Source: a virus (lineage: Duplodnaviria > Heunggongvirae > Uroviricota > Caudoviricetes). From it: DNA of 45,751 nt. Below are positions 1 through 45,751 of the stretch, piece after piece. Both the position numbers and the translations under genes were made by a program. The notes beneath the pieces are model-generated. The model searched no databases, was not told the DNA's origin, and was given only the letters and a program-made list of their open reading frames with translations. The DNA lies in the IMG/VR virus record IMGVR_UViG_2537561830_000004, one strand, 5' to 3'. How positions within the stretch are numbered: the first letter of the stretch is position 1; the number at the start of each line of letters is the position of its first letter.

Positions 1-468
1 ATGCCAGATCAAAAAGAAAGTGAGAACACCAAACTCACTTGTGAAGAACAAAAGGATAATGAACTGGTTTCTCGAGTAATCGAAAATCCAGAGGTCTTAA
101 ACAGGGTTTTGGATAGTCCGCAGGTGCGGGCTATTGTTTGCCAGCATTTTCAGGGGCCTGTTCCGCCACCTTCAATGCTTAAAAAGTATGATCAACTGGT
201 GCCTGGGCTTGCAAATCGACTTGTTGAGTTGACCGAAAAAGAGCAGGCTCATCGCCATAAAACAGTGGCTGATAGCATTGATATTGCCAGAGATGGTCAA
301 ACAAAGGCTTTTTGGTTGGCAATATTGATCATCTTAGCTGCCACTGTCTTTGGCGTCATGGGGGAGACAGTTCTTGCCGGAACTCTCGTTTCAATAGATC
401 TTGTTGCATTGGTTACGGCATTTATTGTTGGAAAACATTATTCTAAGCAGGAACCTGATCAAGATTAG
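1..468 (+). CDS. hypothetical protein with hydrophobic C-terminal segment; lies outside int, may be host or cargo
   Basis: ORF from ATG at 1 to TAG at 466-468; C-terminal stretch AFWLAILIILAATVFGVMGETVLAGTLVSIDLVALVTAFIVG is hydrophobic; followed by hairpin plus T-run. Confidence 0.4.
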   Translation: MPDQKESENTKLTCEEQKDNELVSRVIENPEVLNRVLDSPQVRAIVCQHFQGPVPPPSMLKKYDQLVPGLANRLVELTEKEQAHRHKTVADSIDIARDGQTKAFWLAILIILAATVFGVMGETVLAGTLVSIDLVALVTAFIVGKHYSKQEPDQD

Positions 469-473
469 TCTCT

Positions 474-500
474 GAACCCCGGTTGATGCCGGGGTTTTTA
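474..500 (+). terminator. intrinsic terminator (hairpin CCCCGG-N6-CCGGGG plus TTTTT)
   Basis: perfect 6 bp GC stem at 477-494 followed by T-run 495-499, directly after stop of ORF 1..468. Confidence 0.5.
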
Positions 501-544
501 CACTAGCAAAGCAATATCAACATTTTTCAGCTGTATTTATTTCG

Positions 545-1663
545 TCAAACAACCAATTTAACCCATTCCTGACCACGAGTATCGTTATAACGATCGGTGG
601 TTGCCTGGACTTTATGTCCCAGTAATGTTTTTGTATCAATACCCTGCGCGCGGTACAGTCGTTCTGACAGGGAGCGTTGTTCATGAAATGTTGGCGGAGT
701 TTTTCCTGCTGGTGGAGTTATCCCAGCCAGATCCCGTGCTTTGGCAAAGTAGTCGCTCAGGTTGTCTTTACTCATCGGCTTTGGTTGTTTCTGGTGCCGA
801 CTATGGATTAGATATGGACTTAATATTCTGTCTCGGCACCCATCAATAACTTCTTTTAACGTTATCCCAATGGCATCACAGCGTAGTGTAAGCGGTAACG
901 CCAGACGCATTCCGGTTTTCCCTTGGGTGATATGCAGGTGTTCGTTCCATACATCTGAAAAACGCATGTGGCAAATGTCATCTCGGCGCTGACCAGTAAC
1001 AATCGCAAGAAGCATTGCGTTACGGATAAAGTGTTTTTCAGGCGTTGCGTTGTAAATTTTTTGCCAGTCTTCCAGGGTGAGCCTGGCTCTGGTTACTTTA
1101 GGGATCGGTTTACGGGTAGCCTCCGGAGGATTCCATCCAGGAGGAACTTCCCCTGCATGCTGTGCTTCTTTATAAATATCAACCCATAATCCACGATTTA
1201 CTCTCGCTGTGCTGACCATGTCTTTATCCAGCCACTCATCCAGTATTAATGCAAAGTCTCTTACTTCCAGTTCTTTCAATGGGTGGTTTCCCAGACGGGA
1301 AACCAGGTATGCAGCCATTCGGGCTTTTTCTTTGTGAGTTGTAGTTGCAATATCCCCATTTTTCAGTCGCGTGTCCTGTATTTTCAGATATCGATCAACC
1401 CATGCCTTTAATCTGATACCCCGACGTTTTGTTGCTGACGGACTTTCATCAATTTTGCGCATGAAATATTCAGCTTCTGCTGCAGCTATTCGCTGATTGG
1501 CTGTGGAAGCGATTTTTTCTGCTTTGCCTTTGTCTGTTCCGAGACCGTGAAATTTTCCAGTCACAGGGTTTTTATACTGGTAGTAAACCCTGCCAGTTCT
1601 GCGATCAAACTTTTCGTAAAGACCGGTTACGTCAGTGCTGTTTTTTCGTGGCCTCGGTGACAT
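545..1663 (-). CDS. int: tyrosine site-specific integrase (lambda Int family)
   Basis: 372 aa; C-terminal catalytic signature (TGQRRDD ... HEQRS ... LLGHK ... TDRY); position at prophage end next to xis. Confidence 0.9.
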   Translation of the reverse strand: MSPRPRKNSTDVTGLYEKFDRRTGRVYYQYKNPVTGKFHGLGTDKGKAEKIASTANQRIAAAEAEYFMRKIDESPSATKRRGIRLKAWVDRYLKIQDTRLKNGDIATTTHKEKARMAAYLVSRLGNHPLKELEVRDFALILDEWLDKDMVSTARVNRGLWVDIYKEAQHAGEVPPGWNPPEATRKPIPKVTRARLTLEDWQKIYNATPEKHFIRNAMLLAIVTGQRRDDICHMRFSDVWNEHLHITQGKTGMRLALPLTLRCDAIGITLKEVIDGCRDRILSPYLIHSRHQKQPKPMSKDNLSDYFAKARDLAGITPPAGKTPPTFHEQRSLSERLYRAQGIDTKTLLGHKVQATTDRYNDTRGQEWVKLVV

Positions 1664-1910
1664 GAGTTAAAATCTCCTTCAGTGCATCATCATCGCCAGT
1701 ATGAATTTCCGGCGCAATTCCCGTTTCACCAGGTCCAACAAATACTGCCCGGCGATCTATCAGCCAACGCCCACGAATTTTTTGTGGTCTTGGAACGATG
1801 TATCCTAGTTTTCCGTATTTCACCAGGGTAGTGTTTGTTATTGGGAGACTGAACCGTTTTGGTTTCCACTCATCGAGCGTTATCAGGTACTGTTCGCTCA
1901 TGGCTATCAC
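1632..1910 (-). CDS. xis: excisionase-like small DNA-binding protein
   Basis: 92 aa ORF overlapping int start; LTLDEW...RGRWLIDRRAV resembles lambda Xis winged-helix; true start may be the ATG at 1901. Confidence 0.55.
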   Translation of the reverse strand: MIAMSEQYLITLDEWKPKRFSLPITNTTLVKYGKLGYIVPRPQKIRGRWLIDRRAVFVGPGETGIAPEIHTGDDDALKEILTHVTEATKKQH

Positions 1911-1962
1911 TCCGGAACGCGCCAGTTGCAGAATACCAACGACAACTGGCGACGGTTGAACA

Positions 1963-4434
1963 TTAAAAATCAGCCTGATTCGGAATCAGTTTTTGCCAGA
2001 TAGCTGAAACGTATTTTGCCTGGTAACGGGCGTCATCAAGTGCATTATGGCGCTCACCTTCGAATGGAATAGCCGTTCTGGCATCGAAGTCTATGGCTTT
2101 CCCCAGCTCAACGATTGTGCGTACATCGCGATCGTTGTAGTAACGCCACGGGCAGGGGATCCCCTGCCGTTCGTATGAACGGCGCAAAATCGTGTTGTCG
2201 AAGTTGGCTCCATTTCCCCAAACCTGAACAAAAAATTCACCGGAGTTTTCGTCGATAAATTCCCGCAATTGTAACAGTGCATCATCTAACGGGATTTCAT
2301 CGGTCATAATGGCAGATTGCGCTTCGCGTGATTGCTTAAGCCACCATTTAATGGTGTCCCGATCAATGACTCCGCCAGCAGTTTCCAGATCGATAGTCTT
2401 ACTAAATTCCGGTCCCATATCTCCGGTTTGCGGATCGAAAAATATTGCACCTATTGAGATAATCGGGGCATCAGGATTTTTTCCCATGGTTTCAAGGTCG
2501 ATCATTAGATGGTCACACGTCCTACTGGCGGATGTGATTTCGTGATGACTGTTCACCTTAATTGAGTGATCTGCCGTCTCGCCAGTTTCATTATCGCTAT
2601 TGTGATGCTGATTGCCGCCAGTGTTCTTCTTGTTTGGATGTTCAGCGCCTTCCATTTCCTCCGGATCATCTTCCTGAACTTCAACCTGATACTCTTCATC
2701 GAATGTTTCCTGGTATGTTGCGTCGCCCATCACCGCGCCACAATCAGGGCAGTTGCCGCCGCCGGTCTGACCGCAGGCGGTGCAGATCTTTTCCGGTTCC
2801 TGTTGCACTACTGGTTCAGGTTGTTTCGTTTCTGGCTCGTTTTGTAACGCATTTGGGCTGTTTTGTTCCGCTTTCTGGCCGTTCTGTTCCGTTTCTTGCT
2901 GGTTCTGGTTCACAGTATCGCGGGTCTGGATCCCCTTAACCCATTTCGGATCATTCGGGTCGCTAATCCCTTCAATAAATTCACCACGTGATGCAGCAAG
3001 CAACTTATCGGCGTCAGGCTGGCTGATATTGGCTGCCTGCATAATTTTGTTTACTTCGTCAGCGGTAACTTTTACCGGTTCTGGCTGTGCGGTCGTGTCA
3101 GATGCACCAGTATTTTGTTGTGAACCTGAGTATGTACTGTTTTTGCGGGCGAAATATTCTTCTTTCGTGATTTCAGTAGCCCCGGCAGCCAGCGCCTTAT
3201 CCAGACCAGAAAGTTTGTTTGCGCGACCGTATTTTTCGCCATCCTTGTCGGTGAAGAGGAAGTAGAACGGCCCCTCACGCTCTACAGATGGTTCGACTTC
3301 CACTTTGCATTCGGTTTTTTCGTTGTCCGGAATTGCCGTTTCCACTGCATCAGTTTCTGGTACTGGCGACGAGAGAGTATCAGTTGCGCTCTGATTTGTT
3401 CCTTCATCTTCAAACACGCCCTTTGTAGTCAGGTATTCAGTAATGTATTTGTTCAGTGCCACAGGATCTTTGTGAATGTCGATCGGACGTTCACGGACAA
3501 GGCCAAAAATAGTCTGGCGGTCGTAGCGAAGGGCATCAGGCTGTTTGCGCATCGATGCCGAGATACGCTTCCAGTCTTCGCGGTCGTTGTCGATAACTTC
3601 ATTTTTTGCCCAGCGATGGATGCTGCCGTCAATGTTTCCGGCATCCACATCACCAGGCCAGAGAGCGTAGGCCAGTTCGTCATCCAGTGTTTTCCATGTC
3701 TGCTTGTATTCGCGATGAGTGGCAGCAATGACCGGGTTGATTTTTCCTGTTGAATTTTCAGTGTTCTGTTGATTGGCTCTGGCGCGGGCGAGATCAACAA
3801 CAGACGTGTATTTTCCGGTTTCCTTGCGCTCACCTTCGCGACGTTTTTTCCAGATGCGCATCTCTGCCTGAATTTCGGGCCATTTGGCACCAGGCTTACA
3901 TTTATGCTTAACCCACCCGATGGCATGCAGCTTAAGCTCCGGATACATGGCGTTAACTTCTGGCATTTTCATCAACGCTTCAACGATATGTCCGTCGAAT
4001 GCTGCCATGTCTTCCTGCAACAATTCCTGCGCGCTAATCACCATATCAACGGTGATGTTTTCACATGTGTCGAACTTAACCATGACAGCGTTCTGTACTT
4101 CAGGGGCCAGCTTGTCAAAAGTGACGTTCATCGGATCTGATTCAGTCTCAACCGGGACAAAGGAAGCTGACTCCTCATCCCAGCGGTTTTCCTGCATATA
4201 TTCAGCATCCCAGGAATCGAGGGCAGGGCGGGGTATACCGGGTTTATCCTCGCAAACAAGAAATTTATAAGCGCAGTCCTGAGCAGCCGGATAATGCTCC
4301 AGGAATTGCCAGGTAAATTTGGCACGGGCGCGGCGTTCGTCGCCAGCTTCAATGGCAGTGGCTACAGCGACTGCACCTTCTTCCTTTATTGCCTGTTCGT
4401 CCGGAATAGCGGCGCAAATAAAGACTTTACTCAT
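1963..4434 (-). CDS. large early protein with C-terminal DnaQ-like (DEDDh) 3'-5' exonuclease domain, central CxxC-CxxC zinc ribbon and acidic/Gln-rich linker
   Basis: 823 aa; C-terminus has MIDLETMG and HNALDDARYQ exonuclease motifs; CTACGQTGGGNCPDCG zinc ribbon; sits in the exo/recombination position of the leftward operon. Confidence 0.7.
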   Translation of the reverse strand: MSKVFICAAIPDEQAIKEEGAVAVATAIEAGDERRARAKFTWQFLEHYPAAQDCAYKFLVCEDKPGIPRPALDSWDAEYMQENRWDEESASFVPVETESDPMNVTFDKLAPEVQNAVMVKFDTCENITVDMVISAQELLQEDMAAFDGHIVEALMKMPEVNAMYPELKLHAIGWVKHKCKPGAKWPEIQAEMRIWKKRREGERKETGKYTSVVDLARARANQQNTENSTGKINPVIAATHREYKQTWKTLDDELAYALWPGDVDAGNIDGSIHRWAKNEVIDNDREDWKRISASMRKQPDALRYDRQTIFGLVRERPIDIHKDPVALNKYITEYLTTKGVFEDEGTNQSATDTLSSPVPETDAVETAIPDNEKTECKVEVEPSVEREGPFYFLFTDKDGEKYGRANKLSGLDKALAAGATEITKEEYFARKNSTYSGSQQNTGASDTTAQPEPVKVTADEVNKIMQAANISQPDADKLLAASRGEFIEGISDPNDPKWVKGIQTRDTVNQNQQETEQNGQKAEQNSPNALQNEPETKQPEPVVQQEPEKICTACGQTGGGNCPDCGAVMGDATYQETFDEEYQVEVQEDDPEEMEGAEHPNKKNTGGNQHHNSDNETGETADHSIKVNSHHEITSASRTCDHLMIDLETMGKNPDAPIISIGAIFFDPQTGDMGPEFSKTIDLETAGGVIDRDTIKWWLKQSREAQSAIMTDEIPLDDALLQLREFIDENSGEFFVQVWGNGANFDNTILRRSYERQGIPCPWRYYNDRDVRTIVELGKAIDFDARTAIPFEGERHNALDDARYQAKYVSAIWQKLIPNQADF

Positions 4435-4514
4435 GTTGTTTTAACCTCATTACAGATTTAAGGGTGAACAAATCCCTGCCATTGCTGGCATATAAAAATG
4501 AAACCGGATATTAA

Positions 4515-4772
4515 TTACGGTGCTGTTTTAAGTCCTGCCGGGATTTCGTTATTATCCATGTGAATAACTTTATCGACCGGATAACAGTTACCGGGAATTT
4601 TCTGTTCCGCTGCGGCAGCCATGCATTCTTTCATTGAACCGTAAATGTCAATAACCATGTCAACAGGCTCACCAGTATTAAGAAAAACAGTCAGAGTGAG
4701 GGCAATAGTAGTATTCATTGCCAGTATCCTTTTTGCATCGGGCGTAAACGTGCCAGCATTGAAAGAATGCAT
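4515..4772 (-). CDS. small hypothetical early protein
   Basis: 85 aa ORF; GGGAG RBS 4 nt upstream of the ATG at 4772; hydrophobic N-proximal stretch TIALTLTVFL. Confidence 0.3.
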   Translation of the reverse strand: MHSFNAGTFTPDAKRILAMNTTIALTLTVFLNTGEPVDMVIDIYGSMKECMAAAAEQKIPGNCYPVDKVIHMDNNEIPAGLKTAP

Positions 4773-4903
4773 ATTTTATTTAATAGCTCCCGTTCGTATT
4801 TTCTCTTATTAATGGCATCTTCAGTAAATACAGGGTTACTGATTCTGACACCAATTTCAAAACAACCTTCAGACGTATTGACGTTTGGTAATAACGTTTC
4901 CAT
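4715..4903 (-). CDS. small hypothetical early protein (start chosen at internal ATG with RBS)
   Basis: ORF 4715..4999 in track; GAGGA RBS precedes the ATG at 4903 (METLLPNV...). Confidence 0.25.
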   Translation of the reverse strand: METLLPNVNTSEGCFEIGVRISNPVFTEDAINKRKYERELLNKICILSMLARLRPMQKGYWQ

Positions 4904-5092
4904 TATCGCGTCCTCAACAATGAATTTTGTGATGCGGTGCCTGGTGCCTCCAGGTGACGTTAACCAGTTAATAATTAACGCCGGATACAGAGAACCCACC
5001 CATAAGAACCAATACGGAAGTCAACTGGTCTTTTTAACTGTTCCGCGTGCGCTGAGCCGCATTCACCGCATCACAAAATTCACTTTAAAAGG

Positions 5093-5129
5093 GGCGGGTA
5101 TCATGGGAAAAACAAAACGGATACCCGCC
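5093..5129 (-). terminator. candidate leftward intrinsic terminator (10 bp perfect stem, 17 nt loop, U-rich tail on minus strand)
   Basis: GGCGGGTATC (5093-5102) pairs with GATACCCGCC (5120-5129); minus-strand downstream sequence CCUUUUAAAG. Confidence 0.3.
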
Positions 5130-5470
5130 AAAAGGTAATCAACATGGGTTGTTGCAGCGGGGTTGTCACTCAGGCGTATGGTCAACCTGACAACCCGGTG
5201 GACATTTGCGAGGAACGGAGAACCCCCGCCATACTTACCGCCGCGCCATTTCGCGGAGTGCCACAACCGGAAGCGCACGGTCGACGAAAATTTAACGACA
5301 GGCTATCTATGAACCAACAACTTCGCCGTGCGCTTTCGCGTTATGCCCTGACTTTTCAGGGAGATATCCTTTCAGTAAACTGTCAGTGCCGGATGCTCAC
5401 CCGTGTCCGGCGCACGCACTCCACCTCACCCGTGGAGAACTCCTTAATTACTAACCCTCAGGAGGATGAA

Positions 5471-5746
5471 ATGGGGTTTGATGTCAATGAAACTCTTAAC
5501 TCTCTTATACGGAAAATTAATGATTTTGATAAAACACTACAGCATGCTGCGGCGCGTAGTGATATAACATTGTTAGCAATTTCATACCTTGCATCTGCCA
5601 TGAATAAAGATGAAACGGTACGAAAGAATCTCGTTGATTATATCGACTCGCTTCAGCCGGGCACTTTCAACCCTGAGAGCTTCAATCATGAGAAAGAGCA
5701 TGTTAAATCTGTAATTAATTCTCTTGTTTTGAATCAAAAGAATTGA
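5471..5746 (+). CDS. hypothetical protein (low-GC gene convergent with leftward operon)
   Basis: AGGAGG RBS then ATG at 5471; 91 aa; about 38% GC versus about 50% backbone. Confidence 0.4.
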   Translation: MGFDVNETLNSLIRKINDFDKTLQHAAARSDITLLAISYLASAMNKDETVRKNLVDYIDSLQPGTFNPESFNHEKEHVKSVINSLVLNQKN

Positions 5747-6056
5747 TGCTTCTTGTTACGAAGCAATTTTCAAGGGGTTCTATCCGAATCCCTTTCTTTT
5801 CCATTAACAAGCCAAACCCCTTATTAATGATGTCCATTAATTCCAGGAAGTATTTTTTATGTAAATCCTGGTTATCAGAGAGTTGCTTCTCTTCGTACAG
5901 ACCGATAAAGGCACGACGCACGTTACCGGATATATTATCGATGGTTTCTTTTTCTACGGTACTCAGGTCAAGAGTCGCCAATTGAGAATGAACTATATTC
6001 GCTGCCATTTCCTGGAATGGCATTGGTAAATCTTTAAATTCCATCGTCAACCTCAT
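5715..6056 (-). CDS. hypothetical protein, second gene of leftward (PL-like) operon
   Basis: 113 aa; start ATG overlaps stop of upstream gene (TGATG coupling on minus strand); low GC. Confidence 0.4.
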   Translation of the reverse strand: MRLTMEFKDLPMPFQEMAANIVHSQLATLDLSTVEKETIDNISGNVRRAFIGLYEEKQLSDNQDLHKKYFLELMDIINKGFGLLMEKKGIRIEPLENCFVTRSINSFDSKQEN

Positions 6057-6286
6057 CAGTCAGTATTTCTGGCTAACCAGCGACGCGCGCCAGCTTCGGT
6101 TTTAAACGTTTTGCTTTTGGTATACGTCATCGCCGTGAACGTGCCGTCTTGGTTTGGAAACACGCCGTATACCAGAGACTCGTTGTTGCCAAGATCGATA
6201 GTATCCATGTTGACCTCATTTCCCCTTAACGCCGGGGTAGCGGAACAAAAACCTGCTGCATAGTTAAAGTTGAACCCTGCCGTCAT
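6056..6286 (-). CDS. hypothetical protein, first gene downstream of candidate PL promoter
   Basis: 76 aa; GAGG RBS; lies about 90 nt downstream of a predicted -35/-10 overlapped by an operator-like inverted repeat. Confidence 0.45.
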   Translation of the reverse strand: MTAGFNFNYAAGFCSATPALRGNEVNMDTIDLGNNESLVYGVFPNQDGTFTAMTYTKSKTFKTEAGARRWLARNTD

Positions 6287-6384
6287 GTTCTTACGCCTCG
6301 GGCTGGCTACTTAACCCCTGACCACTGCCTGGTAACTCGAAGTATTGCCCTGCATTCTGTAGGATGGGGTGAGGGAATGAATGA

Positions 6385-6433
6385 AGTTTAGAAAAACGAA
6401 CTTTTCAGGTCAATGTTTTTTTATCAAAACATT
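6385..6433 (-). promoter_or_regulatory. candidate PL promoter with OL operator (inverted repeat AATGTTTT-N6-AAAACATT)
   Basis: minus strand -35 TTGACC (6408-6413), 17 bp spacer, -10 TAAACT (6385-6390); perfect 8 bp-arm inverted repeat at 6412-6433 shares the GTTTT-N6-AAAAC core with repeats in the cI-cro intergenic region. Confidence 0.4.
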
Positions 6434-6497
6434 TTAAGCAGGCAGCTGTTAAGCCATCACCACGATGGCATACAGTTAATCAAATAGATGAGGTTGG

Positions 6498-7136
6498 TTA
6501 AATATCTTGTTGAATTTTAAAGCATACGCCCAATATGCAAGATAGATCATCCAGCATAATTGAAGGGTAGCGAGGATTCGTGGGGACTAAAAGAATATCC
6601 GGCCCTTCTATCTCCAGTTTACGAATGACAGGTGTTGTGGTCCCTTTGGGTAAGGCAAGGACAATATTTCCTGGTTGTACGGTTCGATCGGGATCAACAA
6701 AAACTGTTGAACCATTTGGGATGGAAACTCCCCCACCAGATGTTGACATACTGTCACTCTCTAGAACAACTGCAAAGGTATTGACCGGGATTTCTCCGAC
6801 AAGCTGCACACAAGAGGTTATTGAGGAATTTTTCATATAATCACTCCAGCTTGCTGCCTGCTGAAGTGATAGTAGCGGAACCGTTTTTATCGGCGGTAAA
6901 GATAGATCAAGCGAATCACCTGTATTTAACTCTCCTCCATTAAGAAGCCAATTTTCGTTTACTTTCAATATTTTTGCCAGTGAACTTATGTAACGCGAGG
7001 ACGGCGCTCCTCCACCGTTCATCCATTGACTTACGGAGCCTTTTGATGCGCCAGTGCCATTGACAAGGTCTTTGCCTTTCAGGTTTAGCGCATGCATACG
7101 TTGGGTTATGCGTTCAGATATAGTTTGCTTGCTCAT
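6498..7136 (-). CDS. cI: CI-like prophage repressor (N-terminal HTH, C-terminal S24 LexA-like autopeptidase)
   Basis: 212 aa; HTH GASKGSVSQWMNG; C-terminal LESDSM (Ser nucleophile) and VIRKL (Lys); divergent from cro-like gene. Confidence 0.85.
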   Translation of the reverse strand: MSKQTISERITQRMHALNLKGKDLVNGTGASKGSVSQWMNGGGAPSSRYISSLAKILKVNENWLLNGGELNTGDSLDLSLPPIKTVPLLSLQQAASWSDYMKNSSITSCVQLVGEIPVNTFAVVLESDSMSTSGGGVSIPNGSTVFVDPDRTVQPGNIVLALPKGTTTPVIRKLEIEGPDILLVPTNPRYPSIMLDDLSCILGVCFKIQQDI

Positions 7137-7198
7137 GTTTTGATTTTAAAACACAGATGGTTTTGTTTCTTGACTTTCTTTGGTTTTGATTATTAAAC
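7137..7198. promoter_or_regulatory. OR-like operator/promoter region (GTTTT-N6/7-AAAAC inverted repeats, PR -35 TTGACT)
   Basis: GTTTTGATTTTAAAAC at 7137-7152 and GTTTTGATTATTAAAC at 7183-7198; TTGACT at 7170-7175; between divergent cI and cro. Confidence 0.4.
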
Positions 7199-7227
7199 TT
7201 TTGACGTTCAGTTTTATGGAGCGACTC

Positions 7228-7458
7228 ATGAAAAAATCAGAAGTATTAGGCTATTTTGGCGGAGTTGTTAAAACAGCCGCAGCTCTTGGAACGTCAAAAA
7301 CCACAGTCAGCATGTGGGGGGAAGAGGTTCCGTGGAAATGGGCGTTGCTAATTCAGGCAGTCACTGCCGGGGCGCTCAAATATGAGTTACACATACCGAC
7401 GGTTGTCATTCCCGGTTCTGATCATAATCCGCCTTCTAACCAAGGGGGGGATTCATGA
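7228..7458 (+). CDS. cro: Cro-like HTH regulator (YdaS-like)
   Basis: GGAG RBS, ATG at 7228; 76 aa; HTH GGVVKTAAALGTSKTTVSMW; divergent from cI. Confidence 0.75.
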   Translation: MKKSEVLGYFGGVVKTAAALGTSKTTVSMWGEEVPWKWALLIQAVTAGALKYELHIPTVVIPGSDHNPPSNQGGDS

Positions 7459-7880
7459 AAATCAAGCATGAACACATCCGCATGGCGATGAATGCCTGGG
7501 CGCATCCGGACGGCGAAAAAGTACCGGCTGCGAAAATTACCAAAGCGTATTTCGAGCTGGGAATGACGTTCCCGGAACTGTATGACGACAGCCATCCGGA
7601 AGCCCTGGCTCGCAATACCCAGAAAATTTTCCGCTGGGTAGAGAAAGACACCCCTGATGCAGTTGAAAAAATTCAGGCGTTGTTACCAGCGATCGAAAAG
7701 GCAATGCCACCTTTGCTGGTGGCCAGAATGCGCAGCCACAGTTCAGCTTATTTTCGGGAGCTGGTGGAGACGCGGGAGCGACTGGTGAGAGACGCTGATG
7801 ATTTTGTCGCAGTGGCAATCGCCGGTTTCAATCAGATGAACCGTGGTGGCCCGGCAGGAAATGCTGTGGCAGTACATTGA
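7455..7880 (+). CDS. CII-analog regulator (YdaT-like, Rac/Qin-type immunity region)
   Basis: 141 aa starting MKIKHEHI, immediately after cro with start/stop overlap; family assignment from recalled similarity to E. coli YdaT. Confidence 0.6.
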   Translation: MKIKHEHIRMAMNAWAHPDGEKVPAAKITKAYFELGMTFPELYDDSHPEALARNTQKIFRWVEKDTPDAVEKIQALLPAIEKAMPPLLVARMRSHSSAYFRELVETRERLVRDADDFVAVAIAGFNQMNRGGPAGNAVAVH

Positions 7881-7951
7881 CTGACAATAGCCATATCGAA
7901 TCGCTTCCGGCAACTCGTGAGTAAAAAGATTCGGTATCAGAAGAGGTGAGT

Positions 7952-9022
7952 ATGGCTAACGCCTGGCTCAGATTATGGCATGACATGCCAAATGACCCTA
8001 AGTGGCGAACAATTGCCAGGGTGTCAGGGCAGCCAATTGCAACAGTGATGGCAGTGTATATCCACCTCCTGGTGAGCGCGTCACGAAATGTCACGCGAGG
8101 TCACATTGATGTCACGACAGAAGATTTGGCAAGTGCGCTCGACGTGACAGAAGAGGTAATTGATTCAATTTTGCAGACGATGCAGGGGCGGGTACTTGAT
8201 GGTGATTTAATCACTGGATGGGAAAAACGCCAGGTGCTGAAAGAGGACAACGGCAATATTTCGCAAACCGCAAAATCTCCGGCAGAGCGCAAGAGGGCGC
8301 AGCGAGAGAGGGAAAGAAAGCGGGAACAAAATGGCGATTGTCACGGCGAGTCACGAAATGTCACGCACATGTCACGACGAGTCACGACAGATAAAGATAC
8401 AGATAAAGATACAGATCAAGAAGATCAAAACACTATGGTCCATGGCGTAAAAAACGCCACGAACCAGGCAGGGGATGTTCAGACCGTCACTCCTGGCCAG
8501 CCCGCAGGCACGACACCGGAAGCCGATTCAGCGTATGCGCTGAAAGCCGATTCGGGCGCTGTGCAGCAGGTGATGACCGCAAGGCAGGAGCAATCACACC
8601 AACTTCAGCAGCCTGAAGCCGATTCCGCCATTCAGCGGGAAGCCGATCGGGTAGTCCCGGAAAACACCGGGCAGCCTGTGGGACGAGTGGATTATCCTGA
8701 TGTGTTCGAACAGATCTGGCGGGAATACCCGTTGCGTGCTGGGGCAAACCCGAAGAAATCCGCTTTCAGTGCCTGGAAGGCCAGATTACGCGAGGGGGTG
8801 TCACCAGAGGCCATGCTGGATGGCGTGAGGCGTTACGCAAGATACCTTGCGGCTACCGGGAAAACGGGAACGGAATTTGTTCAGCGAGCGACGACGTTTT
8901 TTGGACCGGACCGGAATTTTGAAAACCCCTGGCTGCTCCCGGTAAGCGGCACGAACAACCAGCGTTGTGTGAATCATATTTCTGAACCGGATACCGAAAT
9001 TCCACCGGGCTTCAGGGGGTAA
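7952..9022 (+). CDS. replication initiator (O-like) containing internal iteron arrays
   Basis: about 357 aa; AGAGG RBS then ATG at 7952; two clusters of GTCACG repeats at about 10 bp spacing inside the coding sequence; lambda O position. Confidence 0.6.
   Translation: MANAWLRLWHDMPNDPKWRTIARVSGQPIATVMAVYIHLLVSASRNVTRGHIDVTTEDLASALDVTEEVIDSILQTMQGRVLDGDLITGWEKRQVLKEDNGNISQTAKSPAERKRAQRERERKREQNGDCHGESRNVTHMSRRVTTDKDTDKDTDQEDQNTMVHGVKNATNQAGDVQTVTPGQPAGTTPEADSAYALKADSGAVQQVMTARQEQSHQLQQPEADSAIQREADRVVPENTGQPVGRVDYPDVFEQIWREYPLRAGANPKKSAFSAWKARLREGVSPEAMLDGVRRYARYLAATGKTGTEFVQRATTFFGPDRNFENPWLLPVSGTNNQRCVNHISEPDTEIPPGFRG
8080..8116. repeat. iteron cluster 1 (4 x GTCAC[G/A], 10-11 bp spacing)
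   Basis: GTCACG at 8080, 8090, 8111 and GTCACA at 8100. Confidence 0.5.
8340..8412. repeat. iteron cluster 2 (5 x GTCACG, 10-11 bp spacing) plus tandem GATAAAGATACA repeat; candidate origin
   Basis: GTCACG at 8340, 8350, 8360, 8371, 8381, followed by ACAGATAAAGATACAGATAAAGATACAGAT A-rich tract. Confidence 0.5.
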
Positions 9023-9062
9023 GTGTTGATTTCTGGTCATGAGGTAATTTTCAGGAGGACTT

Positions 9063-9485
9063 GTGGCAAAAGTTTTTACACAAGAAGAGCGAGAAAAAAT
9101 TAAAGGGCAGGTTGTTGAACTCGTACGCCAGAGTGGGCGTGAGACGTTACGGCAACTGCAAGTCAAGACAGGTGCGACAAGATATCTGATGAGCGTTCTC
9201 GCAAGAGAGCTGGTTGCCAGCGGCGATGTATACAACTCTGGTTACGGGTTATTCCCGTCTGAACAGGCGCGTAAGGACTGGCAAAATGCCCGTAAAAAGC
9301 TCTCAAGGGCAAAGCTGAAGAAACCATCTGCGGTTGATCCGGACCTTATCTGGTCATTACCTGACGGAGAAATACGTCGCTACGACAGGCGTCAGAACAT
9401 AATCTGTCGCGAGTGCCGGAAGAGTGAGGTTATGCAGCGAGTGCTGGCGTTTTATCAGGGTAATTTTCAGGAGGTGATGGCGTGA
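9063..9485 (+). CDS. hypothetical protein, possible winged-helix DNA-binding
   Basis: 140 aa ORF after the replication gene; AGGAGGA-like RBS. Confidence 0.45.
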   Translation: MAKVFTQEEREKIKGQVVELVRQSGRETLRQLQVKTGATRYLMSVLARELVASGDVYNSGYGLFPSEQARKDWQNARKKLSRAKLKKPSAVDPDLIWSLPDGEIRRYDRRQNIICRECRKSEVMQRVLAFYQGNFQEVMA

Positions 9486-9778
9486 GAGTGAGAGTCTATA
9501 TCGCCGGTCCAATGACCGGGTATAAAAATTTCAACCGTGAGGCGTTTCACAATGCGGAAGAGGAACTGAAACGGGAAGGGCATACCGTTTTAAATCCGGC
9601 TGTGCTTCCGGATGGGCTGACACAGCCGCACTACATGGATATTTGCATGGCAATGATTCGTTGTGTGGATGCGATTTACATGCTGAAAGGCTGGCAGCGG
9701 TCAGCAGGTGCTAAGGCAGAACTGGCGCTGGCGGAGAAACTGGGGCATGCAGTTATTTTCCAGGAGGAGGTACAGTGA
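9482..9778 (+). CDS. DUF4406-like protein (nucleoside 2-deoxyribosyltransferase-like fold), common in nin regions
   Basis: 98 aa; start overlaps upstream stop; motif VYIAGPMTG...LNP...WQRSAGAKAELALAEKLG. Confidence 0.55.
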   Translation: MRVRVYIAGPMTGYKNFNREAFHNAEEELKREGHTVLNPAVLPDGLTQPHYMDICMAMIRCVDAIYMLKGWQRSAGAKAELALAEKLGHAVIFQEEVQ

Positions 9779-10050
9779 ATATCGACGCAACAATGACGAT
9801 TGGTACGGCCCTCAATACGGGGCTGGCGCTTCTTGGTTGGTGCTACATCATGTTCTGCTCATGGCGGTGGCTGTCACTGATGTTACTGAAAGAATGGAAT
9901 AAACGCTGTAAACAGACGCAGCGGCAGAAGGCAATGAATGCGTTTTTTGAGACCTTCGATATTGACAGTATAGAACCAGGAGAGCCAGCTCGCGTGATTA
10001 GCAGAGGTGACGTTGTAATTCTTGTATACCGGAGTGAAGAGAAAGCATAA
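9775..10050 (+). CDS. small hypothetical membrane protein
   Basis: 91 aa; hydrophobic segment LALLGWCYIMFCSWRWLSLMLL; translationally coupled to upstream gene. Confidence 0.4.
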   Translation: MNIDATMTIGTALNTGLALLGWCYIMFCSWRWLSLMLLKEWNKRCKQTQRQKAMNAFFETFDIDSIEPGEPARVISRGDVVILVYRSEEKA

Positions 10051-10164
10051 TCCAAATCTGAATAATTAAATCCAGCACTGTAAATAAAATTTAATCCTTA
10101 ACCGGAGGGATTTCTGCACCCTCAGAACATCAGGAGGCCGCCCGAAAGGGCGGTGGAGATAATA

Positions 10165-10401
10165 ATGGAAATAACTAAAGAACGATTATTGGAAATAGCA
10201 AATCTTAGTGAAAGGGCATTAAGTGATGGGAGGATTATTTCTCCTGATGCTTATGAATCAGTTACAAGTATAGAAATAATAACGATGGCCAGGATGCTTC
10301 TTGGTTGCCTCAAAAAAGAATATAAAAAAAAGGTGGATAGCAATGCTAATATATATGATATTTTGGACAGTTGGGGGGGCTTGGGCTGCAGCTGGAAATA
10401 G
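10165..10401 (+). CDS. small hypothetical protein (low GC)
   Basis: GGTGGAG RBS then ATG at 10165; overlaps 5' end of the next gene in another frame; may be spurious. Confidence 0.2.
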   Translation: MEITKERLLEIANLSERALSDGRIISPDAYESVTSIEIITMARMLLGCLKKEYKKKVDSNANIYDILDSWGGLGCSWK

Positions 10402-10690
10402 TTCTATCAACTGGCGGCAAGTGGCTGATAAATATAAAGATGTAGTACCTCATGGTAAGAAATTACGCCGTCAGTGTGGCAACGATGAAGGTCGTATGAT
10501 TGATACCTGCATGTTGAAGCTTAAACAATATAGAATAGATGACTATGAGTTAATTATCGCTCATTTTGTTATAGGTATATCTTTGCGTACAATAGCACGA
10601 AGGTACAAATGTTCAGATGGAACAATAAGAAAGAATATACAACTTACAATGGGAGTATTGTTAGGATTGTCTTTTTATGTGCAATTATAG
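10343..10690 (+). CDS. Q-family late antiterminator-like protein (phage 21 Q / QuuD-like), low GC
   Basis: about 115 aa from the ATG at 10343; WTVGGAWAAAG ... RRQCGNDEGRMIDTCML ... VIGISLRTIARRYKCSDGTIRKNIQ pattern matches recalled Q21/QuuD; ORF track gives 10301..10690. Confidence 0.5.
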   Translation: MLIYMIFWTVGGAWAAAGNSSINWRQVADKYKDVVPHGKKLRRQCGNDEGRMIDTCMLKLKQYRIDDYELIIAHFVIGISLRTIARRYKCSDGTIRKNIQLTMGVLLGLSFYVQL

Positions 10691-10695
10691 ATATA

Positions 10696-11175
10696 TCACA
10701 TGAGCCTTGTTATGTCTTTTAGACGCGACCAGGTAGTATAAAATTTTTTAAATGTAATAAGCAGGAAAAAAATTCCCACTTGGAGTAATAGTTGGGCATA
10801 TGTGTGCTCGTCGGCATCTTTTACTAGTGGGAATTTAAACTTTAGTGTATCAGGGAAAAATAATAAAATGATAAAAATAATACAAACTGATAGTAACCAT
10901 CCCATAGTGGAGTGCATTTCTTCGGTCAGTTTTTTCAAATAACCAGTTTTTCCTATATTTCTAATTAGCGTATTATCTCTAGCTGAAGCAATCAAGGTAA
11001 GCGAACCTAAAACAAAGCCAAATAATATCCCAGAAAATGTAGAAACGGCCGAAGCGATTGGCTGAATTTGTGCAAAATTTAGCTTTGCAGAAAGAGGCCA
11101 TGCGATGATACAAAAAACAGCAGAGGCTAAATTATAACCATAACTGTACAAAGTTATCAATTTCCCCTTTTTCAT
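10696..11175 (-). CDS. small inner-membrane protein with four predicted TM helices, RexB-like
   Basis: 159 aa; four hydrophobic helices; GGAG RBS; 15 bp downstream of the 304 aa gene; about 33-35% GC; STFSGILFGFVLGSLTLIASARDNTLIRNIGKTGYL resembles recalled lambda RexB. Confidence 0.55.
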   Translation of the reverse strand: MKKGKLITLYSYGYNLASAVFCIIAWPLSAKLNFAQIQPIASAVSTFSGILFGFVLGSLTLIASARDNTLIRNIGKTGYLKKLTEEMHSTMGWLLSVCIIFIILLFFPDTLKFKFPLVKDADEHTYAQLLLQVGIFFLLITFKKFYTTWSRLKDITRLM

Positions 11176-11190
11176 ACCATCGCTCCAAAA

Positions 11191-12105
11191 TTAATCAACT
11201 CTTTGATTGGCTACTCCAAAGTATGCCTTCAATTCATCATCTTTACTATCTTTTGCAAGAGTTAAGGCGCTCCAAATGCTGCCAACTAATGGATACCTAC
11301 CTCCAAGTTCAACATCTGTGTAGTAGACTAATTTGTCTGCTACAAGATCGATAGGATGCTGTACACCGGTCTCAATGTCTTGGGTTTCTAGTTTAAGTTT
11401 TTCAACCTCAAAAGTCTCTAGTGTTTCTTTAAAGGCTCTTTTTAGTTGAGAACCTAGATAGCGAGATTCAGGATCTTCAGAACGACTATCCCCACGTAAT
11501 GTAAGATTTACTTTGGCAGAATTAGTACCATTTAGAGTGGCTATCAATGCATTGTTGAAGTTATGTTCAACATCCTCATATAGTTGCACATTCTTTGGCC
11601 GAGCGATACCGATTTCTAGAGTTTTGATTCGAACTTCATTACGCATCAACCACTTTAAACTACTGGTCTGAATGATGGGATTAACAGTTGTATTTTGTGA
11701 ACTGTTGGAAAGATATTTACTTAATAGCAACCAGCCATAACAGAGTCTGTTTCGTTGAATTATTAAAACTGAGTCTTGGGTATAAAAATGAAAATAAGCT
11801 TTTTCTAATAAGTTTTCATTGATTTCAAGTTTAATTTCTCTTTCTTCACCTCCGGCTACAGCAACATGAGGGAGATTATTGGTTCTGTGTTTTCCTATAA
11901 CTCCCCTGAAACCATAGTCGGTTCTTTCCATGAAGCGCATTTCAACTAGTTTATTTCCTATTTTACGTACAGTTTTGTCTCGGCCTTCGCTGTATGACTC
12001 AAAAATTTTTGAAAAAACAGCTTCAGGTGAATTAACTCCTGCATTTGTATCAGTGCTTATAGTGTGACATTGATAAAAATCGAAGAAAAAGCGCTTGCTA
12101 GCCAT
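11191..12105 (-). CDS. soluble 304 aa protein, candidate RexA-like sensor partner
   Basis: 304 aa, no TM segments, no recognisable NTPase or nuclease motif; co-oriented with and immediately upstream of the 4-TM gene; low GC. Confidence 0.5.
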   Translation of the reverse strand: MASKRFFFDFYQCHTISTDTNAGVNSPEAVFSKIFESYSEGRDKTVRKIGNKLVEMRFMERTDYGFRGVIGKHRTNNLPHVAVAGGEEREIKLEINENLLEKAYFHFYTQDSVLIIQRNRLCYGWLLLSKYLSNSSQNTTVNPIIQTSSLKWLMRNEVRIKTLEIGIARPKNVQLYEDVEHNFNNALIATLNGTNSAKVNLTLRGDSRSEDPESRYLGSQLKRAFKETLETFEVEKLKLETQDIETGVQHPIDLVADKLVYYTDVELGGRYPLVGSIWSALTLAKDSKDDELKAYFGVANQRVD

Positions 12106-12496
12106 TGCAAAAATTTCCTGTAAAAAATAATTACATACTTAAGATACTACAAAGAATAATGCGTACGCAAAATTTTTTGTTGAGTAGAATATGTTCGCGG
12201 GGTATTTTTCGTTAAGATATAATTACCATGGTAACTTTTGCGTTGGTAATGCATTATGTGGTGGAGAAAAAGAGAGAGTCTTATCTTTAAATTATCGCCA
12301 GCCTATATGACTATATGAGTAGTATTTAGATGGGAAATTGTTGAGTTATTGAAAGGAACCATAACCTTTATGTAAAATTACTGCGGGTGCTTGAGGTTAT
12401 CTGTCTCAGGCATGCCACCAAAAGGCAGATAGAGAAAAGCCCCAGTTAACGTTACGCGTCCTGCAAGACGTTTAACATTAATCTGAGGCTCAATCT

Positions 12497-12709
12497 ATGA
12501 ACGGCAAATCTAGGTTAGCCTCTTACGTGCCGAAAGGCAAGGAGAAGCAGGCTATGAAGCAACAAAAGGCGATGTTAATCGCCCTGATCGTCATCTGTTT
12601 AACCGTCATAGTGACGGCACTGGTAACGAGGAAAGACCTCTGCGAGGTACGAATCCGAACCGGCCAGACGGAGGTCGCTGTCTTCACAGCTTACGAACCT
12701 GAGGAGTAA
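12497..12709 (+). CDS. mok-like upstream reading frame of hok-family toxin locus
   Basis: 70 codon ORF running in frame into the hok coding sequence. Confidence 0.4.
   Translation: MNGKSRLASYVPKGKEKQAMKQQKAMLIALIVICLTVIVTALVTRKDLCEVRIRTGQTEVAVFTAYEPEE
12554..12709 (+). CDS. hok: Hok/Gef family type I toxin (small membrane-depolarising peptide)
   Basis: 51 aa MKQQKAMLIALIVICLTVIVTALVTRKDLCEVRIRTGQTEVAVFTAYEPEE, close to recalled Hok; AGGAG RBS. Confidence 0.8.
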   Translation: MKQQKAMLIALIVICLTVIVTALVTRKDLCEVRIRTGQTEVAVFTAYEPEE

Positions 12710-12777
12710 GAGACCAGGTGAGGGAGAAATCCCTCGCCACCTCTGATGAGTCAGGCATCCTCAACGCACCCGCACTT

Positions 12778-12805
12778 AACCCGCTTCGGCGGGTTTTGTT
12801 TTTTC
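12778..12805 (+). terminator. intrinsic terminator of hok mRNA (UUCG tetraloop hairpin plus U-tract)
   Basis: ACCCGC-TTCG-GCGGGT followed by TTTGTTTTTT. Confidence 0.55.
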
Positions 12806-12876
12806 CTGGCATTCTGGTTTACAATTCGCACGCCAGCCTGAACAACTGGCACCTGCTGCGCCAGCAGAGACAACCG

Positions 12877-13149
12877 ATGGCGCACAAAACCAAATTTCAC
12901 AATTCTGATACCGCCCTTGCCATCCGGCATGGGCGGCGTTCACACGCATTTAAAACCGACTGGTACCAACACCCACCATGTACTGAAGAACAGGCCGAAT
13001 GGCTAATTCATAACTACCGCAGACGCGGATACGAGATTAAGAAAGCCCTCAGCCTCGATTATCGTCACTGGATAATCTATGTCAGGCTCCCTTATTCCGA
13101 ACGCCCACCGCGTCCGTCCCGCACATTCCAGCAACGCATCTGGAGGTAA
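12877..13149 (+). CDS. hypothetical nin-region protein
   Basis: about 90 aa from the ATG at 12877, downstream of the hok terminator; stop coupled to the next gene; ORF track gives 12718..13149. Confidence 0.35.
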   Translation: MAHKTKFHNSDTALAIRHGRRSHAFKTDWYQHPPCTEEQAEWLIHNYRRRGYEIKKALSLDYRHWIIYVRLPYSERPPRPSRTFQQRIWR

Positions 13150-13150
13150 C

Positions 13151-14206
13151 GTGCGGGTATTACTTCGACCTGTTCCGGTACCGGAACTTGGGCTGGTGGT
13201 GCTAAAACCGGGCCGTGAATCCATGCAGGTATTTCATAACCCTCGAGTTCTGGTGGAGCCGGAACCGAAAAGCATGCGCGGTCTGCCGTCCGGAGTCGTT
13301 CCTGCTGTTCGCCAGCCGCTGGCGGAGGATAAATCATTACTGCCATTTTTCAGCGATGAGCGGGTGATTCGTGCTGCTGGTGGTGCTGGTGCATTGTCTG
13401 ACTGGCTGTTACGCCACGTTAAATCCTGCCAGTGGCCTCATGGTGACTACCATCACAGTGAAACCGTCATACATCGTTACGGTACCGGCGCGATGGTGTT
13501 GTGCTGGCACTGCGACAACCAGCTGCGTAACCAGACTTCCGAATCACTCGGGCAGCTTGCTCACCAAAACCTGTCAGCATGGATGATTGATGTCATCCGC
13601 CACGCAATGAATGGCACGCAGGAGCGGGAATTATCGCTGGCTGAATTATCCTGGTGGGCAACCATAAATAACGTAGCGGACGCACTACCGGAGACGGTGT
13701 TACGTCGTTCACTGGGATTACGCGCGGAAAAAATTCGCTCAGTATACCGCGAGAGCGACATCGTGCCGGGAGAGCAGACCGCCACCAGCATGCTGAAGCA
13801 GCGCACAAAAAATATTGCGCTACTGCCTCACGCCCACCAGCAAAACCCGCCACAGGAAAAGACGGTGGTAAGCATTGCCGTTGATCCGGAGTCACCGGCT
13901 CAGTATCTCCAGCGCCAGAAACCACGACGGGAAGAGATGCCTGTATACACGCGTTGGGTAAAAACGCAGAAATGCATGACGTGTGGTAATCAGGCAGATG
14001 ATCCGCATCACATCATTGGTCATGGACTGGGAGGGATGGGAACAAAGGCTGATGATTTGTTTGTTATTCCGCTGTGCCGTAAATGCCATAGCGAACTACA
14101 CGCCGGGGTAAAAGATTTTGAAGAAAAACACGGCAGCCAGCTGTTGTTGCTGATTCGTTTTTTAATGCACGCGAGAAATTCGGGTGTCCTGAAGTGGAAA
14201 GCATGA
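13151..14206 (+). CDS. DUF968-like protein with C-terminal HNH-type zinc/nuclease motif (YdfU-like)
   Basis: about 351 aa from GTG at 13151 (GGAGG RBS); C-terminus CMTCGN...HHIIGHG...PLCRKCHSELH; ORF track gives 13079..14206. Confidence 0.65.
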   Translation: MRVLLRPVPVPELGLVVLKPGRESMQVFHNPRVLVEPEPKSMRGLPSGVVPAVRQPLAEDKSLLPFFSDERVIRAAGGAGALSDWLLRHVKSCQWPHGDYHHSETVIHRYGTGAMVLCWHCDNQLRNQTSESLGQLAHQNLSAWMIDVIRHAMNGTQERELSLAELSWWATINNVADALPETVLRRSLGLRAEKIRSVYRESDIVPGEQTATSMLKQRTKNIALLPHAHQQNPPQEKTVVSIAVDPESPAQYLQRQKPRREEMPVYTRWVKTQKCMTCGNQADDPHHIIGHGLGGMGTKADDLFVIPLCRKCHSELHAGVKDFEEKHGSQLLLLIRFLMHARNSGVLKWKA

Positions 14207-14563
14207 ATGACTGAACGCATAGAATTTGTTTTGCCTTACCCGCCAACGGTGAACACTTACTGGCGACGTCGTGGCAGCACATATTTTGTATCAAAAGCCG
14301 GTGAGCGTTATCGCCGTGATGTGGCGCTTATTGTTCGCCAGCAGCGGCTGAAATTAAACCTGTCCGGAAGGCTGGCGATAAAGATTATTGCAGAGCCACC
14401 GGATAAACGTCGTCGTGACCTGGACAATATCCTGAAAGCACCACTGGATGCGCTGACGCATGCCGGACTTCTCATAGACGACGAGCAGTTTGATGAAATC
14501 AATATTGTGCGCGGTCAGCGCGTTCCTGGGGGGGCGGCTGGGCGTGAAGATTTACAAAATTGA
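14207..14563 (+). CDS. rusA: RusA-family Holliday junction resolvase
   Basis: 118 aa; YPPTVNTYW ... RRRDLDNILKAPLDALT matches recalled RusA; ATGA overlap with upstream gene. Confidence 0.85.
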   Translation: MTERIEFVLPYPPTVNTYWRRRGSTYFVSKAGERYRRDVALIVRQQRLKLNLSGRLAIKIIAEPPDKRRRDLDNILKAPLDALTHAGLLIDDEQFDEINIVRGQRVPGGAAGREDLQN

Positions 14564-14569
14564 GAGTGA

Positions 14570-15124
14570 GTGATCGTAAATATGATATACCCGGAAATTA
14601 CAGGCAAAAGCGGCGAGCATTTACGTCTAAAAACGCTGGAAGCCGTCTGGATCCAGGGGAAATTACGGATGTGGGGGCGTTGGTCGTATATAGGTGGTGG
14701 CAAACCAGGAAATATGTTCAATCAGTTGCTGGCATCCAAAAAACTGACAAAAACCGCAATCAATGAAGCCCTGCGTAGAATCAGGGAGTCAGGGATTGAT
14801 AAACCAGAGCTGGAAGCATTCTTGCGAGAGATGATCGCTGGCAGACAGAAGAGCTGGTTGTCTCACTGTACTGATGCAGAGGCGTTACGCATTGATGGGG
14901 TGATAAGTAAAGCGCTTGCACGTTATCCTGGATTGATTGATATCCTGCGGCAAAGGTACGAAGGGCGGGGGATGAGTAAACGCAAAATGGCTGAATTGTT
15001 GAATGAGGTTCACCCTGAGTGGTGCTATGCAACATGCCGCAATCGTATAGATATGTGGCTGAGAATAGCTGAGTTTATTCTGTATCCACTGATGCGAGAT
15101 GCATTTTCTTTTACTGACGCTTAG
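14570..15124 (+). CDS. Q-family late antiterminator-like protein (canonical position upstream of late region)
   Basis: 184 aa; MWGRWS and CTDAEALRIDG ... RIDMWLRIAEFIL share pattern with the 10343..10690 protein; followed by promoter-like sequence and a terminator. Confidence 0.5.
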   Translation: MIVNMIYPEITGKSGEHLRLKTLEAVWIQGKLRMWGRWSYIGGGKPGNMFNQLLASKKLTKTAINEALRRIRESGIDKPELEAFLREMIAGRQKSWLSHCTDAEALRIDGVISKALARYPGLIDILRQRYEGRGMSKRKMAELLNEVHPEWCYATCRNRIDMWLRIAEFILYPLMRDAFSFTDA

Positions 15125-15290
15125 AATCTGGAGGGCGTTTGTTGTTGCACGAAGAGGATTTTTGGCTGGTAGTAAGGTTTGTGCAGTTTTAGAAAAAAAG
15201 CTTGTATTTTTAGCCATAAACTGTTTCAATCCAGCTACGCTTCGCAAAGCTGTACCGCGAGGCGAATAGCAGACATGGACACCTGAAAGA

Positions 15291-15314
15291 ACCCGCTTTA
15301 TGCGGGTTTTTTTA
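15291..15314 (+). terminator. tR'-like intrinsic terminator downstream of Q
   Basis: ACCCGC-TTTAT-GCGGGT followed by TTTTTTT, about 165 nt after the Q-like stop. Confidence 0.55.
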
Positions 15315-15436
15315 TGCCTGAAAAACGGCACAGAACATTAAACGCGCTGGTAGTTGTGAATACTGGTCTTTCAGCTTGCTGGCTTTTTCGACAAGAGGTA
15401 TTGGTATGTCACGTTAACCAGAAAAGGGAAAAAGGC

Positions 15437-15634
15437 ATGCTAAAACAGCAGGATATGACCGAAACCGCCAGAGTGGTGTTTAATGAATTAAGCGTCACCG
15501 AACCGGCGACCGTCGGGGAAATTGCGCAGAATACTTACCTTTCACGCGAACGCTGCCAGTTAATACTGACTCAGCTTGTTATGGCGGGTCTGGCAGATTA
15601 TCAGTTCGGTTGTTACAGACGCCTTCCGCAGTGA
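15437..15634 (+). CDS. small hypothetical protein, possible HTH
   Basis: about 65 aa from the ATG at 15437; ORF track gives 15314..15634 starting inside the terminator. Confidence 0.3.
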   Translation: MLKQQDMTETARVVFNELSVTEPATVGEIAQNTYLSRERCQLILTQLVMAGLADYQFGCYRRLPQ

Positions 15635-15784
15635 AGGCTTTTTAATTTGTGGTAATGGGCGGCTGGTGGGTGTTAGCGGCACCTGCCAGCCATCTGCTCA
15701 TGCGTTGGGGTCACAAGCAAACCTCAGGCCCATCTGCTTTGCGCAAAAGCGGTATGAGCCTATCAGAGAAGTGCTTATTGATCT

Positions 15785-16834
15785 ATGATTAATACTGTAA
15801 AAATATCCAGTTGTGAGTTAATCAACGCTGATTGCCTGGAGTTTATCCAGACCTTACCGGAAAACTCTGTCGATCTGATAGTCACAGACCCGCCATACTT
15901 TAAAGTGAAGCCCGAGGGCTGGGATAACCAGTGGGAGGGCGACGATGATTACCTGAAATGGCTGGACCAGTGTCTGGCGCAGTTCTGGCGGGTACTGAAG
16001 CCTGCCGGAAGTCTTTACCTGTTCTGTGGTCATCGCCTGGCATCTGACACCGAAATCATGATGCGTGAGCGCTTTAATGTGCTGAACCACATTATCTGGG
16101 CGAAGCCGTCCGGACGCTGGAACGGGTGCAATAAGGAAAGTCTGCGGGCGTATTTTCCGGCAACAGAGCGCATTCTGTTTGCAGAACATTATCAGGGACC
16201 GTATCGCCCGAAAGATGATGGCTATGTGGAGCAGGGGCGCGAGCTAAAACAGCACGTCATGGCCCCGCTGATTTCTTACTTTCGTGATGCGCGTAAATCA
16301 CTGGGAATAACGTCAAAACAGATAGCGGAAGCCACCGGAAAGAAAAACATGGCTTCGCACTGGTTTGGTGCCAGTCAGTGGCAGTTACCGAACGAGGGTG
16401 ATTACAATAAATTGCAGGCGTTGTTTGCGCGTGTTGCGGCAGAAAAACATCAGCGCGGGGAACTGGAAAAGCCACACCACCAGCTGGTCAGCACATACAG
16501 TGAGCTGAACCGGCAGTATACGGAACTGCTGAGTGAATATAAAAATTTGCGGCGGTATTTCGGTGTGACGGCGCAGGTTCCGTACACCGATGTCTGGACG
16601 CATAAACCGATGCAGTACTATCCAGGGAAACATCCGTGCGAAAAACCGGCAGAAATGCTGCAGCAGATAATCAACGCGAGCAGTCGTCCGGGAGACCTGG
16701 TTGCAGATTTTTTTATGGGTTCAGGTTCAACGGTAAAAGCGGCGATGGCACTGGGGCGTTGTGCGATTGGTGTTGAGCTGGAGACCGGACGTTTTGAACA
16801 GACAGTCAGGGAAGTTCAGGATTTAATCGTTTGA
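15785..16834 (+). CDS. orphan DNA N6-adenine/N4-cytosine methyltransferase (DPPY motif)
   Basis: 349 aa; VTDPPYF near N-terminus and FMGSGST AdoMet motif near C-terminus. Confidence 0.85.
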   Translation: MINTVKISSCELINADCLEFIQTLPENSVDLIVTDPPYFKVKPEGWDNQWEGDDDYLKWLDQCLAQFWRVLKPAGSLYLFCGHRLASDTEIMMRERFNVLNHIIWAKPSGRWNGCNKESLRAYFPATERILFAEHYQGPYRPKDDGYVEQGRELKQHVMAPLISYFRDARKSLGITSKQIAEATGKKNMASHWFGASQWQLPNEGDYNKLQALFARVAAEKHQRGELEKPHHQLVSTYSELNRQYTELLSEYKNLRRYFGVTAQVPYTDVWTHKPMQYYPGKHPCEKPAEMLQQIINASSRPGDLVADFFMGSGSTVKAAMALGRCAIGVELETGRFEQTVREVQDLIV

Positions 16835-16883
16835 AACGGATGAGATTGCAGAATTAATTACGCACCATTATTATTCTGCTCCC

Positions 16884-16959
16884 GGCCCTTTAGCTCAGTG
16901 GTGAGAGCGAGCGACTCATAATCGCCAGGTCGCTGGTTCAAATCCAGCAAGGGCCACCA
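16884..16959 (+). tRNA. ileZ: tRNA-Ile2 (anticodon CAT), ileX/ileZ-like
   Basis: cloverleaf: acceptor GGCCCTT/AAGGGCC, loop CTCATAA, T-loop GGTTCAAATCC, 3' CCA; near-identical to recalled E. coli ileX. Confidence 0.85.
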
Positions 16960-16966
16960 TCACATA

Positions 16967-17043
16967 CCGCCATTAGCTCATCAGGATAGAGCGCCAGCCT
17001 TCGAAGCTGGTTGCGCGGGGTTCGAGTCCTCGATGGCGGTCCA
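16967..17043 (+). tRNA. tRNA-Arg (anticodon TCG)
   Basis: acceptor CCGCCAT/ATGGCGG, anticodon loop CTTCGAA, T-loop GGTTCGAGTCC, CCA encoded. Confidence 0.8.
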
Positions 17044-17056
17044 TTATCTGTACCCT

Positions 17057-17133
17057 GCGTTGTTAGCTCAGCCGGACAGAGCAATTGCCTTCTAAGCAAT
17101 CGGTCACTGGTTCGAATCCAGTACAACGCGCCA
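17057..17133 (+). tRNA. tRNA-Arg (anticodon TCT), reads AGA/AGG
   Basis: acceptor GCGTTGT/ACAACGC, anticodon loop CTTCTAA, T-loop GGTTCGAATCC, CCA encoded. Confidence 0.85.
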
Positions 17134-17325
17134 CGCTTATTTTTCCAGGCTCGCTACGGCGGGTCTTTTTCATATCCGCGTCACGTCAGGCGCACATCAA
17201 ACAAACACAGAATCTTTCAGGGGGCGGGATAGTCAGTGTGACGTTCTCTGGGGGCCTGTCACTTCCGGGGATAGGTGTTTTTACGGGCTGCTGGTGGCCC
17301 TTTTTTATTTACAGGAGAAAGAAGT

Positions 17326-17718
17326 ATGTCTGAACCCTTATCCGGTTCCGGTACGGCTGCGGCGCTCGGCGGGGCGACGGTATTCGGGCTGTTTACCGGA
17401 ATGGATTTCGGGATTGTGTTTGGCGCGTTCGCCGGGGCGTTATTTGTGGCAACGATGCCACAGTCACTTTCAGTCTGGCGCGTGGTGGCACATTTTCTGG
17501 TGTCGTTTATTGTCGGCGTGCTGGGAGCGCGTGTGCTGTCAGCCTGGATTGCATCAAAAACAGGGTATGACGGTACATCAGCAGATGCGCTTTGCGCGGT
17601 GCTGGTCTCGGTGGTGTCGGTGAAGATTCTCTCGTTCATCCACCAGCAGGATATTGCATCGCTGGTGTCCGGTGTGTTCTCCCGCCTGCGGGGTGGAGGA
17701 GGCGGCAATGTTAAGTAA
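17326..17718 (+). CDS. putative holin (multi-TM, Gly/Ala-rich)
   Basis: AGGAG RBS then ATG at 17326; about 130 aa with 3 hydrophobic helices and charged Gly-rich C-terminus; first gene of lysis cluster. Confidence 0.55.
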   Translation: MSEPLSGSGTAAALGGATVFGLFTGMDFGIVFGAFAGALFVATMPQSLSVWRVVAHFLVSFIVGVLGARVLSAWIASKTGYDGTSADALCAVLVSVVSVKILSFIHQQDIASLVSGVFSRLRGGGGGNVK

Positions 17719-17983
17719 CCTTCCCGGATTGCTGAATGTGGCGTTATGCACGGTTATCGTGCTGACGCTCTTTTTTTATCGTCGCCGTGATTCCAGACAT
17801 AAACCGCTGGTGTCATGGCTGGCCTGGCTGCTGATGCTGCTGTATGCCTTTGCGCCCCTCAGCTATCTGTGTGGTCGCCCGTTAGCAACGGGCTGGCTGG
17901 AAGTGTTTTTTAATCTGCTGTTCTGCGTGCTGGTGATACGCGCACGCGGGAACGTCACAAAAATCTTTCCATTGTTGAGGTGA
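17708..17983 (+). CDS. second small membrane lysis protein (holin/antiholin-like)
   Basis: about 91 aa from the ATG at 17708 (GGAGG RBS); 2-3 TM helices; overlaps holin stop and endolysin start. Confidence 0.45.
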   Translation: MLSNLPGLLNVALCTVIVLTLFFYRRRDSRHKPLVSWLAWLLMLLYAFAPLSYLCGRPLATGWLEVFFNLLFCVLVIRARGNVTKIFPLLR

Positions 17984-18363
17984 ATATGCCGGGTAAATTC
18001 AGATTCAGCCGTCGCAGTGAAAAAAATCTGGAGGGTGTCAAACCTCAGCTGGTTGCTGTAGTTCGCCGTGCGCTGGAGCTGACGGAGGTTGATTTCGGTA
18101 TTACGGAAGGCCTGCGCAGTAAGTATCGCCAGAAACAGCTGGTTGCGGAAGGGAAAAGCCAGACCATGAACAGCCGCCACCTGACCGGTGATGCGGTGGA
18201 TGTTGTGGCCTACATCGGCAGCCAGGTGTCATGGGAGTGGCCTCTGTACGAGAAAATCGCACAGGCATTTAAGCAGGCTGCCGCAGAGCTGGGGATCGCT
18301 ATCGAATGGGGCGGGGACTGGAAAACGCTGAAAGACGGACCTCACTTTCAGCTGAAGCGATAA
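17980..18363 (+). CDS. endolysin, peptidase M15 family (L-alanyl-D-glutamate / D-Ala-D-Ala peptidase type)
   Basis: 127 aa; motifs SRHLTGDAVD and WGGDWKTLKDGPHFQL typical of VanY/M15 endolysins. Confidence 0.8.
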   Translation: MNMPGKFRFSRRSEKNLEGVKPQLVAVVRRALELTEVDFGITEGLRSKYRQKQLVAEGKSQTMNSRHLTGDAVDVVAYIGSQVSWEWPLYEKIAQAFKQAAAELGIAIEWGGDWKTLKDGPHFQLKR

Positions 18364-18372
18364 GTAAAACAA

Positions 18373-18405
18373 AACCCCGGCTGGGGGAACAGTCCGGGGT
18401 TTTTA
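18373..18405 (+). terminator. intrinsic terminator after endolysin
   Basis: ACCCCGG ... CCGGGGT hairpin followed by TTTT. Confidence 0.5.
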
Positions 18406-18495
18406 GTTTTCACGTCAAAGGGGAAATTGTGATTAGTGAGTACGGAGAAAATCCTCGTGGGAAAGTATAAAAGATTCTTTTTGAGGTTGTCCATT

Positions 18496-18609
18496 ATGAA
18501 AGGTATTGAAATGGAAACTCCCGCGAGCCTTGATTTGACAAGGGCTGCGGCCTTTGCAATTCGCCTTGTGGCGGTCGCTGTTCTGATTTGGGCTGTGCGT
18601 TGGTGGTGA
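18496..18609 (+). CDS. very small single-TM protein (37 aa)
   Basis: ATG at 18496; MKGIEMETPASLDLTRAAAFAIRLVAVAVLIWAVRWW; abuts the lipoprotein gene; below the ORF-track size cutoff. Confidence 0.3.
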   Translation: MKGIEMETPASLDLTRAAAFAIRLVAVAVLIWAVRWW

Positions 18610-18610
18610 T

Positions 18611-18793
18611 ATGGCGCGAAAACACTGGACACACAGAATGCCGCGAACGGCGGTGAAACGGGCACTGGTAGCGATACTGGTGCCTTTTTTATTGGTGGGG
18701 TGCGTCAGCCTGGATAAGGCGCGCCAGCTTTTCGATACCGCGTCTCAGGTCTGTGAAATTGTCGACGGTGTTCGGCAGTGTCTGCAGAACTGA
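18611..18793 (+). CDS. small lipoprotein (lipobox LLVGC), candidate o-spanin-like or exclusion lipoprotein
   Basis: 60 aa; signal peptide ALVAILVPFLLVGC then about 30 aa mature part with two Cys. Confidence 0.5.
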   Translation: MARKHWTHRMPRTAVKRALVAILVPFLLVGCVSLDKARQLFDTASQVCEIVDGVRQCLQN

Positions 18794-18964
18794 TCGCCTG
18801 TAAGAGCAGAATATTTTGCTGAAAAATGAAGGATGCGCCAGCGTCCGGTAAGCATGAAATTCTGTGTTTGTGGCTACTCAATAAAATAAATTCTTTCTGT
18901 CGCCGCGAATACTCAAATGTTGATCAGTGCCCGGTGCGGCGACGGGCTTCGATATCAGGAGACG

Positions 18965-19360
18965 ATGATGGAAAAAACAGAAAACAAACCGATTGTAATT
19001 GGTGCTGATGCTGCTCCGTTTAAGTTTGAGTTGTCTCAACTGGTGGAGATGCGTATCAGTGATGAATGGGGTGAGGTTAAAGCCCGCGCGCAGTATGCGG
19101 ATGGCGAAAACCAGTACTTGATCCACTACAAAGCAGCTGATGGTCGCGCCACGACGGAGTGGTTTGGTGAGTCAATGCTGGAAGCAACAGAAGATGATCG
19201 TCATCCGGGTTGTCCGGTATTTGCCGGTATGAAATTACCGGAAGGTGCAGTTGAACTGCAGCCGGGTGAGGTGTTCGTAATGACAGACATCATTGATGGT
19301 AAACCGCAGTATTCGCGTATTGAAATGAATAGTAAGAGTGCTCGCCTGATTCGTGAGTAA
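18965..19360 (+). CDS. hypothetical protein
   Basis: AGGAG RBS then ATG at 18965; 131 aa; ORF track gives 18917..19360. Confidence 0.45.
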   Translation: MMEKTENKPIVIGADAAPFKFELSQLVEMRISDEWGEVKARAQYADGENQYLIHYKAADGRATTEWFGESMLEATEDDRHPGCPVFAGMKLPEGAVELQPGEVFVMTDIIDGKPQYSRIEMNSKSARLIRE

Positions 19361-19789
19361 CAGGCATTACAGCAGCCCTTCACTCTAAGGGGTTGCTGTA
19401 ATGTGAGAAATAAAAAACCGGTCACAGGGAGCAGCTACACAGAAGCGGCCGGCGAAGACCGCCAATACCACCCATGCATTGATGCAACATACTAATGACA
19501 ATAGCCGCTATTGATGTAAATGCAATGTTATGCATCGACGAAAATAAAAAACCGGCAGGGGAAATCCATTGAAGATTTGCCGGTGGCAAAAGAGGGCCAT
19601 GTTTTTAACCTTAGTCGCAGAGTTACGGAGTGCAACTACGAATGCTGCCGGTATATGGCTGAATGGCGTTTCAATGATGTACGTCATCTTATCTGTAAAT
19701 GTTAATGACAAACGCTCTCATTTGTGCGGGTCCTTCCGGTGGGGTGGCCTGCCACGGGGCGGGAGCGTCGCGGAAAAAGGCTAGTTTTT

Positions 19790-19835
19790 GCATTTCCATG
19801 GCGGCGGCAGCATGTTTGGTAATTTATTGATAATT
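19790..19835. other. candidate cos region (GC-rich CGGCGGC element plus IHF-consensus site) upstream of terminase small subunit
   Basis: CCATGGCGGCGGCAGCATG at 19796-19813; reverse complement of the adjacent AT-rich stretch reads TATCAATAAATTA, fitting WATCAANNNNTTR. Confidence 0.3.
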
Positions 19836-19952
19836 AAAAGTTATTTCTCTTTTCACCTGTACAATATTTTTTTCTCCCTGTCATTAGACCAGTTTGCAAT
19901 TAATTGAAATATATAAATAAACCTGATTTTCACCTGCCAGATGGAGTTGCTT

Positions 19953-20480
19953 ATGTCAAATGTGAGCGGGATCGGTGATGCTTATTACTGGAGTGTTTTT
20001 AAAATCGCCGAGGCCTTTGGGCTTCACCGGGACACAGTAAAAAAACGGCTCCTCGCGGCCAACACTCCTGTGGCTGCGACTGTCAGGGGGAACCCCGTTT
20101 ACGCCCTGCAGCATGTCGGGCCTGCCCTGTTTAGTGTGAAGCATGAGGCAGCAGACTCTGTTCATGATCCATCCCGTATGGAGCCGAAAGAGAGAAAGGA
20201 CTGGTACCAGTCTGAAAATGAAAGGATCAAGCTGGAAAAGGAGCAGCGAAAACTCATCCCCGTTGATGAAGTAGTCATCGTCTATTCGTCCATGAGAAAG
20301 GCTGTCGTCCAGGTTCTGGAGACAATTCCGGATGTTCTTGAACGCGATTGCGCCCTGACTCCTCAGGCCGTCGGCGTTGTACAGCAGGCCATTGATGACC
20401 TGCGATACACTCTTCAGGAAAAATCCTACGAGGCTTGTGCTGCTGAAATAATTCCTGATGAGGAAGGAGAGAGTCTCTAG
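19953..20480 (+). CDS. terminase small subunit
   Basis: GGAG RBS then ATG at 19953; about 175 aa immediately upstream of the large terminase; N-terminal HTH-like segment. Confidence 0.6.
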   Translation: MSNVSGIGDAYYWSVFKIAEAFGLHRDTVKKRLLAANTPVAATVRGNPVYALQHVGPALFSVKHEAADSVHDPSRMEPKERKDWYQSENERIKLEKEQRKLIPVDEVVIVYSSMRKAVVQVLETIPDVLERDCALTPQAVGVVQQAIDDLRYTLQEKSYEACAAEIIPDEEGESL

Positions 20481-20488
20481 GAGGAATA

Positions 20489-22588
20489 ATGGGTTTTTCA
20501 TCAGCCCGAAATTTGGGAAGGGACATATCGGCAGGATTTTCCCCACCACGTCGCATGCCGATTTCGGAGGCTGTTAAAAAATTCATGCGTGTTCCCAAGG
20601 GGGCTGGTAACTCGGTGCCATGGGATCCTGAACTGACACCCTACATCATTGAGCCCATGAACTGCCTGGCATCGCGTGAATACGATGCGGTGATTTTTGT
20701 TGGTCCTGCGCGAACAGGGAAGACCATTGGTCTGATCGATGGATGGATTGTCTATACCATCGTTTGCGATCCTTCGGACATGCTCGTTGTGCAGATGACC
20801 GAAGATAAGGCCCGCGAGCATTCTAAAAAGCGCCTCGACAGAACGTTCAGAAGCAGTGCGGCGGTAAAGAAAAGAATGAGTCCACGTCGTAACGACAATA
20901 ATGTCCATGATAAGACGTTCAGGGATGGCTCGTTCCTTAAAATTGGTTGGCCCTCGGTCAACATTATGTCGTCGTCGGATTACCGGTTTGTCGCCTTAAC
21001 CGATTACGACCGTTTTCCGGAGAATATCGACAGCGAGGGTGATGGTTTCTCCCTGGCCTCAAAACGTACCACCACATTTATGTCCGCCGGGATGACTCTG
21101 GTGGAGAGCTCGCCGGGACGTGACATCTGCGACAGCAAATGGCGACGTAAGTCGCCTCATGAAGCGCCACCGACGACTGGTATTCTTTCCCTTTACAATC
21201 GTGGTGACCGCCGCCGCTGGTACTGGCCATGTCCGCACTGCGGTGAATATTTTCAGCCAGCCATGGATGCCATGACCGGCTACCGTAATGAACCGGATCC
21301 CTTTAAAGCCAGTGAGGCGGCGTATCTACTTTGCCCGCACTGCAGCGGCATTATCACTGCGGAGAAAAAGCGTGAGCTCAATAGTGCAGGAGTCTGGTTG
21401 CGTGAAGGGCAGGTCATTGATCGTAACGGCAACGTTTCCGGTGAACCGCGCCGCTCCCGTATCGCCAGTTTCTGGATGGAAGGGCCAGCTGCTGCGTATC
21501 AGACCTGGGCGCAACTGGTTTACAAATTACTGACTGCAGAACAGGAGTATGAAGCGACAGGAAGCGAAGAAACACTCAGGGCGGTTATCAACACCGACTG
21601 GGGATTGCCTTATCTTCCTCGTGCCAGCATGGAGCAACGAAAAAGTGAATTGCTTGAGCAGCGGGCAGAGCCAGTTCCTTCCCGCAGTGTGCCGGATGGC
21701 GTTAATTTCCTTGTGGCGACAGTGGATGTGCAGGCGGGACGTCATCGCCGTTTTGTGGTTCAGGTAACGGGCTATGGCAGCCGTGGCGAACGCTGGATTA
21801 TTGATCGTTACAACATCACGCAGTCATTGCGCGGTGACAGCGACGGGGAGAGCCAGCGAATTGATCCGGCCAGCTATCCGGAAGACTGGGATGTCCTGCT
21901 GACGGATGTTTTTCATAAAAGCTGGCCGCTGGCCTCCGACCCTTCTCAACAAATGCGACTGATGGCAATGGCGGTGGACTCCGGCGGTGAAGACGGGGTC
22001 ACTGATAATGCCTATAAATTCTGGCGTCGTTGCCGTCGTGATGGCCTTGGTAAACGTATTTACCTGTTTAAGGGCGACAGCATCCGGCGCGCAAAACTGA
22101 TCACCCGTACATTCCCTGATAACACCGGACGAACGGGCCGACGGGCGCAGGCCGCAGGTGATGTGCCGCTCTGGCTTCTTCAGACGGATGCCCTGAAAGA
22201 CCGGGTGAATAACGCGTTATGGCGTGACTCGCCAGGTCCCGGCTATGTGCATTTCCCTGACTGGCTGGGGAGCTGGTTTTACGACGAACTGACGTATGAA
22301 GAGCGGAGCAGTGACGGGAAATGGAGTAAGCCGGGTCGCGGTGCCAACGAAGCTTTTGACCTGATGGTGTATGCCGAGGCTCTGGTCATTCTGCATGGAT
22401 ACGAAAAGATCCGCTGGCCGGATGCACCGGAGTGGGCGAGCCGGGAAACCTGGCTGGAGTGTGTCCCGGACAGTACCGAACCGTCACCCTCACCGGAACC
22501 GGTATCCACGCCTGTTAAAAAACAAAAACGGAAGAAAACAGTAACTGACGATGTTAACCCCTGGCTGACTTCCGGAGGATGGTTATGA
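20489..22588 (+). CDS. A: terminase large subunit (lambda gpA family)
   Basis: 699 aa; Walker A GPARTGKT; size and position as lambda A. Confidence 0.9.
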   Translation: MGFSSARNLGRDISAGFSPPRRMPISEAVKKFMRVPKGAGNSVPWDPELTPYIIEPMNCLASREYDAVIFVGPARTGKTIGLIDGWIVYTIVCDPSDMLVVQMTEDKAREHSKKRLDRTFRSSAAVKKRMSPRRNDNNVHDKTFRDGSFLKIGWPSVNIMSSSDYRFVALTDYDRFPENIDSEGDGFSLASKRTTTFMSAGMTLVESSPGRDICDSKWRRKSPHEAPPTTGILSLYNRGDRRRWYWPCPHCGEYFQPAMDAMTGYRNEPDPFKASEAAYLLCPHCSGIITAEKKRELNSAGVWLREGQVIDRNGNVSGEPRRSRIASFWMEGPAAAYQTWAQLVYKLLTAEQEYEATGSEETLRAVINTDWGLPYLPRASMEQRKSELLEQRAEPVPSRSVPDGVNFLVATVDVQAGRHRRFVVQVTGYGSRGERWIIDRYNITQSLRGDSDGESQRIDPASYPEDWDVLLTDVFHKSWPLASDPSQQMRLMAMAVDSGGEDGVTDNAYKFWRRCRRDGLGKRIYLFKGDSIRRAKLITRTFPDNTGRTGRRAQAAGDVPLWLLQTDALKDRVNNALWRDSPGPGYVHFPDWLGSWFYDELTYEERSSDGKWSKPGRGANEAFDLMVYAEALVILHGYEKIRWPDAPEWASRETWLECVPDSTEPSPSPEPVSTPVKKQKRKKTVTDDVNPWLTSGGWL

Positions 22589-22797
22589 ATCAGAATGATA
22601 TTGAAGCCATGATTCAGCGTTATACGGAAGCTGAAATGGCGGTGCTGGACGGAAAATCCGTCACTTTTAATGGTCAGCAGATGACCATGGAAAACTTATC
22701 TGAGATCCGGCAGGGGCGGCAGGAGTGGGAGCGCCGCCTTGCGGCTCTGATTACACGACGACGTGGGCATCCCGGGTACCGGCTGGCGAGGTTCTGA
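22585..22797 (+). CDS. W: head-tail joining protein gpW-like
   Basis: about 70 aa; overlaps terminase stop and portal start; C-terminal RRRGHPGY resembles lambda W. Confidence 0.65.
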   Translation: MNQNDIEAMIQRYTEAEMAVLDGKSVTFNGQQMTMENLSEIRQGRQEWERRLAALITRRRGHPGYRLARF

Positions 22798-24272
22798 TGG
22801 CAATTCTTGATGATGTGATTGGCGTTTTTTCACCAGGATGGAAAGCGGCAAGGCTGCGTTCCCGTGCGGTGATCCAGGCTTATGAGGCCGTAAAAACGAC
22901 GCGGACACACAAAGCCCGACGGGAGAACCGAACTGCCGACCAGTTAAGCCAGTACGGGGCCGTGTCGTTACGTGAGCAGGCCCGTTACCTTGATAACAAC
23001 CACGATCTGGTTATTGGTGTATTTGACAAGCTGGAAGAACGGGTGGTGGGGAAAAACGGGATTATTGTCGAGCCACATCCGGTATTACGCAATGGGGCCA
23101 TTGCCCGTGATCTGGCAGCGGAGATACGTACCCGATGGAGTGAATGGTCTGTCAGTCCGGAGGTCACCGGGCAGTTTACCCGTCCGATGCTGGAACGTCT
23201 GATGCTGCGTACCTGGCTGCGCGATGGTGAGGTGTTTGCCCAGATGGTTTCCGGGCGCATAAACAGCCTGACGCCTTCTGCCGGTGTTCATTTCTGGCTG
23301 GAGGCGCTCGAGCCGGACTTTATTCCCATGACCAGTGATGAGAGCAACAGGCTGAATCAGGGCGTGTTTGTTGATGACTGGGGGCGTCCCGAAAAATATC
23401 TGGTGTATAAAAGTCGTCCTGTATCCGGACGGCAGATGGAAACCAAAGAAGTGGATGCAGAGCGAATGCTGCATCTTAAATTTGTTCGCCGTCTGCACCA
23501 GATGCGCGGGACGTCTTTATTGTCCGGTGTGCTGATCCGCCTCAGCGCCCTGAAAGAGTATGAAGATTCTGAGCTGACTGCAGCAAGGGTCGCCGCTGCT
23601 CTGGGGATGTACATCCGCAAAGGCGACGGACAGAGCTATGAAACGGATGGTAATTACAGCAAGGAGAATGAACGCGAGCTTACCATTCAGCCAGGCATTA
23701 TTTACGACGATCTGAAACCCGGCGAAGAAATCGGAATGGTGAAGTCGGATCGCCCAAATCCTAACCTTGAAACTTTTCGTAATGCTCAGTTGCGTGCCGT
23801 GGCGGCGGGCAGTCGTCTGAGTTTTTCCAGTACAGCGCGCAACTATAACGGCACTTACAGCGCCCAGCGTCAGGAGCTGGTTGAATCCACTGATGGCTAC
23901 CTGATCCTGCAGGACTGGTTTATTGGTGCCGTCACCCGCCCGATGTATCGTGCCTGGCTGAAACAGGCTGTGGCATCCGGTGTTATCAGGCTACCCCGCG
24001 ATCTTGACCGTTCTTCACTGTATACCGCGGTGTATTCCGGACCGGTGATGCCGTGGATTGATCCTGTTAAGGAGGCTGAGGCCTGGAAAATCCAGATTCG
24101 TGGTGGAGCGGCGACAGAATCAGACTGGGTACGTGCAGGTGGTCGTAATCCGGATGATGTCAAACGTCGGCGCAAGGCCGAAATTGATGAAAACCGCAAG
24201 CTGGATCTGGTATTTGATACCGATCCGGCCAGTGATAAAGGAGGCAGCAGTGCCGCAACGAAACGACAGTAG
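22797..24272 (+). CDS. B: portal protein (lambda gpB family)
   Basis: about 491 aa from the ATG at 22797; position after terminase and W. Confidence 0.85.
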   Translation: MAILDDVIGVFSPGWKAARLRSRAVIQAYEAVKTTRTHKARRENRTADQLSQYGAVSLREQARYLDNNHDLVIGVFDKLEERVVGKNGIIVEPHPVLRNGAIARDLAAEIRTRWSEWSVSPEVTGQFTRPMLERLMLRTWLRDGEVFAQMVSGRINSLTPSAGVHFWLEALEPDFIPMTSDESNRLNQGVFVDDWGRPEKYLVYKSRPVSGRQMETKEVDAERMLHLKFVRRLHQMRGTSLLSGVLIRLSALKEYEDSELTAARVAAALGMYIRKGDGQSYETDGNYSKENERELTIQPGIIYDDLKPGEEIGMVKSDRPNPNLETFRNAQLRAVAAGSRLSFSSTARNYNGTYSAQRQELVESTDGYLILQDWFIGAVTRPMYRAWLKQAVASGVIRLPRDLDRSSLYTAVYSGPVMPWIDPVKEAEAWKIQIRGGAATESDWVRAGGRNPDDVKRRRKAEIDENRKLDLVFDTDPASDKGGSSAATKRQ

Positions 24273-26277
24273 CCGCAGTACACCGACGACCAGTCCGAAG
24301 AATAATTCCTGGTTCAGGATGCAGGCTGGTCACCAGAGTGACGCGGATATTTATATTTATGACGAGATTGGTTTCTGGGGGGTTACAGCGAAGCAGTTTA
24401 TCAGTGATCTGAATGCACTGGGCGATATCACCCACATTAATCTCCATATCAATTCACCGGGTGGCGATGTCTTTGAAGGCATCGCCATTTTTAATGCGCT
24501 GAAAACACATGGTGCGTCCATTACCGTTTATGTCGACGGTGTGGCGGCATCAATGGCGTCGGTCATTGCGATGGTGGGAAACCCGGTCATTATGCCGGAA
24601 AACACCTTCATGATGATTCATAAACCATTTGGCTTTACGGGCGGTGATGCGGAGGACATGCGCACCTATGCCGACCTGCTCGATAAAGTTGAGGCGGTTC
24701 TGTTACCCGCTTATGCACAGAAAACCGGGAAAACCACCGATGAAATTGCTGCCATGCTGGCGGATGAGACCTGGATGTCCGGTGCCGAATGTCTGGCACA
24801 TGGATTTGCTGATCAGGTGACGCCAGCCGTTAAGGCAATGGCATGTATTCAGTCAAAACGTACAGAGGAATTTAAAAAGATGCCGGAATCCATTCGAAAC
24901 ATGATTACTCCGCCACGCAACAGTGCTCCACGCGTACAGGATAATGAACCTGCAGCTTCCCGGACGCCAGTGCAGGCAGCAGCACCCGTGGTGGATGAAA
25001 ACAGTATCCGTGCGCAGGTACTGGCAGAGCAAAAAGCGCGTGTAAACGGTATTAATGATCTGTTTGCCATGTTTGGCGGGCGTTATCAGACGCTGCAGGC
25101 TCAGTGTCTTGCCGATCCTGAATGTTCGCTGGAGCAGGCCCGCGAAAAGCTGTTGAACGAGATGGGGCGCGAGTCCACGCCATCCAATAAAAATACCCCG
25201 GCTCATATTTATGCCGGTAACGGTAATTTTGTGGGGGACGGGATCCGCCAGGCGCTGATGGCGCGTGCCGGATTTGAAAAAACCGAACGTGATAATGTCT
25301 ACAACGGGATGACCCTGCGTGAATATGCCCGTATGTCACTGACTGAACGGGGTATTGGGGTTTCCAGTTATAACCCGATGCAGATGGTCGGTGCGGCGTT
25401 CACACACAGTACGTCTGACTTCGGTAATATTCTGCTGGATGTTGCGAACAAAGCCATTCTGCAGGGCTGGGAAGATGCCCCTGAAACCTATGAACAGTGG
25501 ACGCGGAAAGGTCAGTTGTCTGATTTTAAAATTGCCCATCGTGTGGGTATGGGGGGCTTCAGTGCTCTGCGTCAGGTGCGTGAAGGGGCGGAATATAAAT
25601 ACGTCACCACCGGAGATAAACAGGCCACTATTGCACTGGCGACCTATGGCGAGCTGTTCAGTATCACCCGTCAGGCCATTATCAATGATGATCTGAATAT
25701 GCTGACCGATGTCCCGATGAAACTGGGCCGTGCGGCGAAATCCACTATTGCCGATCTGGTTTATGCCATTCTGACGTCTAACCCGAAAATCTCCACAGAT
25801 AATGTAAGTCTGTTCGATAAAGCGAAACATGCAAACGTACTGGAGAGCGCTGCAATGGACGTGGCATCGCTGGATAAAGCCCGCCAGTTGATGCGCGTTC
25901 AGAAAGAGGGGGAGCGTCATCTGAATATTCGTCCTGCGTTCGTACTGGTACCGACGGCGATGGAGTCTGTTGCTAACCAGGTCATTCGCTCCTCAAGTGT
26001 CAAGGGGGCTGACATTAACGCCGGTATTATTAACCCGGTGAAAGATTTTGCGACCGTTATTGCAGAGCCTCGTCTTGATGATAACAGCCTGACCACCTTC
26101 TACCTGGCTGCGTCAAAAGGCTCCGATACGATTGAAGTGGCTTATCTCAACGGTGTGGATACGCCATATATTGATCAGATGGAGGGCTTCAGTGTGGATG
26201 GCGTGACAACGAAAGTGCGTATTGACGCCGGTGTCGCGCCAGTTGATCACCGCGGTCTGGTGAAATGTACGGCGTAA
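24250..26277 (+). CDS. prohead protease (ClpP/S14-like) fused to major capsid protein
   Basis: about 675 aa from GTG at 24250 (AAAGGAGG RBS); N-terminal INSPGGDV...ASMAS ClpP-like motifs, capsid-like C-terminal region. Confidence 0.75.
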   Translation: MPQRNDSSRSTPTTSPKNNSWFRMQAGHQSDADIYIYDEIGFWGVTAKQFISDLNALGDITHINLHINSPGGDVFEGIAIFNALKTHGASITVYVDGVAASMASVIAMVGNPVIMPENTFMMIHKPFGFTGGDAEDMRTYADLLDKVEAVLLPAYAQKTGKTTDEIAAMLADETWMSGAECLAHGFADQVTPAVKAMACIQSKRTEEFKKMPESIRNMITPPRNSAPRVQDNEPAASRTPVQAAAPVVDENSIRAQVLAEQKARVNGINDLFAMFGGRYQTLQAQCLADPECSLEQAREKLLNEMGRESTPSNKNTPAHIYAGNGNFVGDGIRQALMARAGFEKTERDNVYNGMTLREYARMSLTERGIGVSSYNPMQMVGAAFTHSTSDFGNILLDVANKAILQGWEDAPETYEQWTRKGQLSDFKIAHRVGMGGFSALRQVREGAEYKYVTTGDKQATIALATYGELFSITRQAIINDDLNMLTDVPMKLGRAAKSTIADLVYAILTSNPKISTDNVSLFDKAKHANVLESAAMDVASLDKARQLMRVQKEGERHLNIRPAFVLVPTAMESVANQVIRSSSVKGADINAGIINPVKDFATVIAEPRLDDNSLTTFYLAASKGSDTIEVAYLNGVDTPYIDQMEGFSVDGVTTKVRIDAGVAPVDHRGLVKCTA

Positions 26278-26299
26278 ACGTCGCAGACAACAACTCTGA

Positions 26300-26320
26300 T
26301 GGCCCGTAAGGGCTTTTTTT
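26300..26320 (+). terminator. weak intrinsic terminator after capsid gene
   Basis: GGCCC-GTAA-GGGCT hairpin followed by TTTTTTT. Confidence 0.35.
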
Positions 26321-26363
26321 GTACCTGAAATCAGCCCCTGAACGGGGCTGTGCGGAGACAGTT

Positions 26364-26687
26364 ATGGCAAAGAATTTTGTAGAAGAAGGAAAAACGGTGG
26401 CGATTGTTGCCAGTGCAGCCATCAGCAGTGGAGATCTGGTGCAGGTGGGTGATGTTTTTGCGGTAGCGCTGACCGATATTCCACAGGGTGAAACAGGCGA
26501 CGGCCTGACCGAAGGTGTGTTTATGCTGCCTAAGCTGAAAACGGATGACATGAAAACGGGTAAGAAGGTTTATCTGAAGTCCGGAAAAGTTCAGTTGACT
26601 AACAGCGGCTCTGATCCGCTGGTCGGGGTTGTCTGGGCAGATGCCGGAACCAGTGCAGAAGAAGTGCCGGTAAAACTCAATGTCTGA
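26364..26687 (+). CDS. putative head decoration/cement protein (DUF2190-like)
   Basis: about 107 aa from the ATG at 26364; position between capsid and connector genes. Confidence 0.45.
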   Translation: MAKNFVEEGKTVAIVASAAISSGDLVQVGDVFAVALTDIPQGETGDGLTEGVFMLPKLKTDDMKTGKKVYLKSGKVQLTNSGSDPLVGVVWADAGTSAEEVPVKLNV

Positions 26688-26955
26688 TCCCTTTTCCCGG
26701 CTGGCAGCGCGTATGGATGCGATCACGGTCAGAAAGATGGGAAAGACAGCCTCGATTAATGATGTCGATATGACTGTGATCCCGGGAGAAACACTGGCAG
26801 AGCTGAATGCTCTGTCCGGACCTGCGGTCTCTCTGGTGGTGTTTTCTTCGGGATACCGCCCACGGCGCGGGGATCGCGTTGTTTATGACGGACAACAATG
26901 GACGGTCACACGGCATGAACGCTTTAACGGTAAGCCAATGATCTTTATTGAGTAA
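26680..26955 (+). CDS. head-tail connector protein (gpFII-like)
   Basis: 91 aa; position and size as lambda FII. Confidence 0.55.
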   Translation: MSDPFSRLAARMDAITVRKMGKTASINDVDMTVIPGETLAELNALSGPAVSLVVFSSGYRPRRGDRVVYDGQQWTVTRHERFNGKPMIFIE

Positions 26956-26966
26956 AGAGGTGTGGG

Positions 26967-27557
26967 ATGAAGGGGCTTGAGAATGCTATCCGCAATCTGA
27001 ACAGCCTTGATACCCGTATGGTGCCACAGGCCAGCGCATGGGCGATAAACCGTGTGGCACAGAAAGCGGTCTCGGTTGCCACCCGGCAGGTTGCCGGGAA
27101 TACCGTTGCGGGAGATAACCAGGTGAAAGGGATCCCCCTGAAACTGGTACGTCAGCGTGTCCGGGTGTTTAAAGCCAGTCCGTCAGGAAAAATGACGGCC
27201 AGGATCCGCGTTAACCGGGGCAATCTGCCCACCATCAAGCTGAACACAACACGGCGGCGTGCTGGTGAAGGATTGAGAGTGGGAAAATACTTTTTCCGGG
27301 GGGCATTTATTCAGCAACTGGCGAATGGCCGCTGGCATGTTCTGAGGCGTCTTCCTGAAGCGCGTTTTGCAACAGGGCATGACCATCAGGGCAGGCCAAG
27401 AAAAAATCGTCTTCCTGTGGAGGTAGTGAAAATCCCGCTGTCCGGACCGCTGACACAGGCATTTGAAGATGCCCGCGACCGCATCATTGCTGCGGAAATG
27501 CCGAAACAGCTGGGGTATGCACTGAAACAACAACTGAGGTTATGGCTGACCCGATGA
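26967..27557 (+). CDS. tail completion protein (gpZ-like)
   Basis: 196 aa; position immediately upstream of U. Confidence 0.55.
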   Translation: MKGLENAIRNLNSLDTRMVPQASAWAINRVAQKAVSVATRQVAGNTVAGDNQVKGIPLKLVRQRVRVFKASPSGKMTARIRVNRGNLPTIKLNTTRRRAGEGLRVGKYFFRGAFIQQLANGRWHVLRRLPEARFATGHDHQGRPRKNRLPVEVVKIPLSGPLTQAFEDARDRIIAAEMPKQLGYALKQQLRLWLTR

Positions 27558-27955
27558 ACCGACATACACAAATCCGCCAGGTCGTACTGGCACGCCTTCG
27601 GAAACAGTGTGGAGACAGCGCCACGTTTTTTGACGGGCTTCCGGCATTTGTTGATGCGCAGGAACTGCCTGCCGTGGCGGTGTGGCTGAGTGATGCTCAG
27701 TACACCGGAAAAATGACGGATGAAGATGACTGGCAGGCTGTTCTGCATATTGCTGTCTTCATCCGGGCACAGGCACCGGATTCAGAGCTGGATATGTGGA
27801 TGGAGAGCACCATTTTCCCGGCCCTGAATGATATACCGGCACTTTCCGGACTCATCGACACCCTGATCCCACTCGGTTTTAACTATCAACGTGATAATGA
27901 GATGGCCACCTGGGCGATGGCGGAAATCACGTACCAGATCACGTACACGAATTAA
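27542..27955 (+). CDS. U: tail terminator protein U
   Basis: 137 aa; ATFFDGLPAF...PAVAVWLSDAQYTG...PDSELDMWMES...IPALSGLI closely matches recalled lambda gpU. Confidence 0.85.
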   Translation: MADPMNRHTQIRQVVLARLRKQCGDSATFFDGLPAFVDAQELPAVAVWLSDAQYTGKMTDEDDWQAVLHIAVFIRAQAPDSELDMWMESTIFPALNDIPALSGLIDTLIPLGFNYQRDNEMATWAMAEITYQITYTN

Positions 27956-27965
27956 GGAGGTGGTA

Positions 27966-28709
27966 ATGACCACACCAAATCCACTGGCAAAAACGAAAGG
28001 TGCGGGAACGACGTTCTGGATGTATACCGGCAACGGCGATGCGTTTGCGAACCCTTTGTCGGACACTGACTGGTTGCGTCTTGCGATGGTGAAGGATCTG
28101 CAACCTGGCGAAATGACCGCTGATGCAGAAGATGACACTTATCTCGATGATGAAGATGCAGACTGGAAAACGACAACCCAGGGGCAGAAATCCGTCGGTG
28201 ATACTTCGGCGACGCTGGCCTGGCGTCCGGGGGACAGCGGGCAGAAAAAACTGGTTCAGTTGTTCGACTCCGGTGAAGTCTGCGCGTTTCGTATCAAATA
28301 TCCCAACGGTACTGTTGATGTTTTCCGTGGCTGGCTGAGTTCACTGGGTAAAACCATTGCCTCAAAAGACGTGATGACCCGCACCGTGAAAATCAGCGGT
28401 GTGGGGCGTCCGTATCTGGCAGAGGAAGGCACTGAAACCGTGGGCGTTACCGGGCTGACGGTGGCACCGGCATCTGCCAGTGTAAAAGTGGGAGCAACCA
28501 CCACGCTGACCTTTACAGTAAAACCTGACGGAGCCAGTGACAAAGCGATCAGTGTGCATTCGACAGATCCACAGACTGCCACGGTGACCCTGAACGGGCT
28601 TGTGGCCACGGTGAAAGGCGTGAAGCAGGGCAGTGTCAGCATTGTGGGCATGACTTCTGACGGCGATTTTGTGGCAGTGGCTACGGTGGCTGTCAGCGCC
28701 GCAGGTTAA
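27966..28709 (+). CDS. V: major tail protein V
   Basis: about 247 aa; KGAGTTFWMY...ANPLSDTDW...YLDDEDADW...TVDVFRGWLSS matches recalled lambda gpV, with C-terminal Ig-like domain. Confidence 0.9.
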   Translation: MTTPNPLAKTKGAGTTFWMYTGNGDAFANPLSDTDWLRLAMVKDLQPGEMTADAEDDTYLDDEDADWKTTTQGQKSVGDTSATLAWRPGDSGQKKLVQLFDSGEVCAFRIKYPNGTVDVFRGWLSSLGKTIASKDVMTRTVKISGVGRPYLAEEGTETVGVTGLTVAPASASVKVGATTTLTFTVKPDGASDKAISVHSTDPQTATVTLNGLVATVKGVKQGSVSIVGMTSDGDFVAVATVAVSAAG

Positions 28710-28729
28710 CAGGACGATACTCATCATTT

Positions 28730-28754
28730 GCCCCGGTTATCCGGGGCTTTTTTG
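28730..28754 (+). terminator. intrinsic terminator/attenuator between V and G
   Basis: GCCCCGG-TTAT-CCGGGGC followed by TTTTTT. Confidence 0.55.
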
Positions 28755-28766
28755 CAGGTGGAGAAC

Positions 28767-29156
28767 ATGATGTTTCTGAAACAGGGCACGTTTAATTATG
28801 AAAAACAGTCCGTGGTGCTCAGTGAGCTGTCCGGGCTGCAGAGAATTGAATATCTGGCGTTTGTTCAGCAGCGAACGGCAAAGTTTGATGCCGGGGAGGG
28901 AGAACTGCCGGAGGCTGAACGACAGATTGCTTTTCTGCGGATGGGGATGGATATCAATGCCTGGCTGGTTTCCCGCTCACTGTGGAATGCGGATCAGTCT
29001 AAGGATGTAGAGACGCTTTGCGCATCCGTTATTACAACATGGTCGTATGATGCCCTGGGTGCGGGGGCGGAGATGGTTCTGTCGCTGAGCGGTATGGGGG
29101 CCATTGATAATGCCGGGGATGATGAGCATGAGGCGCTGACGCCGGAAAAGTCCTGA
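28767..29156 (+). CDS. G: tail assembly chaperone G
   Basis: GGTGGAG RBS then ATG at 28767; about 129 aa; MFLKQGTFNYEKQSVVLSELSGLQRIE resembles lambda gpG N-terminus. Confidence 0.8.
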   Translation: MMFLKQGTFNYEKQSVVLSELSGLQRIEYLAFVQQRTAKFDAGEGELPEAERQIAFLRMGMDINAWLVSRSLWNADQSKDVETLCASVITTWSYDALGAGAEMVLSLSGMGAIDNAGDDEHEALTPEKS

Positions 29157-29494
29157 CGCGGGAAATGCAGTTTGTCATGCGGCTTGCCCGGGAGTTCCGG
29201 CGGGCAGACTGGCGGCGGATGCTGTCGGAAATGTCGGCCACTGAGCTTGGTGAGTGGGGCGATTATTTCCGGATGCAGAGCTTCAGTGATGTGTGGATGG
29301 ATGCGCAGTTTGCCTCGCTGAAGGCATTGATCGTGAGAATGGTGTCCGGCAGCAGTGATGCTGCGGTGGCTGATTTCAGCCTTTTACCGGAAGAGAACGG
29401 GATACCGGAGCGAACGGACGAAGAACTGATGCATCTTGGAGAAGGTATTTCCGGAGGTGTGCGTTATGGACCAGATAGCCAACCTGGTCATTGA
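29132..29494 (+). CDS. T: T portion of G-T tail assembly chaperone, expressed by -1 frameshift from G
   Basis: the -1 frame is open from 29132 and overlaps the last 8 codons of G; ORF continues to 29494. Confidence 0.7.
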   Translation, partial: GADAGKVLTREMQFVMRLAREFRRADWRRMLSEMSATELGEWGDYFRMQSFSDVWMDAQFASLKALIVRMVSGSSDAAVADFSLLPEENGIPERTDEELMHLGEGISGGVRYGPDSQPGH

Positions 29495-32400
29495 TTTGGG
29501 GATTGATGCGGCAGAGTTTAAAAATGAAATTCCCCGTATCAAAAACCTTCTGAATGGTGCCGCCAGCGATGCAGAACGGTCTTCTGCCCGTATGCAGCGT
29601 TTTATGGAGCGTCAGACTCAGGCCGCCCGGCAGACAACGCAGGCGGCTTCTTCGGCTGCAACAGCCGCCTCCGTCCATGCGCAGACGGTGGAGAAGAACG
29701 CACAGGCTCATGAACGCATGGCCCGCGAGGTGGAGAAAACCCGCCAGCGCATGGAGGCGCTGAGCCAGAAAATGCGCGATGAACAGGCGCAGGCCATGGC
29801 TCTGGCGGAGGCTCAGGATAAAGCGGCTGCTGCGTTTTATCGTCAGATTGACAGTGTGAAACAGGCCAGTGCGGGGCTGCAGGAATTACAGCGTATTCAG
29901 CAGCAGATCCGACAGGCCAGAAACAGTGGCGGGATTGGTCAGCAGGATTATCTGGCGCTGATTTCTGAGGTTACGGCGAAAACCCGTGTTCTTACACAGG
30001 CTGAGGAAGAGGCTACCCGACAGAAAGTGGCGTTTATCCGTCAGCTTAAAGAGCAGGCAACCCGCCAGAATCTTTCTTCTTCTGAGTTGCTTCGTGCTAA
30101 GGCTGCCCAGCTGGGGGTAAGCAGTGCTGCAGAAGTGTATATCCGCAAAATGGAGCAGGCAGGAAAAGCCACGCATTCGCTGGGTCTGAAAAGTGCAGCG
30201 GCCCGCCAGGAGATAGGCGTTCTGATAGGTGAACTGGCTCGCGGCAATTTAGGTGCGCTGAGGGGATCCGGGATAACGCTGGCTAACCGTGCCGGATGGA
30301 TAGACACACTGATGTCACCGAAAGGCATGATGCTGGGCGGGGTTATTGGCGGTATTGCCGCGGCCGTCTATGGTCTGGGTAAAGCCTGGTATGACGGTCA
30401 GAAGGAGGGGGAAGAATTTAACCGCCAGTTGTCGCTGACGGGGCATTATGCCGGAGTCACTGCCGGGCAGCTGTGGACGCTCAGTCGTGCTATTTCCGGG
30501 AATGGTATCACGCAACATGCTGCAGCCGGTGCGCTGGCTCAGGTGGTGGGGAGTGGTGCATTTCGTGGAAACGATATCGGTATGGTGGCGAGAGCTGCCG
30601 CACAGATGGAGCGATCGGTTGGCCAGTCGGTCAGCGATACCATAAGTCAGTTTAAGCGGCTGAAGGATGATCCTGTAAATGCCGCGAAGGCTCTGGACAA
30701 TGAGCTGCATTTTCTTACTGCCACTCAGCTTGAGCAGATACGCGTCCTTGGGGAACAGGGGCGGTCCAGTGATGCGGCACGGATAGCCATGTCTGCACTG
30801 GCAGAGGAAACCGGTCGGCGTACTGCGGATATTGATAATAACCTCAATGCGCTGGGCAGTACGCTGAAGTATCTGTCTGATTTATGGAGTCGTTTCTGGG
30901 ATGCGGCCATGAATATTGGTCGTGAAGACTCGCTGGATGAACAGATTTCCGCTTTACAGGAGAAAGTGTCGCGGGCGAAAAGACTCCCCTGGACGGCATC
31001 ATCTTCTCAGGTTGAGTACGATCAGCAGCGTCTTAACGAGCTTCAGGAGAAAAAACGCCAGAAGGATTTGCAGGATGCAAAAGAGCAGGCAGAGCGGAAT
31101 TATCAGGAGCAACAGAAACGCCGTAATGCTGAAAATGCTGCACTGAACCGGATGAATGAAACGGAAGCAGCACGACATCAGCGTGAAATTGCGCGTATTA
31201 ATGCCATGCAGTACGCCGATCAGGCTGTCAGGGATGCGGCGATACAACGTGAAAATGAACGTTACGAGAAAGCCCTGGCATCCGGTAAGAAAAAAACACG
31301 CGAAACCCGTAATGATGAGGCCACCCGGTTATTGCTGCAGTACAGTCAGCAACAGGCACAGGTGGAAGGACAGATTGCTGCTGCAAGACAGTCAGCAGGC
31401 ATTGCCACTGACAGGATGACAGAAGCGCATAAACAGCTTCTGGCTCTGCAGCAGCGCATCAGCGATCTGGACGGGAAAAAACTGACGGCAGATGAAAAGA
31501 GTGTGCTGGCCCGTAAAGATGAACTGATTCAGGCACTGACGCTGCTGGATGTAAAACAGCAGGAGCTTCAGAAACAGACGGCACTCAACGATCTGAAGAA
31601 AAAAACAATTCAGCTGACCAGTCAACTGGCTGAAGAAGAGCGCGCTCAGCGCCAGCAACATGACCTGGATATCGCCACGGTGGGTATGGGTGATCAGCAG
31701 CGGCAGCGATATCAGGTACAACTGAGTCTTCGCCAGAAATACCAGCAACAGCTGGAGCAGTTGAGGCGGGATAGTGAGCAGAAAGGAACATATAACACGG
31801 ATGACTACAGAAAGGCCGAGCAGGCGCTGACGGAGAGCCTGAACCGACAACTGAATGAGAATCGCCGTTATTGGCAACAGCTTGAAATTGCTCAGGGTGA
31901 CTGGAAAAACGGAGTCCTGCGTGCACTCCAGAATGTCACTGAGAAAGCGGATAACACAGCCGGGACAGTGGAACAGTTGTTCACGTCTGCGTTCAGTAGC
32001 ATGAGTGACTGGCTGGCGACATTCTGTACTACAGGCAAACTCAATTTCAAATCCTTCACCTCTTCTGTGCTGTCAGATATGTCCAGAATCATGGCTCAGA
32101 TAGCTTTAATGAAAGCGGTAAAAGGTATTGCTTCCGCGCTGCCTTTTGATTTTGTAGCCAATGCTGATGGCGGTGTTTATCAGTCGGCTGATTTGAGTCG
32201 CTACAGTGGCACGGTGGTTAACCGTCCGACGTTTTTTGCTTTTGCAAAAGGCGCGGGTGTGATGGGGGAAGCTGGACCTGAAGCCATTCTGCCACTGCGT
32301 CGTGGTGCTGACGGTAAGCTGGGGGTTGTGGCGGATATTGGTGGTTCAGGTATGGCGATGTTTGCCCCGCAGTACAACATCGAGATCAATAACGATGGCA

Positions 32401-32522
32401 CGAACGGGCAGATAGGTCCGGCTGCCCTGAAGGTGGTTTATGACCTTGGGAAAAAAGCGGCAGCGGACTTTATGCAACAGCAGGCCCGTGATGGTGGTCG
32501 GTTAAGTGGAGCATATCGGTAA
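29466..32522 (+). CDS. H: tail tape measure protein H
   Basis: about 1018 aa, coiled-coil rich with Q/A/E/R repeats; position after G-T. Confidence 0.9.
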   Translation: MDQIANLVIDLGIDAAEFKNEIPRIKNLLNGAASDAERSSARMQRFMERQTQAARQTTQAASSAATAASVHAQTVEKNAQAHERMAREVEKTRQRMEALSQKMRDEQAQAMALAEAQDKAAAAFYRQIDSVKQASAGLQELQRIQQQIRQARNSGGIGQQDYLALISEVTAKTRVLTQAEEEATRQKVAFIRQLKEQATRQNLSSSELLRAKAAQLGVSSAAEVYIRKMEQAGKATHSLGLKSAAARQEIGVLIGELARGNLGALRGSGITLANRAGWIDTLMSPKGMMLGGVIGGIAAAVYGLGKAWYDGQKEGEEFNRQLSLTGHYAGVTAGQLWTLSRAISGNGITQHAAAGALAQVVGSGAFRGNDIGMVARAAAQMERSVGQSVSDTISQFKRLKDDPVNAAKALDNELHFLTATQLEQIRVLGEQGRSSDAARIAMSALAEETGRRTADIDNNLNALGSTLKYLSDLWSRFWDAAMNIGREDSLDEQISALQEKVSRAKRLPWTASSSQVEYDQQRLNELQEKKRQKDLQDAKEQAERNYQEQQKRRNAENAALNRMNETEAARHQREIARINAMQYADQAVRDAAIQRENERYEKALASGKKKTRETRNDEATRLLLQYSQQQAQVEGQIAAARQSAGIATDRMTEAHKQLLALQQRISDLDGKKLTADEKSVLARKDELIQALTLLDVKQQELQKQTALNDLKKKTIQLTSQLAEEERAQRQQHDLDIATVGMGDQQRQRYQVQLSLRQKYQQQLEQLRRDSEQKGTYNTDDYRKAEQALTESLNRQLNENRRYWQQLEIAQGDWKNGVLRALQNVTEKADNTAGTVEQLFTSAFSSMSDWLATFCTTGKLNFKSFTSSVLSDMSRIMAQIALMKAVKGIASALPFDFVANADGGVYQSADLSRYSGTVVNRPTFFAFAKGAGVMGEAGPEAILPLRRGADGKLGVVADIGGSGMAMFAPQYNIEINNDGTNGQIGPAALKVVYDLGKKAAADFMQQQARDGGRLSGAYR

Positions 32523-32851
32523 TGGAGACGTTTCACTGGAAAGTGCGCCCGGATATGAATGTGGTATCAGAGCCGAAAGTGGTGACAGTGAAGCTGGGCG
32601 ATGGTTATGAACAGCGTCGTGCGGCGGGACTGAATAACCAGTTGTCGACTTACAGCGTGACGATACGTGTTCGTAAATGTGAACACCCATCTTTGAAAGC
32701 CTTTCTGGAACGGCACGGTGGCGTCCGCGCATTTCAGTGGACGCCACCTTATGACTGGAAGCCGATCAGGGTGGTTTGTCGTAAATGGTCGGCAAGCGTG
32801 GGGGCGCTGTGGGTAACCATAACGGCAGATTTTGAACAGGTCGTGGCATAG
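32522..32851 (+). CDS. M: minor tail protein M
   Basis: 109 aa; size and order as lambda M. Confidence 0.85.
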   Translation: METFHWKVRPDMNVVSEPKVVTVKLGDGYEQRRAAGLNNQLSTYSVTIRVRKCEHPSLKAFLERHGGVRAFQWTPPYDWKPIRVVCRKWSASVGALWVTITADFEQVVA

Positions 32852-32860
32852 GAGGCTCTG

Positions 32861-33559
32861 ATGCAGGATATTCCACAGGAAACACATCATGAGACGACAC
32901 GCCTCACTCAGTCAGCCCAGGTGGTGCTCTGGGAAATCGATCTGACAGAGGTCGGTGGTGAACGTTATTTTTTCTGTAATGAGCAGAACGAAAAAGGTGA
33001 GCCGGTTACCTGGCAGGGGCGGCAGTATCAGGCATACCCCATTCAGGGGACAGGATTTGAACTGAACGGCAAGGGCAGTGCTGCCCGTCCGACACTGACG
33101 GTTTCTAACCTGCACGGTATGGTCACCGGGATGGCGGAAGATCTGCAGAGTCTGGTCGGCGGAACGGTGGTCCGGCGTAAGGTTTACGCCCGTTTTCTGG
33201 ATGCGGTGAACTTCGTCAACGGAAACAGCGACGCCGATCCGGAGCAGGAGGTGATTAGCCGCTGGCGCATCGAGCAGTGCAGCGAACTGAGCGCGGTCAG
33301 TGCCTCCTTTGTACTGTCCACGCCGACTGAAACGGATGGTGCCGTTTTTCCGGGGCGCATCATGCTGGCTAATACCTGCACCTGGACCTATCGCGGTGAT
33401 GAGTGCGGTTATAACGGTCCGGCGGTCGCGGATGAATATGACCAGCCGACGTCCGATATCACGAAGGATAAATGCAGCAAATGCCTGAGTGGCTGTAAGT
33501 TTCGCAATAATGTCGGCAACTTTGGCGGCTTCCTTTCCATTAACAAACTTTCGCAGTAA
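32861..33559 (+). CDS. L: minor tail protein L
   Basis: 232 aa; size and order as lambda L. Confidence 0.85.
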   Translation: MQDIPQETHHETTRLTQSAQVVLWEIDLTEVGGERYFFCNEQNEKGEPVTWQGRQYQAYPIQGTGFELNGKGSAARPTLTVSNLHGMVTGMAEDLQSLVGGTVVRRKVYARFLDAVNFVNGNSDADPEQEVISRWRIEQCSELSAVSASFVLSTPTETDGAVFPGRIMLANTCTWTYRGDECGYNGPAVADEYDQPTSDITKDKCSKCLSGCKFRNNVGNFGGFLSINKLSQ

Positions 33560-33564
33560 ATCCC

Positions 33565-34308
33565 ATGACACAGACAGAATCAGCGATTCTGGCGCACGCC
33601 CGGCGATGTGCGCCAGCGGAGTCGTGCGGCTTCGTGGTAAGCACGCCGGAGGGGGAAAGATATTTCCCCTGCGTGAATATCTCCGGTGAGCCGGAGGCGT
33701 ATTTCCGTATGTCGCCGGAAGACTGGCTGCGGGCAGAAATGCAGGGTGAGATTGTGGCGCTGGTCCACAGCCACCCCGGTGGTCTGCCCTGGCTGAGTGA
33801 GGCTGACCGGCGGCTGCAGGTGCAGAGTGATTTGCCGTGGTGGCTGGTCTGCCGGGGTGAGATTCATAAATTCCGCTGTGTGCCGCATCTCACCGGGCGG
33901 CGCTTTGAGCACGGGGTGACGGACTGTTACACGCTGTTCCGGGATGCTTACCATCTGGCGGGGATTGAGATGCCGGATTTTCATCGCGGGGATGACTGGT
34001 GGCGTAACGGTCAGAATCTCTATCTGGATAATCTGGAGGCCACAGGGCTGTATCAGGTGCCGTTGTCAGCGGCGCAGCCGGGCGATGTGCTGCTGTGCTG
34101 TTTTGGTTCATCGGTGCCGAATCATGCCGCTATTTACTGCGGCGACGGCGAGCTGCTGCACCATATTCCTGAACAACTGAGCAAACGAGAGAGGTATACC
34201 GACAAATGGCAGCGACGCACACACTCCCTCTGGCGTCACCGGGCATGGCACGCATCTGCCTTTACGGGGATTTGCAACGATTTGGCCGCCGCATCGACCT
34301 TCGTGTGA
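33565..34308 (+). CDS. K: tail assembly protein K (MPN/JAB plus NlpC/P60-like)
   Basis: 247 aa; HSHP JAB-type motif and Cys-containing C-terminal domain. Confidence 0.8.
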   Translation: MTQTESAILAHARRCAPAESCGFVVSTPEGERYFPCVNISGEPEAYFRMSPEDWLRAEMQGEIVALVHSHPGGLPWLSEADRRLQVQSDLPWWLVCRGEIHKFRCVPHLTGRRFEHGVTDCYTLFRDAYHLAGIEMPDFHRGDDWWRNGQNLYLDNLEATGLYQVPLSAAQPGDVLLCCFGSSVPNHAAIYCGDGELLHHIPEQLSKRERYTDKWQRRTHSLWRHRAWHASAFTGICNDLAAASTFV

Positions 34309-34853
34309 AAACGGGGGCCGAAGCCATCCGGGCGCTGGCCACACAGCTCCCGGCGTTTCGTCAGAAACTGAATGACGGCTGGTATCAGGTGCGCATTGCC
34401 GGGCGTGATGCAGGTGAAACCGAATTATCTGCCCGTCTTAATGAGCCGCTGGCAAATGGTGCCGTGATCCATATCGTGCCGCGTCTGGCGGGAGCTAAAA
34501 GTGGCGGTGTGTTTCAGGTGGTGCTGGGGGCGGCGTTGATTGCGGTGGCATGGTGGAACCCTGTGGGCTGGCTGGGTGCCGCGGCTGTATCGGGCATGTA
34601 TGCGGCAGGGGCCAGTATGATCCTGGGCGGTGTGGCGCAGATGCTGGCACCGAAAGCCAGGACGTCCACGGCAGCCAGTACAGATAACGGCAAACAGAAC
34701 ACCTATTTTTCCTCACTGGATAACATGGTTGCTCAGGGCAATGTTTTGCCTGTTCTGTACGGTGAAATGCGTGTGGGGTCGCGGGTGGTTTCTCAGGAGA
34801 TCAGCACGGCAGACGAAGGGGACGGTGGTCAGGTTGTGGTGATTGGTCGCTGA
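34206..34853 (+). CDS. I: tail assembly protein I
   Basis: 215 aa; overlaps K 3' end; Gly/Ala-rich hydrophobic C-terminal half; start may be the ATG at 34245. Confidence 0.7.
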   Translation: MAATHTLPLASPGMARICLYGDLQRFGRRIDLRVKTGAEAIRALATQLPAFRQKLNDGWYQVRIAGRDAGETELSARLNEPLANGAVIHIVPRLAGAKSGGVFQVVLGAALIAVAWWNPVGWLGAAAVSGMYAAGASMILGGVAQMLAPKARTSTAASTDNGKQNTYFSSLDNMVAQGNVLPVLYGEMRVGSRVVSQEISTADEGDGGQVVVIGR

Positions 34854-34913
34854 TGCAAAATGTTTTATGTGAAACCGCCTCCGGGCGGTTTTGTCGTTTA
34901 TGGAGCATGACGA

Positions 34914-37900
34914 ATGGGTAAAGGCAGCAGTAAGGGGCATACCCCGCGCGAAGCGAAGGATAACCTGAAATCCACGCAGCTGCTGAGTGTGATCGATGCC
35001 ATCAGCGAAGGGCCGATTGAAGGTCCGGTGGATGGATTAAAAAGCGTGCTGCTGAACAGTACACCGGTGCTGGACAGTGAGGGGAATACCAACATCTCCG
35101 GTGTCACGGTGGTGTTCCGGGCAGGTGAGCAGGAGCAGACACCGCCGGAGGGATTTGAATCCTCCGGTTCCGAGACGGTGCTGGGTACGGAAGTGAAATA
35201 CGACACGCCGATCACCCGGACCATCACGTCTGCAAACATCGACCGTCTGCGCTTTACCTTCGGTGTGCAGGCACTGGTGGAAACCACCTCAAAGGGGGAC
35301 CGGAATCCGTCGGAAGTCCGCCTGCTGGTTCAGATCCAGCGTAATGGTGGCTGGGTGACGGAAAAAGACATCACCATTAAGGGCAAAACCACCTCGCAGT
35401 ATCTGGCCTCGGTGGTGGTGGGTAACCTGCCGCCGCGCCCGTTCAATATACGGATGCGCAGGATGACGCCGGACAGCACCACAGACCAGCTGCAGAACAA
35501 AACGCTCTGGTCGTCATACACCGAAATCATCGATGTGAAACAGTGCTACCCGAACACGGCACTGGTCGGCGTGCAGGTGGATTCGGAGCAGTTCGGCAGC
35601 CAGCAGGTGAGCCGTAATTATCATCTGCGCGGGCGCATTCTGCAGGTGCCGTCGAACTATAACCCGCAGACGCGGCAATACAGCGGTATCTGGGACGGAA
35701 CGTTTAAGCCAGCATACAGCAACAACATGGCCTGGTGTCTGTGGGATATGCTGACCCATCCGCGCTACGGCATGGGGAAACGTCTTGGTGCGGCGGATGT
35801 GGACAAATGGGCGCTGTATGTCATCGGCCAGCATTGCGATCAGTCGGTGCCGGACGGTTTTGGCGGCACGGAGCCGCGCATCACCTGTAATGCGTACCTG
35901 ACCACACAGCGCAAGGCGTGGGATGTGCTCAGTGATTTCTGCTCTGCGATGCGCTGTATGCCGGTATGGAACGGGCAGACGCTGACGTTCGTGCAGGACC
36001 GACCGTCGGATAAGGTGTGGACCTATAACCGCAGTAATGTGGTGATGCCGGATGATGGCGCGCCGTTCCGCTACAGCTTCAGCGCCCTGAAGGACCGCCA
36101 TAATGCCGTTGAGGTGAACTGGATTGACCCGAATAACGGCTGGGAGACGGCGACAGAGCTTGTGGAGGACACGCAGGCCATTGCCCGTTACGGTCGTAAC
36201 GTCACGAAGATGGATGCTTTTGGCTGTACCAGCCGGGGGCAGGCACACCGCGCCGGGCTGTGGCTGATTAAAACAGAACTGCTGGAAACGCAGACCGTGG
36301 ACTTCAGCGTGGGTGCCGAAGGGCTTCGCCATGTACCGGGCGATGTCATTGAAATCTGCGATGATGACTATGCCGGTATCCGCACCGGCGGGCGCGTGCT
36401 GGCGGTAAACAGCCAGACCCGGACGCTGACGCTCGACCGTGAAATCACGCTGCCATCTTCCGGCACCACGCTGATAAGCCTGGTTGACGGGCAGGGGAGT
36501 CCGGTCAGCGTGGAGGTCCAGTCCATCACCGACGGCGTGAAGGTGAAAGTGAGCCGGGTTCCTGACGGCGTTGCCGAGTACAGCGTGTGGGGGCTGAAGC
36601 TGCCGACGCTGCGCCAGCGCCTGTTCCGCTGTGTGAGTATCCGTGAGAACGACGACGGTACGTATGCCATCACTGCAGTGCAGCATGTACCGGAGAAAGA
36701 AGCCATCGTGGATAACGGGGCGCACTTTGACGGTAACCAGAGCGGCACGGTGAATGGTGTCACGCCGCCAGCAGTGCAGCATCTGACCGCCGAAGTCACC
36801 GCAGACAGCGGGGAATACCAGGTGCTGGTCCGCTGGGACACGCCGAAGGTGGTGAAGGGGGTGAGCTTTATGCTTCGCCTGACCGTGGCAGCGGATGACG
36901 GCAGTGAGCGGCTGGTCAGCACGGCCCGGACGACGGAAACCACTTACCGCTTCACACAACTGGCTCTGGGGAACTACAGGCTGACAGTCCGGGCAGTAAA
37001 TGCATGGGGACAGCAGGGCGATCCGGCGTCGGTATCGTTCCGGATTGCCGCACCGGCAGCGCCGTCGCGGATTGAGCTGACGCCGGGCTATTTTCAGATA
37101 ACCGCCACGCCGCATCTTGCGGTTTATGATCCGACGGTACAGTTTGAGTTCTGGTTCTCGGAAAAGCGGATTGCGGATATCAGGCAGGTTGAAACCACAG
37201 CCCGCTATCTTGGTACGGCGCTGTACTGGATAGCCGCCAGTATCAATATCAAACCGGGCCATGATTATTATTTTTACGTTCGCAGTGTGAACACCGTTGG
37301 CAAATCGGCATTCGTGGAGGCTGTCGGTCGGGCGAGCGATGATGCGGAAGGTTACCTGGATTTTTTCAAAGGAGAAATCGGGAAAACACATCTGGCCCAG
37401 GAGTTGTGGACGCAGATTGATAACGGTCAGCTTGCGCCTGACCTGGCTGAAATCAGGACATCCATTACGGATGTCAGCAATGAAATCACGCAGACCGTCA
37501 ATAAGAAACTGGAAGACCAGAGTGCGGCAATTCAGCAGATACAGAAGGTTCAGGTTGATACAAATAATAACCTGAACAGCATGTGGGCTGTGAAGCTGCA
37601 GCAGATGCAGGACGGACGCCTTTATATCGCGGGTATTGGTGCCGGTATTGAGAACACCCCTGACGGCATGCAGAGTCAGGTGCTGCTGGCGGCAGACAGG
37701 ATTGCGATGATTAATCCTGCGAATGGCAACACAAAGCCGATGTTTGTTGGGCAGGGCGATCAGATATTCATGAACGACGTGTTCCTGAAACGCCTGACGG
37801 CTCCCACCATTACCAGCGGCGGTAATCCTCCGGTATTTTCCCTGACACCGAACGGGCGGCTGACGGCGAAAAATGCCGATATCAGCGGTAACGTGAATGC

Positions 37901-38393
37901 GAACTCCGGGACGCTCAACAACGTCACGATTAACGAGAACTGTCGGGTTCTGGGAAAACTGTCCGCCAACCAGATTGAAGGCGATCTCGTTAAAACAGTG
38001 GGCAAAGCTTTCCCCCGGGACTCCCGTGCACCGGAACGGTGGCCATCAGGGACCATCACCGTCAGGGTTTATGACGATCAGCCGTTTGACCGGCAGATTG
38101 TTATTCCGGCGGTGGCATTCAGCGGCGCTAAACATGAGAGGGAGAATAACGATATTTACTCCTCATGCCGCCTGATAGTGAAGAAAAATGGTGCTGAAAT
38201 TTATAACCGTACCGCGCTGGATAATACGCTGATTTACAGTGGTGTTATTGATATGCCAGCTGGTCACGGCCACATGACGCTGGAGTTTTCGGTGTCAGCA
38301 TGGCTGGTAAATGACTGGTATCCCACAGCAAGTATCAGCGATTTGCTGGTTGTGGTGATGAAGAAAGCCACCGCAGGCATCAGTATCAGCTGA
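34914..38393 (+). CDS. J: host specificity / central tail fibre protein J
   Basis: 1159 aa; GGAG RBS; size and order as lambda J. Confidence 0.9.
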
Positions 38394-38412
38394 ATTTTAT
38401 AACCCATATACG

Positions 38413-38437
38413 GGCGCCAGAAATGGCGCCTTTTTTA
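38413..38437 (+). terminator. intrinsic terminator after J
   Basis: GGCGCC-AGAAAT-GGCGCC followed by TTTTTT. Confidence 0.55.
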
Positions 38438-38460
38438 TTGCAGAAAAGCGAGAGGTAATT

Positions 38461-39060
38461 ATGCGTAAAGTTTGTGCAGCCATTTTGTCCGCAGCCATCT
38501 GTCTGGCCGTATCCGGTGCGCCTGCATGGGCGTCTGAGCAGCAGGCCACACTGAGCGCAGGGTATCTTCATGCCCGTACGAACGCTCCCGGCAGCGATAA
38601 TCTGAACGGGATTAACGTGAAATACCGTTATGAGTTTACGGACGCGCTGGGGCTGATTACGTCCTTCAGTTATGCCAATGCTGAGGATGAGCAAAAAACG
38701 CGCTACAGCGATACCCGCTGGCATGAAGATTCCGTGCGTAACCGCTGGTTCAGCGTGATGGCGGGGCCGTCTGTACGCGTGAATGAATGGTTCAGCGCGT
38801 ATGCGATGGTGGGTGTGGCTTACAGCCGTGTGTCGACTTTCTCCGGGGATTATCTCCGCGTAACTGACAACAAGGGGAAAACGCACGATGTGCTGACCGG
38901 AAGTGATGACGGTCGCCACAGCAACATGTCTCTGGCGTGGGGGGCTGGCGTGCAGTTTAACCCGACCGAATCCGTGGCCATTGATGTCGCTTATGAAGGC
39001 TCCGGCAGTGGCGACTGGCGCACTGACGGTTTCATCGTGGGTGTCGGTTATAAGTTCTGA
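38461..39060 (+). CDS. lom: Lom/Ail-family outer membrane beta-barrel protein
   Basis: 199 aa; signal peptide ending AWA; C-terminal Phe; position after J as in lambda. Confidence 0.85.
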   Translation: MRKVCAAILSAAICLAVSGAPAWASEQQATLSAGYLHARTNAPGSDNLNGINVKYRYEFTDALGLITSFSYANAEDEQKTRYSDTRWHEDSVRNRWFSVMAGPSVRVNEWFSAYAMVGVAYSRVSTFSGDYLRVTDNKGKTHDVLTGSDDGRHSNMSLAWGAGVQFNPTESVAIDVAYEGSGSGDWRTDGFIVGVGYKF

Positions 39061-39086
39061 TTAGCCAGGTAACACAGTGTTATGAC

Positions 39087-39114
39087 AGCCCGCCGGTTCT
39101 GGCGGGCTTTTTTG
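39087..39114 (+). terminator. intrinsic terminator after lom
   Basis: GCCCGCC-GGTTCT-GGCGGGC followed by TTTTT. Confidence 0.55.
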
Positions 39115-39118
39115 TGGG

Positions 39119-41602
39119 GTGAATATGGCAGTAAAGATTTCAGGTGTACTGAAAGACGGTGCAGGTAAACCGGTACAGAACTGTACAATCCAGCTGAAAG
39201 CAAAACGTAACAGCACCACGGTGGTGGCGAACACGGTGGCCTCAGAAAATCCGGATGAAGCCGGGCGTTACAGCATGGACGTTGAGTACGGTCAGTACAG
39301 CGTTATTCTGTTGGTGGAAGGCTTCCCGCCATCGCATGCCGGGACCATCACCGTGTATGAAGACTCACAACCGGGTACGCTGAATGATTTTCTCGGTGCC
39401 ATGACGGAGGATGATGTCCGTCCGGAGGCACTGCGCCGCTTTGAACTGATGGTGGAAGAGGTGGCGCGTAACGCGTCCGCAGTGGCACAGAACACGGCAG
39501 CCGCGAAGAAGTCAGCCAGCGATGCCGGCACATCAGCCCGTGAGGCGGCAACCCGTGCAACTGATGCTGCAGGCTCAGCACGTGCAGCCAGCACGTCAGC
39601 CGGACAGGCCGCGTCGTCGGCTCAGTCAGCGTCTTCCAGCGCAGGAACAGCATCAACAAAGGCCACTGAAGCATCAAAAAGTGCTGCCGCCGCAGAGTCC
39701 TCAAAAAGCGCGGCAGCTACCAGTGCCAGTGCCGCGAAAACGTCAGAAACGAATGCGGCAGCGTCACAAAAATCTGCAGCCACTTCTGCATCCGCCGCGA
39801 CCACAAAGGCGTCAGAAGCTGCCACCTCGGCACGGGGTGCGGCGGCCTCAAAAGAGGCAGCGAAATCATCAGAAACGAATGCATCATCAAGTGCCAGTAA
39901 TGCAGCTTCCTCGGCAACGGCGGCAGGAAATTCCGCGAAGGCGGCAAAAACGTCCGAGACGAACGCTAAGTCTTCTGAAACAGCAGCGGGACAGAGCGCC
40001 TCAGCTGCGGCAGGTTCAAAAACAGCGGCTGCGTCGTCTGCCAGTGCCGCGTCAACAAGTGCCGGGCAGGCCTCAGCCAGTGCCACCGCCGCCGGAAAAT
40101 CGGCAGAAAGCGCCGCATCATCCGCTTCAACAGCCACAACGAAGGCGGGCAAAGCCACTGAGCAAGCCACTGCAGCAGCGAGGTCTTCTTCTGCAGCAAA
40201 AACCTCTGAAACAAATGCAAAGACTTCAGCAGACAATGCTGCTTCCTCTAAGGCGGCAGCCGCATCGTCAGCCAGTTCTGCGGCGTCATCGGCATCATCT
40301 GCGTCTGCTTCAAAAGATGAGGCGACCAGACAGGCGTCAGCAGCGAAGGGCAGCGCCACGACGGCATCCACGAAAGCAACAGAGGCGGCAGGCAGTGCGA
40401 CGGCAGCATCTCAGAGCAAAACTGCTGCTGAATCCGCTGCGACCCGTGCGGAAGCTGCTGCTGATCGTGCTGAAGAGATTGCCGGTGCAGTTGCGATGGA
40501 AGACGCAAGCCTTACAACTAAAGGTGTTGTGAAACTTAGCAGTGCTGTTGATAGCACCAGTGAATCGCTGGCCGCAACGCCAAAAGCAGTTAAAGCAGCC
40601 AATGACAATGCGAATAGCAGGGTGCCATCTAACCGAAAAGTTAACGGTAAAGCACTGACTGCGGATATCACTTTAACCGCCGCGCATGTGGCTGCTTTTG
40701 CCAGAAGGGCAACGGATACGTATGCCGATGCGGATGGTGGCGTTCCCTGGAATGCCGAATCAGGCGCTTACAATGTCACCCGCTCTGGCGACAGCTATAT
40801 TCTGGTTAACTTCTATACCGGAGTCGGAAGTTGCCGGACCCTGCAGATGAAGGCGCATTACAGAAATGGTGGTCTGTTCTACCGTTCTTCAAGAGACGGT
40901 TATGGTTTTGAAAGTGGTTGGGAGCAGGTTTACACGACTGGATTTAGACCTCAGCCGGCTGATATAAACGCACCAACCGCTGCCGCCGGATGGTTAAATA
41001 GTGGTAACGGAACAGCATTTACGACTGCTCAGTTTATAACGTGGCTAAATAATCAGGGTGCATTTTCAAACAAATATTGGATTGCACGGTGCTCATGGGT
41101 TTACGCCAACAATAATTATATAGACGACACTGGTTGCGGTAGGATCGATCTATCTGGTTCCGTGATTGAGGTGTTTAGTAATAAGGCAACAAGCAATTAC
41201 ACTATTCGTGTTACAACGACAACAACATCGGGTCATGGTGGTGTTAATAATGCGGAATTTATTTATGTGTACAATGGAAGTGGTTATGCGCCAGGCTGGC
41301 GTCGTTCTTATAACACCAGAAACAAACCAACAGCTTCTGATGTAGGAGCATTACCGCTTTCAGGTGGCACATTATCTGGGGGGGTAACGTCTTCTGGTGA
41401 GATCGTTTCAAAATATGCAAATGGTTTCCGCATTGCTTACGGTAACTATGGGTTCTTTATCCGTAATGACGGCGGCAGCACATATTTCATGCTAACAGCA
41501 TCAGGAGATACGTTAGGTTCATGGAACAGTTTGCGACCGATTACAATTAATAATACCAGCGGTGTTGTGTCCATTGGTAATGAACTGCGCCCCAAAGGTT
41601 AG
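39119..41602 (+). CDS. stf: side tail fibre (Stf) N-terminal portion, ORF interrupted by an IS insertion
   Basis: 827 aa ORF with Ala/Ser-rich repeat region (KTSETNA units); reading frame runs into the IS left inverted repeat and stops at 41602. Confidence 0.75.
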   Translation: MNMAVKISGVLKDGAGKPVQNCTIQLKAKRNSTTVVANTVASENPDEAGRYSMDVEYGQYSVILLVEGFPPSHAGTITVYEDSQPGTLNDFLGAMTEDDVRPEALRRFELMVEEVARNASAVAQNTAAAKKSASDAGTSAREAATRATDAAGSARAASTSAGQAASSAQSASSSAGTASTKATEASKSAAAAESSKSAAATSASAAKTSETNAAASQKSAATSASAATTKASEAATSARGAAASKEAAKSSETNASSSASNAASSATAAGNSAKAAKTSETNAKSSETAAGQSASAAAGSKTAAASSASAASTSAGQASASATAAGKSAESAASSASTATTKAGKATEQATAAARSSSAAKTSETNAKTSADNAASSKAAAASSASSAASSASSASASKDEATRQASAAKGSATTASTKATEAAGSATAASQSKTAAESAATRAEAAADRAEEIAGAVAMEDASLTTKGVVKLSSAVDSTSESLAATPKAVKAANDNANSRVPSNRKVNGKALTADITLTAAHVAAFARRATDTYADADGGVPWNAESGAYNVTRSGDSYILVNFYTGVGSCRTLQMKAHYRNGGLFYRSSRDGYGFESGWEQVYTTGFRPQPADINAPTAAAGWLNSGNGTAFTTAQFITWLNNQGAFSNKYWIARCSWVYANNNYIDDTGCGRIDLSGSVIEVFSNKATSNYTIRVTTTTTSGHGGVNNAEFIYVYNGSGYAPGWRRSYNTRNKPTASDVGALPLSGGTLSGGVTSSGEIVSKYANGFRIAYGNYGFFIRNDGGSTYFMLTASGDTLGSWNSLRPITINNTSGVVSIGNELRPKG
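39700..40270. repeat. imperfect tandem coding repeats within stf
   Basis: recurring GC(G/A)(G/A)C(G/A)AAA(A/T)C(G/A)TC(A/C)GA(A/G)AC(G/A)AA(T/C)GC units at about 39733, 39862, 39937, 40195. Confidence 0.45.
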
Positions 41603-41627
41603 ACACCAGACCAAAAACTGAGGATGC

Positions 41628-42134
41628 ATGGAAAAGTTTTCATTGGAGTTCAAAAAGGTAGTATCAGAAAAGTACCTGGAGGGAGAGTTGAGTCTGAAAT
41701 CTGTAGCAAGGATGTACGGTATCAGTCCCTGCACAGTAAGAAAATGGGCTTATGCCTATCGGGAACATGGGATAAGCATACTTACGGGTAAAAAAGGACG
41801 CTATTCTGCTGAGTTAAAACTCACAGTAGTAAAAGAAGTCGTGGATGACTGTTTTTCTGTTCGTGAAGTAGCGGTAAAACACGGAATACCAGCCTTTGGT
41901 ACTGTATGCAACTGGCTTGAAAAATATAGAAAATATGGCGAAGATGCTTTCATTCGAAAAAATAAAAAGAGTATTCCTGTGCCGGATAAAAGCGCCATTT
42001 CAGCACCACCACTACCAACATTAACCAAAGATGAGAGAGAAGAACTTGAACAACTCAGGGTCGAGAATGCCTACTTAAAAAAGCTGAAAGCCTTGGTTCA
42101 GCAGAAAACATGCTCAACGTTCAGGAAAAAGTGA
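41628..42134 (+). CDS. IS3-family transposase OrfA (HTH)
   Basis: 168 aa with HTH segments; ends with LKKLKAL leucine-zipper region containing the A AAA AAG slippery site. Confidence 0.8.
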   Translation: MEKFSLEFKKVVSEKYLEGELSLKSVARMYGISPCTVRKWAYAYREHGISILTGKKGRYSAELKLTVVKEVVDDCFSVREVAVKHGIPAFGTVCNWLEKYRKYGEDAFIRKNKKSIPVPDKSAISAPPLPTLTKDEREELEQLRVENAYLKKLKALVQQKTCSTFRKK

Positions 42135-42973
42135 GCATTGTGAATGAACTAAGGCAGGAATGGCCATTGTCCCGATTGTTAATTGTTTCCGGGCTGCCCC
42201 GGAGTACATTTTACTATCATGTCAGACGGCTTGCTGCTCCTGACCGGTATCAGTCTGCCAGAGCGCTTGTGCTGAAAATTTATCACCAGCACAAAGGCCG
42301 CTATGGTTACAGACGCATCAGGCTGGCATGTCGTAACGAGGGGGTTTTACTTAATGGTAAAACCGTCAGAAAACTGATGAAGGAACTGGGTATTAGCAGC
42401 CTGATCCGCGTTAAAAAATACCGTTCATATAAAGGAGAACAAGGACGAATTTGCGATAATCTCCTGAAACGCAATTTTGATGCAAAACGCCCCAACGAGA
42501 AGTGGGTTACAGATGTCACTGAATTTAAAGTGAATGGCAAGAAGCTGTATTTGTCGCCCGTCATGGATCTTTATAATGGAGAAATAATTTCCTATAACCT
42601 CGCCACTCGCCCTCAACCTTCAATGGTGCAGACTATGCTTACGGATGCGCTGAAACAGCTGTCGAAAGATGAACACCCCATACTGCACAGCGATCAAGGT
42701 TGGCAATATCAGATGTCCCGGTGGCAACGATGGTTAAAGGATAGCGGTATAGTCCAGAGTATGTCTCGCCGGGGAAATTGTCTTGATAATGCAGTTATAG
42801 AGAGCTTTTTTGGAACATTGAAATCAGAATGTTATTACCTCAATGAATATAAAAATGTGGAGGACTTAAAGCGAGACATCATTGATTACATAAACTATTA
42901 TAATCAATTGAGGATAAAGGAAAAACTTGGCGGTCTTAGCCCGGTACAATATCGATTGAGTCAGGCTGCATAA
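42110..42973 (+). CDS. IS3-family transposase OrfB (DDE catalytic domain), in -1 frame relative to OrfA
   Basis: 287 aa in the -1 frame, overlapping OrfA by about 25 nt; DDE-type integrase-like sequence. Confidence 0.8.
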
Positions 42974-43002
42974 GTTGTCCAAGATCTGGGGCGCAGTTCA
43001 GT

Positions 43003-44121
43003 AATGGACTAAATGTTACTGGTGGCGTTAATGGTAGTTTGAACGGTAATGCTTCAACAGCTACGAAGTTGCAAACAGCGAGAAACATCAATGGTGTTAA
43101 GTTTGATGGCTCAGGCGATATCAACATTAATACATTGGTATCTCGTGGCCGAGTTACGGCGTTAAGCGGCTCTACTCAAGGCACTGCTGGCATTCAAATG
43201 TACGAGGCGTACAACAATAGCTACCCGACCATGTATGGCAACGTATTGCACATGAAAGGTGCGAGTGCTGCTGGTGAGGGCGAGTTGCTTATTGGCTGGA
43301 GTGGTACGAGCGGTGCACATGCGCCAGTTTTCATTCGCTCACGAAGAGATAACACAGATGCGGCATGGTCGCCGTGGGCGCAGCTTTACACCTCGGCTCA
43401 TCCTCCTGCAGAGTTTTATCCAGTCGGTGCACCAATCCCGTGGCCATCAGATACCGTTCCGTTTGGTTATGCCCTGATGCATGGGCAGACTTTTGACAAA
43501 TCTGCATACCCGAAACTTGCAGCCGCTTATCCGTCAGGCGTGATCCCTGATATGCGTGGCTGGACGATTAAGGGCAAACCTGCCAGTGGTCGCGCCGTAT
43601 TGTCTCAGGAACAGGACGGCATTAAATCGCACACCCACAGCGCCAGCGCATCCAGTACGGATTTGGGGACGAAAACCACATCGTCGTTTGATTACGGCAC
43701 TAAATCCACGAATAACACCGGGGCGCATACGCACAGTCTGAGTGGCTCTACGGGGTCTGCCGGTGTTCATACTCATGGTAATGGTATTCGTTGGCCAGGA
43801 GGCGGCGGTTCTGCGTTAGCATTTTATGATGGCGGTGGGTTCACTTATGTCCAGAATTCACAGTATCAAGTAAGCCCGGAGACTTCTTCCTATAGATCGT
43901 ATTATCAACGTATTCAGACACAGTCAGCAGGTGCTCATACCCACTCGCTGTCTGGTACTGCAGCAAGTTCTGGCGCACATGCACATACTGTAGGTATTGG
44001 TGCGCATACGCACTCCGTTGCGATTGGTTCACATGGACACACCATCACCGTTAACGCTGCGGGTAACGCGGAAAACACCGTCAAAAACATCGCATTTAAC
44101 TATATTGTGAGGCTTGCATAA
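43003..44121 (+). CDS. stf: side tail fibre (Stf) C-terminal portion, separated from the N-terminal part by the IS
   Basis: in frame with the stf N-terminal part once the IS and one GTAA copy are removed; His-rich HTHS/HxH repeats typical of Stf/gp37 C-termini; internal ATG at 43039. Confidence 0.7.
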
Positions 44122-44705
44122 TGGCATTCAGAATGAGTGAACAAGCACGGACCATAAAAATTTATAATCTGCTGGCCGGAACTAATGAATTTATTGGTGA
44201 AGGTGACGCATATATTCCGCCTCATACAGGTCTGCCAGCAAACAGTACCGATATTGCACCACCAGATATTCCTGCTGGCTTTGTGGCTGTTTTCAACAGT
44301 GATGAGGCATCGTGGCATCTCGTTGAAGACCATCGGGGTAAAACGGTTTATGACGTAGCTTCCGGCGACGCGTTATTTATTTCTGAACTCGGCTTATTAC
44401 CGGAAAATGTTACCTGGTTATCGCCGGAAGGGGAGTTTCAGAAGTGGAACGGCACAGCCTGGGTGAAGGATACGGAAGCAGAAAAACTGTTCCGGATCCG
44501 GGAGGCGGAAGAAACAAAAAACAACCTGATGCAGGTAGCCAGTGAGCATATTGCGCCGCTTCAGGATGCTGCAGATCTGGAAATTGCAACGGAGGAAGAA
44601 ACCTCATTGCTGGAAGCCTGGAAAAAGTATCGGGTGTTGCTGAACCGTGTTGATACATCAACTGCACCTGATATTGAGTGGCCTACGAACCCTGTCAGGG
44701 AGTAA
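44121..44705 (+). CDS. tfa: tail fibre assembly protein Tfa
   Basis: 194 aa; ATGGCATTC start overlapping stf stop; conserved C-terminal region repeated again at 45592-45751. Confidence 0.8.
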
Positions 44706-44719
44706 TCATTGGGATTATG

Positions 44720-44768
44720 CCGCAGCACGTCTTAAGCAAGAACGTGCTGCGGTTGGATGCTATTTTTT
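44720..44768 (+). terminator. hairpin terminator between convergent tfa and methyltransferase genes
   Basis: CCGCAGCACG (44720-44729) pairs perfectly with CGTGCTGCGG (44743-44752); T-rich tract follows. Confidence 0.45.
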
Positions 44769-45428
44769 CCCTGAAGCGGAAAACATTACTACAGTACCTT
44801 GAACCTTGGTTTTAACATTCTCGAAATGCTCTGAGAGTATATGTGTTAAGCCTTCTTCGGAATCTTTTGTGTTTGAAAAGATGCCTTTCTGATTGTAAAT
44901 GCGCATCAGTTTTTGACCGAAGCTATTGTGCACAACTCCATCGCCAAGAATTGTGGCTCCGTATAGAGTTCCATCGTCAGTTAAGGCCTGCGCCGCATTG
45001 CGTATTACACAGCTTTTTGTAGATATATTTCCAGGCAGGCAGTGAAGAAGGTAAAACATGGAAATGGAATCAAATTGACCATGTAACGCCGCGGGATAAG
45101 GTTCAAAAACATCATGGCTAATTTTATGTTTAATTTTTGATTCCCCAGCCCTTGTAGATGCCGCGTTCAGGCTAGCTTCGTTCAAATCCATTAAAGATAT
45201 CAGACTACTCTCAGGTACGTGAGTAAGGTAAAACCCAGTTCCAACACCAATATCCAGATGGTTGTTACCTAAATGTTCCAGAAAGTGTGGAAGAAGGTGT
45301 TCCTTTGTAGGACATCCCCATGCAAGCCGATTTGATACTCCCAAAACCCACCAGTCATAAAGCTTTAGGGTAAGTGGTGTGTAAATTTTAGCCCCATCAT
45401 CTGTGTTTTTTTTCATTGATTTCACCAT
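44760..45428 (-). CDS. class I SAM-dependent methyltransferase (cargo gene between tfa repeats)
   Basis: 222 aa; motif I LDIGVGTG; about 40% GC; opposite strand to the tail genes. Confidence 0.65.
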   Translation of the reverse strand: MVKSMKKNTDDGAKIYTPLTLKLYDWWVLGVSNRLAWGCPTKEHLLPHFLEHLGNNHLDIGVGTGFYLTHVPESSLISLMDLNEASLNAASTRAGESKIKHKISHDVFEPYPAALHGQFDSISMFYLLHCLPGNISTKSCVIRNAAQALTDDGTLYGATILGDGVVHNSFGQKLMRIYNQKGIFSNTKDSEEGLTHILSEHFENVKTKVQGTVVMFSASGKK

Positions 45429-45484
45429 GTTATAGTTTTATTTGTGAATTAAATCAATTATGGCGATGAATTACAAGGGGTTAA

Positions 45485-45751
45485 ATGCTGCCGCAGCATA
45501 GCGATATTGAAATAGCCTGGTATGCTTCGATACAGCAGGAGCCGAATGGCTGGAAGACCGTCACCACACAGTTCTACATCCAGGAATTCAGTGAGTATAT
45601 TGCGCCACTGCAGGATGCTGTAGATCTGGAAATCGCAACGGAGGAAGAAAGATCGTTGCTGGAGGCATGGAATAAATATCGGGTATTGTTGAATCGTGTT
45701 GATACATCAACTGCACCTGATATTGAGTGGCCGACTTCACCTGCAGAGTAA
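45485..45751 (+). CDS. small protein carrying a Tfa C-terminal domain (tfa fragment or variant)
   Basis: 88 aa; C-terminal 55 aa about 90% identical to the Tfa C-terminus ([43 protein letters not shown]). Confidence 0.5.

Follow-up and report, generated by a model that had tools for sequence, protein, structure and literature searches.

Variable pairs of convergent genes in a dicBF-type early-left operon of Escherichia coli prophages: candidate modules of phage exclusion and its neutralisation

The region of interest in the window analysed here (the whole 45,751-nucleotide stretch of IMG/VR record IMGVR_UViG_2537561830_000004) belongs to an E. coli prophage and covers the part of a Qin/Rac-type dicBF early-left operon that is closest to the promoter. 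The gene order is repressor, PL/OL, ydfA, a variable cassette, a conserved leader, a hairpin in the slot of a small RNA, dicB, a DUF1482 gene and an exonuclease. Pfam identifies the regulatory genes as a CI/LexA-type repressor with HTH and peptidase S24 domains (6498..7136, minus strand) and a P22-Cro-like regulator (7228..7458, plus strand; PF14549, E 1.6e-15). A sigma-70 promoter resembling PL and dicBp (TTGACC-17-TAAACT, 6385..6413, minus strand) is predicted by consensus match and overlaps a predicted OL-like operator palindrome found by repeat search, ATGTTTTTTTATCAAAACAT (ATGTTTT...AAAACAT, 6413-6432), of which related copies lie at the OR side (7135-7153 and 7183-7201). These signals bear out the position directly behind PL and OL that the original prediction gave to the first leftward genes. 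A second variable spot lies nearby, between the repressor and ydfA, where relatives carry RelE or HigB modules.

The first leftward gene (6056..6286, minus strand, 76 aa) had been regarded as having no assignable function. It is a ydfA homologue of the DUF1391 family (Pfam PF07151, E 1.2e-28; phrog_751, E 1.6e-45) at the position of ydfA and ydaF in K-12. The proposal that it forms a two-gene module with the following 113-aa open reading frame is not supported, the first gene being the ordinary YdfA of a dicBF operon. Neither gene resembles a lambda N-type antiterminator, a small basic protein with an arginine-rich RNA-binding motif: the first is DUF1391, and the product of the second is acidic (pI 5.0) and has no family match. 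In the PGAP annotation of identical DNA a shorter, 50-aa form of ydfA starting at 6208 is preferred. As expected of a Qin-type operon, dicB (4715..4903, minus strand, 62 aa; PF05358, E 3.1e-37) is followed by a DUF1482 gene at the ydfD position (4515..4718, minus strand, 67 aa; PF07358, E 9.7e-20; phrog_1092). The conserved non-coding dicBF leader (5140..5456, minus strand), equivalent to the ydfC-dicF spacer, is 86-95% identical to that of phage Tritos and other loci and occurs also in relatives without the cassette. Alignment to the annotated DicF of Tritos, together with folding, places a different hairpin with a U-run (5087..5129, minus strand) where the body of DicF would lie. DicF itself was rejected as a candidate in the window because there was no Rfam match, even at E <= 10, and this other hairpin aligned in its slot.

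The cassette (5457-6065) consists of two genes, here called A and B, which encode small soluble proteins and lie face to face, A being co-directional with the PL operon and B running against it. Both have a GC content of 0.37 against 0.51 in the window, in agreement with the low GC noted earlier for the convergent gene. Comparison with Tritos and K-12 Qin shows the cassette to be an insertion bounded by 5456 and 6066: homology to Tritos stops at 6066 and restarts at 5456, with the ydfB/ydfC segment missing, and neither A nor B is present in K-12 Qin. Phages of the mEp460 type, like Tritos, are related lambdoid phages without the cassette. Here the cassette takes the place of ydfB-ydfC, whereas most cassette-bearing relatives keep these genes and carry it between ydfC and the dicF leader. 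The three reading frames themselves stand as originally read (6056..6286 and 5715..6056 on the minus strand, of 76 and 113 aa, and 5471..5746 on the plus strand, of 91 aa) but their grouping does not, as A belongs with the convergent gene and not with ydfA.

Gene A (5715..6044, minus strand; phrog_6937, E 1.5e-65) encodes 109 aa, the 113-aa frame less four codons. Its start had been placed at a TGATG overlap with the preceding gene; in all relatives, however, it is ATGGAATTT (Met5, position 6044) with GAGG just before it. This start is kept whether ydfA or ydfC precedes, it is also the one chosen by PHROG profiles and PGAP, and in one relative (L014) the ATG upstream of it runs into a stop. 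Residues 1-55 form an N-domain (5880-6044, minus strand; GC 0.42, pI 4.6), which is followed by a variable C-terminal part, the CT (5715-5879, minus strand; GC 0.33). The N-domain is common to phrog_1363, 2151, 9419 and 33007, is represented by only 36 clusters among 1.84 billion proteins, stands at the N-terminus in every one of them, and is predicted by AF2 to be a helical hairpin (pLDDT about 80). Neither a membrane segment (hydropathy) nor a toxin domain (Pfam) was recognised in A.

Gene B (orf91; 5471..5746, plus strand, 91 aa, type B1) is the only stop-free frame of the six across its length. Two alleles differ with dS 0.40 and dN 0.12, the dN/dS of 0.28-0.30 is the lowest of the six frames (the others giving 0.43-1.24), and one allele has an in-frame deletion of 15 nt. 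From these comparisons orf91 is a real coding gene with purifying selection on its protein. Upstream extensions of it to 200 aa (initial reading) and 145 aa (PGAP) were rejected because they lie antisense to the conserved non-coding leader, which is present also in phages without B, and because variable sequence begins only at ATG 5471. No hydrophobic segment was detected in B, the maximum Kyte-Doolittle mean over 19 residues being 1.09. B1 forms only 11 clusters in a database of 5.8 billion proteins, all from E. coli where an organism is named, and is absent from 50,697 phage records; among 5,426 complete E. coli genomes it is found in 198. The corresponding counts for B4, B3 and B2 are 650, 127 and 88, so that the four types, as a sum of per-type counts, come to roughly 1,060 of the 5,426, O157:H7 among them. 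E. coli NCTC86 is an example of a B1 carrier, and the type in O157:H7 is B4. Such retention, the coding signature of orf91 and the conservation of the pairing across genera make it very improbable that the cassette is ordinary early-operon filler in which the 91-aa frame is silent or functionless, even though the lack of annotation and homology, the cryptic state of many carrier prophages and the occasional frameshifting of B genes would all fit such a view.

Family and structure searches gave little. B1 has no significant match in Pfam, NCBIfam or PADLOC and its best PHROG match is at E 0.078. A, B1, six other B types and four long A variants have no Pfam or NCBIfam family, the sole library matches of the set being PHROGs without assigned function; PADLOC returned insignificant matches only and no similarity to a defence or anti-defence family, and no profile search with PDB sequences as target gave a match below E 0.19. 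AF2 modelled both proteins as helical, with low confidence (B, pLDDT 64.6; A, 66.2), and no inference as to fold was drawn since Foldseek found no match in the PDB below E = 1. Of the searches proposed in the original prediction, the profile searches placed the 76-aa protein in DUF1391, and the profile and structure searches left A and B without a named family or fold. No description of the A/B pair was found in the literature consulted, and both are annotated as hypothetical proteins.

Several signals surround B. Its strong Shine-Dalgarno sequence, AGGAGG, was correctly predicted (5460..5465, plus strand, 5 nt before the ATG at 5471), and junction alignments show that it closes a conserved platform common to all B types, the sequence being variable from the ATG on. 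The region upstream (5385..5470, plus strand) is structured (dG -32.8, z -3.99), with hairpins at 5386-5413 and 5419-5437 and a stem in which an anti-SD at 5440-5444 pairs with 5460-5464, and its G.U pairs favour the plus strand. Among 19 leader variants, one U-A pair of this stem is replaced by A-U in 5, and none disrupts it; this one compensatory pair is the support for sequestration of the SD. Conservation of the leader need not serve B, as it is equally conserved in relatives that lack B, such as Tritos. At their 3' ends A and B share 32 nt (5715-5746), close to the 30 nt originally estimated; in other cassette types the overlap is 0-77 nt. After the B stop there are two hairpins (5747-5765 and 5772-5794, within 5747..5803, plus strand; dG -18.2 kcal/mol, z -3.98), antisense to and inside the codons of A. 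The second is terminator-like on the plus strand only, because UUUCUUUUCC follows directly, and consensus and folding make 5772-5803 a putative terminator; no such plus-strand site was found in types 3 and 4. For a B promoter, the window scan gave no site of at least 9/12 upstream other than TTGACG-17-CATTAT (4878-4906), a weak candidate about 565 nt away; a second weak candidate, TTTTCA-17-TAAACT (5353-5381, 8/12), was read by eye, and weak promoter-like sites also precede the B4-like genes of distant phages. Lying alone on the plus strand in a minus-strand operon, preceded by a strong SD of its own and followed by terminator-like hairpins, B has the moron-like anatomy that had been foreseen. 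Together with the SD-sequestering stem, these features were counted in favour of independent expression of B.

The same arrangement might instead act at the level of RNA, transcription of B against PL serving as a brake on read-through into the toxic dicF, dicB and lysis genes while the protein is secondary. Convergent overlap is found in every cassette type, dicBF is toxic and subject to several layers of control, RNase III processing among them (PMC10448788), and sas and sieB of P22 are an example of antisense control at this position (PMC12197685). We nevertheless think such a device improbable. It does not account for purifying selection on the B protein, nor for nine unrelated and always open B frames behind a very strong, conserved SD, which argue that translation matters; moreover, the terminator-like hairpin would confine the antisense transcript to the last third of A, and relatives without B run the same operon.

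The idea that the locus is a hotspot of variability has proved well founded. A keeps its 55-aa N-domain and swaps its CT, and no fewer than nine unrelated B families occupy the slot facing it; direct reading gave seven pair types, and an IMG/VR survey added two further B families. Every B type begins right after the same SD and faces A, with the 3' ends overlapping. Among 232 IMG/VR locus records every CT cluster had a single dominant B, the combinations being A0-B1 (64), A135-B4 (56), A133-B3 (49) and A212-B6 (9), although these loci are phylogenetically redundant and linkage alone yields some co-occurrence of CT and B; in a first IMG/VR scan B1 stood beside A in 56 of 56 A106/A109 loci. CT/B types 3 and 4 recur without the N-domain in distant Salmonella and other phages. 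At 14 distant loci a B4-like gene (60-69% identity) faces a homologous CT4 domain joined to other N-termini, with the same overlap of 22-23 nt, and in a Salmonella prophage a standalone 71-aa CT3 protein, 60% identical to residues 69-131 of A133 (E 3e-24), faces a B3-like gene with the same overlap of 41 nt. The CT segments, being open extensions of 50-150 codons, look like real coding sequence and not like short rewritten tails.

The argument from pairing is weakest for the window's own type 1. A109 equals A124 up to about residue 93, and A124 faces B2, which is unrelated to B1, or stands without a B, so that only the last ~16 residues of A, lying mostly in the overlap, are specific to B1. 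A124 loci without B were considered as clean deletions and this was rejected, as B2 has not simply been excised at the junction. As to relationships between types, BLASTP gave no match between the B1 of the window and B3, another B1 allele matched B3 at E 6e-5 in a comparison of seven sequences, and hhalign aligned B1 and B3 at 31% identity over 78 columns (E 0.0011, probability 21%). Homology of B1 and B3 is possible on these alignments; no similarity is detectable between the CTs of types 1 and 3.

It is conceivable, if on balance unlikely, that B is an independent moron with a role in lysogenic conversion or defence and no tie to A, inserted at a site prone to recombination, A being an unrelated early accessory protein whose 3' end is rewritten by each arrival of a B gene. 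The occurrence of one A core (residues 1-93) with B1, with B2 or with no B would fit this view; sieB of lambda and of Rac likewise faces unrelated neighbours (N and ydaF), the cassette has low GC, an own SD and terminator-like hairpins, and the RelE/HigB spot between repressor and ydfA lies nearby. Against this, CT3-B3 and CT4-B4 have been kept together, with identical overlaps, across divergent phages with different surroundings, the CTs are long open extensions, and B occurs in no other genomic context among the loci examined.

If A and B do function together, the distribution of orphans bears on which of them neutralises the other. When searching from B, a partner was seen at essentially every locus with room for one and no B without a partner was found, while A without B is common (17 + 9 loci, plus Stx2 phages) and B3 and B4 are sometimes frameshifted with A intact. 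This asymmetry is expected if B needs A. In toxin-antidote systems the lone survivor is normally the antidote, and the pattern suggests the CT as the antidote-like member.

The roles could also be reversed, with A harmful through its CT and induced together with dicBF, and B a constitutive antidote against leakiness of PL. In pore-forming colicin operons an inducible toxin is followed by an opposite-strand immunity gene and then a lysis gene, and by analogy the present layout, with its ydfD-type DUF1482 gene downstream, would mirror this order. The CT-B pairs are conserved, co-varying and convergent with overlapping ends, the repressor is of the LexA-like S24 type, and the operon holds the toxic dicB and a gene whose position, ydfD, is annotated 'lysis protein' in K-12 (PMC10448788). 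The orphan pattern is the reverse of what such roles would lead one to expect, although it is not decisive, as loss of B would be tolerable if A were made only in an already doomed cell. A lacks a known toxin domain and a membrane segment. In the type-4 pair, moreover, B is better conserved than the CT (identities near 60% and 40%, respectively), whereas immunity proteins typically evolve fast. We consider this assignment of roles doubtful, to much the same degree as the independent moron.

The reading we prefer, to which we would give a probability of about one in three, is that B is a prophage-side exclusion factor and A its early-expressed cognate neutraliser. In a lysogen with PL repressed, B would be expressed from a promoter of its own, and this small protein would exclude related phages that enter the cell or abort their infection. 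A would be made early from PL, whether the prophage has been induced or a phage bringing its own copy of A has infected the cell, and its CT would bind and neutralise the cognate B, rendering the phage immune to its own exclusion factor. Transcription from PL, antisense through B, and the anti-SD stem in the leader may add shut-off at the RNA level. Recombination in the conserved flanks (the leader and SD at one end, the A N-domain and ydfC at the opposite end) could exchange cassettes and so create new exclusion specificities. The position of sieB in lambda and Rac, with sas and Esc of P22, provides a precedent for both position and logic.

Taken more broadly, A-CT/B may tentatively be viewed as a previously undescribed family of polymorphic two-protein phage conflict modules, each with a type-specific neutraliser, exchanged as cassettes and creating 'exclusion groups' among Rac/Qin-like lambdoid phages; this wider claim is slightly less probable than the pairwise one. 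Roughly a fifth of complete E. coli genomes, O157:H7 included, have one type or another, in an early-left operon (dicBF/Rac) that has been studied for decades and in which the inserted pair is still annotated only as hypothetical. If exclusion plus antidote is correct, they would add a new and compact class to the genes of phage-phage competition and would explain the variability of the spot; if they are toxin-antidote pairs, a convergent protein-protein arrangement would be added to that field. Relatives that have A alone, or neither of the two genes, are natural controls.

The closest known relative of the locus as a whole is the well-studied dicBF operon of K-12 Qin (PMC5069750, PMC10448788), in which a dicA/dicC switch precedes ydfA-ydfB-ydfC-dicF-dicB-ydfD. 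Here likewise a repressor/Cro-like switch is followed by ydfA as first gene, and the long conserved leader, the sRNA slot, dicB and the DUF1482 gene are all matched. In contrast to Qin, ydfB and ydfC are gone with the A/B cassette in their stead, DicF is replaced by another hairpin, and the repressor is of the CI/LexA S24 type and not DicA.

The comparison with sieB made in the original prediction is sound as regards position. In lambda sieB (34482..35036, plus strand) abuts N (35037..35438, minus strand), and in Rac it shares 4 nt with the DUF1391 gene ydaF and is followed by an sRNA and kilR. Both sieB genes are read against PL and have their 3' ends at the promoter-proximal PL gene, as does B. 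The proteins differ: B is a soluble protein of 91 aa with unrelated sequence, the annotated sieB products have 162 aa (Rac) and 184 aa (lambda), and B has no Pfam, NCBIfam or PADLOC match to the SieB family. Homology of the leader to the region upstream of Rac sieB was considered and rejected, the two sequences not being homologous. P22 regulates its sieB through an antisense RNA, sas, and has in Esc a function that bypasses it (PMC12197685, PMC7067206). Esc is an internal product of sieB itself, whereas the escape factor postulated for the present locus would be a separate convergent gene.

Genes antisense to lytic genes are described as characteristic of prophage accessory loci (PMC7067206). 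B, with its terminator-like hairpin after the stop, is similarly opposite to lytic genes. Like morons, the cassette is inserted between genes that are adjacent in relatives and has deviant GC and its own SD. It differs from them in consisting of two facing genes, one of which lies within the lytic operon, in a start fixed at an SD common to unrelated genes, and in that no promoter was found for B at the scan threshold. From type II toxin-antitoxin systems it is set apart by genes that are convergent and not co-directional and by the lack of any match to a toxin or antitoxin fold or family in the Pfam, NCBIfam, PADLOC and Foldseek searches.

BstA is a large prophage defence protein whose self-immunity is conferred by a DNA element, aba. 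The A/B pair resembles BstA/aba in its site next to the repressor and early-left region and in its proposed logic, by which a factor expressed by the prophage would also stop lytic growth of that same phage if a linked element did not neutralise it; there is no sequence relationship, immunity to BstA resides in a DNA site, and the defence role of A/B is a proposed one. The bstA gene is mentioned in PMC7067206.

A last comparison concerns systems that are polymorphic in the same manner. Polymorphic toxin-immunity cassettes such as CdiA-CT/CdiI and Rhs-CT combine a constant N-terminal part with swappable C-terminal domains, each with its own small partner. The partner of A is convergent, not co-directional and downstream as in those systems, and the A and B proteins, of 80-210 aa, are cytoplasmic and without a delivery domain or a known toxin fold. 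A nevertheless has the same plan of a constant N-domain, a swappable CT and a linked partner, less clearly so for type 1, and the conserved flanks at the present locus would permit the exchange of cassettes.

The window is a Rac/Qin-type lambdoid prophage in which a CI/LexA-type repressor with HTH and peptidase S24 domains (6498..7136, minus strand) and a P22-Cro-like gene (7228..7458, plus strand) are accompanied by a YdaT-like gene as the third regulator near the A/B region. A PL promoter-like site (TTGACC-17-TAAACT; 6413..6385, minus strand) is found in the interval that separates the repressor from the first leftward ORF and overlaps a palindrome (ATGTTTT...AAAACAT, 6413-6432) of which two further copies are found on the rightward side, so that the assignment of PL and OL in the original prediction is reasonable. 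The first leftward gene encodes a 76-aa protein of the YdfA/DUF1391 family (Pfam E 1.2e-28; phrog_751 E 1.6e-45). Further downstream, the same strand carries dicB (PF05358, E 3.1e-37), a DUF1482 gene at the position of ydfD and the gene for an 823-aa exonuclease. The DNA of 4400-5456, which includes the long non-coding leader where phage Tritos has its DicF, is 86% identical to that phage overall and ~95% identical across most of the leader. In K-12 Qin the order is ydfA-ydfB-ydfC-leader/dicF-dicB-ydfD (PMC5069750; PMC10448788). With ydfA in the leading position, the genes at the dicB and ydfD positions and the Tritos-like leader, the window has the familiar layout of this dicBF operon. The window departs from K-12 in that the ydfB-ydfC segment is swapped for a 609-bp low-GC cassette (5457-6065) and the body of DicF is exchanged for another terminator-like hairpin; Rfam gave no DicF match in the window even at E <= 10. 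The unknown module that had been proposed to head this operon is thus partly ordinary, since the operon and its first gene were known already; for the polymorphic convergent gene pair within the cassette we found no description in the literature searched.

All three predicted ORFs are present, the inner two overlapping at their 3' ends by 32 nt and having a GC of 0.37 against 0.51 for the window. Comparison with relatives indicates that the leftward ORF of the pair, predicted as 113 aa with a TGATG-coupled start, is best taken to begin at 6044, which makes it 109 aa long (gene A, 5715..6044, minus strand). All relatives begin at ATGGAATTT after GAGG, with either ydfA or ydfC upstream, and in one relative (L014) the TGATG-type upstream ATG is blocked by a stop; PHROG profiles and PGAP concur on 6044. 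The start of the convergent 91-aa gene (gene B, 5471..5746, plus strand) was retained, with the predicted AGGAGG 5 nt ahead of its ATG at 5471. Longer forms of B, of 200 aa by mechanical extension and of 145 aa in the PGAP annotation, were rejected because the extension is the antisense of the conserved leader, which is also present in phages without B. On its pattern of substitution B is a true coding gene: two alleles of this type (B1) differ with dS 0.40 and dN 0.12, the dN/dS of the B frame is the lowest among the six, this frame is the sole open one, and one allele carries an in-frame 15-nt deletion.

In carriers the usual site of the cassette is between ydfC and the leader; the ydfA-A junction of the window is a derived arrangement that occurs elsewhere too. 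The N-terminal ~55 residues of A are conserved, are predicted (AF2) to form a helical hairpin with a pLDDT of about 80 and were found in only 36 representative clusters in an exhaustive search of 1.84 billion proteins. The domain stands at the N-terminus throughout, the proteins being ~30-210 aa long and many of the shortest evidently fragments; a single weak internal match fell in a 2,494-aa protein. Beyond it unrelated C-terminal parts (CT) alternate, and A is nearly always faced by a small gene of opposite orientation, the 3' ends abutting or overlapping by 0-77 nt. Seven pair types were read directly, with A variants named by length: A109/106 with B1 (91 aa), A124 with B2 (73 aa), A133 with B3 (92 aa), A135 with B4 (77 aa), A122 with B5 (100 aa), A208 with B6 (69 aa) and A179 with B7 (80 aa). 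A survey of IMG/VR added two further B families of 63 and 57 aa. The B proteins are small, soluble and mutually unrelated, except for a possible distant homology between B1 and B3, and their GC is mostly low (0.35-0.42). Every B starts directly behind a common conserved platform, ...CCTTAATTACCAACCCTCAGGAGGGTGAA-ATG in most types and ...CTCCAT...ATGGAGGATAAA-ATG in the others, its ATG marking the onset of variable sequence. The pair is frequent in E. coli: among 5,426 complete genomes B4 was found in 650, B1 in 198, B3 in 127 and B2 in 88, and carriers include O157:H7.

One dominant B accompanies each CT cluster (A0-B1 64, A135-B4 56, A133-B3 49, A212-B6 9) among 232 IMG/VR locus records, a phylogenetically redundant set in which some contigs appear twice. 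From the side of B, close relatives of B2, B3 and B4 adjoin the usual A in virtually all loci with room. A B4-like gene (60-69% identity) is present in 14 more distant phage loci, convergent with an overlap of 22-23 nt, and the last ~70 residues of its partners are homologous to the CT of A135 while their N-terminal parts differ and are without the E. coli N-domain. In a Salmonella Rac-like prophage a standalone 71-aa protein, 60% identical to residues 69-131 of A133 (E 3e-24), is convergent with a B3-like gene immediately after the repressor, the overlap again being 41 nt. The evolutionarily persistent unit is thus the CT with its convergent B. By eye, one of the distant B4 phages (L321) also has a 59-aa CsrA-like protein adjoining the pair (921-1100, minus strand). 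For the type found in the window the evidence that A and B1 are specific protein partners is indirect, since A109 equals A124 to about residue 93 and the partner of A124 is the unrelated B2, or no B at all. It is here that an independent-moron reading, with B unconnected to A, would find its place, a reading that we consider unlikely beside the conserved pairing of the other types.

Loci that have A but no B are common, 17 and 9 of them in two clusters besides those of Stx2 phages, and no B without a partner was found among the loci examined. The reverse of the arrangement that we prefer, a toxin-antidote pair in which A would be harmful and B protective, is doubtful in the light of this asymmetry. 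In several genomes B3 or B4 is frameshifted or C-terminally altered while facing an intact A (loci L387-L391, L331 and L333; proteins P0172, P0177 and P0180), which suggests that carriers can do without B or that it is at times counter-selected. That A and B lack any function, to set these altered genes beside the coding signature of B, is highly improbable.

As the sole plus-strand gene in a minus-strand run, B needs its own promoter or long read-through. A simple consensus scan gave no site of at least 9/12 close to B; the candidates are weak, including one of our own reading at 5353-5381. Two hairpins follow the stop of B, the second having a U-run on the plus strand only. The 86 nt upstream of the ATG fold on the plus strand into two hairpins and a Shine-Dalgarno (SD) stem in which CUCCU pairs with AGGAG (dG -32.8, z -3.99); this stem is unbroken in 19 leader variants, with one pair changed from U-A to A-U in five, and G.U pairs in the first hairpin favour the plus strand. 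These features lend modest support to a regulated B mRNA, although conservation of this leader extends to loci that lack B: the ~330-nt ydfC-dicF leader (5140-5456) is 90-95% conserved with or without the cassette in the window and seven loci (L001, L004, L010, L012, L014, L015 and L425). A locus acting mainly as an RNA-level brake on the toxic dicBF operon is distinctly unlikely.

The leader has several hairpins, one of which differs wholly in sequence between variants (CTCCAC...GTGGAG or ACCACACG...CGTGTGGT) with its position kept. The hairpin with U-run in the DicF slot (5087-5129, minus strand; GGCGGGUAUC...GAUACCCGCC, dG -17.2), of which the same variant occurs in L015, may represent an alternative sRNA allele that acts on different targets; in K-12 Rac the equivalent slot is occupied by the sRNA KilS. 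In the spacer between this slot and dicB, Rfam gave a match below threshold to STnc100, an sRNA family of Salmonella (4926-5080, minus strand; 34 bits against a gathering threshold of 47, E 3.4e-5). A second variable spot in relatives is the repressor-ydfA interval, with a RelE/ParE toxin and a 62-aa gene in L009 (4431-4904) and a HigB toxin and HTH gene in L015 (1399-2063). A further mosaic point of the operon lies between dicB and the leader, where some relatives have a Rha-family regulator (L007, 1585-2439; L428, 1095-1943, with Phage_pRha/Phage_ASH domains). Elsewhere in the window, gathering-level Rfam matches mark a sok antitoxin RNA of the hok/sok type (12385-12559), three consecutive tRNA genes (16884-17130) and an IS009 RNA element (44464-44662), all on the plus strand.

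We place the A/B locus with the accessory or exclusion loci of prophages that are read against PL. The model that best fits its anatomy, the conservation of the pairs, the asymmetry between orphan A and orphan B and the precedent of sieB, to which we give a probability of roughly one in three, is that B is an exclusion-type factor of the prophage and A its cognate neutraliser. B would interfere with the lytic growth of incoming relatives, and A, as an early product from PL, would neutralise the cognate B via its CT; antisense transcription from PL and the SD stem would add control at the RNA level. Every functional step of this model is inferred.

The A and B proteins match no defence or anti-defence family, their predicted structures are of low confidence and fold searches with them were empty. 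The likeness to polymorphic toxin-immunity cassettes is architectural only, in the conserved N-terminal part and the swappable CT and partner; the A/B pair differs from these in orientation and size and has neither a delivery domain nor a toxin fold. Nor is B the SieB protein itself, as it matches no family, has a length of 91 aa and has no detected membrane segment, and the DNA upstream of B is not homologous to that upstream of Rac sieB. The position of B does match that of sieB, which in lambda (34482..35036, plus strand) abuts N (35037..35438, minus strand) and in K-12 Rac shares 4 nt with the DUF1391 gene ydaF, with the sRNA KilS and kilR following. In P22 the antisense RNA sas switches the translation of sieB, and by means of Esc the phage gets round its own exclusion (PMC12197685; PMC7067206).

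Follow-up and report, generated by a model that had tools for sequence, protein, structure and literature searches.

Genes and boundaries of the immunity module

The window, i.e. the whole stretch of 45,751 nucleotides analysed here, comes from an E. coli prophage of lambdoid (Qin/Rac-like) type, and the part treated here is its early control region. A cI repressor gene and a cro gene run divergently from start codons separated by 91 bp, with a YdaT-family cII analogue after cro, and on the far side of cI a DUF1391 gene opens a leftward operon that reaches to an 823-aa open reading frame, which we take to be recE-like (Table 1). The cI product, with its N-terminal helix-turn-helix (HTH) and its S24 autopeptidase domain, was recognized by Pfam as Peptidase_S24 (4e-13), with a weak match to HTH_3, and it matched lambda cI (3BDN) at 7.5e-10 and, more weakly, the N-terminal domains of the 434 and P22 c2 repressors. 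Three near-identical and uncharacterised phages aside, it shared at most 30% identity with any repressor in 50,697 phage records, those of P22 (c2), 21 and lambda included. Its Ser129 (in an SM motif) and Lys172 align with Ser149 and Lys192 of lambda cI, and at about residues 93-96, aligned to the Ala-Gly cleavage site of lambda, it has Ala-Ala (QQAASW), with relatives having either AG or AA at this point; having Ala-Ala in place of Ala-Gly makes the RecA inducibility of this cI uncertain. Cro belongs to Pfam family PF14549 (9e-16) and matched P22 Cro (1RZS) at 2e-8. The third helices of the HTH motifs of cI and Cro are near-identical, following the pattern SKxxVSxW, which fits a use of the same sites by both proteins, as in 434 and P22.

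Table 1. Genes, predicted promoters and proposed operator sites of the early control region, with positions given as those of the window.
Feature	Position	Strand	Description
823-aa open reading frame	1963-4434		Leftward operon reaches to here
DUF1391 gene	6056-6286	-	76 aa as called; first gene of the leftward operon
Immunity-specific mosaic module	6372-7449		OL/PL, cI, OR/PR/PRM and cro; delimited by breaks in homology to heteroimmune phages
PL	6385-6413	-	TTGACC (6413-6408), 17-nt spacer, TAAACT (6390-6385); promoter scan; predicted start ~6378
OL1 (newly proposed, weak)	6386-6401	-	Reads GTTCGTTTTTCTAAAC on the minus strand; over PL -10
OL2 (proposed)	6415-6430 (core)		Core GTTTTTTTATCAAAAC; perfect palindrome AATGTTTT-TTTATC-AAAACATT at 6412-6433; abuts PL -35
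cI	6498-7136	-	Repressor, 212 aa; N-terminal HTH (helix 3 SKGSVSQW) and S24 autopeptidase domain
OR3 (proposed)	7137-7152		GTTTTGATTTTAAAAC, perfect GTTTT-N6-AAAAC; abuts the cI start codon
PRM -10 (candidate)	7143-7148	-	TAAAAT, 6 nt upstream of the first base of the cI start codon; putative
OR2 (newly proposed)	7160-7175		GTTTTGTTTCTTGACT; left half consensus, right half is the PR -35
PR	7170-7199	+	TTGACT (7170-7175), 18-nt spacer, TAAACT (7194-7199); promoter scan; predicted start ~7206
OR1 (proposed)	7183-7198		GTTTTGATTATTAAAC; arm TAAAC also serves as PR -10
cro	7228-7458	+	76 aa, P22_Cro family; helix 3 SKTTVSMW; GGAG Shine-Dalgarno at 7218-7221
ydaT	7455-7880		YdaT-family cII analogue, after cro

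The boundaries of the module were found by comparison with the heteroimmune phages Tritos, vB_EcoM-606R7 and Evi, with the homology ending at 6371 and returning at 7450. Since the flanks outside these two positions are common to all three phages (92-99% identity) and the part in between is unrelated, 6372-7449 can be regarded as an exchangeable module. Its content is limited to cI, cro and the two control regions, and the proposed operators, the repressor and cro are thereby inherited together. In the place of the module the three heteroimmune phages carry different repeats of their own, with GTTT-N8-AAAC, the core of the repeats considered below, being absent, and the repressor carried by Evi is a PaaR2 of the CP-933P type.

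Directly after the cI stop codon there is a hairpin, GCCATC-N5-GATGGC (6453-6469), of which the stem is kept and the loop changed in variants of the locus having 84% identity. It was rejected as a clear terminator, having no T-run, and a clear intrinsic terminator is found in its place in distant relatives. Rfam gave no match near the immunity module; elsewhere in the window, matches at gathering score were to a sok antitoxin RNA (hok/sok-type), three tandem tRNA genes and an IS009 RNA (positions 12385-12559, 16884-17130 and 44464-44662).

Operator-like repeats at the predicted divergent promoters

A preliminary description of this DNA had listed three inverted repeats with GTTTT and AAAAC arms, two between cI and cro and one to the left of cI. 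All three were found where they had been placed, with the correction that the copy at 7183-7198 has a TAAAC arm and not AAAAC (4/5), and the arms of the perfect 8 bp-arm palindrome at 6412-6433 proved to be 100% complementary. The good leftward -35/-10 pair that had been reported there was also recovered by the promoter scan, but the palindrome does not overlap it in the way described, as its core ends 1 nt short of the -35 (TTGACC, 6413-6408) and only the extended palindrome arm shares 2 nt with that hexamer. OR2 (7160-7175) and OL1 (6386-6401) had been overlooked, and with them we count five sites instead of three.

Perfect GTTTT-N6-AAAAC occurs only twice in the 45.7 kb, both times in the short non-coding stretches flanking cI. 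Allowing up to one mismatch gave 6 occurrences in the window against 2.2 expected, and the GTTT-N8-AAAC core was observed 4 times against 0.7 expected, with three of the four being sites discussed here. When every 18-mer of the OL stretch was compared with every one of the OR stretch, with no motif assumed, the best match (15/18) again fell on these sites, and the half-site common to both sides was found to be longer, GTTTTGAT/ATCAAAAC. It might be argued that such repeats are a product of chance in A/T-rich promoter DNA, or mere promoter elements (TAAACT, TTGACT), considering that the intergenic stretches are A/T-rich (56% and 69%), that two of the arms coincide with -10 hexamers and that one half of OR2 is a -35. 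We regard this as highly improbable: among 20,000 composition-preserving shuffles of the two intergenic stretches none matched the observed count of three sites at 9/10 or better (mean 0.017), the arms of OR3 and OL2 are not promoter hexamers and are yet invariant down to 39-49% protein identity, and the heteroimmune phages lack the motif in spite of having the same promoter hexamers.

On the right side the three sites start at intervals of exactly 23 bp, twice in succession, and lie over the candidate PRM -10, the PR -35 and the PR -10, with OR2 having one good half only. Phage Evi, of the CP-933P type, has the same PR hexamers in its OR. At both PR and PL the -10 TAAACT consists of the operator arm TAAAC followed by a T, and this is why OR1 and OL1 have TAAAC and not AAAAC; AGTTTAA, the reverse complement of the OR1 arm together with the -10, was invariant in 13 divergent sequences. 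The register of OL1 to the PL -10 is also that of OR1 to the PR -10. Judged from sequence, OR2 is probably an operator site, and we consider it likely that OL1 is one too; each of them has a single good half, with a conservation that is in part due to the promoter hexamers inside them. A third promoter-like match, within cro (7271-7242, minus strand), was taken as chance, with the scan giving 3 sites against 2.5 expected.

As for the expression of cI itself, no Shine-Dalgarno sequence was found ahead of its ATG. Lambda PRM has the same distance from -10 to ATG as the candidate PRM, and lambda cI is leaderless; the OR of Evi, being of the CP-933P type, likewise has GATAAT, 6 nt and ATG. Because of the lack of a Shine-Dalgarno sequence and the geometry common with Evi, the cI mRNA is by analogy probably leaderless with its start at 7136. 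In the CP-933P-type switch the repressor transcript was mapped by 5' RACE to start at the ATG, i.e. as leaderless, and the transcription start of PR933P was also mapped by 5' RACE (PMC8630535). With a start at 7136, OR3 would cover -10 to -1 of PRM. The centre of OR2 falls at about -31.5 from this putative PRM start, on a poor -35 (AAGAAA), and is thereby ~10 bp, or about one helical turn, nearer to the PRM start than is OR2 in lambda; the best PRM -35 (~7171-7166, minus strand) overlaps that of PR (7170-7175) back to back, by 2 nt. Because OR2 lies on the PRM -35, unlike in lambda, a lambda-style activation from OR2 is doubtful, and this location together with the overlap of the two -35 elements suggests that repressor synthesis may be kept up by relief of promoter competition rather than by direct contact from OR2.

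On the left side two sites could be recognized, OL2 and OL1, and not three, placed at TTGACC-17-TAAACT. When 84 loci were compared, the hexamers of PL were kept and its spacer was the most variable stretch, while the OL2 arms were invariant with the exception of L087, a variant of 84% identity in which AAAAC is changed to TAAAC; at the place of OL1 this same variant has GTTTGTTTTTCTAAAC, a perfect core. The PL spacer also has an inverted repeat with its polarity reversed, GAAAA-N6-TTTTC (6391-6406), which was rejected, as it lies within that most variable stretch. In 4 of the 84 near-identical loci the OL2 spacer has lost 1 nt from its run of seven T (6419-6425), changing N6 to N5; these were locus L086, which also has a truncated cI of 178 aa, and three viral contigs, and the deletion could reflect either prophage decay or a homopolymer sequencing error.

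Downstream of PL, the DUF1391 domain makes up residues 28-74 of the 76-aa product, and an internal ATG at 6208 with a GAGG Shine-Dalgarno sequence would give a 50-aa protein (6056-6208), so that the gene as called is probably too long. With the start at 6208 the PL leader would be ~170 nt, of which the part from 6371 leftwards is kept among the heteroimmune phages. No structured RNA was found in the leader at 6280-6380 (minus strand), which folds no better than shuffled sequences (z = +1.5).

Conservation in distant relatives and the proteins that may bind

Scanning genome contigs with the single cI protein gave no relatives, viral-contig scans gave only copies of 98-100% identity and a word-indexed protein search only matches of at least 72% identity. 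Distant relatives were reached only by HMMER, using the N-terminal domain, and by alignment-based scans of genomes and metagenomes, which yielded cI/cro modules with repressor identities of 39-49% from Symbiopectobacterium, Edwardsiella, Scandinavium, Kosakonia and environmental contigs. Every related cI gene was found to adjoin an orthologous P22-type cro. The five sites were in the same places in 18 further loci representing three deep lineages (39-49% identity between lineages), with the restriction that one of these loci (L177) has no OL region, its contig ending inside cI. The relatives have a 16-bp site abutting the repressor ATG in all cases, a half-site fused to the PR -35 (AGTCAAGAAATTAAAC) 23-24 bp off as their OR2, and an OR1 on the TAAACT -10, with 45-47 bp between OR1 and OR3. 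The good half of OR2 follows the consensus of each group, being AAAAC in the window phage and TAAAC in the relatives. Downstream of the repressor gene the relatives have two sites flanking a TTGACx -35, with OL1 being GTTTGAATAATTAAAC-type sites on the TAAACT -10 and OL2 lying upstream of the PL -35. From start to start OL2 and OL1 are 29 bp apart in the phage and its 84% variants, against 34 bp in nearly all of the distant relatives and 32-35 bp in two of them, with the OR spacing being ~23 bp everywhere.

In the alignment of 13 sequences the columns without any change were exactly those of the GTTT and AAAC cores, the ATG and TCAA in the -35, whereas the OR2-OR3 spacer and the region past OR1 varied, and also the 84%-identity variants had kept the sites and changed the spacers. 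GTTT-N8-AAAC occurred nowhere else within 1.8-3.6 kb in the genome loci L090-L094, and relatives having another recognition helix (SASAVTQW or GKSLVNQW) had different repeats. Taken together, these comparisons speak strongly for the 16-bp units being functional recognition sites that go with this family of repressor and Cro. They also change how the motif should be written, as the core kept throughout the family is GTTT-N8-AAAC and not the fixed five-base arms first described. With regards to the fifth base of the half-site, the lineages with an SKGS helix (the window phage and L090/L150) mostly have AAAAC and the lineage with SKGT has TAAAC or CAAAC, even though L090 is overall slightly nearer to the SKGT lineage (49.5% vs 45%). 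That this base follows the Ser/Thr at helix position 4 is suggestive only, and the comparative set offers a natural series in which changes of the HTH recognition helix can be followed against changes of the operator.

The reading of the repeats as operators is supported by four independent computational lines, namely the confinement to the module, the conservation in distant relatives, the position on -35 and -10 elements and the likeness of the cI and Cro helices. The earlier assignment to OR and OL sites at PR and PL is upheld by these sequence comparisons, to be extended with OR2, OL1 and PRM, which it had missed. A different question is whether only one of the regulators binds, or whether the true element is some other or larger overlapping repeat, such as a direct repeat of GTTTTGAT. 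The sites are indeed asymmetric, with GTTTTGAT being promoter-distal in all four good sites and the other half weaker, and the three copies of OR form direct repeats 23 bp apart. We find this improbable in view of the invariance of both the GTTT and the AAAC arms in relatives, the perfect 8-bp-arm palindrome of OL2 and the nearly identical recognition helices of cI and Cro, and repressors of the 434/P22 HTH class bind as symmetric dimers. In CP-933P, however, two overlapping types of repeat, inverted and pseudo-symmetric, were described and the authors left the true recognition sequence open (PMC8630535); by analogy, a similar ambiguity of recognition could also apply to the operators in the window.

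Another protein to be considered was YdaT, the cII analogue, the operator of which is TTGATT-N6-AATCAA (PMC9986795). TTGATT is present in OR3 (7140-7145) and OR1 (7186-7191), within GTTTTGATT, and the YdaT of the window is nearly identical to the characterised protein (~97% identity to PDB 3C4R, and close to 8BT1). The second half AATCAA is however absent at all five sites, related operators have GTTTAA.. and no TTGATT, and ydaT is located outside the immunity module, being common to heteroimmune phages without GTTT-N8-AAAC sites. The YdaT of CP-933P had, in addition, no effect on PR, PRM or PL (PMC8630535). It therefore seems very unlikely that the five sites are targets of YdaT rather than of cI and Cro. 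The sole nearby match to the YdaT operator with at most two mismatches, GGGATTCATGAAAATCAA at 7448-7465, lies across the cro stop and the ydaT start and is the local version of it; Tritos and Evi have a perfect TTGATTCATGAAAATCAA at the matching place, and the module junction at 7449/7450 cuts through the site, the left half of which matches at 4/6 only.

The proposed switch in relation to known systems

The repeats thus very probably constitute the OR and OL operator set of a lambda/P22-style switch used by cI and Cro. The sites, their excess over chance, their places on the predicted promoters, their confinement to the module and their deep conservation are shown by the sequences, whereas in the scheme proposed here it is inferred which protein binds, in what order the sites fill, that binding is cooperative, where transcription starts and that cI is translated without a leader. 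Dimers of cI and of Cro would recognize 16-bp pseudo-palindromes with a GTTT-N8-AAAC core, preferably in the form GTTTTGAT....AAAAC in the window phage, with contacts to the 4-5 outermost bp on either side and an A/T-rich centre left between them. OR1 would act over the -10 and OR2 over the -35 of PR, and OR3 over both the -10 and the start point of PRM, a weak promoter giving a probably leaderless cI mRNA, with OL1 acting over the PL -10 and the strong OL2 palindrome beside the PL -35. The repressor of a lysogen, bound at OR1/OR2, would keep PR off, and with it cro, ydaT and the replication genes, and bound at OL1/OL2 it would keep PL off, with the DUF1391 gene, recE and others. cI would be turned off once OR3 is filled, be it by repressor in excess or, before that, by Cro. 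The lifting of repression by SOS-induced self-cleavage through the S24 domain is a less certain step.

The layout is closest to that of P22, 21 and ES18. In these phages Cro is of the same Pfam family (PF14549), the repressor likewise has HTH and S24 domains, and there are also three OR sites, 23-25 bp apart, of which as annotated OR3 abuts the c2 ATG, OR2 overlaps the PR -35 TTGACT and OR1 is at the -10. The P22 half-site ATTTAAG is one base apart from the GTTTAAG of the relatives in the SKGT group. In contrast, the operators of P22 are of 18 bp (ATTTAAG-N4-CTTAAAT) and those of the window of 16 bp (GTTTW-N6-WAAAC), the cI of the window is only ~27% identical to P22 c2, with helix 3 being SKGSVSQW against SNVAISQW, and GTTT-N8-AAAC was not found in the loci of 21 and ES18. 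The window phage accordingly falls outside the P22 c2 operator specificity group (imm P22/21). The P22 type also has three OL sites, compared to the two recognizable here, and the window has no N/nut beside PL and has YdaT as its cII analogue.

With lambda and 434 the window has in common the divergent PR/PRM, the tripartite OR, the OL at PL and an immunity module that is swapped as a whole. Operators of 434 are also like the proposed ones in that the outer bases (ACAA) are contacted and the six A/T-rich bases at the centre are not. The operators of lambda (17 bp) and 434 (14 bp) differ from those of the window in both length and sequence, and there is, in contrast to lambda, no rexAB between cI and PL.

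The backbone, on the other hand, is closest to that of CP-933P/Sp12 (PaaR2-YdaS-YdaT; Jurenas et al. 2021, PMC8630535), with the same flanks, an identical type of YdaT and the same leader of the PL operon. The PR hexamers, the arrangement of -10, 6 nt and ATG and the presence of both OR and OL sets are also common to the two, and the half-site of CP-933P begins with GTTTA, as does that of the window. Four inverted repeats of 18 bp with the half-site GTTTAGTAA were reported for CP-933P, and binding of repressor and Cro to its OR and OL operators was shown using EMSA and footprinting (PMC8630535), whereas the operators of the window are predicted from sequence. PaaR2 is a protein of ~15 kDa without an S24 domain, in an operon with a toxin-antitoxin pair and unrelated to the cI of the window, and the two types are heteroimmune.

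The immunity specificity of the window, based on 16-bp operators, is hence an uncharacterised one, in a switch that is itself of textbook type and in its mechanism brings little surprise. A more far-reaching interpretation, which we put forward tentatively and think of as rather unlikely, would be that of a distinct specificity within an undescribed 16-bp GTTT-N8-AAAC operator family, sister to the P22 group, and, separately, that of a PRM maintained in a non-lambda-style manner. A literature search found the CP-933P, Rac and P22-type systems and no paper on this repressor or immunity type. Of 5426 complete E. coli genomes, 1058 contained the same module, those of O157:H7 and ETEC H10407 among them, so that an immunity type carried by about one in five E. 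coli genomes, i.e. a very common one, has no experimental description that we could find in the literature. The operator map, with its five sites and three promoters, could be used for predicting which co-resident prophages are homoimmune, and as the basis for reporter or de-repression constructs. It also makes control of the PL operon by the module testable, and in L086, a near-identical variant locus, that operon contains a dicB-type gene.

What the first reader, a model, noticed from the sequence alone, without database searches (positions are those of the whole stretch)
8080..8412. Two iteron arrays with helical periodicity inside the replication initiator gene
GTCACG (once GTCACA) is repeated 4 times (8080-8116) and 5 times (8340-8386) at 10-11 bp spacing, the second array followed by a tandem GATAAAGATACA repeat and an A-rich tract. 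This is the lambda O/ori arrangement, with the origin inside the initiator gene. The 260 bp separation into two clusters is unusual.
Basis: seen in the sequence. Interest (0 to 1): 0.45.

Follow-up and report, generated by a model that had tools for sequence, protein, structure and literature searches.

The report
Two-part iteron origin inside prophage initiator gene
A prophage replication-initiator gene carries two clusters of a short repeated DNA word that are conserved as DNA rather than as protein code, most likely the initiator's own binding sites forming a two-part replication origin; this is a variant of the phage lambda design.

Summary
GTCAC(G/A) occurs 4 times (8080-8116) and 5 times (8340-8386) at 10-11 bp spacing, with an inverted copy at 8143-8148. 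These are the only phased runs of 4 or more copies of any 5-mer in the window, and none appeared in 200 shuffles.

The repeats sit in all three reading frames of a 356-aa initiator (7952-9022), so they are not a peptide repeat. This protein has a winged-helix N-terminal domain of the replisome-organizer type. Its C-terminal domain is weakly DnaD-like and ends in a DnaT-like tail.

Across 20 diverged homologues from beta- and gammaproteobacteria, synonymous sites inside the array-1 cores are nearly frozen (0.11 vs 1.48 bits, p=7e-6). Both arrays recur at the same gene positions. Three lineages use different cores (GTCACG, GTAACG, CGAACG), and each has its own core in both arrays. Only the N-terminal domain always travels with the arrays.

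Array 2 lies in the disordered linker and is followed by an A-rich hexamer repeat and a palindrome, as in oriλ. The protein is not a λ O homologue and the iterons are of a different type. The two-cluster layout is a conserved family trait and recurs in a sequence-unrelated initiator family.

Origin function and the role of array 1 are inferred, not shown.

The parts
7952..9022 (+). Replication initiator gene (356 aa from ATG 7952; the ORF finder lists GTG 7946). It encodes an N-terminal winged-helix domain, a disordered linker, a C-terminal helical domain and a DnaT-like tail.
   Evidence: phrog_3729 'replication initiation protein', E 2.8e-256 over the full length. There is no Pfam hit above threshold; Phage_rep_org_N scores 16.4 bits against a cut-off of 23.3, over residues 5-123. 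Sources name it 'phage replisome organizer'. It is 97-99% identical in phages Tritos, Evi and vB_EcoS-640R1.
8080..8116 (+). Iteron array 1: four GTCAC(G/A) cores at 8080, 8090, 8100 and 8111. It encodes residues 43-56, the end of a helix plus the beta-1 loop of the winged-helix domain.
   Evidence: Synonymous-codon entropy in the cores is 0.11 bits against 1.48 bits in 50 other conserved codons across 20 diverged homologues (p=7e-6). The array sits at the same ORF offset (128-159) in more than 20 loci. AlphaFold2 model.
8143..8148 (-). Single inverted GTCACG copy, encoding Asp-Val-Thr at the start of the predicted recognition helix.
   Evidence: Present at ORF offset about 191 in most GTCAC-group loci and absent in four (L012, L013, L014, L017).
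8340..8386 (+). Iteron array 2: five GTCACG cores at 8340, 8350, 8360, 8371 and 8381. It encodes residues 130-145 in the disordered linker.
   Evidence: Linker pLDDT is below 50. The cores are invariant and the spacers variable across 20 loci. In 82 near-identical copies of the gene, SNPs fall only in the spacers.
8387..8433 (+). A-rich, purine-strand hexamer/12-mer repeat (ACAGATAAAGAT about 3 times, then GATCAAGAAGATCAAAACAC). This is the candidate DNA-unwinding element.
   Evidence: Tandem repeat. GC minimum 0.33 with AT skew +0.5. 'nnAGAT(A/T)A' directly after the last iteron is invariant in 20 loci. Unit number varies by +6 or +12 bp among close relatives. (GATAAA)n or (GATACA)n follows array 2 in most loci, in all three iteron-specificity groups.
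8436..8466 (.). Imperfect palindrome (13-nt arms, 5-nt loop) immediately after the A-rich tract.
   Evidence: (I11). The single-stranded DNA hairpin has dG -8.7 kcal/mol, z -2.85. The homologous site in phage PhiR5_2 has -13 kcal/mol, z -5.3, and a compensatory T.A to A.T change at the loop-closing pair. A palindrome at this position is significant in only about 11 of 38 loci.
8699..8899 (+). C-terminal helical domain (about residues 250-316), proposed to recruit the helicase or primosome.
8954..9019 (+). C-terminal tail QRCVNHISEPDTEIPPGFRG, resembling the C-terminus of E. coli DnaT.
   Evidence: phmmer against PDB chains of DnaT: 6aep E 0.017, 2ru8 E 0.023, 9zbt E 0.062. NCBIfam DnaT model, profile positions 156-179 of 179, E 0.0014.

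Best explanation
What it is. The two GTCACG arrays are most likely the binding sites (iterons) of the initiator protein whose gene contains them. Together they would form a two-part replication origin of this lambdoid prophage.

Inferred mechanism.
1. Monomers of the N-terminal winged-helix domain bind head-to-tail, one per helical turn, on one face of the DNA at array 2 and at array 1.
2. The complex at array 2 destabilises the adjoining A-rich (GATAAAGATACA)n tract at 8387-8433, which serves as the unwinding element. A palindrome follows it at 8436-8466. The order iterons, A-rich tract, palindrome matches oriλ.
3. Array 1 lies 260 bp upstream, inside the winged-helix coding segment. It is a second, co-evolving cluster that either joins the same nucleoprotein complex (a loop or wrap of about 260 bp) or acts as a control site (titration, handcuffing or a transcriptional roadblock).
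4. No phage helicase or helicase loader is encoded downstream. The C-terminal domain, weakly DnaD-like and ending in a DnaT-like tail, is therefore inferred to recruit the host DnaB-DnaC or primosome machinery.

Shown here: the DNA-level constraint, the conserved positions, the co-variation of the two arrays, and the exclusive association with the N-terminal domain.

Inferred: binding, unwinding, origin firing and host-factor recruitment.
For: 1. The arrays are far beyond chance: no phased run of 4 or more copies in 200 shuffles.
2. The cores fall in all three reading frames.
3. In 20 homologues of 50-78% N-terminal identity, from Aquitalea, Bordetella, Pseudomonas, Acidovorax, Serratia, Rahnella and others, the eight conserved-residue codons overlapping array-1 cores are essentially fixed: GTC 20/20, ACG 20/20, GGT 20/20, CAC 20/20, TCA 19/20. 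Their mean codon entropy is 0.11 bits, against 1.48 bits for 50 other conserved codons (Mann-Whitney p=7e-6).
4. Both arrays recur at the same ORF offsets in more than 20 loci.
5. Three specificity groups (GTCACG, GTAACG, CGAACG) each carry their own core in both arrays. L028 differs from its close relatives L024 and L026, which shows a further switch in both arrays.
6. Indels in the arrays are 21 bp, equal to two units or 7 residues (DNA of L005).
7. In 82 near-identical E. coli copies of the gene, all array SNPs fall in the spacers.
8. Among loci carrying GTCAC arrays outside the Escherichia/Shigella relatives (L004, L005), only the N-terminal domain is retained. CI, YdaT/CII-like, DUF977 and, except in L023, the window's C-terminal domain are undetectable; weak Cro-like matches occur in only two loci. 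C-terminal domains are swapped right after the A-rich repeat.
10. The A-rich repeat starts at a fixed distance from the last iteron and is the GC minimum of the gene.
11. No helicase or helicase-loader gene lies between the initiator and Q.
12. A sequence-unrelated initiator family (PhiR5_2 type) has the same two-cluster layout.
13. Precedent exists for origins made of direct repeats plus an AT-rich region inside the initiator gene: λ (PMC7466680) and SPP1 gp38/oriL (PMC6316719).
Against: - There is no experimental evidence for binding, unwinding or origin firing, for this phage or for any family member I could find.
- The A-rich tract is only moderately AT-rich (GC 0.33-0.38).
- The inter-array DNA is not AT-rich.
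- The helical phase between the arrays is not conserved. Start-to-start distances among relatives include 250, 258, 260, 262, 278, 281, 309 and 350 bp, which weakens a strict looping model.
- Array 1 is absent in some clades of the family (L030, L032, L038, L040, L041), so it may be dispensable.
- The 20 sequences in the synonymous-site test are phylogenetically related, not independent.
- A conserved host factor binding the cores cannot be excluded by sequence analysis alone.
Confidence: 0.75

Rival explanations
1. Only array 2, with the A-rich tract and the palindrome, is the origin. Array 1 is a separate control element bound by the same initiator. It could be an autoregulatory roadblock inside the initiator's own gene, or a titration or handcuffing site that limits initiation, like the incA and incC iteron arrays of plasmids P1 and F.
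For: - Array 1 has no adjacent A-rich tract.
- It is missing in some clades that keep a reduced array 2.
- The helical phase between the arrays is not conserved.
- The inverted copy at 8143, together with the fourth direct copy, resembles an operator-like pair (I8, I9).
Against: - Array 1 is conserved as strictly as array 2 over beta- and gammaproteobacteria.
- A lytic-phase phage origin has no obvious need for copy-number limitation.
- No promoter lies next to array 1.
- The same two-cluster layout in an unrelated initiator family, with the second cluster in either orientation, fits an architectural role as well as a regulatory one.
Confidence: 0.3
2. The repeats are bound by something other than the encoded initiator. 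Candidates are a host factor conserved across Proteobacteria or another phage protein. They would then serve regulation, partition or packaging rather than replication initiation, for example as a centromere built like parC.
For: - Binding was not tested.
- Two clusters of about five 10-11-bp-spaced repeats resemble the plasmid R1 parC layout (from my own knowledge).
- Group-specific residues in the canonical recognition helix are few.
Against: - The core switches between GTCACG, GTAACG and CGAACG among lineages while always staying inside the N-terminal-domain gene. A conserved host factor would not tolerate this.
- Outside the Escherichia/Shigella relatives, no neighbouring phage gene of the window is consistently kept in loci that carry the arrays.
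- No par-like gene was noticed next to the initiator in the stretches I scanned.
- GTCACG is not enriched elsewhere in the window.
Confidence: 0.07
3. The repeats are a by-product of a repeated peptide motif (SRNVT / VT...), or of mRNA-level constraints, and have no DNA-binding role.
For: The peptide 'SRNVT' is encoded in both arrays (8084-8094 and 8354-8364 are identical, D19). The linker is low-complexity.
Against: - Successive cores are read in three different frames: S-R, V-T and G-H in array 1; C-H, S-R and V-T in array 2.
- Fourfold-degenerate positions inside the cores are invariant while spacer positions are saturated.
- Spacer-encoded residues vary freely.
- No Rfam family or RNA structure matches.
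- In the parallel PhiR5_2 family the second array occurs in either orientation, which makes sense only for double-stranded DNA.
Confidence: 0.02

Closest known systems
Phage lambda oriλ and O protein (also the Stx phages 933W and P27)
   Same: - The origin lies inside the initiator gene, at the boundary between an N-terminal DNA-binding domain and a C-terminal recruitment domain.
- An array of direct repeats is followed by an A-rich tract (PMC7466680) and then a palindrome (the palindrome from my own knowledge).
- The N-terminal domain and the iterons behave as one exchangeable module, with recombination junctions just after the origin.
- Iteron copy number varies among relatives.
   Different: - No sequence homology to λ O.
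- The cores are 6-7 bp, asymmetric and spaced 10-11 bp apart, instead of about 19-bp dyad-symmetric iterons.
- There are two clusters 260 bp apart, one embedded in the DNA-binding-domain coding sequence.
- No P-type helicase loader follows. The C-terminus is weakly DnaD-like and carries a DnaT-like tail.
Replisome-organizer initiators of Firmicutes phages (SPP1 gp38 with oriL and oriR; Pfam Phage_rep_org_N, e.g. lactococcal phage Rep proteins)
   Same: - Weak full-length match of the N-terminal domain to Phage_rep_org_N and to PHROG 'replisome organizer' families.
- Winged-helix fold close to the DnaD N-terminal domain.
- In SPP1, the direct repeats and AT-rich unwinding element of oriL lie inside gene 38, and a second, similarly organised site exists (PMC6316719).
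   Different: - The Pfam score is below the gathering threshold.
- The host range is Proteobacteria.
- SPP1's second site (oriR) is about 13 kb away, not 260 bp away inside the same gene.
- SPP1 encodes its own helicase loader and helicase (gp39, gp40); this prophage does not.
Iteron plasmids with a second, controlling iteron array (P1 incC/incA, F ori2/incC), and satellite phage P4 ori plus crr
   Same: Two separate clusters of the same initiator-binding repeat, one at the unwinding site and one at a distance, close to or flanking the initiator gene (from my own knowledge).
   Different: - The initiator families are different and the repeats are longer (19-22 bp for P1 and F).
- Those clusters lie outside coding sequence.
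- Their roles (copy-number control by handcuffing; crr as a cis-required enhancer) are shown experimentally there and are unknown here.
PhiR5_2 / Stx-phage 75/02 (Eru4) type initiators
   Same: - The same C-terminal domain, palindrome and DnaT-like tail.
- The same two-cluster design: AAGGGGCTTC twice inside the N-terminal-domain coding region, and 2-3 times in the linker about 255 bp downstream at 11-bp spacing, followed by a purine-rich hexamer repeat.
   Different: - The N-terminal domain is unrelated by sequence.
- The core sequence is different.
- The second cluster is inverted in some lineages.
- A DnaC-like gene follows.

Membership tests
Lambda O / oriλ | Initiator homologous to λ O (Pfam Phage_rep_O) | tested here: not met
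   No Phage_rep_O match for the whole protein at E<=0.01 or for the N-terminal part at E<=10.
Lambda O / oriλ | Origin located inside the initiator gene, between the DNA-binding domain and the recruitment domain | tested here: met
   Array 2 encodes residues 130-145 in the disordered linker between the two folded domains. The position is met; origin activity was not tested.
Lambda O / oriλ | Four to six iterons of about 19 bp with internal dyad symmetry | tested here: not met
   The cores are 6-7 bp, asymmetric, spaced 10-11 bp apart and arranged in two clusters.
Lambda O / oriλ | AT-rich tract directly next to the iterons | tested here: met
   GC 0.33 at 8380-8439. The junction to the last iteron is invariant in 20 loci.
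Lambda O / oriλ | Partner helicase-loader gene (P) directly downstream | tested here: not met
   The downstream genes are DUF977/Ren-like, DUF4406, DUF4752 and Q.
Phage replisome organizer (Pfam Phage_rep_org_N) | N-terminal domain matches the family profile above its curated threshold | tested here: inconclusive
   E 0.009 and 16.4 bits against a cut-off of 23.3, but the match is end to end (residues 5-123 against profile 1-119 of 121). PHROG replisome-organizer families match at 6.6e-6 and 1e-4. NCBI sources name the protein 'phage replisome organizer'.
Phage replisome organizer (Pfam Phage_rep_org_N) | Winged-helix DNA-binding fold | tested here: met
Iteron-type replication origin (general) | At least three direct repeats of one motif next to an AT-rich unwinding element | tested here: met
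   Five cores followed by an A-rich repeat.
Iteron-type replication origin (general) | The repeat sequence co-varies with the initiator's DNA-binding domain | tested here: met
   Three core types, each present in both arrays of its lineage, always inside the N-terminal-domain gene.
Iteron-type replication origin (general) | The initiator binds the repeats, and the fragment supports initiator-dependent replication | not testable with these tools
   This needs EMSA or footprinting and an ori-test plasmid.
DnaD/DnaT-like primosome adaptor (C-terminal part) | DnaD C-terminal-domain fold | tested here: inconclusive
DnaD/DnaT-like primosome adaptor (C-terminal part) | DnaT C-terminal tail motif SEPDxxIPPGFRG | tested here: met
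   Residues 332-356 align to the last 25 residues of DnaT chains 6aep, 2ru8 and 9zbt (E 0.017-0.06) and to the NCBIfam DnaT model. The similarity is confined to the tail.

The most novel reading that the evidence does not exclude
Array 1 may be a self-referential dual code. The same nucleotides would serve as initiator-binding sites and would encode the residues that set the initiator's iteron specificity: the beta-1 loop at residues 44-55 and Asp-Val-Thr at the start of the recognition helix. A change of iteron sequence would then alter site and reader together, which would explain how both arrays and the protein switch specificity in concert (GTCACG, GTAACG, CGAACG). The support is that, within residues 1-100, the only strongly group-specific residues between the GTCAC and GAACG lineages are 46, 48 and 51, all encoded by array 1, plus the conservative I70V.
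Probability: 0.12. Interest if true: 0.8.

Novelty: new variant of a known kind. Interest (0 to 1): 0.5.

Why it matters
**Annotation gap.** This initiator type is very common in E. coli, Shigella and Salmonella prophages, including O157 prophages, and occurs across beta- and gammaproteobacteria (1437 relatives at E<=0.001 in the protein search). Its C-terminal module is shared with the non-lambdoid "Eru4" Stx phage. The papers that classify these replication regions do not locate an origin. A sequence-readable origin signature would allow origins of such prophages to be annotated: phased 6-bp cores in two clusters, an A-rich hexamer repeat, then a palindrome.

**Overlapping codes.** The layout is a clear natural example of a cis-acting DNA code laid over a protein code in all three frames. 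It also documents repeated concerted switches of origin specificity.

**Possible host dependence.** If the inferred mechanism holds, the DnaT-like tail, and the DnaT DNA-binding domain seen in sister variants, suggest that these phages start replication by acting as an origin-targeted mimic of the host restart primosome. That would matter for understanding the host dependencies of Stx-type prophage induction.

Tried and rejected
1. **Peptide-repeat explanation.** Rejected on the frame analysis and the synonymous-site analysis.
2. **DnaA boxes near the arrays.** None within one mismatch in 7900-9100.
3. **Known RNA families.** None apply. The only Rfam hit in 6000-10500 is a chance lncRNA match at E 0.15.
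4. **Internal promoters or terminators.** Counts are at shuffle expectation. The only notable site is the 8436-8466 hairpin.
5. **Conserved helical phase between the two arrays.** Not conserved: start-to-start distances range from 250 to 350 bp with scattered fractional turns. I therefore do not claim phase-locked looping.
6. **A universal palindrome after the A-rich tract.** Significant in only about 11 of 38 loci, and my automatic anchor mis-placed the window's own tract. I treat it as a feature of some C-terminal modules.
7. **Solved-structure relatives.**
   - Sequence search of the PDB: only the DnaT tail matches.
   - Foldseek with the N-terminal model: all hits above E 0.1.
8. **Homology between this N-terminal domain and the PhiR5_2-type one.** hhalign finds none.
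9. **Prior descriptions in the literature.** Seven full-text searches found none for this family. One of them was wasted by a setting that was too loose. Weigel & Seitz 2006, the main catalogue of phage replication modules, is not in the searchable library and may cover related cases.
10. **Role of the last about 20 residues of DnaT.** I read Ducos et al. 2026 (PMC13377028) but found nothing specific, so the tail's partner is left open.
Full report
**1. The observation**

Reading 7400-9200 and an exact search confirm the repeats.
- Array 1: GTCACG at 8080, 8090 and 8111, and GTCACA at 8100.
- Array 2: GTCACG at 8340, 8350, 8360, 8371 and 8381.
- Spacings are 10/10/11 and 10/10/11/10 bp.

Tandem Repeats Finder reports the second array and an ACAGATAAAGAT repeat (2.9 copies, 8387-8421). 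The GC minimum of the gene (0.33) is at 8380-8439, with strong A-over-T skew.

The window-wide count of GTCACG (21) equals the shuffle expectation (20.8), but 9 of the 21 lie in 8080-8386. A custom scan asked for runs of any 5-mer spaced 10-11 bp apart. It found these two arrays as the only runs of 4 or more copies in the 45.7-kb window. None occurred in 200 dinucleotide-preserving shuffles.

**2. Genomic context**

The arrays lie in a 356-aa ORF (7952-9022, + strand). The surrounding genes follow the lambdoid early-right order:
- CI-like repressor (6498-7136, minus strand; Peptidase_S24 plus HTH);
- P22-Cro-like protein (7180-7458);
- CII-like / YdaT protein (7455-7880);
- the ORF itself;
- DUF977 / Ren-like protein (9063-9485), then DUF4406, DUF4752 and a Q antiterminator (10301-10690).

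No DnaB, DnaC or P-like gene is present between the initiator and Q.

The ORF is phrog_3729 'replication initiation protein' (E 2.8e-256). Sources call it 'phage replisome organizer'. It is 97-99% identical in the temperate coliphages Tritos, Evi and vB_EcoS-640R1.

Pfam gives no hit above threshold. The N-terminal 133 residues match Phage_rep_org_N end to end, but at 16.4 bits against a cut-off of 23.3. There is no match to λ O.

**3. Structure of the protein**

*Where the arrays fall.* Array 1 encodes residues 43-56, the end of the first winged-helix helix plus the beta-1 loop. The inverted copy encodes Asp-Val-Thr at the start of the recognition helix. Array 2 encodes residues 130-145 of the disordered linker.

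*The tail.* The last 25 residues (…NHISEPDTEIPPGFRG) align to the C-terminus of E. coli DnaT. The same tail ends the unrelated O-like initiator of phage HannyBb. It also ends family members P0099 and P0115.

**4. The repeats are constrained as DNA, not as peptide**

Successive cores are read in different frames:
- gcG TCA CGa gives Ser-Arg;
- GTC ACG gives Val-Thr;
- gGT CAC att gives Gly-His.

I aligned 20 homologues without indels. They come from Aquitalea, Entomomonas, Rahnella, Serratia, Bordetella, Pseudomonas, Gilvimarinus, Acidovorax, Chromobacterium and others, and their N-terminal identity to the window is about 50-78%.
- Third codon positions inside the cores have a mean entropy of 0.11 bits (n=8, six of them zero). 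The other 108 third positions average 1.37 bits (p=8e-6).
- Taking only codons whose residue is conserved, synonymous-codon entropy is 0.11 bits (n=8) against 1.48 bits (n=50), p=7e-6.
- The fixed codons are GTC 20/20, ACG 20/20, GGT 20/20, CAC 20/20 and TCA 19/20.
- The Arg codon that lies in a spacer uses all four third bases.

In array 2 the cores are invariant and the spacers, with the residues they encode, vary freely. The sequence after the last core, nnAGAT(A/T)A, is invariant.

Among 82 near-identical E. coli copies (52 distinct sequences), every SNP in the arrays lies in a spacer. The 12-bp A-rich unit varies in number.

Length differences in the arrays are 21 bp, equal to two units or seven residues. 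There is a TCHGVSL insertion in array 1 of many O157-type variants, and a 7-residue deletion in array 2 of P0113 (DNA of L005).

**5. The two-array layout is a family trait, and both arrays switch together**

In 40 loci from GTDB genomes, the GTCAC group has array 1 at ORF offset 128-159 and array 2 at about 376-417 or a little later. The group has about 22 loci spanning beta- and gammaproteobacteria.

Other lineages have a different core in both arrays:
- CGAACG(C) in L031, L033, L034, L036 and L042. Here array 1 encodes SNATERGRTQ and array 2 encodes TQPNATERxRTP.
- GTAACG in L024, L026, L035 and L037.
- L028 has a protein close to L024 and L026 but carries GTCAC in both arrays, which indicates a further switch.

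The three cores form a graded series sharing ACG.

With GTAACG, one reading frame would contain a TAA stop. The arrays of that group accordingly use 21-bp steps and palindromic GTAACGTTAC units. This shows the coding constraint shaping the arrangement of sites.

Array 2 is followed by (GATAAA)n or (GATACA)n in most loci, in all three specificity groups.

Five loci lack a recognisable array 1: L030, L032 and L038, which have only 1-2 degenerate copies at array 2, and L040 and L041, which have an inserted domain and a different repeat.

**6. What travels with the arrays**

tblastn with the window's CI, Cro, YdaT-like, DUF977 and initiator C-terminal domain was run against these loci.
- The window's neighbour genes are kept only in the Shigella and E. 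albertii relatives (L004, L005).
- Outside these, the window's C-terminal domain is detectable in only one GTCAC-group locus (L023).
- There are weak Cro-like matches in two other loci.
- Otherwise the GTCAC arrays co-occur only with the N-terminal domain.

The protein alignment shows the N-terminal domain, plus the array-2-encoded and DK/DT-repeat segments, joined to at least four different C-termini. These are the window's type, the DnaT DNA-binding domain PF17948 (64 bits in L005), DUF1627, and others. The break point is right after the A-rich repeat. The same modular behaviour is known for λ-type O genes.

Between the GTCAC and GAACG lineages, the only strongly group-specific residues within 1-100 are 46, 48 and 51, all encoded by array 1, plus I70V. 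Further differences, including a 9-residue indel, lie in the basic segment 101-117.

**7. Comparison with λ and other systems**

oriλ lies in the middle of O and consists of four iterons and an AT-rich tract (PMC7466680). From my own knowledge, the iterons are about 19 bp with internal symmetry, and a palindrome follows the AT-rich tract.

Here array 2, the A-rich repeat and the 8436-8466 palindrome follow the same order.
- The palindrome folds as single-stranded DNA with dG -8.7 kcal/mol (z -2.85).
- Its homologue in phage PhiR5_2 folds with -13 kcal/mol (z -5.3) and has a compensatory T.A to A.T exchange.
- A palindrome at this position is significant in only about 11 of 38 loci.

The differences from λ are a non-homologous initiator, short asymmetric cores at one per helical turn, a second cluster, and no P gene.

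Phage HannyBb illustrates the classical single-array form. It has GGTCAAAATG five times at 23-24 bp spacing, then ACAGAGAATA repeats.

SPP1 gp38, a replisome organizer, binds direct repeats next to an AT-rich unwinding element in oriL inside its own gene. It also binds a second site, oriR, about 13 kb away (PMC6316719).

**8. An independent second example**

The initiator of phage PhiR5_2 shares the window's C-terminal domain, palindrome and tail, but it has an N-terminal domain with no detectable relation (hhalign). Shigella Stx phage 75/02, the 'Eru4' representative in PMC8951638, shares the same C-terminal region.

Across 80 viral contigs of this family (identity 60-100%):
- AAGGGGCTTC occurs twice at ORF 184 and 195, inside the N-terminal-domain coding region.
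- It occurs two or three times at about 440-462 in the linker. Spacing is 11 bp in both places.
- A purine-rich (CAAGAACAGGAA)n repeat follows.
- The second cluster is inverted in some lineages and direct in others.

The two-cluster design, with one cluster in the DNA-binding-domain coding sequence and one in the linker next to a purine-rich hexamer repeat, therefore recurs in two sequence-unrelated initiator families. This argues that it is functional.

**9. Mechanism: shown and inferred**

*Shown.* DNA-level selection acts on both arrays. Their positions are conserved. Their core sequence switches in concert. They are linked exclusively to the N-terminal winged-helix domain. The junction to an A-rich repeat is fixed. 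There is no phage helicase or helicase loader.

*Inferred.*
- Winged-helix monomers bind head-to-tail at each helical turn, as winged-helix proteins of the OmpR/PhoB type do on 10-11-bp direct repeats (my own knowledge).
- The A-rich tract melts.
- The C-terminal domain and DnaT-like tail bring in host DnaB-DnaC or primosome components.

Ducos et al. 2026 (PMC13377028) describe the DnaT C-terminal domain as docking on PriA and forming a filament on ssDNA, and they suggest that DnaT recruits DnaB/DnaC. Sister variants of this initiator carry that very DnaT domain. This fits an 'origin-targeted DnaT' idea but does not prove it.

The role of array 1 is open. It could take part in one large complex or act as a control site. 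The distance between the arrays varies among relatives (start-to-start 250-350 bp) without a conserved helical phase.

**10. Novelty and limits**

Seven full-text searches found no description of iterons or an origin for this family. The two papers that classify non-lambdoid Stx-phage replication regions do not mention iterons or origins. Older subscription literature, notably Weigel & Seitz 2006, could not be searched.

The kind, an iteron origin inside a phage initiator gene, is well known. The variant features are the two-cluster layout, the overlap with the winged-helix coding sequence in three frames, the concerted specificity switches, and the DnaT-like C-termini. All functional statements rest on comparative sequence evidence. 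No binding or replication data exist here.

Noticed in passing
window 8954-9019: The last 22-25 residues of the initiator (QRCVNHISEPDTEIPPGFRG) closely match the extreme C-terminus of the E. coli restart protein DnaT. The same tail ends the unrelated O-like initiator of phage HannyBb (L003), and also P0099 and P0115. Sister variants such as L005 instead carry the DnaT DNA-binding domain PF17948.
   Followed up: partly
window 8519-8650: GAAGCCGAT or AAAGCCGAT occurs four times (8519, 8543, 8615, 8639), always in the same reading frame, giving an (E/K)AD(S/R) peptide repeat. A 96-bp deletion between copies yields the common 324-aa variant (P0009). Unlike the iterons, this could be either a peptide repeat or a DNA repeat.
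   Followed up: partly
L002 2584-2605 and 2838-2893; L124-L203: A sequence-unrelated initiator family (PhiR5_2 / Eru4 type) has its own two-cluster repeat. AAGGGGCTTC occurs twice in the N-terminal-domain coding region, and 2-3 times about 255 bp downstream at 11-bp spacing, followed by (CAAGAACAGGAA)n. The second cluster is inverted in some lineages and direct in others.
   Followed up: partly
L003 2447-2600: The O-like gene of phage HannyBb shows a classical single array: GGTCAAAATG five times at 23-24 bp spacing, followed by ACAGAGAATA repeats ending in AAAACAC. The window's A-rich tract ends the same way.
   Followed up: no
window 8436-8466: A palindrome directly after the A-rich tract also scores as a terminator-like hairpin on the minus strand. 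It is conserved, with a compensatory base-pair change, in PhiR5_2 (L002 2912-2942).
   Followed up: partly
L024, L026, L035, L037 (about ORF 130-230 and 350-460): In lineages whose core is GTAACG, one reading frame would contain a TAA stop. Their arrays use 21-bp steps and palindromic GTAACGTTAC units instead of a regular 10-11 bp ladder. Here the coding constraint reshapes a cis-element.
   Followed up: no
L040 3001-4191, L041 3001-4305: Two family members (Serratia MAG, Pantoea) have an insertion of about 100 residues after the N-terminal domain, with a weak MUG113 / GIY-YIG-like match (E 0.0036). They carry a different repeat (GTAGTACTACG-like) and no array 1.
   Followed up: partly
window 10696-12105 (minus strand): Two leftward genes lie just downstream of the first Q-like antiterminator gene (10301-10690). 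One is a DUF6731 protein of 304 aa and the other a 159-aa protein with no Pfam match that looks hydrophobic by eye. Their orientation and position suggest an inserted moron, possibly a defence cassette.
   Followed up: no
window, outside 7952-9022: GTCACG occurs 12 times outside the initiator gene, against about 20 expected from shuffles of the whole window. This is a mild depletion and is not significant on its own.
   Followed up: no

Follow-up and report, generated by a model that had tools for sequence, protein, structure and literature searches.

A candidate RexAB-type phage-exclusion gene pair in the nin/Q region of an E. coli lambdoid prophage

Two adjacent genes on the minus strand of a Rac/Qin-type E. 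coli prophage, encoding a soluble protein and a small four-helix membrane protein, probably form a RexAB-type two-component phage-exclusion (abortive infection) module that this lambdoid prophage carries as cargo. The pair lies in the nin/Q region of the prophage and was analyzed within the window, i.e., the whole 45,751-nucleotide stretch of IMG/VR virus record IMGVR_UViG_2537561830_000004 (Caudoviricetes). As the soluble protein is predicted to have a RexA fold and the membrane protein appears distantly related to RexB, and as the two form a conserved cassette, the pair is most likely another member of the Rex family; sequence comparisons support this interpretation at the level of remote homology only. 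The features on which the analysis is based are as follows.

10696..11175, minus strand: gene for the RexB-like four-TM membrane protein, 159 aa (ORF with ATG start)
11176..11190, minus strand: 15-bp spacer with the ribosome-binding site of the membrane-protein gene (E. coli/Klebsiella comparison)
11191..12105, minus strand: gene for the RexA-like soluble protein, 304 aa, Pfam DUF6731 (ORF with ATG start)
12106..12384, minus strand: private AT-rich upstream region of the pair, GC about 0.32-0.35, bounded by a hok/sok element
12139..12172, minus strand: conserved upstream block, putative promoter/operator of the pair (E. coli/Klebsiella comparison)
10000..12400, no strand: low-GC cargo island with the pair and the convergent Q-family gene (composition profile)

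Locus, conservation and transcription signals

The original prediction described two co-oriented minus-strand ORFs of 304 and 159 codons, 15 bp apart (11176-11190), in the nin/Q region, convergent to rightward phage transcription and outside the cI operon, and all of this was confirmed. The pair is arranged tail-to-tail with a Q-family gene on the plus strand (10165-10690), with the two stop codons 5 bp apart, and is placed upstream of hokD. A LexA-family repressor gene is found approximately 4 kb from the pair, beyond the replication genes, and the pair has its own upstream region; lambda-type co-transcription with a cI repressor in the immunity region was hence not found for the window pair. 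The lysis cassette of the window is located approximately 5 kb and many genes away. The Q-family gene that adjoins the pair is frameshifted and, in an identical RefSeq prophage, cro and rusA are frameshifted and an IS66 element lies beside the terminase gene. With regard to base composition, the predicted low-GC island is real, with a GC content of 0.31-0.40 over approximately 10000-12400 as compared to 0.50-0.60 on either side, but it covers the Q-family gene (10165-10690) as well and not the pair alone. Alignment to Rac-type phage relatives is limited to the flanks (about 10047-10155 and 12369-12501), and E. coli 602354 carries a different two-gene minus-strand cassette between Q and hokD; this slot is a cargo-swap hotspot in E. 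coli. The module is found in 19 E. coli genomes, at 98.7-100% identity.

Compared with homologues from many genera, both ORFs are full length, and the small gene directly follows the large gene in all eight species-representative genomes, including Geomonas and a Saprospiraceae MAG. Comparison of the E. coli and Klebsiella orthologues yielded a pS of 0.71-0.78, i.e., saturation, and a pN of 0.12, with an omega of about 0.06 for the membrane-protein gene. The full-length frames, the consistent adjacency and the combination of saturated pS with low pN identify both ORFs as real genes and not chance frames, and these substitution patterns indicate strong purifying selection on both. The sequence of the membrane partner, including its TM helices, is conserved at least as well as that of the soluble protein.

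Homologous pairs travel on prophages, satellites, mobilizable islands and, in one case, a defence island, and the subfamily is common in Vibrio, Photobacterium, Shewanella and Pseudoalteromonas. An integron-cassette origin was considered for the Vibrio members and was ruled out for that of V. vulnificus by its setting in a Mob_Pre/serine-recombinase island. The homologues of a Klebsiella prophage and of E. coli phage cdtI are located between Q and the lysis genes and antisense to them. By comparison, Pseudomonas phage AUS531phi carries a cI-family repressor gene, a DUF6731 gene and a partner gene in the same orientation, as in lambda cI-rexA-rexB; the AUS531phi homologues score 188 and 39.9 bits against the window proteins. 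An Endozoicomonas pair adjoins AAA_15/21+HNH, Mrr_cat and NERD genes.

The 15-bp spacer is TTTTGGAGCGATGGT in the E. coli orthologue, and Klebsiella has ACAGGAGCGATGGT; the common part, GGAGCGATGGT, has been kept despite saturation at the synonymous sites of the genes on either side. In lambda, rexA and rexB are likewise 15 bp apart, as determined from coordinates, and in other homologous pairs the genes either overlap or are separated by 1-6 bp. When the 300 nt upstream of the pair are compared between E. coli and Klebsiella, positions 12139..12172 represent the sole conserved block, which is located 34-67 nt ahead of the ATG and includes, in addition to the perfect palindrome GCGTACGC, TTGCGT and TAGTAT with a 15-nt spacer between them; this conservation suggests that the block is the promoter/operator of the pair. 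A strict consensus promoter scan upstream of the pair found nothing strong or convincing, with sites no more common than in shuffles, and expression in the lysogen is an assumption because a strong consensus promoter was not found. A promoter-like site with an 11/12 match (11160-11131), situated within the membrane-protein ORF, was rejected as probably due to chance in AT-rich DNA. A terminator scan found none after the pair. The private upstream region ends at an Rfam sok match at 12385-12559.

Predicted RexA-like fold and remote homology to RexB

The four TM helices predicted earlier for the 159-aa protein were recovered both by hydropathy and in an AlphaFold model (pLDDT 79), which shows four long helices (3-24, 34-64, 79-105 and 126-158) and a short loop helix. 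Hydropathy peaks and the positive-inside charge pattern of this protein correspond to those of lambda RexB, and the predicted topology is RexB-like (approximately 140-160 aa, four TM helices, both termini inside and a basic cytoplasmic TM2-TM3 loop). Direct searches were less informative: BLASTP of the 159-aa protein against lambda RexB found nothing, Pfam RexB (PF15968) matched neither this protein nor any of the 27 family members, and a narrow membrane-family profile scored lambda RexB at 4.7 bits, inside the shuffle range. The PADLOC RexB model matched the 159-aa protein with an E-value of 0.0014, which is marginal alone, and matched 24 of the 27 family members (best E 5e-6). An exhaustive profile search identified at least 154 relatives (50%-identity clusters), mostly of 135-160 aa, that span Gammaproteobacteria, Desulfuromonadota and Bacteroidota; among 142 representatives of this wider superfamily, 82 were matched by PADLOC RexB (best E 6e-8) and 4 by Pfam RexB. 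An iterated superfamily HMM scored lambda RexB at 20.0 bits (E 2.6e-8), as compared to 6.6 for the best of 500 shuffles, and hhalign against RexB gave a P of 1.3e-4.

The alignment with lambda RexB is colinear (residues 12-137), and the profile similarity is significant over TM2 and the central cytoplasmic TM2-TM3 loop, which are also the most conserved part of the membrane family. The original prediction had noted that part of the membrane protein resembles RexB, and the stretch concerned corresponds to just this aligned TM2 and loop region. Because the single protein is marginal and the narrow profile fails on lambda RexB, RexB homology rests on iteration; iterated profiles can drift for TM proteins, and the shuffle controls argue against drift here. 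A bridging locus encodes, directly downstream of a DUF6731 gene, a protein that shows a weak Pfam RexB match and 29.8 bits with lambda RexB. Foldseek with the membrane model against BFVD gave non-significant E-values. PADLOC matched the membrane protein to RexB and weakly to PDC-M18B only, and neither protein matched Kiwa KwaA/KwaB; a Kiwa reading was dropped for lack of family matches. Profiles and the structure model together place the 159-aa protein as a four-TM inner-membrane member of a RexB-like superfamily, by remote homology.

For the soluble protein, which had been described as lacking any assignable motif, Pfam DUF6731 (PF20505) matched residues 1-268 with 47.6 bits against a gathering cutoff of 27, and the same family matched all 37 soluble family members; an identical RefSeq protein is labeled "DUF6731 family protein", and DUF6731 is not mentioned in the literature searched. 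The 304-aa protein is modeled with a RexA/RdgC-like fold, i.e., a split globular domain with an inserted domain. The N- and C-terminal parts make up one globular domain, and the inserted four-strand, multi-helix domain matches the RexA dimerization domain; the order of secondary-structure elements also agrees with that published for RexA, in which a four-strand, four-helix dimerization domain interrupts a split globular domain. By fold, the protein thus falls into the RexA structural class, and its structural match to RexA is much better than that to E. coli RdgC (PDB 2OWL), a stand-alone housekeeping recombination-associated DNA-binding ring that has no membrane partner.

Sequence comparisons did not recover RexA. 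BLASTP of the 304-aa protein against lambda RexA found nothing, Pfam RexA (PF15969) gave no match at E<=1 and PADLOC RexA gave none among the 37 soluble family members, and the window protein was without any match in PADLOC v2.0.0. Using hhalign, narrow profiles of the DUF6731 subfamily and of a 29-sequence RexA family gave a probability of 0.1, i.e., no signal, and a broadened RexA comparison, colinear with the N-terminal globular domain of RexA, gave a non-significant E-value of 0.12. Foldseek with the soluble model against BFVD identified uncharacterized phage proteins only, and a PDB sequence search with both single sequences and the family profile found no match. The proposal of a RexA/RexB-like module is supported, with qualifications: RexB-like superfamily profiles, the RexA fold and the cI-rexA-rexB-type layout in AUS531phi favor it, but neither protein belongs to the narrow Pfam RexA and RexB families and no RexA match was obtained by sequence or profile.

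Known Rex-type systems, proposed mechanism and competing explanations

Several RexAB-like systems that were recognized through comparable structural similarity have already been published, namely Sbash, CarolAnn, Butters, RexABpp and Sucellos. The window pair differs from lambda RexA/RexB (Pfam PF15969/PF15968; RexA PDB 8TWQ) in that it shows no RexA sequence similarity and matches neither Pfam Rex model, and in its location; lambda rexAB is part of the cI operon, whereas the window pair is in the nin/Q region, where it converges on a Q-family gene and runs antisense to rightward transcription. Even in the lambda system, there is no settled view of what the trigger is or of whether RexB has channel activity. 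Like the window pair, Sbash gp30/gp31, CarolAnn gp44/gp43 and Butters gp30/gp31 comprise a soluble protein followed by a four-TM protein. These actinobacteriophage systems are prophage-expressed, are not necessarily found in the repressor operon (Sbash), and depend on a functionally critical central cytoplasmic loop in the membrane protein; in Sbash gp31, substitutions R70A and D73A in the equivalent loop abolished defence (PMC6426596), and the counterparts of these residues in the window membrane protein are R66 and D67. The soluble proteins of these systems, at about 370 aa, are larger and were linked to DUF4747, as opposed to DUF6731 in the window. Foldseek placed a Sbash protein of 165 aa, the length of gp31, at rank 4 for the membrane-partner model, a weak structural match (probability 0.99, E 0.11), and Sbash gp30/gp31 (KP027201) scored below shuffle controls with both window family HMMs. 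In the Pseudomonas putida prophage P1 system RexABpp (PP_5643/PP_5644), HHpred found no RexB similarity for PP_5644 (PMC12894663), whereas profiles tie the window membrane partner to RexB; this comparison was made by description.

Sucellos (sclA/sclB), a validated RexAB-like system that forms a Vibrio cholerae superintegron cassette and is included in DefenseFinder, requires both genes, confers an abortive phenotype, encodes a predicted transmembrane pore (SclB) and has homologues that are often found in enterobacterial prophages (bioRxiv 10.1101/2024.07.02.601686). The likeness of Sucellos to the window pair is known from the published verbal description alone; we infer that the cassette corresponds to VCA0367-VCA0368. 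A V. cholerae protein was absent among homologues down to about 42% identity, and therefore Sucellos, if related, is not related at close range; its setting in an integron cassette also differs from the mobilizable island that carries the V. vulnificus member of the window family. It is conceivable, though we regard this as doubtful, that DUF6731 proteins with their four-TM partners constitute a large unrecognized branch of Rex, apart from lambda Rex, the actinophage systems and Sucellos (the last by description), in which, for the pairs in enterobacterial lambdoid phages that recur tail-to-tail with Q, convergent Q-dependent late transcription would serve as an off-switch, sparing the prophage from its own suicide module on induction, and an invariant loop (LPHA..GG.ERE..L...ENLLEK), which is predicted to be flexible in the DUF6731/four-TM pair, would act as the sensing or partner-activating element.

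By analogy to lambda RexAB, P. putida RexABpp, Sbash gp30/31 and Sucellos, the pair would be expressed in the lysogen from its own promoter, and the soluble protein may be a dimeric, non-specific DNA-binding sensor for a protein or a replication/recombination intermediate of an infecting phage. Once triggered, this sensor would activate the membrane partner via the conserved cytoplasmic loop, and the partner would depolarize or permeabilize the inner membrane, leading to a drop in ATP, a halt in macromolecular synthesis and no progeny of the superinfecting phage. The antisense slot between Q and the lysis genes may allow the prophage's own late transcription to silence the module during induction.

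We consider it unlikely that Rex-like proteins have instead been selected for the prophage's own life cycle, with phage exclusion being incidental. The soluble DNA-binding protein would then bias the switch between lysogeny and lysis, as lambda RexA does with CI and DNA, and the membrane protein, as proposed for RexB, would be a modulator of host proteolysis or of toxin-antitoxin activity. The AUS531phi pair, located in the repressor operon, fits such a role, but the window, Klebsiella and cdtI pairs are far from the immunity region and antisense to lytic transcription, close relatives occur on non-phage mobilizable islands and in a defence island that lack any switch, and a role in the switch leaves the strict coupling to a membrane partner unexplained. 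There is somewhat less probability still that the roles are reversed, as reported for mycobacteriophage Butters gp30/gp31, where the soluble protein is toxic and the membrane protein sequesters it (PMC12894663); the soluble protein would be a toxic effector that acts on DNA, with the membrane protein as an antidote that releases it on infection, which would bring the pair nearer to toxin-antitoxin or addiction modules. The modeled RdgC/RexA-type DNA-binding fold and the position beside hok/sok, another addiction element, are consistent with this arrangement. However, four of the five Rex-like systems discussed in PMC12894663 use the membrane protein as their effector, Sucellos needs both genes and has a predicted transmembrane pore in SclB, and the membrane partner, TM helices included, is at least as conserved as the soluble protein.

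As the pair often adjoins lysis cassettes, being immediately upstream of holin/endolysin genes in a Marinobacterium Mu-like prophage, a further locus, Klebsiella and phage cdtI, an accessory role in lysis timing, with a holin- or antiholin-like membrane protein regulated by the soluble protein, was also considered. This role is very improbable, given that the enterobacterial-phage pair is antisense to the lysis genes and hence cannot be co-expressed with them, that about 5 kb and many genes separate the window pair from its lysis cassette, that the pair also occurs on islands without lysis genes, and that RexB is the best-supported relative, with no significant match to a holin family. Most improbable of all is that the genes are decaying cargo of a defective prophage without current function; the frameshifts in cro and rusA and the IS66 element beside the terminase gene of the identical RefSeq prophage, together with the frameshifted adjacent Q-family gene, point to decay of the surrounding element, but both ORFs are intact and full length against distant homologues, pN/pS indicates strong purifying selection, and the copies of the module in 19 E. 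coli genomes are kept at 98.7-100% identity.

Implications for Rex-type exclusion

Existing RefSeq and phage annotations label the two proteins only as "DUF6731 family protein" or "hypothetical protein". The new elements of the RexAB-type reading are a RexA-fold sensor as a testable assignment for Pfam DUF6731 and a RexB-like effector role for an unnamed small four-TM family. If the exclusion function is true, Rex-type abortive infection would be a widespread cassette on prophages, satellites and mobilizable islands, beyond the few characterized cases, and would include prophages of Klebsiella and of human enterotoxigenic-type E. coli, a point of relevance for phage therapy and host range. The family also occupies two alternative positions, i.e., the cI operon and the antisense slot between Q and the lysis genes, and a comparison of the two could reveal how a prophage keeps from setting off its own suicide module.

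Gene pair and homologous loci

The ORF call returned the two minus-strand genes of the original prediction at exactly the positions claimed, 15 bp apart:

10696..11175, minus strand: membrane-protein gene, ORF of 159 aa
11191..12105, minus strand: soluble-protein gene, ORF of 304 aa

Both are real genes. Homologues of the 304-aa protein (42-80% identity) and the 159-aa protein (40-88% identity), all of the same lengths, were found in Klebsiella, Rahnella, Photobacterium, Vibrio, Shewanella, Pseudoalteromonas, Aeromonas, Endozoicomonas, Marinobacterium, Geomonas, and a Saprospiraceae MAG, and in 8/8 species-representative genomes the large gene is followed by the small gene with a gap of a few bases or an overlap. 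Comparison of the E. coli genes with their Klebsiella orthologues gives saturated synonymous sites (pS 0.78 and 0.71) against a pN of 0.12, and the spacer between the two genes retains GGAGCGATGGT. The low-GC island that had been proposed was borne out (GC 0.31-0.40 across ~10000-12400 vs 0.50-0.60 either side); in each of the five taxa compared, the pair is poorer in GC than its surroundings, which is what a mobile cassette would show.

The interval from Q to the lysis genes holds the pair in a Klebsiella prophage (orthologue pair with 80% identity) and in E. coli phage cdtI (distant homologues scoring 77 and 56 bits). In both, the pair meets Q tail-to-tail and runs antisense to it and to the lysis genes; the window shares this tail-to-tail junction with its Q-family gene. 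Pseudomonas phage AUS531phi has the cI-rexA-rexB arrangement of lambda: after a cI-family repressor gene, and in the same orientation, come a DUF6731 gene and then the membrane partner (188 and 39.9 bits, respectively, against our own profiles), and a small divergent HTH-XRE (cro-like) gene lies upstream. Other homologues are located before the holin gene of a Mu-like prophage, in serine-recombinase mobilisable islands, and beside a P4-type primase. Among viral structures, each of the two models has its top match (BFVD A0A8S5S8L2 and A0A8S5S8H0) in one uncultured phage, Siphoviridae sp. ctylc9, suggesting a structurally similar pair in that phage. Two further loci bear on the company the pair keeps:

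L004 5776-12935: Endozoicomonas elysicola homologous pair, among an AAA_15/AAA_21 ATPase and HNH protein, DUF6988, an Mrr_cat/NA-iREase1 nuclease, and a NERD protein
L042 4691-7046, minus strand: different two-gene cassette in the Q-to-hokD slot of E. coli 602354 (NZ_CP025847)

The former has the appearance of a typical defence island and adjoins a filamentous prophage that encodes Zot. The latter, in a prophage otherwise near-identical to that of the window, encodes a hypothetical protein of 406 aa and one of 380 aa with the annotation "nucleoid-associated protein"; this cassette could be a further candidate for defence, and its presence marks the slot as a hotspot for cargo swapping.

Relationship of the two proteins to RexB and RexA

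Of the RexA/RexB architecture originally proposed, the RexB half was supported by sequence at the level of remote homology. The model of the 159-aa protein contains four long helices and one short loop helix, and its hydropathy profile and loop charges resemble RexB's, in agreement with the four transmembrane helices predicted. When searched alone, this protein matched PADLOC RexB weakly (E 0.0014; residues 14-83 vs model positions 15-82); 24 of the 27 members of its family matched the same model (best E 5e-6), with no other model recurring comparably, and Pfam's narrow RexB model did not match the family. When the family profile was run exhaustively with hmmsearch over 1.84 billion representatives (E<=0.001), it recovered a RexB-like superfamily of 154 proteins, almost all 135-160 aa; 82 of 142 superfamily representatives match PADLOC RexB and four match Pfam RexB. 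While the narrow family profile alone gave no significant match to lambda RexB, the superfamily HMM scored 20.0 bits (E 2.6e-8), colinear over residues 12-137, vs 6.6 bits for the best of 500 shuffles and -5.1 for the reversed sequence, and hhalign gave P 1.3e-4 across TM2 and the central loop. The resemblance to RexB that had been proposed corresponds to a shared pattern, S..(Y/F).G...........L(T/S).L..S(R/A)....L.......GY(M/L), which is also the most conserved stretch of the family; in the actinobacteriophage Sbash protein gp31, R70A and D73A in the equivalent cytoplasmic loop abolish defence (PMC6426596). One superfamily member (29.8 bits to lambda RexB, weak Pfam RexB match) is encoded directly downstream of a DUF6731 gene, and two further members are also downstream of DUF6731-type genes. 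Another member, P0242 (L040 3083-4586), is preceded by a 343-aa protein without DUF6731 similarity, and RexB-like effectors may thus pair with unrelated sensors.

The RexA half did not extend to sequence: BLASTP found no similarity of the 304-aa protein to lambda RexA, PDB sequence and profile searches found none to RexA, PADLOC gave no match, and hhalign of the DUF6731 family against a 29-member RexA family gave no signal (E 0.12 after broadening). The soluble protein had been described as lacking any assignable motif; in fact it falls into Pfam DUF6731 (47.6 bits, cutoff 27) and also into phrog_7651. The top conserved motif of its family is LPHA..GG.ERE..L...ENLLEK, with invariant positions L78 P79 .. 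A82 .. G86. E88 R89 ... L93 ... E97. L99 .. K102:

11812-11874, minus strand: most invariant motif, residues 78-98 of the 304-aa protein, in a loop with pLDDT <50 (AlphaFold)

This loop, unstructured in the model over residues 77-98, may serve in sensing, DNA binding, or contact with the partner.

Prophage setting and transcription

Over this region the window shows 100% identity to a prophage that E. coli NCCP 13717 carries beside potC. The prophage is Rac/Qin-type lambdoid, with the order int, xis, exonuclease, dicB, LexA-family repressor, cro (frameshifted), ydaT, replication genes, DUF977, DUF4406, DUF4752, Q-family gene, the pair (opposite strand), hokD, DUF968, rusA (frameshifted), DUF1133, methyltransferase, tRNAs, lysis genes, and terminase; placement of the pair in the nin/Q region, convergent to rightward transcription and outside the cI operon, was therefore correct by gene order. 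The module is rare in E. coli, being present in 19 of 5,426 complete genomes, and no DNA-level match to it was found among phage records. Features relevant to prophage function and to expression of the pair are as follows:

~7228-7471: cro, frameshifted (RefSeq annotation of the identical prophage)
10165-10690, plus strand: Q-family antiterminator gene, convergent on the pair, split into two ORFs
11131-11160, minus strand: sigma-70 11/12 match (TTGATA, 18 nt, TATAAT), just within the 5' end of the membrane-protein ORF
12139-12172: conserved block of 34 nt, the sole part of the upstream region conserved between E. coli and Klebsiella
12385-12709, plus strand: complete hok/sok type I toxin-antitoxin element, directly upstream of and divergent from the pair
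~14207-14573: rusA, frameshifted (RefSeq annotation of the identical prophage)
L001 24575-26501: IS66-family element directly after the large terminase gene

Given the frameshifted cro and rusA and the IS66-family element, the prophage is probably defective, though the Rex-like pair is intact. The Q-family gene is broken by a +1 frameshift at a stretch of seven G (~10372-10378), a homopolymer that could allow phase variation; the E. coli 602354 copy is intact (171 aa), and identity between the two copies declines from ~100% to ~80% towards the 3' end, which suggests that a recombination boundary lies within Q. Gene order makes the DUF1133 protein, encoded further downstream, a possible late antiterminator. 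Within the hok/sok element, sok matched Rfam with 108.7 bits (12385-12559) and hokD is located at ~12555-12709.

A strict promoter scan upstream of the pair found no strong promoter. The block at 12139-12172 contains weak -35 and -10 elements as well as the palindrome GCGTACGC, and is the putative promoter/operator of the pair. In lambda, pLit drives rexB alone; the site at 11131-11160 is superficially similar, but a transcript from it would truncate the protein, and it probably reflects chance in AT-rich DNA, as 11 sigma-70-like sites were found vs 9 expected.

Proposed mechanism and relation to known systems

[quoted passage not shown] The pair falls into neither Pfam RexA nor Pfam RexB, nor, by sequence, into the Sbash family; the published description of Sucellos fits the pair, a comparison made by description only. 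By analogy, we take the pair to belong to the same structural and functional kind as the RexAB-like systems.

The analysis shows how the soluble protein is folded, to which family the membrane protein belongs and with what topology, that the two are obligately paired, and that they occur in mobile, prophage, and defence-island settings; for the mechanism beyond these, we draw on characterised relatives. In the model for lambda, RexA senses infection and activates RexB, which in turn depolarises the membrane. In P. putida, cells that overexpress RexA stop growing and their membranes become permeable, both in a RexB-dependent manner (PMC12894663), and with Sucellos both genes are needed and infected cells are killed early (bioRxiv 10.1101/2024.07.02.601686). 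Taken with the features shown for the pair, the behaviour of these three systems makes it reasonably likely that the pair would act as a sensor-effector abortive-infection module. We further speculate that, through the antisense placement, the prophage's own rightward or late transcription would silence the pair on induction, with the caveat that the Q-family gene beside the pair is frameshifted in the window.

The term "DUF6731" is absent from the literature searched, and all database records label both proteins as DUF6731 or hypothetical. The annotation proposed here, which is probably correct and would be unsurprising to a specialist, is thus a useful one with a clear experimental path.

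Follow-up and report, generated by a model that had tools for sequence, protein, structure and literature searches.

The window, which is the whole analysed DNA stretch of 45,751 nucleotides, shows a lambdoid gene order with repressor, DUF968, RusA, Q-like, lysis and tail genes, and the initial annotation assigned a hok/mok-type type I toxin locus to positions 12440-12810 of its nin region. This raises the question of whether the locus carries a complete RNA-controlled toxin module and, if so, which role such a module would play for the prophage. The location was as proposed, between the replication-side genes and the DUF968/RusA/Q-like genes, and at the sequence level the region 12349-12805 on the plus strand is a complete hok/mok/sok type I toxin-antitoxin module. 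The module thus lies where it had been placed, with the exception of its start, as the true unit begins about 90 nt further upstream at position 12349. Since a promoter-like site is located at 12349..12378 and the conserved 5' end of the mRNA at 12385, a start at 12440 would exclude both tac and the first hairpin of the leader. A BLAST comparison with 53 related loci revealed that homology starts at about 12383 and stops at about 12771-12805, so that the conserved block extends from the transcription start to the fbi element and the terminator. The module comprises the following features:

12349..12378, plus strand: hok/mok promoter, with the -35 hexamer TTGAAA, an 18-bp spacer and the -10 hexamer TAAAAT (promoter scan and homology)
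12385..12803, plus strand: full-length hok mRNA of about 419 nt (5' end inferred by homology, 3' end from the terminator)
12385..12396, plus strand: tac element GGGUGCUUGAGG, 5' partner of the long-range pairing (MFE and centroid structures)
12439..12489, plus strand: leader hairpin representing the Sok target, with the mok Shine-Dalgarno sequence on its 3' side (RNAalifold helix 4)
12505->12435, minus strand: predicted Sok RNA of 71 nt (coordinates transferred from sokW of phage 933W, and fold)
12497..12709, plus strand: mok frame of 70 codons, in frame with hok and ending at the hok stop codon (ORF list)
12512..12540, minus strand: sok promoter, with the -35 hexamer TTGCCT (12540-12535), a 17-bp spacer and the -10 hexamer TAACCT (12517-12512) (identity to 933W)
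12552..12562, plus strand: hok start region, predicted to be sequestered by pairing with 12678-12689 in the coding sequence (RNAalifold helix 7)
12554..12709, plus strand: hok toxin gene, 51 aa (ORF list; own AAGGAG at 12539-12544; Pfam HOK_GEF)
12692..12695, plus strand: TACG motif at the Tyr47 codon, a likely site of A-to-I editing by TadA (Tyr to Cys; motif present in 29 of 29 loci)
12717..12738, plus strand: stem-loop GGUGAGGGA-GAAA-UCCCUCGCC in the 3' UTR (MFE and centroid structures, RNAalifold helix 14)
12759..12771, plus strand: fbi element CCUCAA-C-GCACCC with a bulged C at 12765, 3' partner of tac (MFE and centroid structures, relatives)
12778..12805, plus strand: intrinsic terminator with UUCG tetraloop and T tract (terminator scan)

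The deduced protein encoded at 12554..12709, MKQQKAMLIALIVICLTVIVTALVTRKDLCEVRIRTGQTEVAVFTAYEPEE, corresponds exactly to the sequence that had been quoted as a 51-aa Hok/Gef toxin. It matched the Pfam profile HOK_GEF (PF01848) with 82.9 bits (E=1.2e-23; cut-off 22) over residues 6-47, thereby covering all 42 profile positions, and PHROG 251, 'MokW-like host killing', with E=2.8e-33. [quoted passage not shown] Its accession WP_000813254.1 is the same RefSeq entry as that of HokD (RelF) of E. coli K-12. The in-frame mok-like extension upstream of hok was likewise recovered as a 70-aa ORF, with a Shine-Dalgarno sequence GAGG at 12485-12488 and an ATG at 12497. The UUCG-tetraloop terminator, expected about 70 nt past the stop codon, begins 68 nt after it and consists of the hairpin AACCCGC / TTCG / GCGGGTT at 12778..12795 followed by TTGTTTTTTC. 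A chance match is excluded for the Hok ORF, the mok frame and the terminator. Two further Rfam matches in the hok 3' UTR, to isrK (24 bits, with a gathering score of 50) and to rsmX (20 bits), were below threshold and were rejected, since they are based mainly on the terminator hairpin.

To compare the module with its relatives, 29 full loci from 10 or more genera, including Escherichia, Shigella, Kluyvera, Pseudocitrobacter, Citrobacter, Photorhabdus, Pantoea, Erwinia and Kalamiella, were aligned with MAFFT, and a consensus fold was calculated by RNAalifold. The ATG and the GAGG motif of mok are kept in all 29 loci, and the reading frame that follows them is in frame with hok in 19, in the +1 frame in six, where it traverses most of hok, and a short ORF of 19 codons ending at the hok start in the remaining four. 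As the start signals are kept and the frame is variable, the conserved feature is translation into the hok start region rather than the Mok protein, and this pattern fits translational coupling better than a function of the Mok protein itself. With respect to the TACG motif, the hokD mRNA of strain K-12 is edited by TadA at the same Tyr codon to about 6%, resulting in a Tyr to Cys exchange (PMC5630033, PMC12214031). Since the coding sequence in the window is nearly the same as that of K-12 hokD, the same editing probably applies to it.

Upstream of the toxin gene, the arrangement TTGAAA-18-TAAAAT was the only sigma-70-like site detected by a consensus scan of 12250-12900, with 10 of 12 positions matched, and its location predicts a transcription start at about 12385. 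In the alignment of the 29 loci, a TAnAAT -10 motif precedes GGGTGC by the same distance. The hok leader comprises 169 nt. Rfam model RF01794, which is named 'sok' but was built on the hok-leader strand, matched 12385..12559 on the plus strand over its full length (1-157) with 108.7 bits (E=5e-25; gathering score 59). The RNA spanning 12385..12801 (417 nt) folds at -163.2 kcal/mol with a z-score of -7.2, and the long-range tac/fbi pairing that had been anticipated for this mRNA was found as a 12-bp closure of the 5' and 3' ends in both the MFE and the centroid structure. For the 3'-truncated mRNA 12385-12758 the MFE structure gave an alternative 5'-3' pairing, and the textbook rearrangement into the tac hairpin was not reproduced, so that the activation step described below is drawn by analogy.

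The consensus fold of the 29 loci contains 67 pairs, of which 18 change on both sides, and 96.8% of all cells in these pairs are standard pairs. In 500 shuffles, such values of pairing and covariation never occurred, and sliding the partners by 1-3 columns left only 38-48% of the cells paired. Changes on both sides were found at four of the nine pairs of the leader hairpin 12439-12489 (AU to GC in 8 sequences and GC to AU in 10, among others), at three of the ten pairs that join 12552-12562 and 12678-12689 (CG to UA in 10 sequences, AU to GC in 9 and 3) and at four of the eight pairs of the stem-loop 12717-12738. For the tac-fbi helix only the six inner pairs were counted on the alignment and the remainder was checked sequence by sequence, because the fbi elements of Photorhabdus and Pantoea lack the bulged C and are misplaced by one column in the MAFFT alignment. 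At one position of this helix, 18 sequences have U:A, 7 have C:G and 2 have U:G. When the pairing was computed for each sequence, the tac-fbi duplex, with 10-13 bp, was the strongest in the whole mRNA in 27 of 28 loci, and it shows compensatory changes from G12:C to A:U in Kluyvera and Photorhabdus and from U4:A to C:G in Photorhabdus and Pantoea. The exception is L047, a visibly decayed Shigella copy with indels. The classical tac-fbi model is therefore cleanly supported by covariation among different genera in the 29-locus alignment.

On the minus strand, a Sok-like antisense RNA had been expected at around 12450-12560. A predicted unit is indeed present on this strand, although at a different position, with the RNA placed at 12435-12505 and its promoter extending to 12540. 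The ends of the RNA were assigned by homology to sokW, which occupies L001 2937-3007, the mokW ATG at L001 2999 corresponding to window position 12497. The search of the minus strand yielded the promoter TTGCCT-17-TAACCT followed by an RNA predicted to fold at -30.5 kcal/mol (z-score -5.4) into a long hairpin preceded by a free 5' tail of 9 nt and followed by UUUU, and this terminator hairpin is the complement of the leader hairpin 12439..12489. The window and 933W are identical across 12506-12553, a segment that includes the sok promoter, and an arrangement TTGnnn-17/18-TAnnnT is kept at this position in 24 of the 29 relatives. The generic consensus scan of 12250-12900 missed the sok promoter, since its -10 hexamer TAACCT matches the consensus at only three of six positions; it was located by homology and by means of a published mutagenesis primer. 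This primer, YO-421, replaces exactly AGGTTAG, the complement of the TAACCT -10 motif, and the mutation of the sokW -10 region abolishes protection and results in a toxic promoter-less construct (PMC8621323).

The 5' tail of the predicted Sok RNA differs from that of sokW at about six of its first nine nucleotides and belongs to the most variable stretch of the family alignment. Such variability fits a role of the tail as the specificity end and suggests insulation between co-resident copies. As about six of nine nucleotides differ at this recognition end, cross-neutralisation between the Sok RNA of the window and the sokW system appears doubtful.

The module as such is already known, as hokW/mokW/sokW are annotated in phage 933W (Plunkett, AF125520), hokD is listed in RefSeq and the 933W/Sp5 copy has been characterised experimentally. 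The DNA of the window is 90.6% identical to the 933W/Sp5 locus over 414 nt, and 47 of 51 residues of the Hok protein (92%) are identical to HokW. Both loci share the sequences of tac and fbi, the mok extension comprises the same 19 codons in frame, and the hok Shine-Dalgarno region and the sok promoter are identical. Differences concern four residues at the C-terminus of Hok (FTAYEPEE in the window, FVDYESEK in HokW), the upstream promoter region and the entire sequence after fbi, which in the window is directly followed by the UUCG terminator, as well as the genomic position, which is the nin-equivalent region in the window and near attR in 933W. Since the Sok 5' tail and the four C-terminal residues of Hok differ, the quantitative behaviour of the module may be different from that of hokW-sokW.

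A second close relative is hokD (relF) of the Qin prophage of E. coli K-12, which encodes an identical Hok protein (WP_000813254.1), shares 97.4% DNA identity over the 3' 264 nt and is likewise located in a lambdoid prophage directly upstream of a DUF968 gene and a Q-type antiterminator. In contrast to the window, K-12 hokD is devoid of the first approximately 200 nt, so that promoter, tac, Sok region and mok start are all missing, and relBE is present instead. Because it aligns only from query position 201 onward, K-12 hokD is, judged from this alignment, a 5'-truncated remnant, and the window carries the complete, ancestral form of the module.

The hok/sok (parB) locus of plasmid R1 and the IncF plasmids is more distant. 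In common with the window, it has a leader of 168-169 nt, a mok start 57 nt upstream of hok, a tac element of the type GG(C/G)(G/U)GCUUGAGG, an antisense promoter of the type TTGCnn-17-TAnCCT and an fbi element and terminator after the stop codon, and both loci match Pfam HOK_GEF and Rfam RF01794. The IncFII plasmid locus in the comparison shows a 168-nt leader, the sok promoter TTGCGC-17-TATCCT, the tac element GGCGCTTGAGG and a mok frame that is in frame with hok; its Hok sequence is one that we take to be identical to R1 Hok. An in-frame mok extension was accordingly not counted as a difference from the R1 type. Unlike the module of the window, the R1 locus resides on a plasmid and has been proven to mediate post-segregational killing, and the DNA of the two is recognisably similar only in a block of about 47 nt covering the sok promoter and mok (query 133-179). 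At the protein level, HokW and R1 Hok share only 44% identity (PMC8621323).

With respect to its distribution, a prophage with 100% identity to the window occurs in E. coli NCCP 13717, where PGAP names the gene hokD. The module is widespread in E. coli, with matches in 4732 out of 5426 complete genomes and a query coverage of at least 80% in 3894, and the genomes with a match carry it at a median of two places and at up to ten. Matches were also detected in 78 phage records and on some plasmids.

Membership of the hok family, the intactness of the elements, the RNA structure with its covariation and the identity of the sok promoter to the validated promoter of sokW are direct observations. On this basis we conclude, with high confidence, that the region represents an intact hok/mok/sok module of the hokD/hokW subfamily in a lambdoid (Rac/Qin-like) prophage, which would work by an R1/hokW-type mechanism and would release its toxin at induction. 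Expression of the module, 3' processing, toxicity in the host and the physiological role are inferred from the R1 and hokW paradigms. According to these, a stable hok mRNA would be made constitutively and kept silent by the tac/fbi pairing, while local helices would bury the ribosome binding sites of mok and hok in the full-length molecule. Slow trimming from the 3' end would strip off fbi, and the refolded mRNA would permit translation of mok and, coupled to it, of hok. The unstable Sok RNA would pair with the leader across the mok start, thereby blocking mok and hence hok, and the resulting duplex would be marked for RNase III. If transcription of sok stopped, Sok would decay first and Hok would be made, which is expected to enter the inner membrane, to collapse the membrane potential and to cause growth arrest or death.

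The best-supported role, by analogy with the Sp5 copy, would be the release of the toxin at prophage induction, leading to faster growth arrest or lysis and a higher phage yield. In Sp5, the sokW and hokW RNAs were detected by Northern blot (Takada et al. 2021, PMC8621323), and HokW was toxic, located in the inner membrane and neutralised by sokW (PMC8621323). After addition of mitomycin C, the sokW RNA vanished and HokW was produced, in a manner that requires RecA, about 1 h before the endolysin; in comparison with the deletion, the presence of hokW-sokW advanced growth arrest by about 40 min and raised the phage yield about twofold (PMC8621323). These induction data were obtained with a copy that belongs to another phage and occupies another position.

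Addiction and the exclusion of lytic phages that shut off transcription are compatible with the module as secondary roles, and each might also be regarded as the main one. In the case of addiction, loss of the prophage would remove Sok, the stable hok mRNA would stay behind and the cell would die. This is the classical and established function of hok/sok on plasmids, the RNA architecture in the window is that of the R1-type plasmid locus, hok genes are about four-fold enriched in prophages (bioRxiv 10.1101/2025.08.07.668861) and the annotation of 933W carries the note 'prophage maintenance'. On the other hand, the chromosomal hokA, hokB and hokC loci did not cause post-segregational killing according to older literature as quoted in bioRxiv 10.1101/2025.08.07.668861, and growth of the Sp5 lysogen was unaffected by deletion of hokW-sokW, a phenotype upon loss of the prophage not being reported in that study (PMC8621323). 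Moreover, the benefit is unclear, since killing after excision would also hit the cell that produces phage. Post-segregational killing is thus a possible but rather improbable main role.

Abortive infection or phage exclusion would come about if an invading phage stopped transcription, so that Sok decayed and Hok killed the cell, perhaps in conjunction with the adjacent gene pair, which the initial annotation had described as RexAB-like and as forming a toxin/abortive-infection cluster with hok. The pair consists of the following genes:

11191..12105, minus strand: gene of a DUF6731 protein (DUF6731 being the only Pfam assignment)
10696..11175, minus strand: gene of a 159-aa hydrophobic protein, directly after the DUF6731 gene with a gap of 15 nt

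Both genes are located in a low-GC island (32-39% GC, as compared with 50-55% in the flanks) and face away from hok. The DUF6731 protein was classified as having the RexA fold, a relationship revealed only by fold comparison, and the 159-aa protein contains two strong hydrophobic segments according to a crude hydropathy scan. Partner proteins of similar size are also encoded next in Endozoicomonas (152 aa) and in Vibrio (163 aa). Searches at the sequence level gave a different picture: PADLOC gave no match for the DUF6731 protein, and thus none to RexA, and only a marginal RexB match (E=0.0014, 16.9 bits) for the pair, hhalign assigned a probability of 0.1 to the comparison of DUF6731 with lambda RexA, BLASTP against lambda RexB yielded E=6.7, and a PDB sequence search with the DUF6731 protein returned no meaningful match. 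A literature search on DUF6731 found no publication. Accordingly, the earlier description of the pair as RexAB-like is reasonable at the level of the fold, whereas membership of the RexA and RexB sequence families was not supported.

The presence of a RexA-fold protein with a membrane-protein partner beside hok speaks for exclusion, as does the occurrence of the same DUF6731 pair in a defence-island-like context in Endozoicomonas and of a remote RexAB-type pair whose defence function has been proven in P. putida. In addition, hok/sok of R1 on a high-copy plasmid reduced plating of T4 by 42% and the plaque size by about 85%, as quoted in PMC8621323. Against this, hok was not enriched beside defence systems in a large survey (bioRxiv 10.1101/2025.08.07.668861), PADLOC gave no match for Hok, and the effect measured with the closest copy that has been characterised was a benefit for the resident phage rather than a block of others. 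The neighbourhoods of the module also vary, as the 933W copy is near attR, the K-12 copy adjoins relBE and others are plasmid-borne, and with this variety and no enrichment near defence systems the adjacency of hok and the RexAB-type pair looks incidental. We consider it unlikely that exclusion is the main role of the module.

A more speculative extension of the induction role starts from the observation that hok/sok in the nin-equivalent region is co-oriented with early rightward transcription. Antiterminated read-through of the nin region might silence sok head-on after induction, and together with the RexAB-type pair the module might then form a suicide or lysis island at 10050-12805. If so, read-through would link prophage induction to the loss of Sok that was reported for hokW-sokW, and the segment of about 2.7 kb would represent an island of two membrane-depolarising systems. 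We regard this arrangement as quite improbable.

Finally, the gene might be a decayed, non-functional hok like K-12 hokD (relF) that is passively carried, a reading that the intactness of every element makes very unlikely: its PGAP name is hokD, K-12 hokD and most hok loci of K-12 are regarded as inactivated (PMC12214031, PMC5630033) and decayed relatives exist (L005 without the tac motif; L047 without tac-fbi pairing), but all elements that are absent from K-12 hokD are present in the window, and sequence comparison found its ORFs uninterrupted, its sok promoter equal to the validated one of sokW and its tac-fbi pairing preserved.

The preferred reading therefore remains an intact hokD/hokW-type module with a probable role at prophage induction. 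Its importance beyond correct annotation is small, and the module belongs to one of the best-studied RNA-controlled toxin systems; the adjacent DUF6731 pair, with its RexA-fold protein and membrane partner, is the more interesting by-product of the analysis. With respect to annotation, the name hokD assigned by PGAP hides the RNA control elements that are retained here, and this copy, unlike its namesake in K-12, is to be regarded as potentially active.

Alignment of 29 full hok loci located the most variable stretch of the leader in the segment encoding the 5' tail of Sok, the predicted antisense RNA (alignment columns 131-155, corresponding to window positions ~12491-12512); outside this segment the leader is highly conserved. 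The position of the mok frame relative to hok also changes across lineages, with 19 of the 29 loci carrying mok in frame, six in the +1 frame and four containing short ORFs. In the 3' untranslated region of hok, positions 12718-12799 of the plus strand matched isrK, an sRNA of Salmonella prophages, with 24 bits, which is below the Rfam gathering score of 50. This sub-threshold match probably reflects two hairpins and a terminator, and nothing more.

Beyond the hok module, the following features were assigned in the prophage:

10301-10690, truncated ORF of a Q-like antiterminator (based on PHROG 79), inside the low-GC island 10050-12350
16884-17130, plus strand, three tRNA genes with a DNA methyltransferase gene on one side and the lysis genes on the other
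44464-44662, plus strand, full-length match to the IS009 sRNA family (Rfam RF02111), 225 bits versus a gathering score of 117

The island at 10050-12350 has a GC content of 32-39%, compared with 50-55% in its flanks, and additionally holds the RexAB-type gene pair. It resembles a moron cassette that was inserted directly upstream of the hok module. The tRNA genes are annotated by PGAP as Ile, Arg and Arg in the identical genome, and the IS009 match is placed close to the right end of the prophage. Since PGAP marks both the RusA gene (14207-14573, plus strand) and a Cro/CI-type gene (~7228-7471) as frameshifted in this 100%-identical RefSeq genome, the prophage may be partly defective.

Loci nearly identical to this E. 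coli-type hok locus were also detected in contigs of only 275 bp from Acinetobacter idrijaensis (L017) and 431 bp from Xanthomonas pisi (L022), both members of unrelated genera, as well as in phage vB_Apl-pPE4 (H5), which is assigned to Actinobacillus. These copies most likely represent contamination or mis-assignment in public records.

Decayed copies of the hok module were identified in E. coli ECMA0423 (L005), in which the tac motif is lost, and in Shigella flexneri SFBU0723 (L047), which carries indels in the ORF region and is devoid of the tac-fbi pairing. Both loci would be useful negative controls, illustrating the appearance of a non-functional hok.

Follow-up and report, generated by a model that had tools for sequence, protein, structure and literature searches.

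IS3-family elements move by a copy-out, paste-in route. The side tail fibre of phage lambda is dispensable for plaque formation, so its loss is tolerated, and Hendrix and Duda are said to have reported in 1992 that a frameshift in laboratory lambda PaPa splits stf into orf-401 and orf-314. IS1397 and ISKpn1 are specific for palindromic units (PUs), and their transposases are held responsible for that specificity (PMC1525189). Here we analysed a 45,751-nucleotide viral sequence (IMG/VR record IMGVR_UViG_2537561830_000004; hereafter the window, meaning the whole stretch), which represents one lambdoid prophage. Very probably, an IS150-like element of the IS3 family, 1420 bp long and widespread in Escherichia coli, transposed into the stf gene of this prophage at a chosen palindromic site, ending Stf after residue 819. 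The features are collected in Table 1.

An earlier note made from the sequence alone had assigned an IS3-family element to 41577-43004. This span consists of the 1420-bp insertion sequence (IS) proper, whose limits were read directly from the sequence, plus both copies of the GTAA duplication. The 14-bp terminal inverted repeats that it described matched at 14/14 positions on exact alignment, the match extended imperfectly to ~21/27, and the tips of the element were TG...CA (TGAAC...GTTCA). GTAA flanks the IS as a perfect copy on each side, as had been claimed, and occurs once in the empty site; other copies of the IS are bordered by duplications of 3-4 bp. Elsewhere, copies of the same 1420 bp are 99.9-100% identical, and the identity stops exactly at both boundaries. 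The structure read from the sequence, including the single ORF that is restored on removal of the IS and one GTAA, is far beyond chance.

Table 1. Features of the interrupted stf locus (positions in the window)
Feature	Position	Strand	Supporting observation
stf 5′ part, native codons 1-819	39125..41580	+	phage_tail_N 1-134, Gp34_trimer 709-808 on restored protein
Left arm of target palindrome, GTGTCCATT	41567..41575	.	GTCCATT inside pairs with AATGGAC at 43003-43009
Target-site duplication GTAA, left copy	41577..41580	.	empty site with one GTAA
IS3-family (IS150-like) insertion sequence	41581..43000	+	copies with 100% identity in E. coli 600468 and TW10573
Left terminal inverted repeat TGAACTGCGCCCCA	41581..41594	+	imperfect continuation to ~41607, takes in TTAGACAC
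orfA, 168 aa, helix-turn-helix DNA-binding part of transposase	41628..42134	+	Pfam HTH_28, HTH_Tnp_1
Heptamer A_AAA_AAG for -1 programmed frameshift	42077..42083	+	in register with orfA; PGAP 'programmed frameshift' on identical copies
Predicted stem-loop, candidate frameshift stimulator	42090..42155	+	begins 6 nt past slippery site
orfB, 287 aa, -1 frame, catalytic part	42110..42973	+	Pfam HTH_21, rve, rve_2; NCBIfam transpos_IS3
Right terminal inverted repeat, + strand letters TGGGGCGCAGTTCA	42987..43000	-	
Target-site duplication GTAA, right copy	43001..43004	.	
Right arm of target palindrome, AATGGAC	43003..43009	.	
stf 3′ part, codons 820-1190 and stop	43005..44121	+	Pfam Collar 960-1007 on restored protein
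tfa, tail fibre assembly chaperone gene directly downstream of stf	44121..44705	+	PGAP 'tail fiber assembly protein' in colinear NCCP 13717 prophage

The family assignment was borne out by NCBIfam and Pfam domains, with OrfB scoring 93.3 bits for Pfam rve and 342.7 bits for NCBIfam transpos_IS3 against a cut-off of 160. Candidate DDE residues in OrfB are the D of TDVTEF (motif from residue 134), the D of HSDQG (from residue 193) and an E in a motif from residue 229, with a K seven residues past the E. A helix-turn-helix OrfA and an rve/DDE OrfB in 0/-1 frames with an A6G-type slippery site are as in the IS3 family, and so are the TG...CA ends, the length (within about 1.2-1.55 kb) and the size of the duplication (within 3-5 bp). 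The proposed A AAA AAG slippery site lies in the orfA register (TTA AAA AAG), and a -1 slip there opens a 448-aa OrfAB. The outer stem of the predicted stem-loop would pair 11 bp (42090-42100 with 42145-42155), and its minimum free energy of -26 kcal/mol (z = -2.0) lends modest support to a role as frameshift stimulator. That the transposase frames are intact, another claim of the note, agrees with their 100% identity to copies annotated by PGAP as programmed-frameshift IS3 transposase. The copy is full-length and apparently active.

PGAP labels all copies generically as 'IS3 family transposase' and assigns no named element, cluster names were uninformative, and no name for the 1420-bp IS was found in the literature searched. 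A search of a phage collection gave no match to it, and an exact search with 27 nt of the left end against one genome per species found nothing. A degenerate version of the end pattern matched distantly related IS150-like elements in many phyla, indicating that the ends are conserved. Within E. coli, the IS was carried by 322 of 5,426 complete genomes, on chromosomes and plasmids and at up to 9 places per genome. Some of the copies examined elsewhere have hybrid flanks without a duplication, and a contig of a sibling draft (GCA_000356765.2) joins the left part of stf, the IS and a cvrA flank. The latter joint may be either an assembly path through the repeat or a deletion, which by K-12 gene positions would be very roughly 55 kb. 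It is plausible, as suggested earlier, that the IS could promote rearrangements.

When the IS and one GTAA were taken out, a single ORF was restored, of 1192 codons from GTG at 39119, or 1190 aa from ATG at 39125, in agreement with the roughly 1190 aa predicted beforehand. In the restored protein, phage_tail_N scored 239.6 bits in Pfam, and a Phage_fiber repeat match at residues 1055-1068 stayed below threshold (E = 0.0047, 17.4 bits versus a cut-off of 20). The gene order is J, lom, stf, tfa; this placement, the N-terminal domain and the C-terminal receptor-binding part identify the product as a lambda-type side tail fibre (Stf). In the interrupted gene, the ORF enters the IS, gains ELRPKG and stops at TAG (41600-41602) for a total of 825 aa, and this exact product is present on 3 public contigs. 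The 3′ part is severed from its start codon and retains a single in-frame start, a TTG at 43039 (360 aa). The insertion terminates Stf past residue 819 and appends six IS-encoded residues; the portion for virion attachment and the shaft is cut off from the C-terminal 371 residues with the Collar/receptor-binding part. From this split we infer, in line with the likely inactivation noted earlier, that side fibre function has been lost. In a near-identical prophage, PGAP annotates cro and rusA as frameshifted. The prophage may already be defective, in which case the phenotypic consequence of losing stf would be moot.

The prophage of E. coli NCCP 13717 was 99.93-100% identical to the window and colinear over its whole length; its stf is uninterrupted, and the difference in length from that of the window is exactly the IS and 4 bp. 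It reads ...GTGTCCATTGGTAATGGAC... without a break, so that the two flanks adjoin in a homologue that lacks the IS; the empty-site match spans 1577 bp, against 1581 bp for the summed flanks in the window. In the near-identical prophage, stf lies between potB and potC. The stf::IS allele was found only in the draft assemblies GCA_000356545.1, GCA_000356805.2 and GCA_000356765.2 and in none of the 5,426 complete E. coli genomes. Given this distribution and the near-identical empty-site prophage, the insertion is recent and lineage-restricted. Its recency had already been proposed, and it is upheld by the perfect duplication, the identity of the IS to other copies and the 99.9-100% identity between the flanks and the empty-site prophage.

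That the insertion is instead old, and either stably inherited or selected, for example because it silences the fibre or because an outward promoter in the IS expresses the distal fragment, is improbable. The allele is common to three assemblies, a 360-aa TTG-initiated ORF remains downstream, and IS3-family ends can supply promoter elements. However, none of the 5,426 complete genomes has the allele, although the same prophage exists at 99.9-100% identity with its stf intact; elsewhere the IS has identical copies, and a C-terminal fragment lacking the phage_tail_N attachment domain could not join the virion.

The empty stf site, GTGTCCATT-GGT-AATGGAC, is a palindrome of which the earlier note made no mention. 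The 9-mer GTGTCCATT also borders the IS at three further sites: cvrA-dadX, the ISCro1-like leader and integrase. Elsewhere, a distance of 7-8 nt separates the IS from an (A/G)TGGACA(C) arm, and the IS usually occupies the centre of a GTGTCCA-N(9-13)-TGGACAC palindrome. The palindromes pre-exist in the empty sites of stf, the ISCro1 leader and cvrA-dadX, the last of these in 4,235 genomes. We considered whether the arms GTGTCCATT and AATGGAC belong to a longer mobile element and rejected this, as both are present and contiguous in empty sites. With a fixed position, either orientation and a pre-existing palindrome, the IS falls into the class of elements that target palindrome centres; none of the 11 loci examined was a PU, which places it outside the REP-targeting elements. 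Several of the surveyed copies come from draft assemblies.

We regard it as very unlikely that the insertion is real but fell at a random site, with the palindrome at the junction a coincidence. Site selectivity in the IS3 family is generally considered weak, and the palindrome at stf falls short of the best targets, with a spacer of 9 nt rather than 11-13 nt and a right arm that reads TGGACT instead of TGGACAC and lies 5 nt, not 7-8 nt, from the IS tip. Nevertheless, GGACA was found at offset 7 or 8 from the tip in 10 of the 10 other loci, where chance predicts ~0.004 per locus. At three sites (cvrA-dadX, the ISCro1-like leader and ydcZ) the IS occupies the identical nucleotide in both orientations, for which independent targeting of a symmetric site is a simpler account than inversion in situ; the cvrA-dadX and ISCro1-like-leader sites have an 18-nt stretch in common and are not fully independent samples. 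The pattern GTCCA-N5-13-TGGAC occurs once in the restored 44.3-kb prophage, where shuffled sequences give an expectation of 0.4, and this single site is the one occupied; a random insertion would hit it with a chance of ~17/44,000. Site specificity of the IS is well supported. Finally, a misassembly that placed a repeated IS in stf is extremely unlikely, for although the allele is known from draft assemblies only, the GCA_000356765.2 contig joins the same left junction to a cvrA-side right flank and repeat-driven path errors do occur in these data, the duplication is a perfect 4 bp, joining the flanks recreates a natural empty site exactly, the site agrees with the target motif of the IS, and a 568-kb contig that is 100% identical to the window over 8.5 kb crosses both junctions.

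We thus favour transposition of the IS into the stf palindrome. In this pathway, OrfAB produced by a -1 frameshift at A_AAA_AAG would circularise a copy of the IS and then integrate it with staggered cuts. At stf the cuts would be 4 bp apart, which would give rise to the GTAA duplication. Very probably the site was not hit at random: it is the sole palindrome of the GTGTCCA...TGGACAC type in the prophage, and the palindrome is probably read by the transposase itself. More tentatively, this unnamed IS150-like element may represent a palindrome-centre-targeting IS whose target, GTGTCCA-N9-13-TGGACAC, is undescribed for the IS3 family and whose target arms mimic the subterminal TTAGACAC(CAG), so that the DNA-binding domain of the transposase might read both ends and target; this proposal may well prove wrong. 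If true, reading of ends plus target would explain the repeated invasion of ISCro1-type IS66 elements, the cvrA-dadX spacer, ydcZ and stf.

The insertion into stf is in itself an ordinary event in the routine decay of prophages. It would deprive a lambdoid prophage whose remainder is well conserved of its side tail fibre, and probably also of fast adsorption or an accessory host range. The stf::IS allele marks a shallow E. coli lineage and could serve as a clonal marker. If the IS recognises an arm of 7 bp and cuts at a distance of 7-8 nt, its insertion sites would be predictable from sequence. Should this target rule be true, the IS would be a tractable system, alongside IS1397 and ISKpn1, for studying target choice in the IS3 family, and the rule would explain recurrent IS-in-IS structures (IS3-type inside ISCro1-like) on E. 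coli plasmids.

The window resembles lambda PaPa in that a lambdoid stf has been broken into two ORFs, one N-terminal and one C-terminal. In lambda PaPa, however, the lesion is a 1-bp deletion, whereas in the window it is a 1424-bp IS insertion in a gene for a longer Stf (1190 aa). Among named elements, the best relatives of the IS are ISEcB1 and IS150 (57% identity in OrfB with both) and IS1397 (44% in OrfAB), and the inverted-repeat tip is common to all of them; the IS may belong to the IS150 subgroup. IS150 and ISEcB1 have the same orfA/orfB 0/-1 layout, a length of ~1.4 kb and TG...CA ends, and PGAP annotates a programmed frameshift in all three elements. The ISEcB1 tip, TGAACTGCACCCCA-N4-TTGGACA, is nearly identical to that of the IS, TGAACTGCGCCCCA-N4-TTAGACA / TTGGACA. 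The ISEcB1 copy examined occupies the loop of a terminator hairpin, that of fumC-fumB, and likewise has a duplication of 4 bp. In contrast, OrfA is only 29-42% identical, DNA similarity is confined to short stretches and the target motif of IS150 and ISEcB1 is unlike that of the IS.

IS1397 and ISKpn1, like the IS, each insert into the middle of a particular short palindrome. In Nissle 1917, a copy of IS1397 occupies the loop of a PU and is flanked by a duplication of 3 bp (AAC); its inverted-repeat tip is very similar to that of the IS, although OrfAB identity is only 44%. The target of the IS, GTGTCCA...TGGACAC, is present at few loci (ISCro1-like leader, cvrA-dadX, ydcZ and stf) and is neither a high-copy genomic repeat nor a PU/REP sequence. 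The target arms of the IS resemble its own subterminal repeat motif, TTAGACACCAG, a likeness that IS1397 and PUs do not show.

The stf insertion is an ordinary event by a known kind of insertion sequence, of which public genomes already hold many copies, and the stf::IS allele itself is present in public assemblies. The earlier note, which had described an intact IS3-family element disrupting the side tail fibre gene stf, was correct in both its observation and its interpretation. The terminal repeats of 14 bp, the GTAA duplication and the two frames linked by A_AAA_AAG were all read directly in the window sequence. Between positions 41400 and 43200, the left junction reads ...GTGTCCATTG GTAA / TGAACTGCGCCCCA... 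and the right junction ...TGGGGCGCAGTTCA / GTAA TGGAC..., where slashes mark the boundaries of the IS. Upon exact alignment the ends are perfect inverted repeats (14/14 nt) that start with TG and finish with CA, and the likeness extends imperfectly to about position 27. A -1 slip at the heptamer yields an open 448-aa OrfA-OrfB fusion. Six nt 3′ of the heptamer, a predicted RNA stem-loop (42090-42100 paired with 42145-42155; -26 kcal/mol, z = -2.0) would lie where frameshift stimulators usually sit, a modest indication from folding.

Features of the IS, the neighbouring tail genes and the restored Stf protein
Feature	Window position	Length or residues	Remark
J	34914-38393		gene order J, lom, stf, tfa
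lom	38461-39060		between J and stf
Target duplication (GTAA)	41577-41580 and 43001-43004
IS proper	41581-43000	1420 bp
orfA	41628-42134	168 aa
Slippery heptamer A_AAA_AAG	42077-42083		in register with orfA (TTA AAA AAG)
orfB	42110-42973	287 aa	-1 frame, overlaps orfA
tfa (tail fibre assembly)	44121-44705		after stf
Methyltransferase, class I SAM-dependent	44760-45428 (-)		downstream of tfa
Second tail fibre assembly ORF	45485-45751 (+)		after methyltransferase gene, reaches window end
phage_tail_N (restored Stf)		1-134	Pfam
Gp34_trimer (restored Stf)		709-808	Pfam
Collar (restored Stf)		960-1007	Pfam

The entire window is a single lambdoid prophage, colinear at 99.93-100% identity with that of E. 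coli NCCP 13717, which sits between complete potB and potC inside the potABCD operon with its integrase gene at the potC side (L141, NZ_CP115984.1 2992000-3041500). Structurally the two differ only by one IS in each. NCCP 13717 carries ISCro1 (IS66-like) in the large terminase gene (L141 23294-25991), which is intact in the window near 22512-22520, and the window carries the IS3-family element in stf, which is intact in NCCP 13717. Each prophage copy has thus been hit by its own kind of IS, in a different late gene. The empty stf site of NCCP 13717, TTGTGTCCATTGGTAATGGACTAAATG, is the same as the window minus the IS and one GTAA, and the match measures 1577 bp versus 1581 bp for the two flanks in the window, showing that the flanks are contiguous in an uninterrupted homologue; the alignment that the earlier note had named as a possible refutation thus came out in its favour. 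The cro-like and rusA genes of the NCCP 13717 prophage are marked as frameshifted by PGAP (L141 41041-41284 and 33939-34305). Since the alignment is ungapped over the window equivalents (about 7228-7471 and 14207-14573), the window should share both lesions, and the prophage may already be impaired or defective independently of the stf insertion. The second tail fibre assembly ORF, which PGAP calls N-terminally incomplete, has a C-terminal part closely like that of tfa and may be what is left of a fibre module, either an alternative or an ancestral one.

Deletion of the IS and one GTAA gave, as the earlier note had proposed, a single stf ORF of 1192 codons from GTG 39119, or 1190 aa from ATG 39125 (MAVKISGV...). 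In the restored protein a long Ala/Ser-rich stretch lies between phage_tail_N and Gp34_trimer, and the C-terminal stretch is rich in GAHTHS-type His motifs, where the sole Pfam match is a sub-threshold Phage_fiber hit (1055-1068). The low-complexity stretch covers about 350 aa rich in Ala, Ser and Thr (window ~39450-40560) and gives rise to long spurious ORFs, both in the other frames and on the complementary strand (for example 39522-40532 + and 39622-40371 -). The truncated product adds ELRPKG and stops at 41602. Because the IS enters after codon 819 and the distal 371 codons contain no in-frame ATG and only a TTG at 43039, the C-terminal receptor-binding part is uncoupled from the N-terminal attachment part, and we infer from the reading frames that the side fibre is lost. 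Lambda reportedly tolerates loss of stf, as Hendrix and Duda are said to have described in 1992, so the phage may well survive without the fibre.

OrfA matches Pfam HTH_28 and HTH_Tnp_1, and OrfB matches HTH_21, rve and rve_2 as well as NCBIfam transpos_IS3 (342.7 bits; cut-off 160). OrfB contains a candidate catalytic triad (D in TDVTEF, D in HSDQG and E in a 10-letter motif) with K at E+7, which we take to be the IS3 signature. Among 5,426 complete E. coli genomes, 322 contain the 1420-bp IS, which lies on chromosomes as well as plasmids and in up to nine places per genome. A total of 233 plasmid records contain it, mostly from Escherichia with a few from Salmonella, Enterobacter and others; in the phage collection it was absent. 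Copies 100% identical to that of the window occur in three records (strain 600468 chromosome, 600468 plasmid and TW10573 chromosome). PGAP labels all copies ‘IS3 family transposase, programmed frameshift’, with no specific element name.

None of the complete E. coli genomes has the IS at the stf site. Three NCBI draft assemblies encode precisely this 825-aa truncated Stf (GCA_000356545.1, GCA_000356805.2 and GCA_000356765.2); in the first of these, contig AQEP01000006.1 (568 kb) is 100% identical to the window across the 8.5 kb retrieved, and this assembly probably represents the source of the window or a sibling of it. Taken with the perfect duplication and with the identity of the IS to its copies at other places, this distribution points to a recent insertion confined to one lineage, in agreement with the age suggested previously.

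Signs of possible rearrangement were seen at other copies of the IS. Copies with unrelated flanks and no duplication include rhsD/IS/ISCro1-leader in the complete genome VTB97420v (L004, NZ_CP178690.1), one on a plasmid (L136, CP099011.1) and cvrA/IS/ISCro1-leader in a draft (L160); such hybrid flanks are consistent with recombination between IS copies. In GCA_000356765.2, contig AQAA01000228.1 (L140, locus 1-5542) matches the window at 100% identity from stf to the far end of the IS (compare window 39061-43000), beyond which it has the cvrA-side flank of the cvrA-dadX site instead of distal stf. This junction reflects either IS-IS recombination that deleted the DNA between two direct copies or a draft-assembly path through the repeat. 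Judging by gene orientation, we reckon that the stf and cvrA-dadX copies would be direct repeats, so that recombination would delete the interval.

When the flanks were compared at 10 non-window loci, nearly every site had ...GTGTCCA(T/C)... on the left, a 3-4 bp duplication on either side of the IS and ...(A/G)TGGACAC... on the right. With duplications in square brackets, the cvrA-dadX spacer reads TAGTGTCCATTC[TTT]/IS/[TTT]TAATGGACACTA, the leader upstream of tnpA in ISCro1-like IS66 elements TAATGTCCATCA[TTTT]/IS/[TTTT]TAATGGACACTA, and ydcZ AAGTGTCCACCAG[CGCA]/IS/[CGCA]CGCTGGACACCAG. At least one arm was found at each of a DcrB-like gene, an integrase gene, a plasmid helix-turn-helix gene, yejO, rhsD and a second IS66-like variant. 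At all 10 loci the distance between GGACA and an IS tip is 7 or 8 nt (chance ~0.004 per locus), and 17 aligned half-sites gave the consensus A-T-A-A-T-G-G-A-C-A-C-T-A-T. Three of the targets (cvrA-dadX, the ISCro1-like leader and ydcZ) have the IS at an identical nucleotide in either orientation, as a symmetric target predicts. The palindrome is already there in the empty sites, namely stf, the uninterrupted ISCro1 leader of NCCP 13717 and the cvrA-dadX spacer, unbroken in 4,235 genomes; therefore the arms belong to the target and not to the IS.

GTCCA-N5-13-TGGAC occurs exactly once in the restored 44.3-kb prophage, at the insertion site (0.4 expected from shuffles), and twice in the 49.5-kb NCCP 13717 stretch, at stf and the ISCro1 leader, both documented targets of the IS. 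The stf target is sub-optimal: its left arm, GTGTCCATT, is perfect and ends at a distance of 8 nt from the tip, but the spacer is short and the right arm is TGGACT. The ISCro1-type tnpA leader (L141 25917-25936) is a recurrent landing pad for the IS, which has entered it in either orientation and in more than one IS66 sequence variant (loci L007, L130, L137, L142, L146-L151, L155, L156, L158, L161 and L162). These landings produce nested IS-in-IS structures, which many E. coli plasmids and chromosomes carry; one is on L156, a further contig of the probable source genome.

The nearest named elements are ISEcB1 (57% identity in OrfB, 42% in OrfA), IS150 (57% and 29%) and IS1397 (44% in OrfAB). 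ISEcB1 and IS1397 have the end sequence TGAACTGC(A/G)CCCCA-N4-TT(G/A)GACA in common with the IS, whereas the end of IS150 differs (TGTACTGCACCCA...TTGGACG). The shared end is kept in IS150-like elements of Lysinibacillus, Streptococcus, Bacteroidales, Pseudomonas and Pantoea, and TGAACTGCGCCCCA-N4-TTRGACA is conserved in IS elements across Bacillota, Bacteroidota and Pseudomonadota (L009-L128). Because the copies in Pseudomonas (for example L087, L093, L119) and Pantoea (for example L019, L044, L096) adjoin REP-like sequence (...CGCGGG....CCCGCTCCTACA...), their flanks suggest that palindrome targeting is common in the IS150-like lineage.

Between yaeF and nlpE of Nissle 1917 (L152), IS1397 sits within a palindromic unit, at its loop: GCCGGATGCGGCGTG[AAC]/IS/[AAC]GCCTTATCCGGC. 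In strain 06-00048 (L154), ISEcB1 sits at the loop of a terminator hairpin, that of fumC-fumB: CCGCCC[CGAA]/IS/[CGAA]GGGCGG. Palindromic units are the published targets of IS1397 and ISKpn1, a specificity that seems to come from the transposases themselves (PMC1525189). Because IS1397, ISEcB1 and ISKpn1 behave similarly, the transposase of the IS would by analogy recognise the GTGTCCA/TGGACAC arms and set staggered cuts centrally. The target arms, three of which read TGGACACC(A/G), resemble the subterminal repeat of the IS (IRL TTAGACACCAG, IRR TTGGACAA), from which we speculate that the end-binding domain might also read the target; the distance of the motif is ~20 nt to the tip for the IS ends and 7-8 nt to the cut for the targets. 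What these comparisons add to the earlier reading is a clear target-site rule, similar to that of IS1397 and ISKpn1 except that the palindrome is another one.
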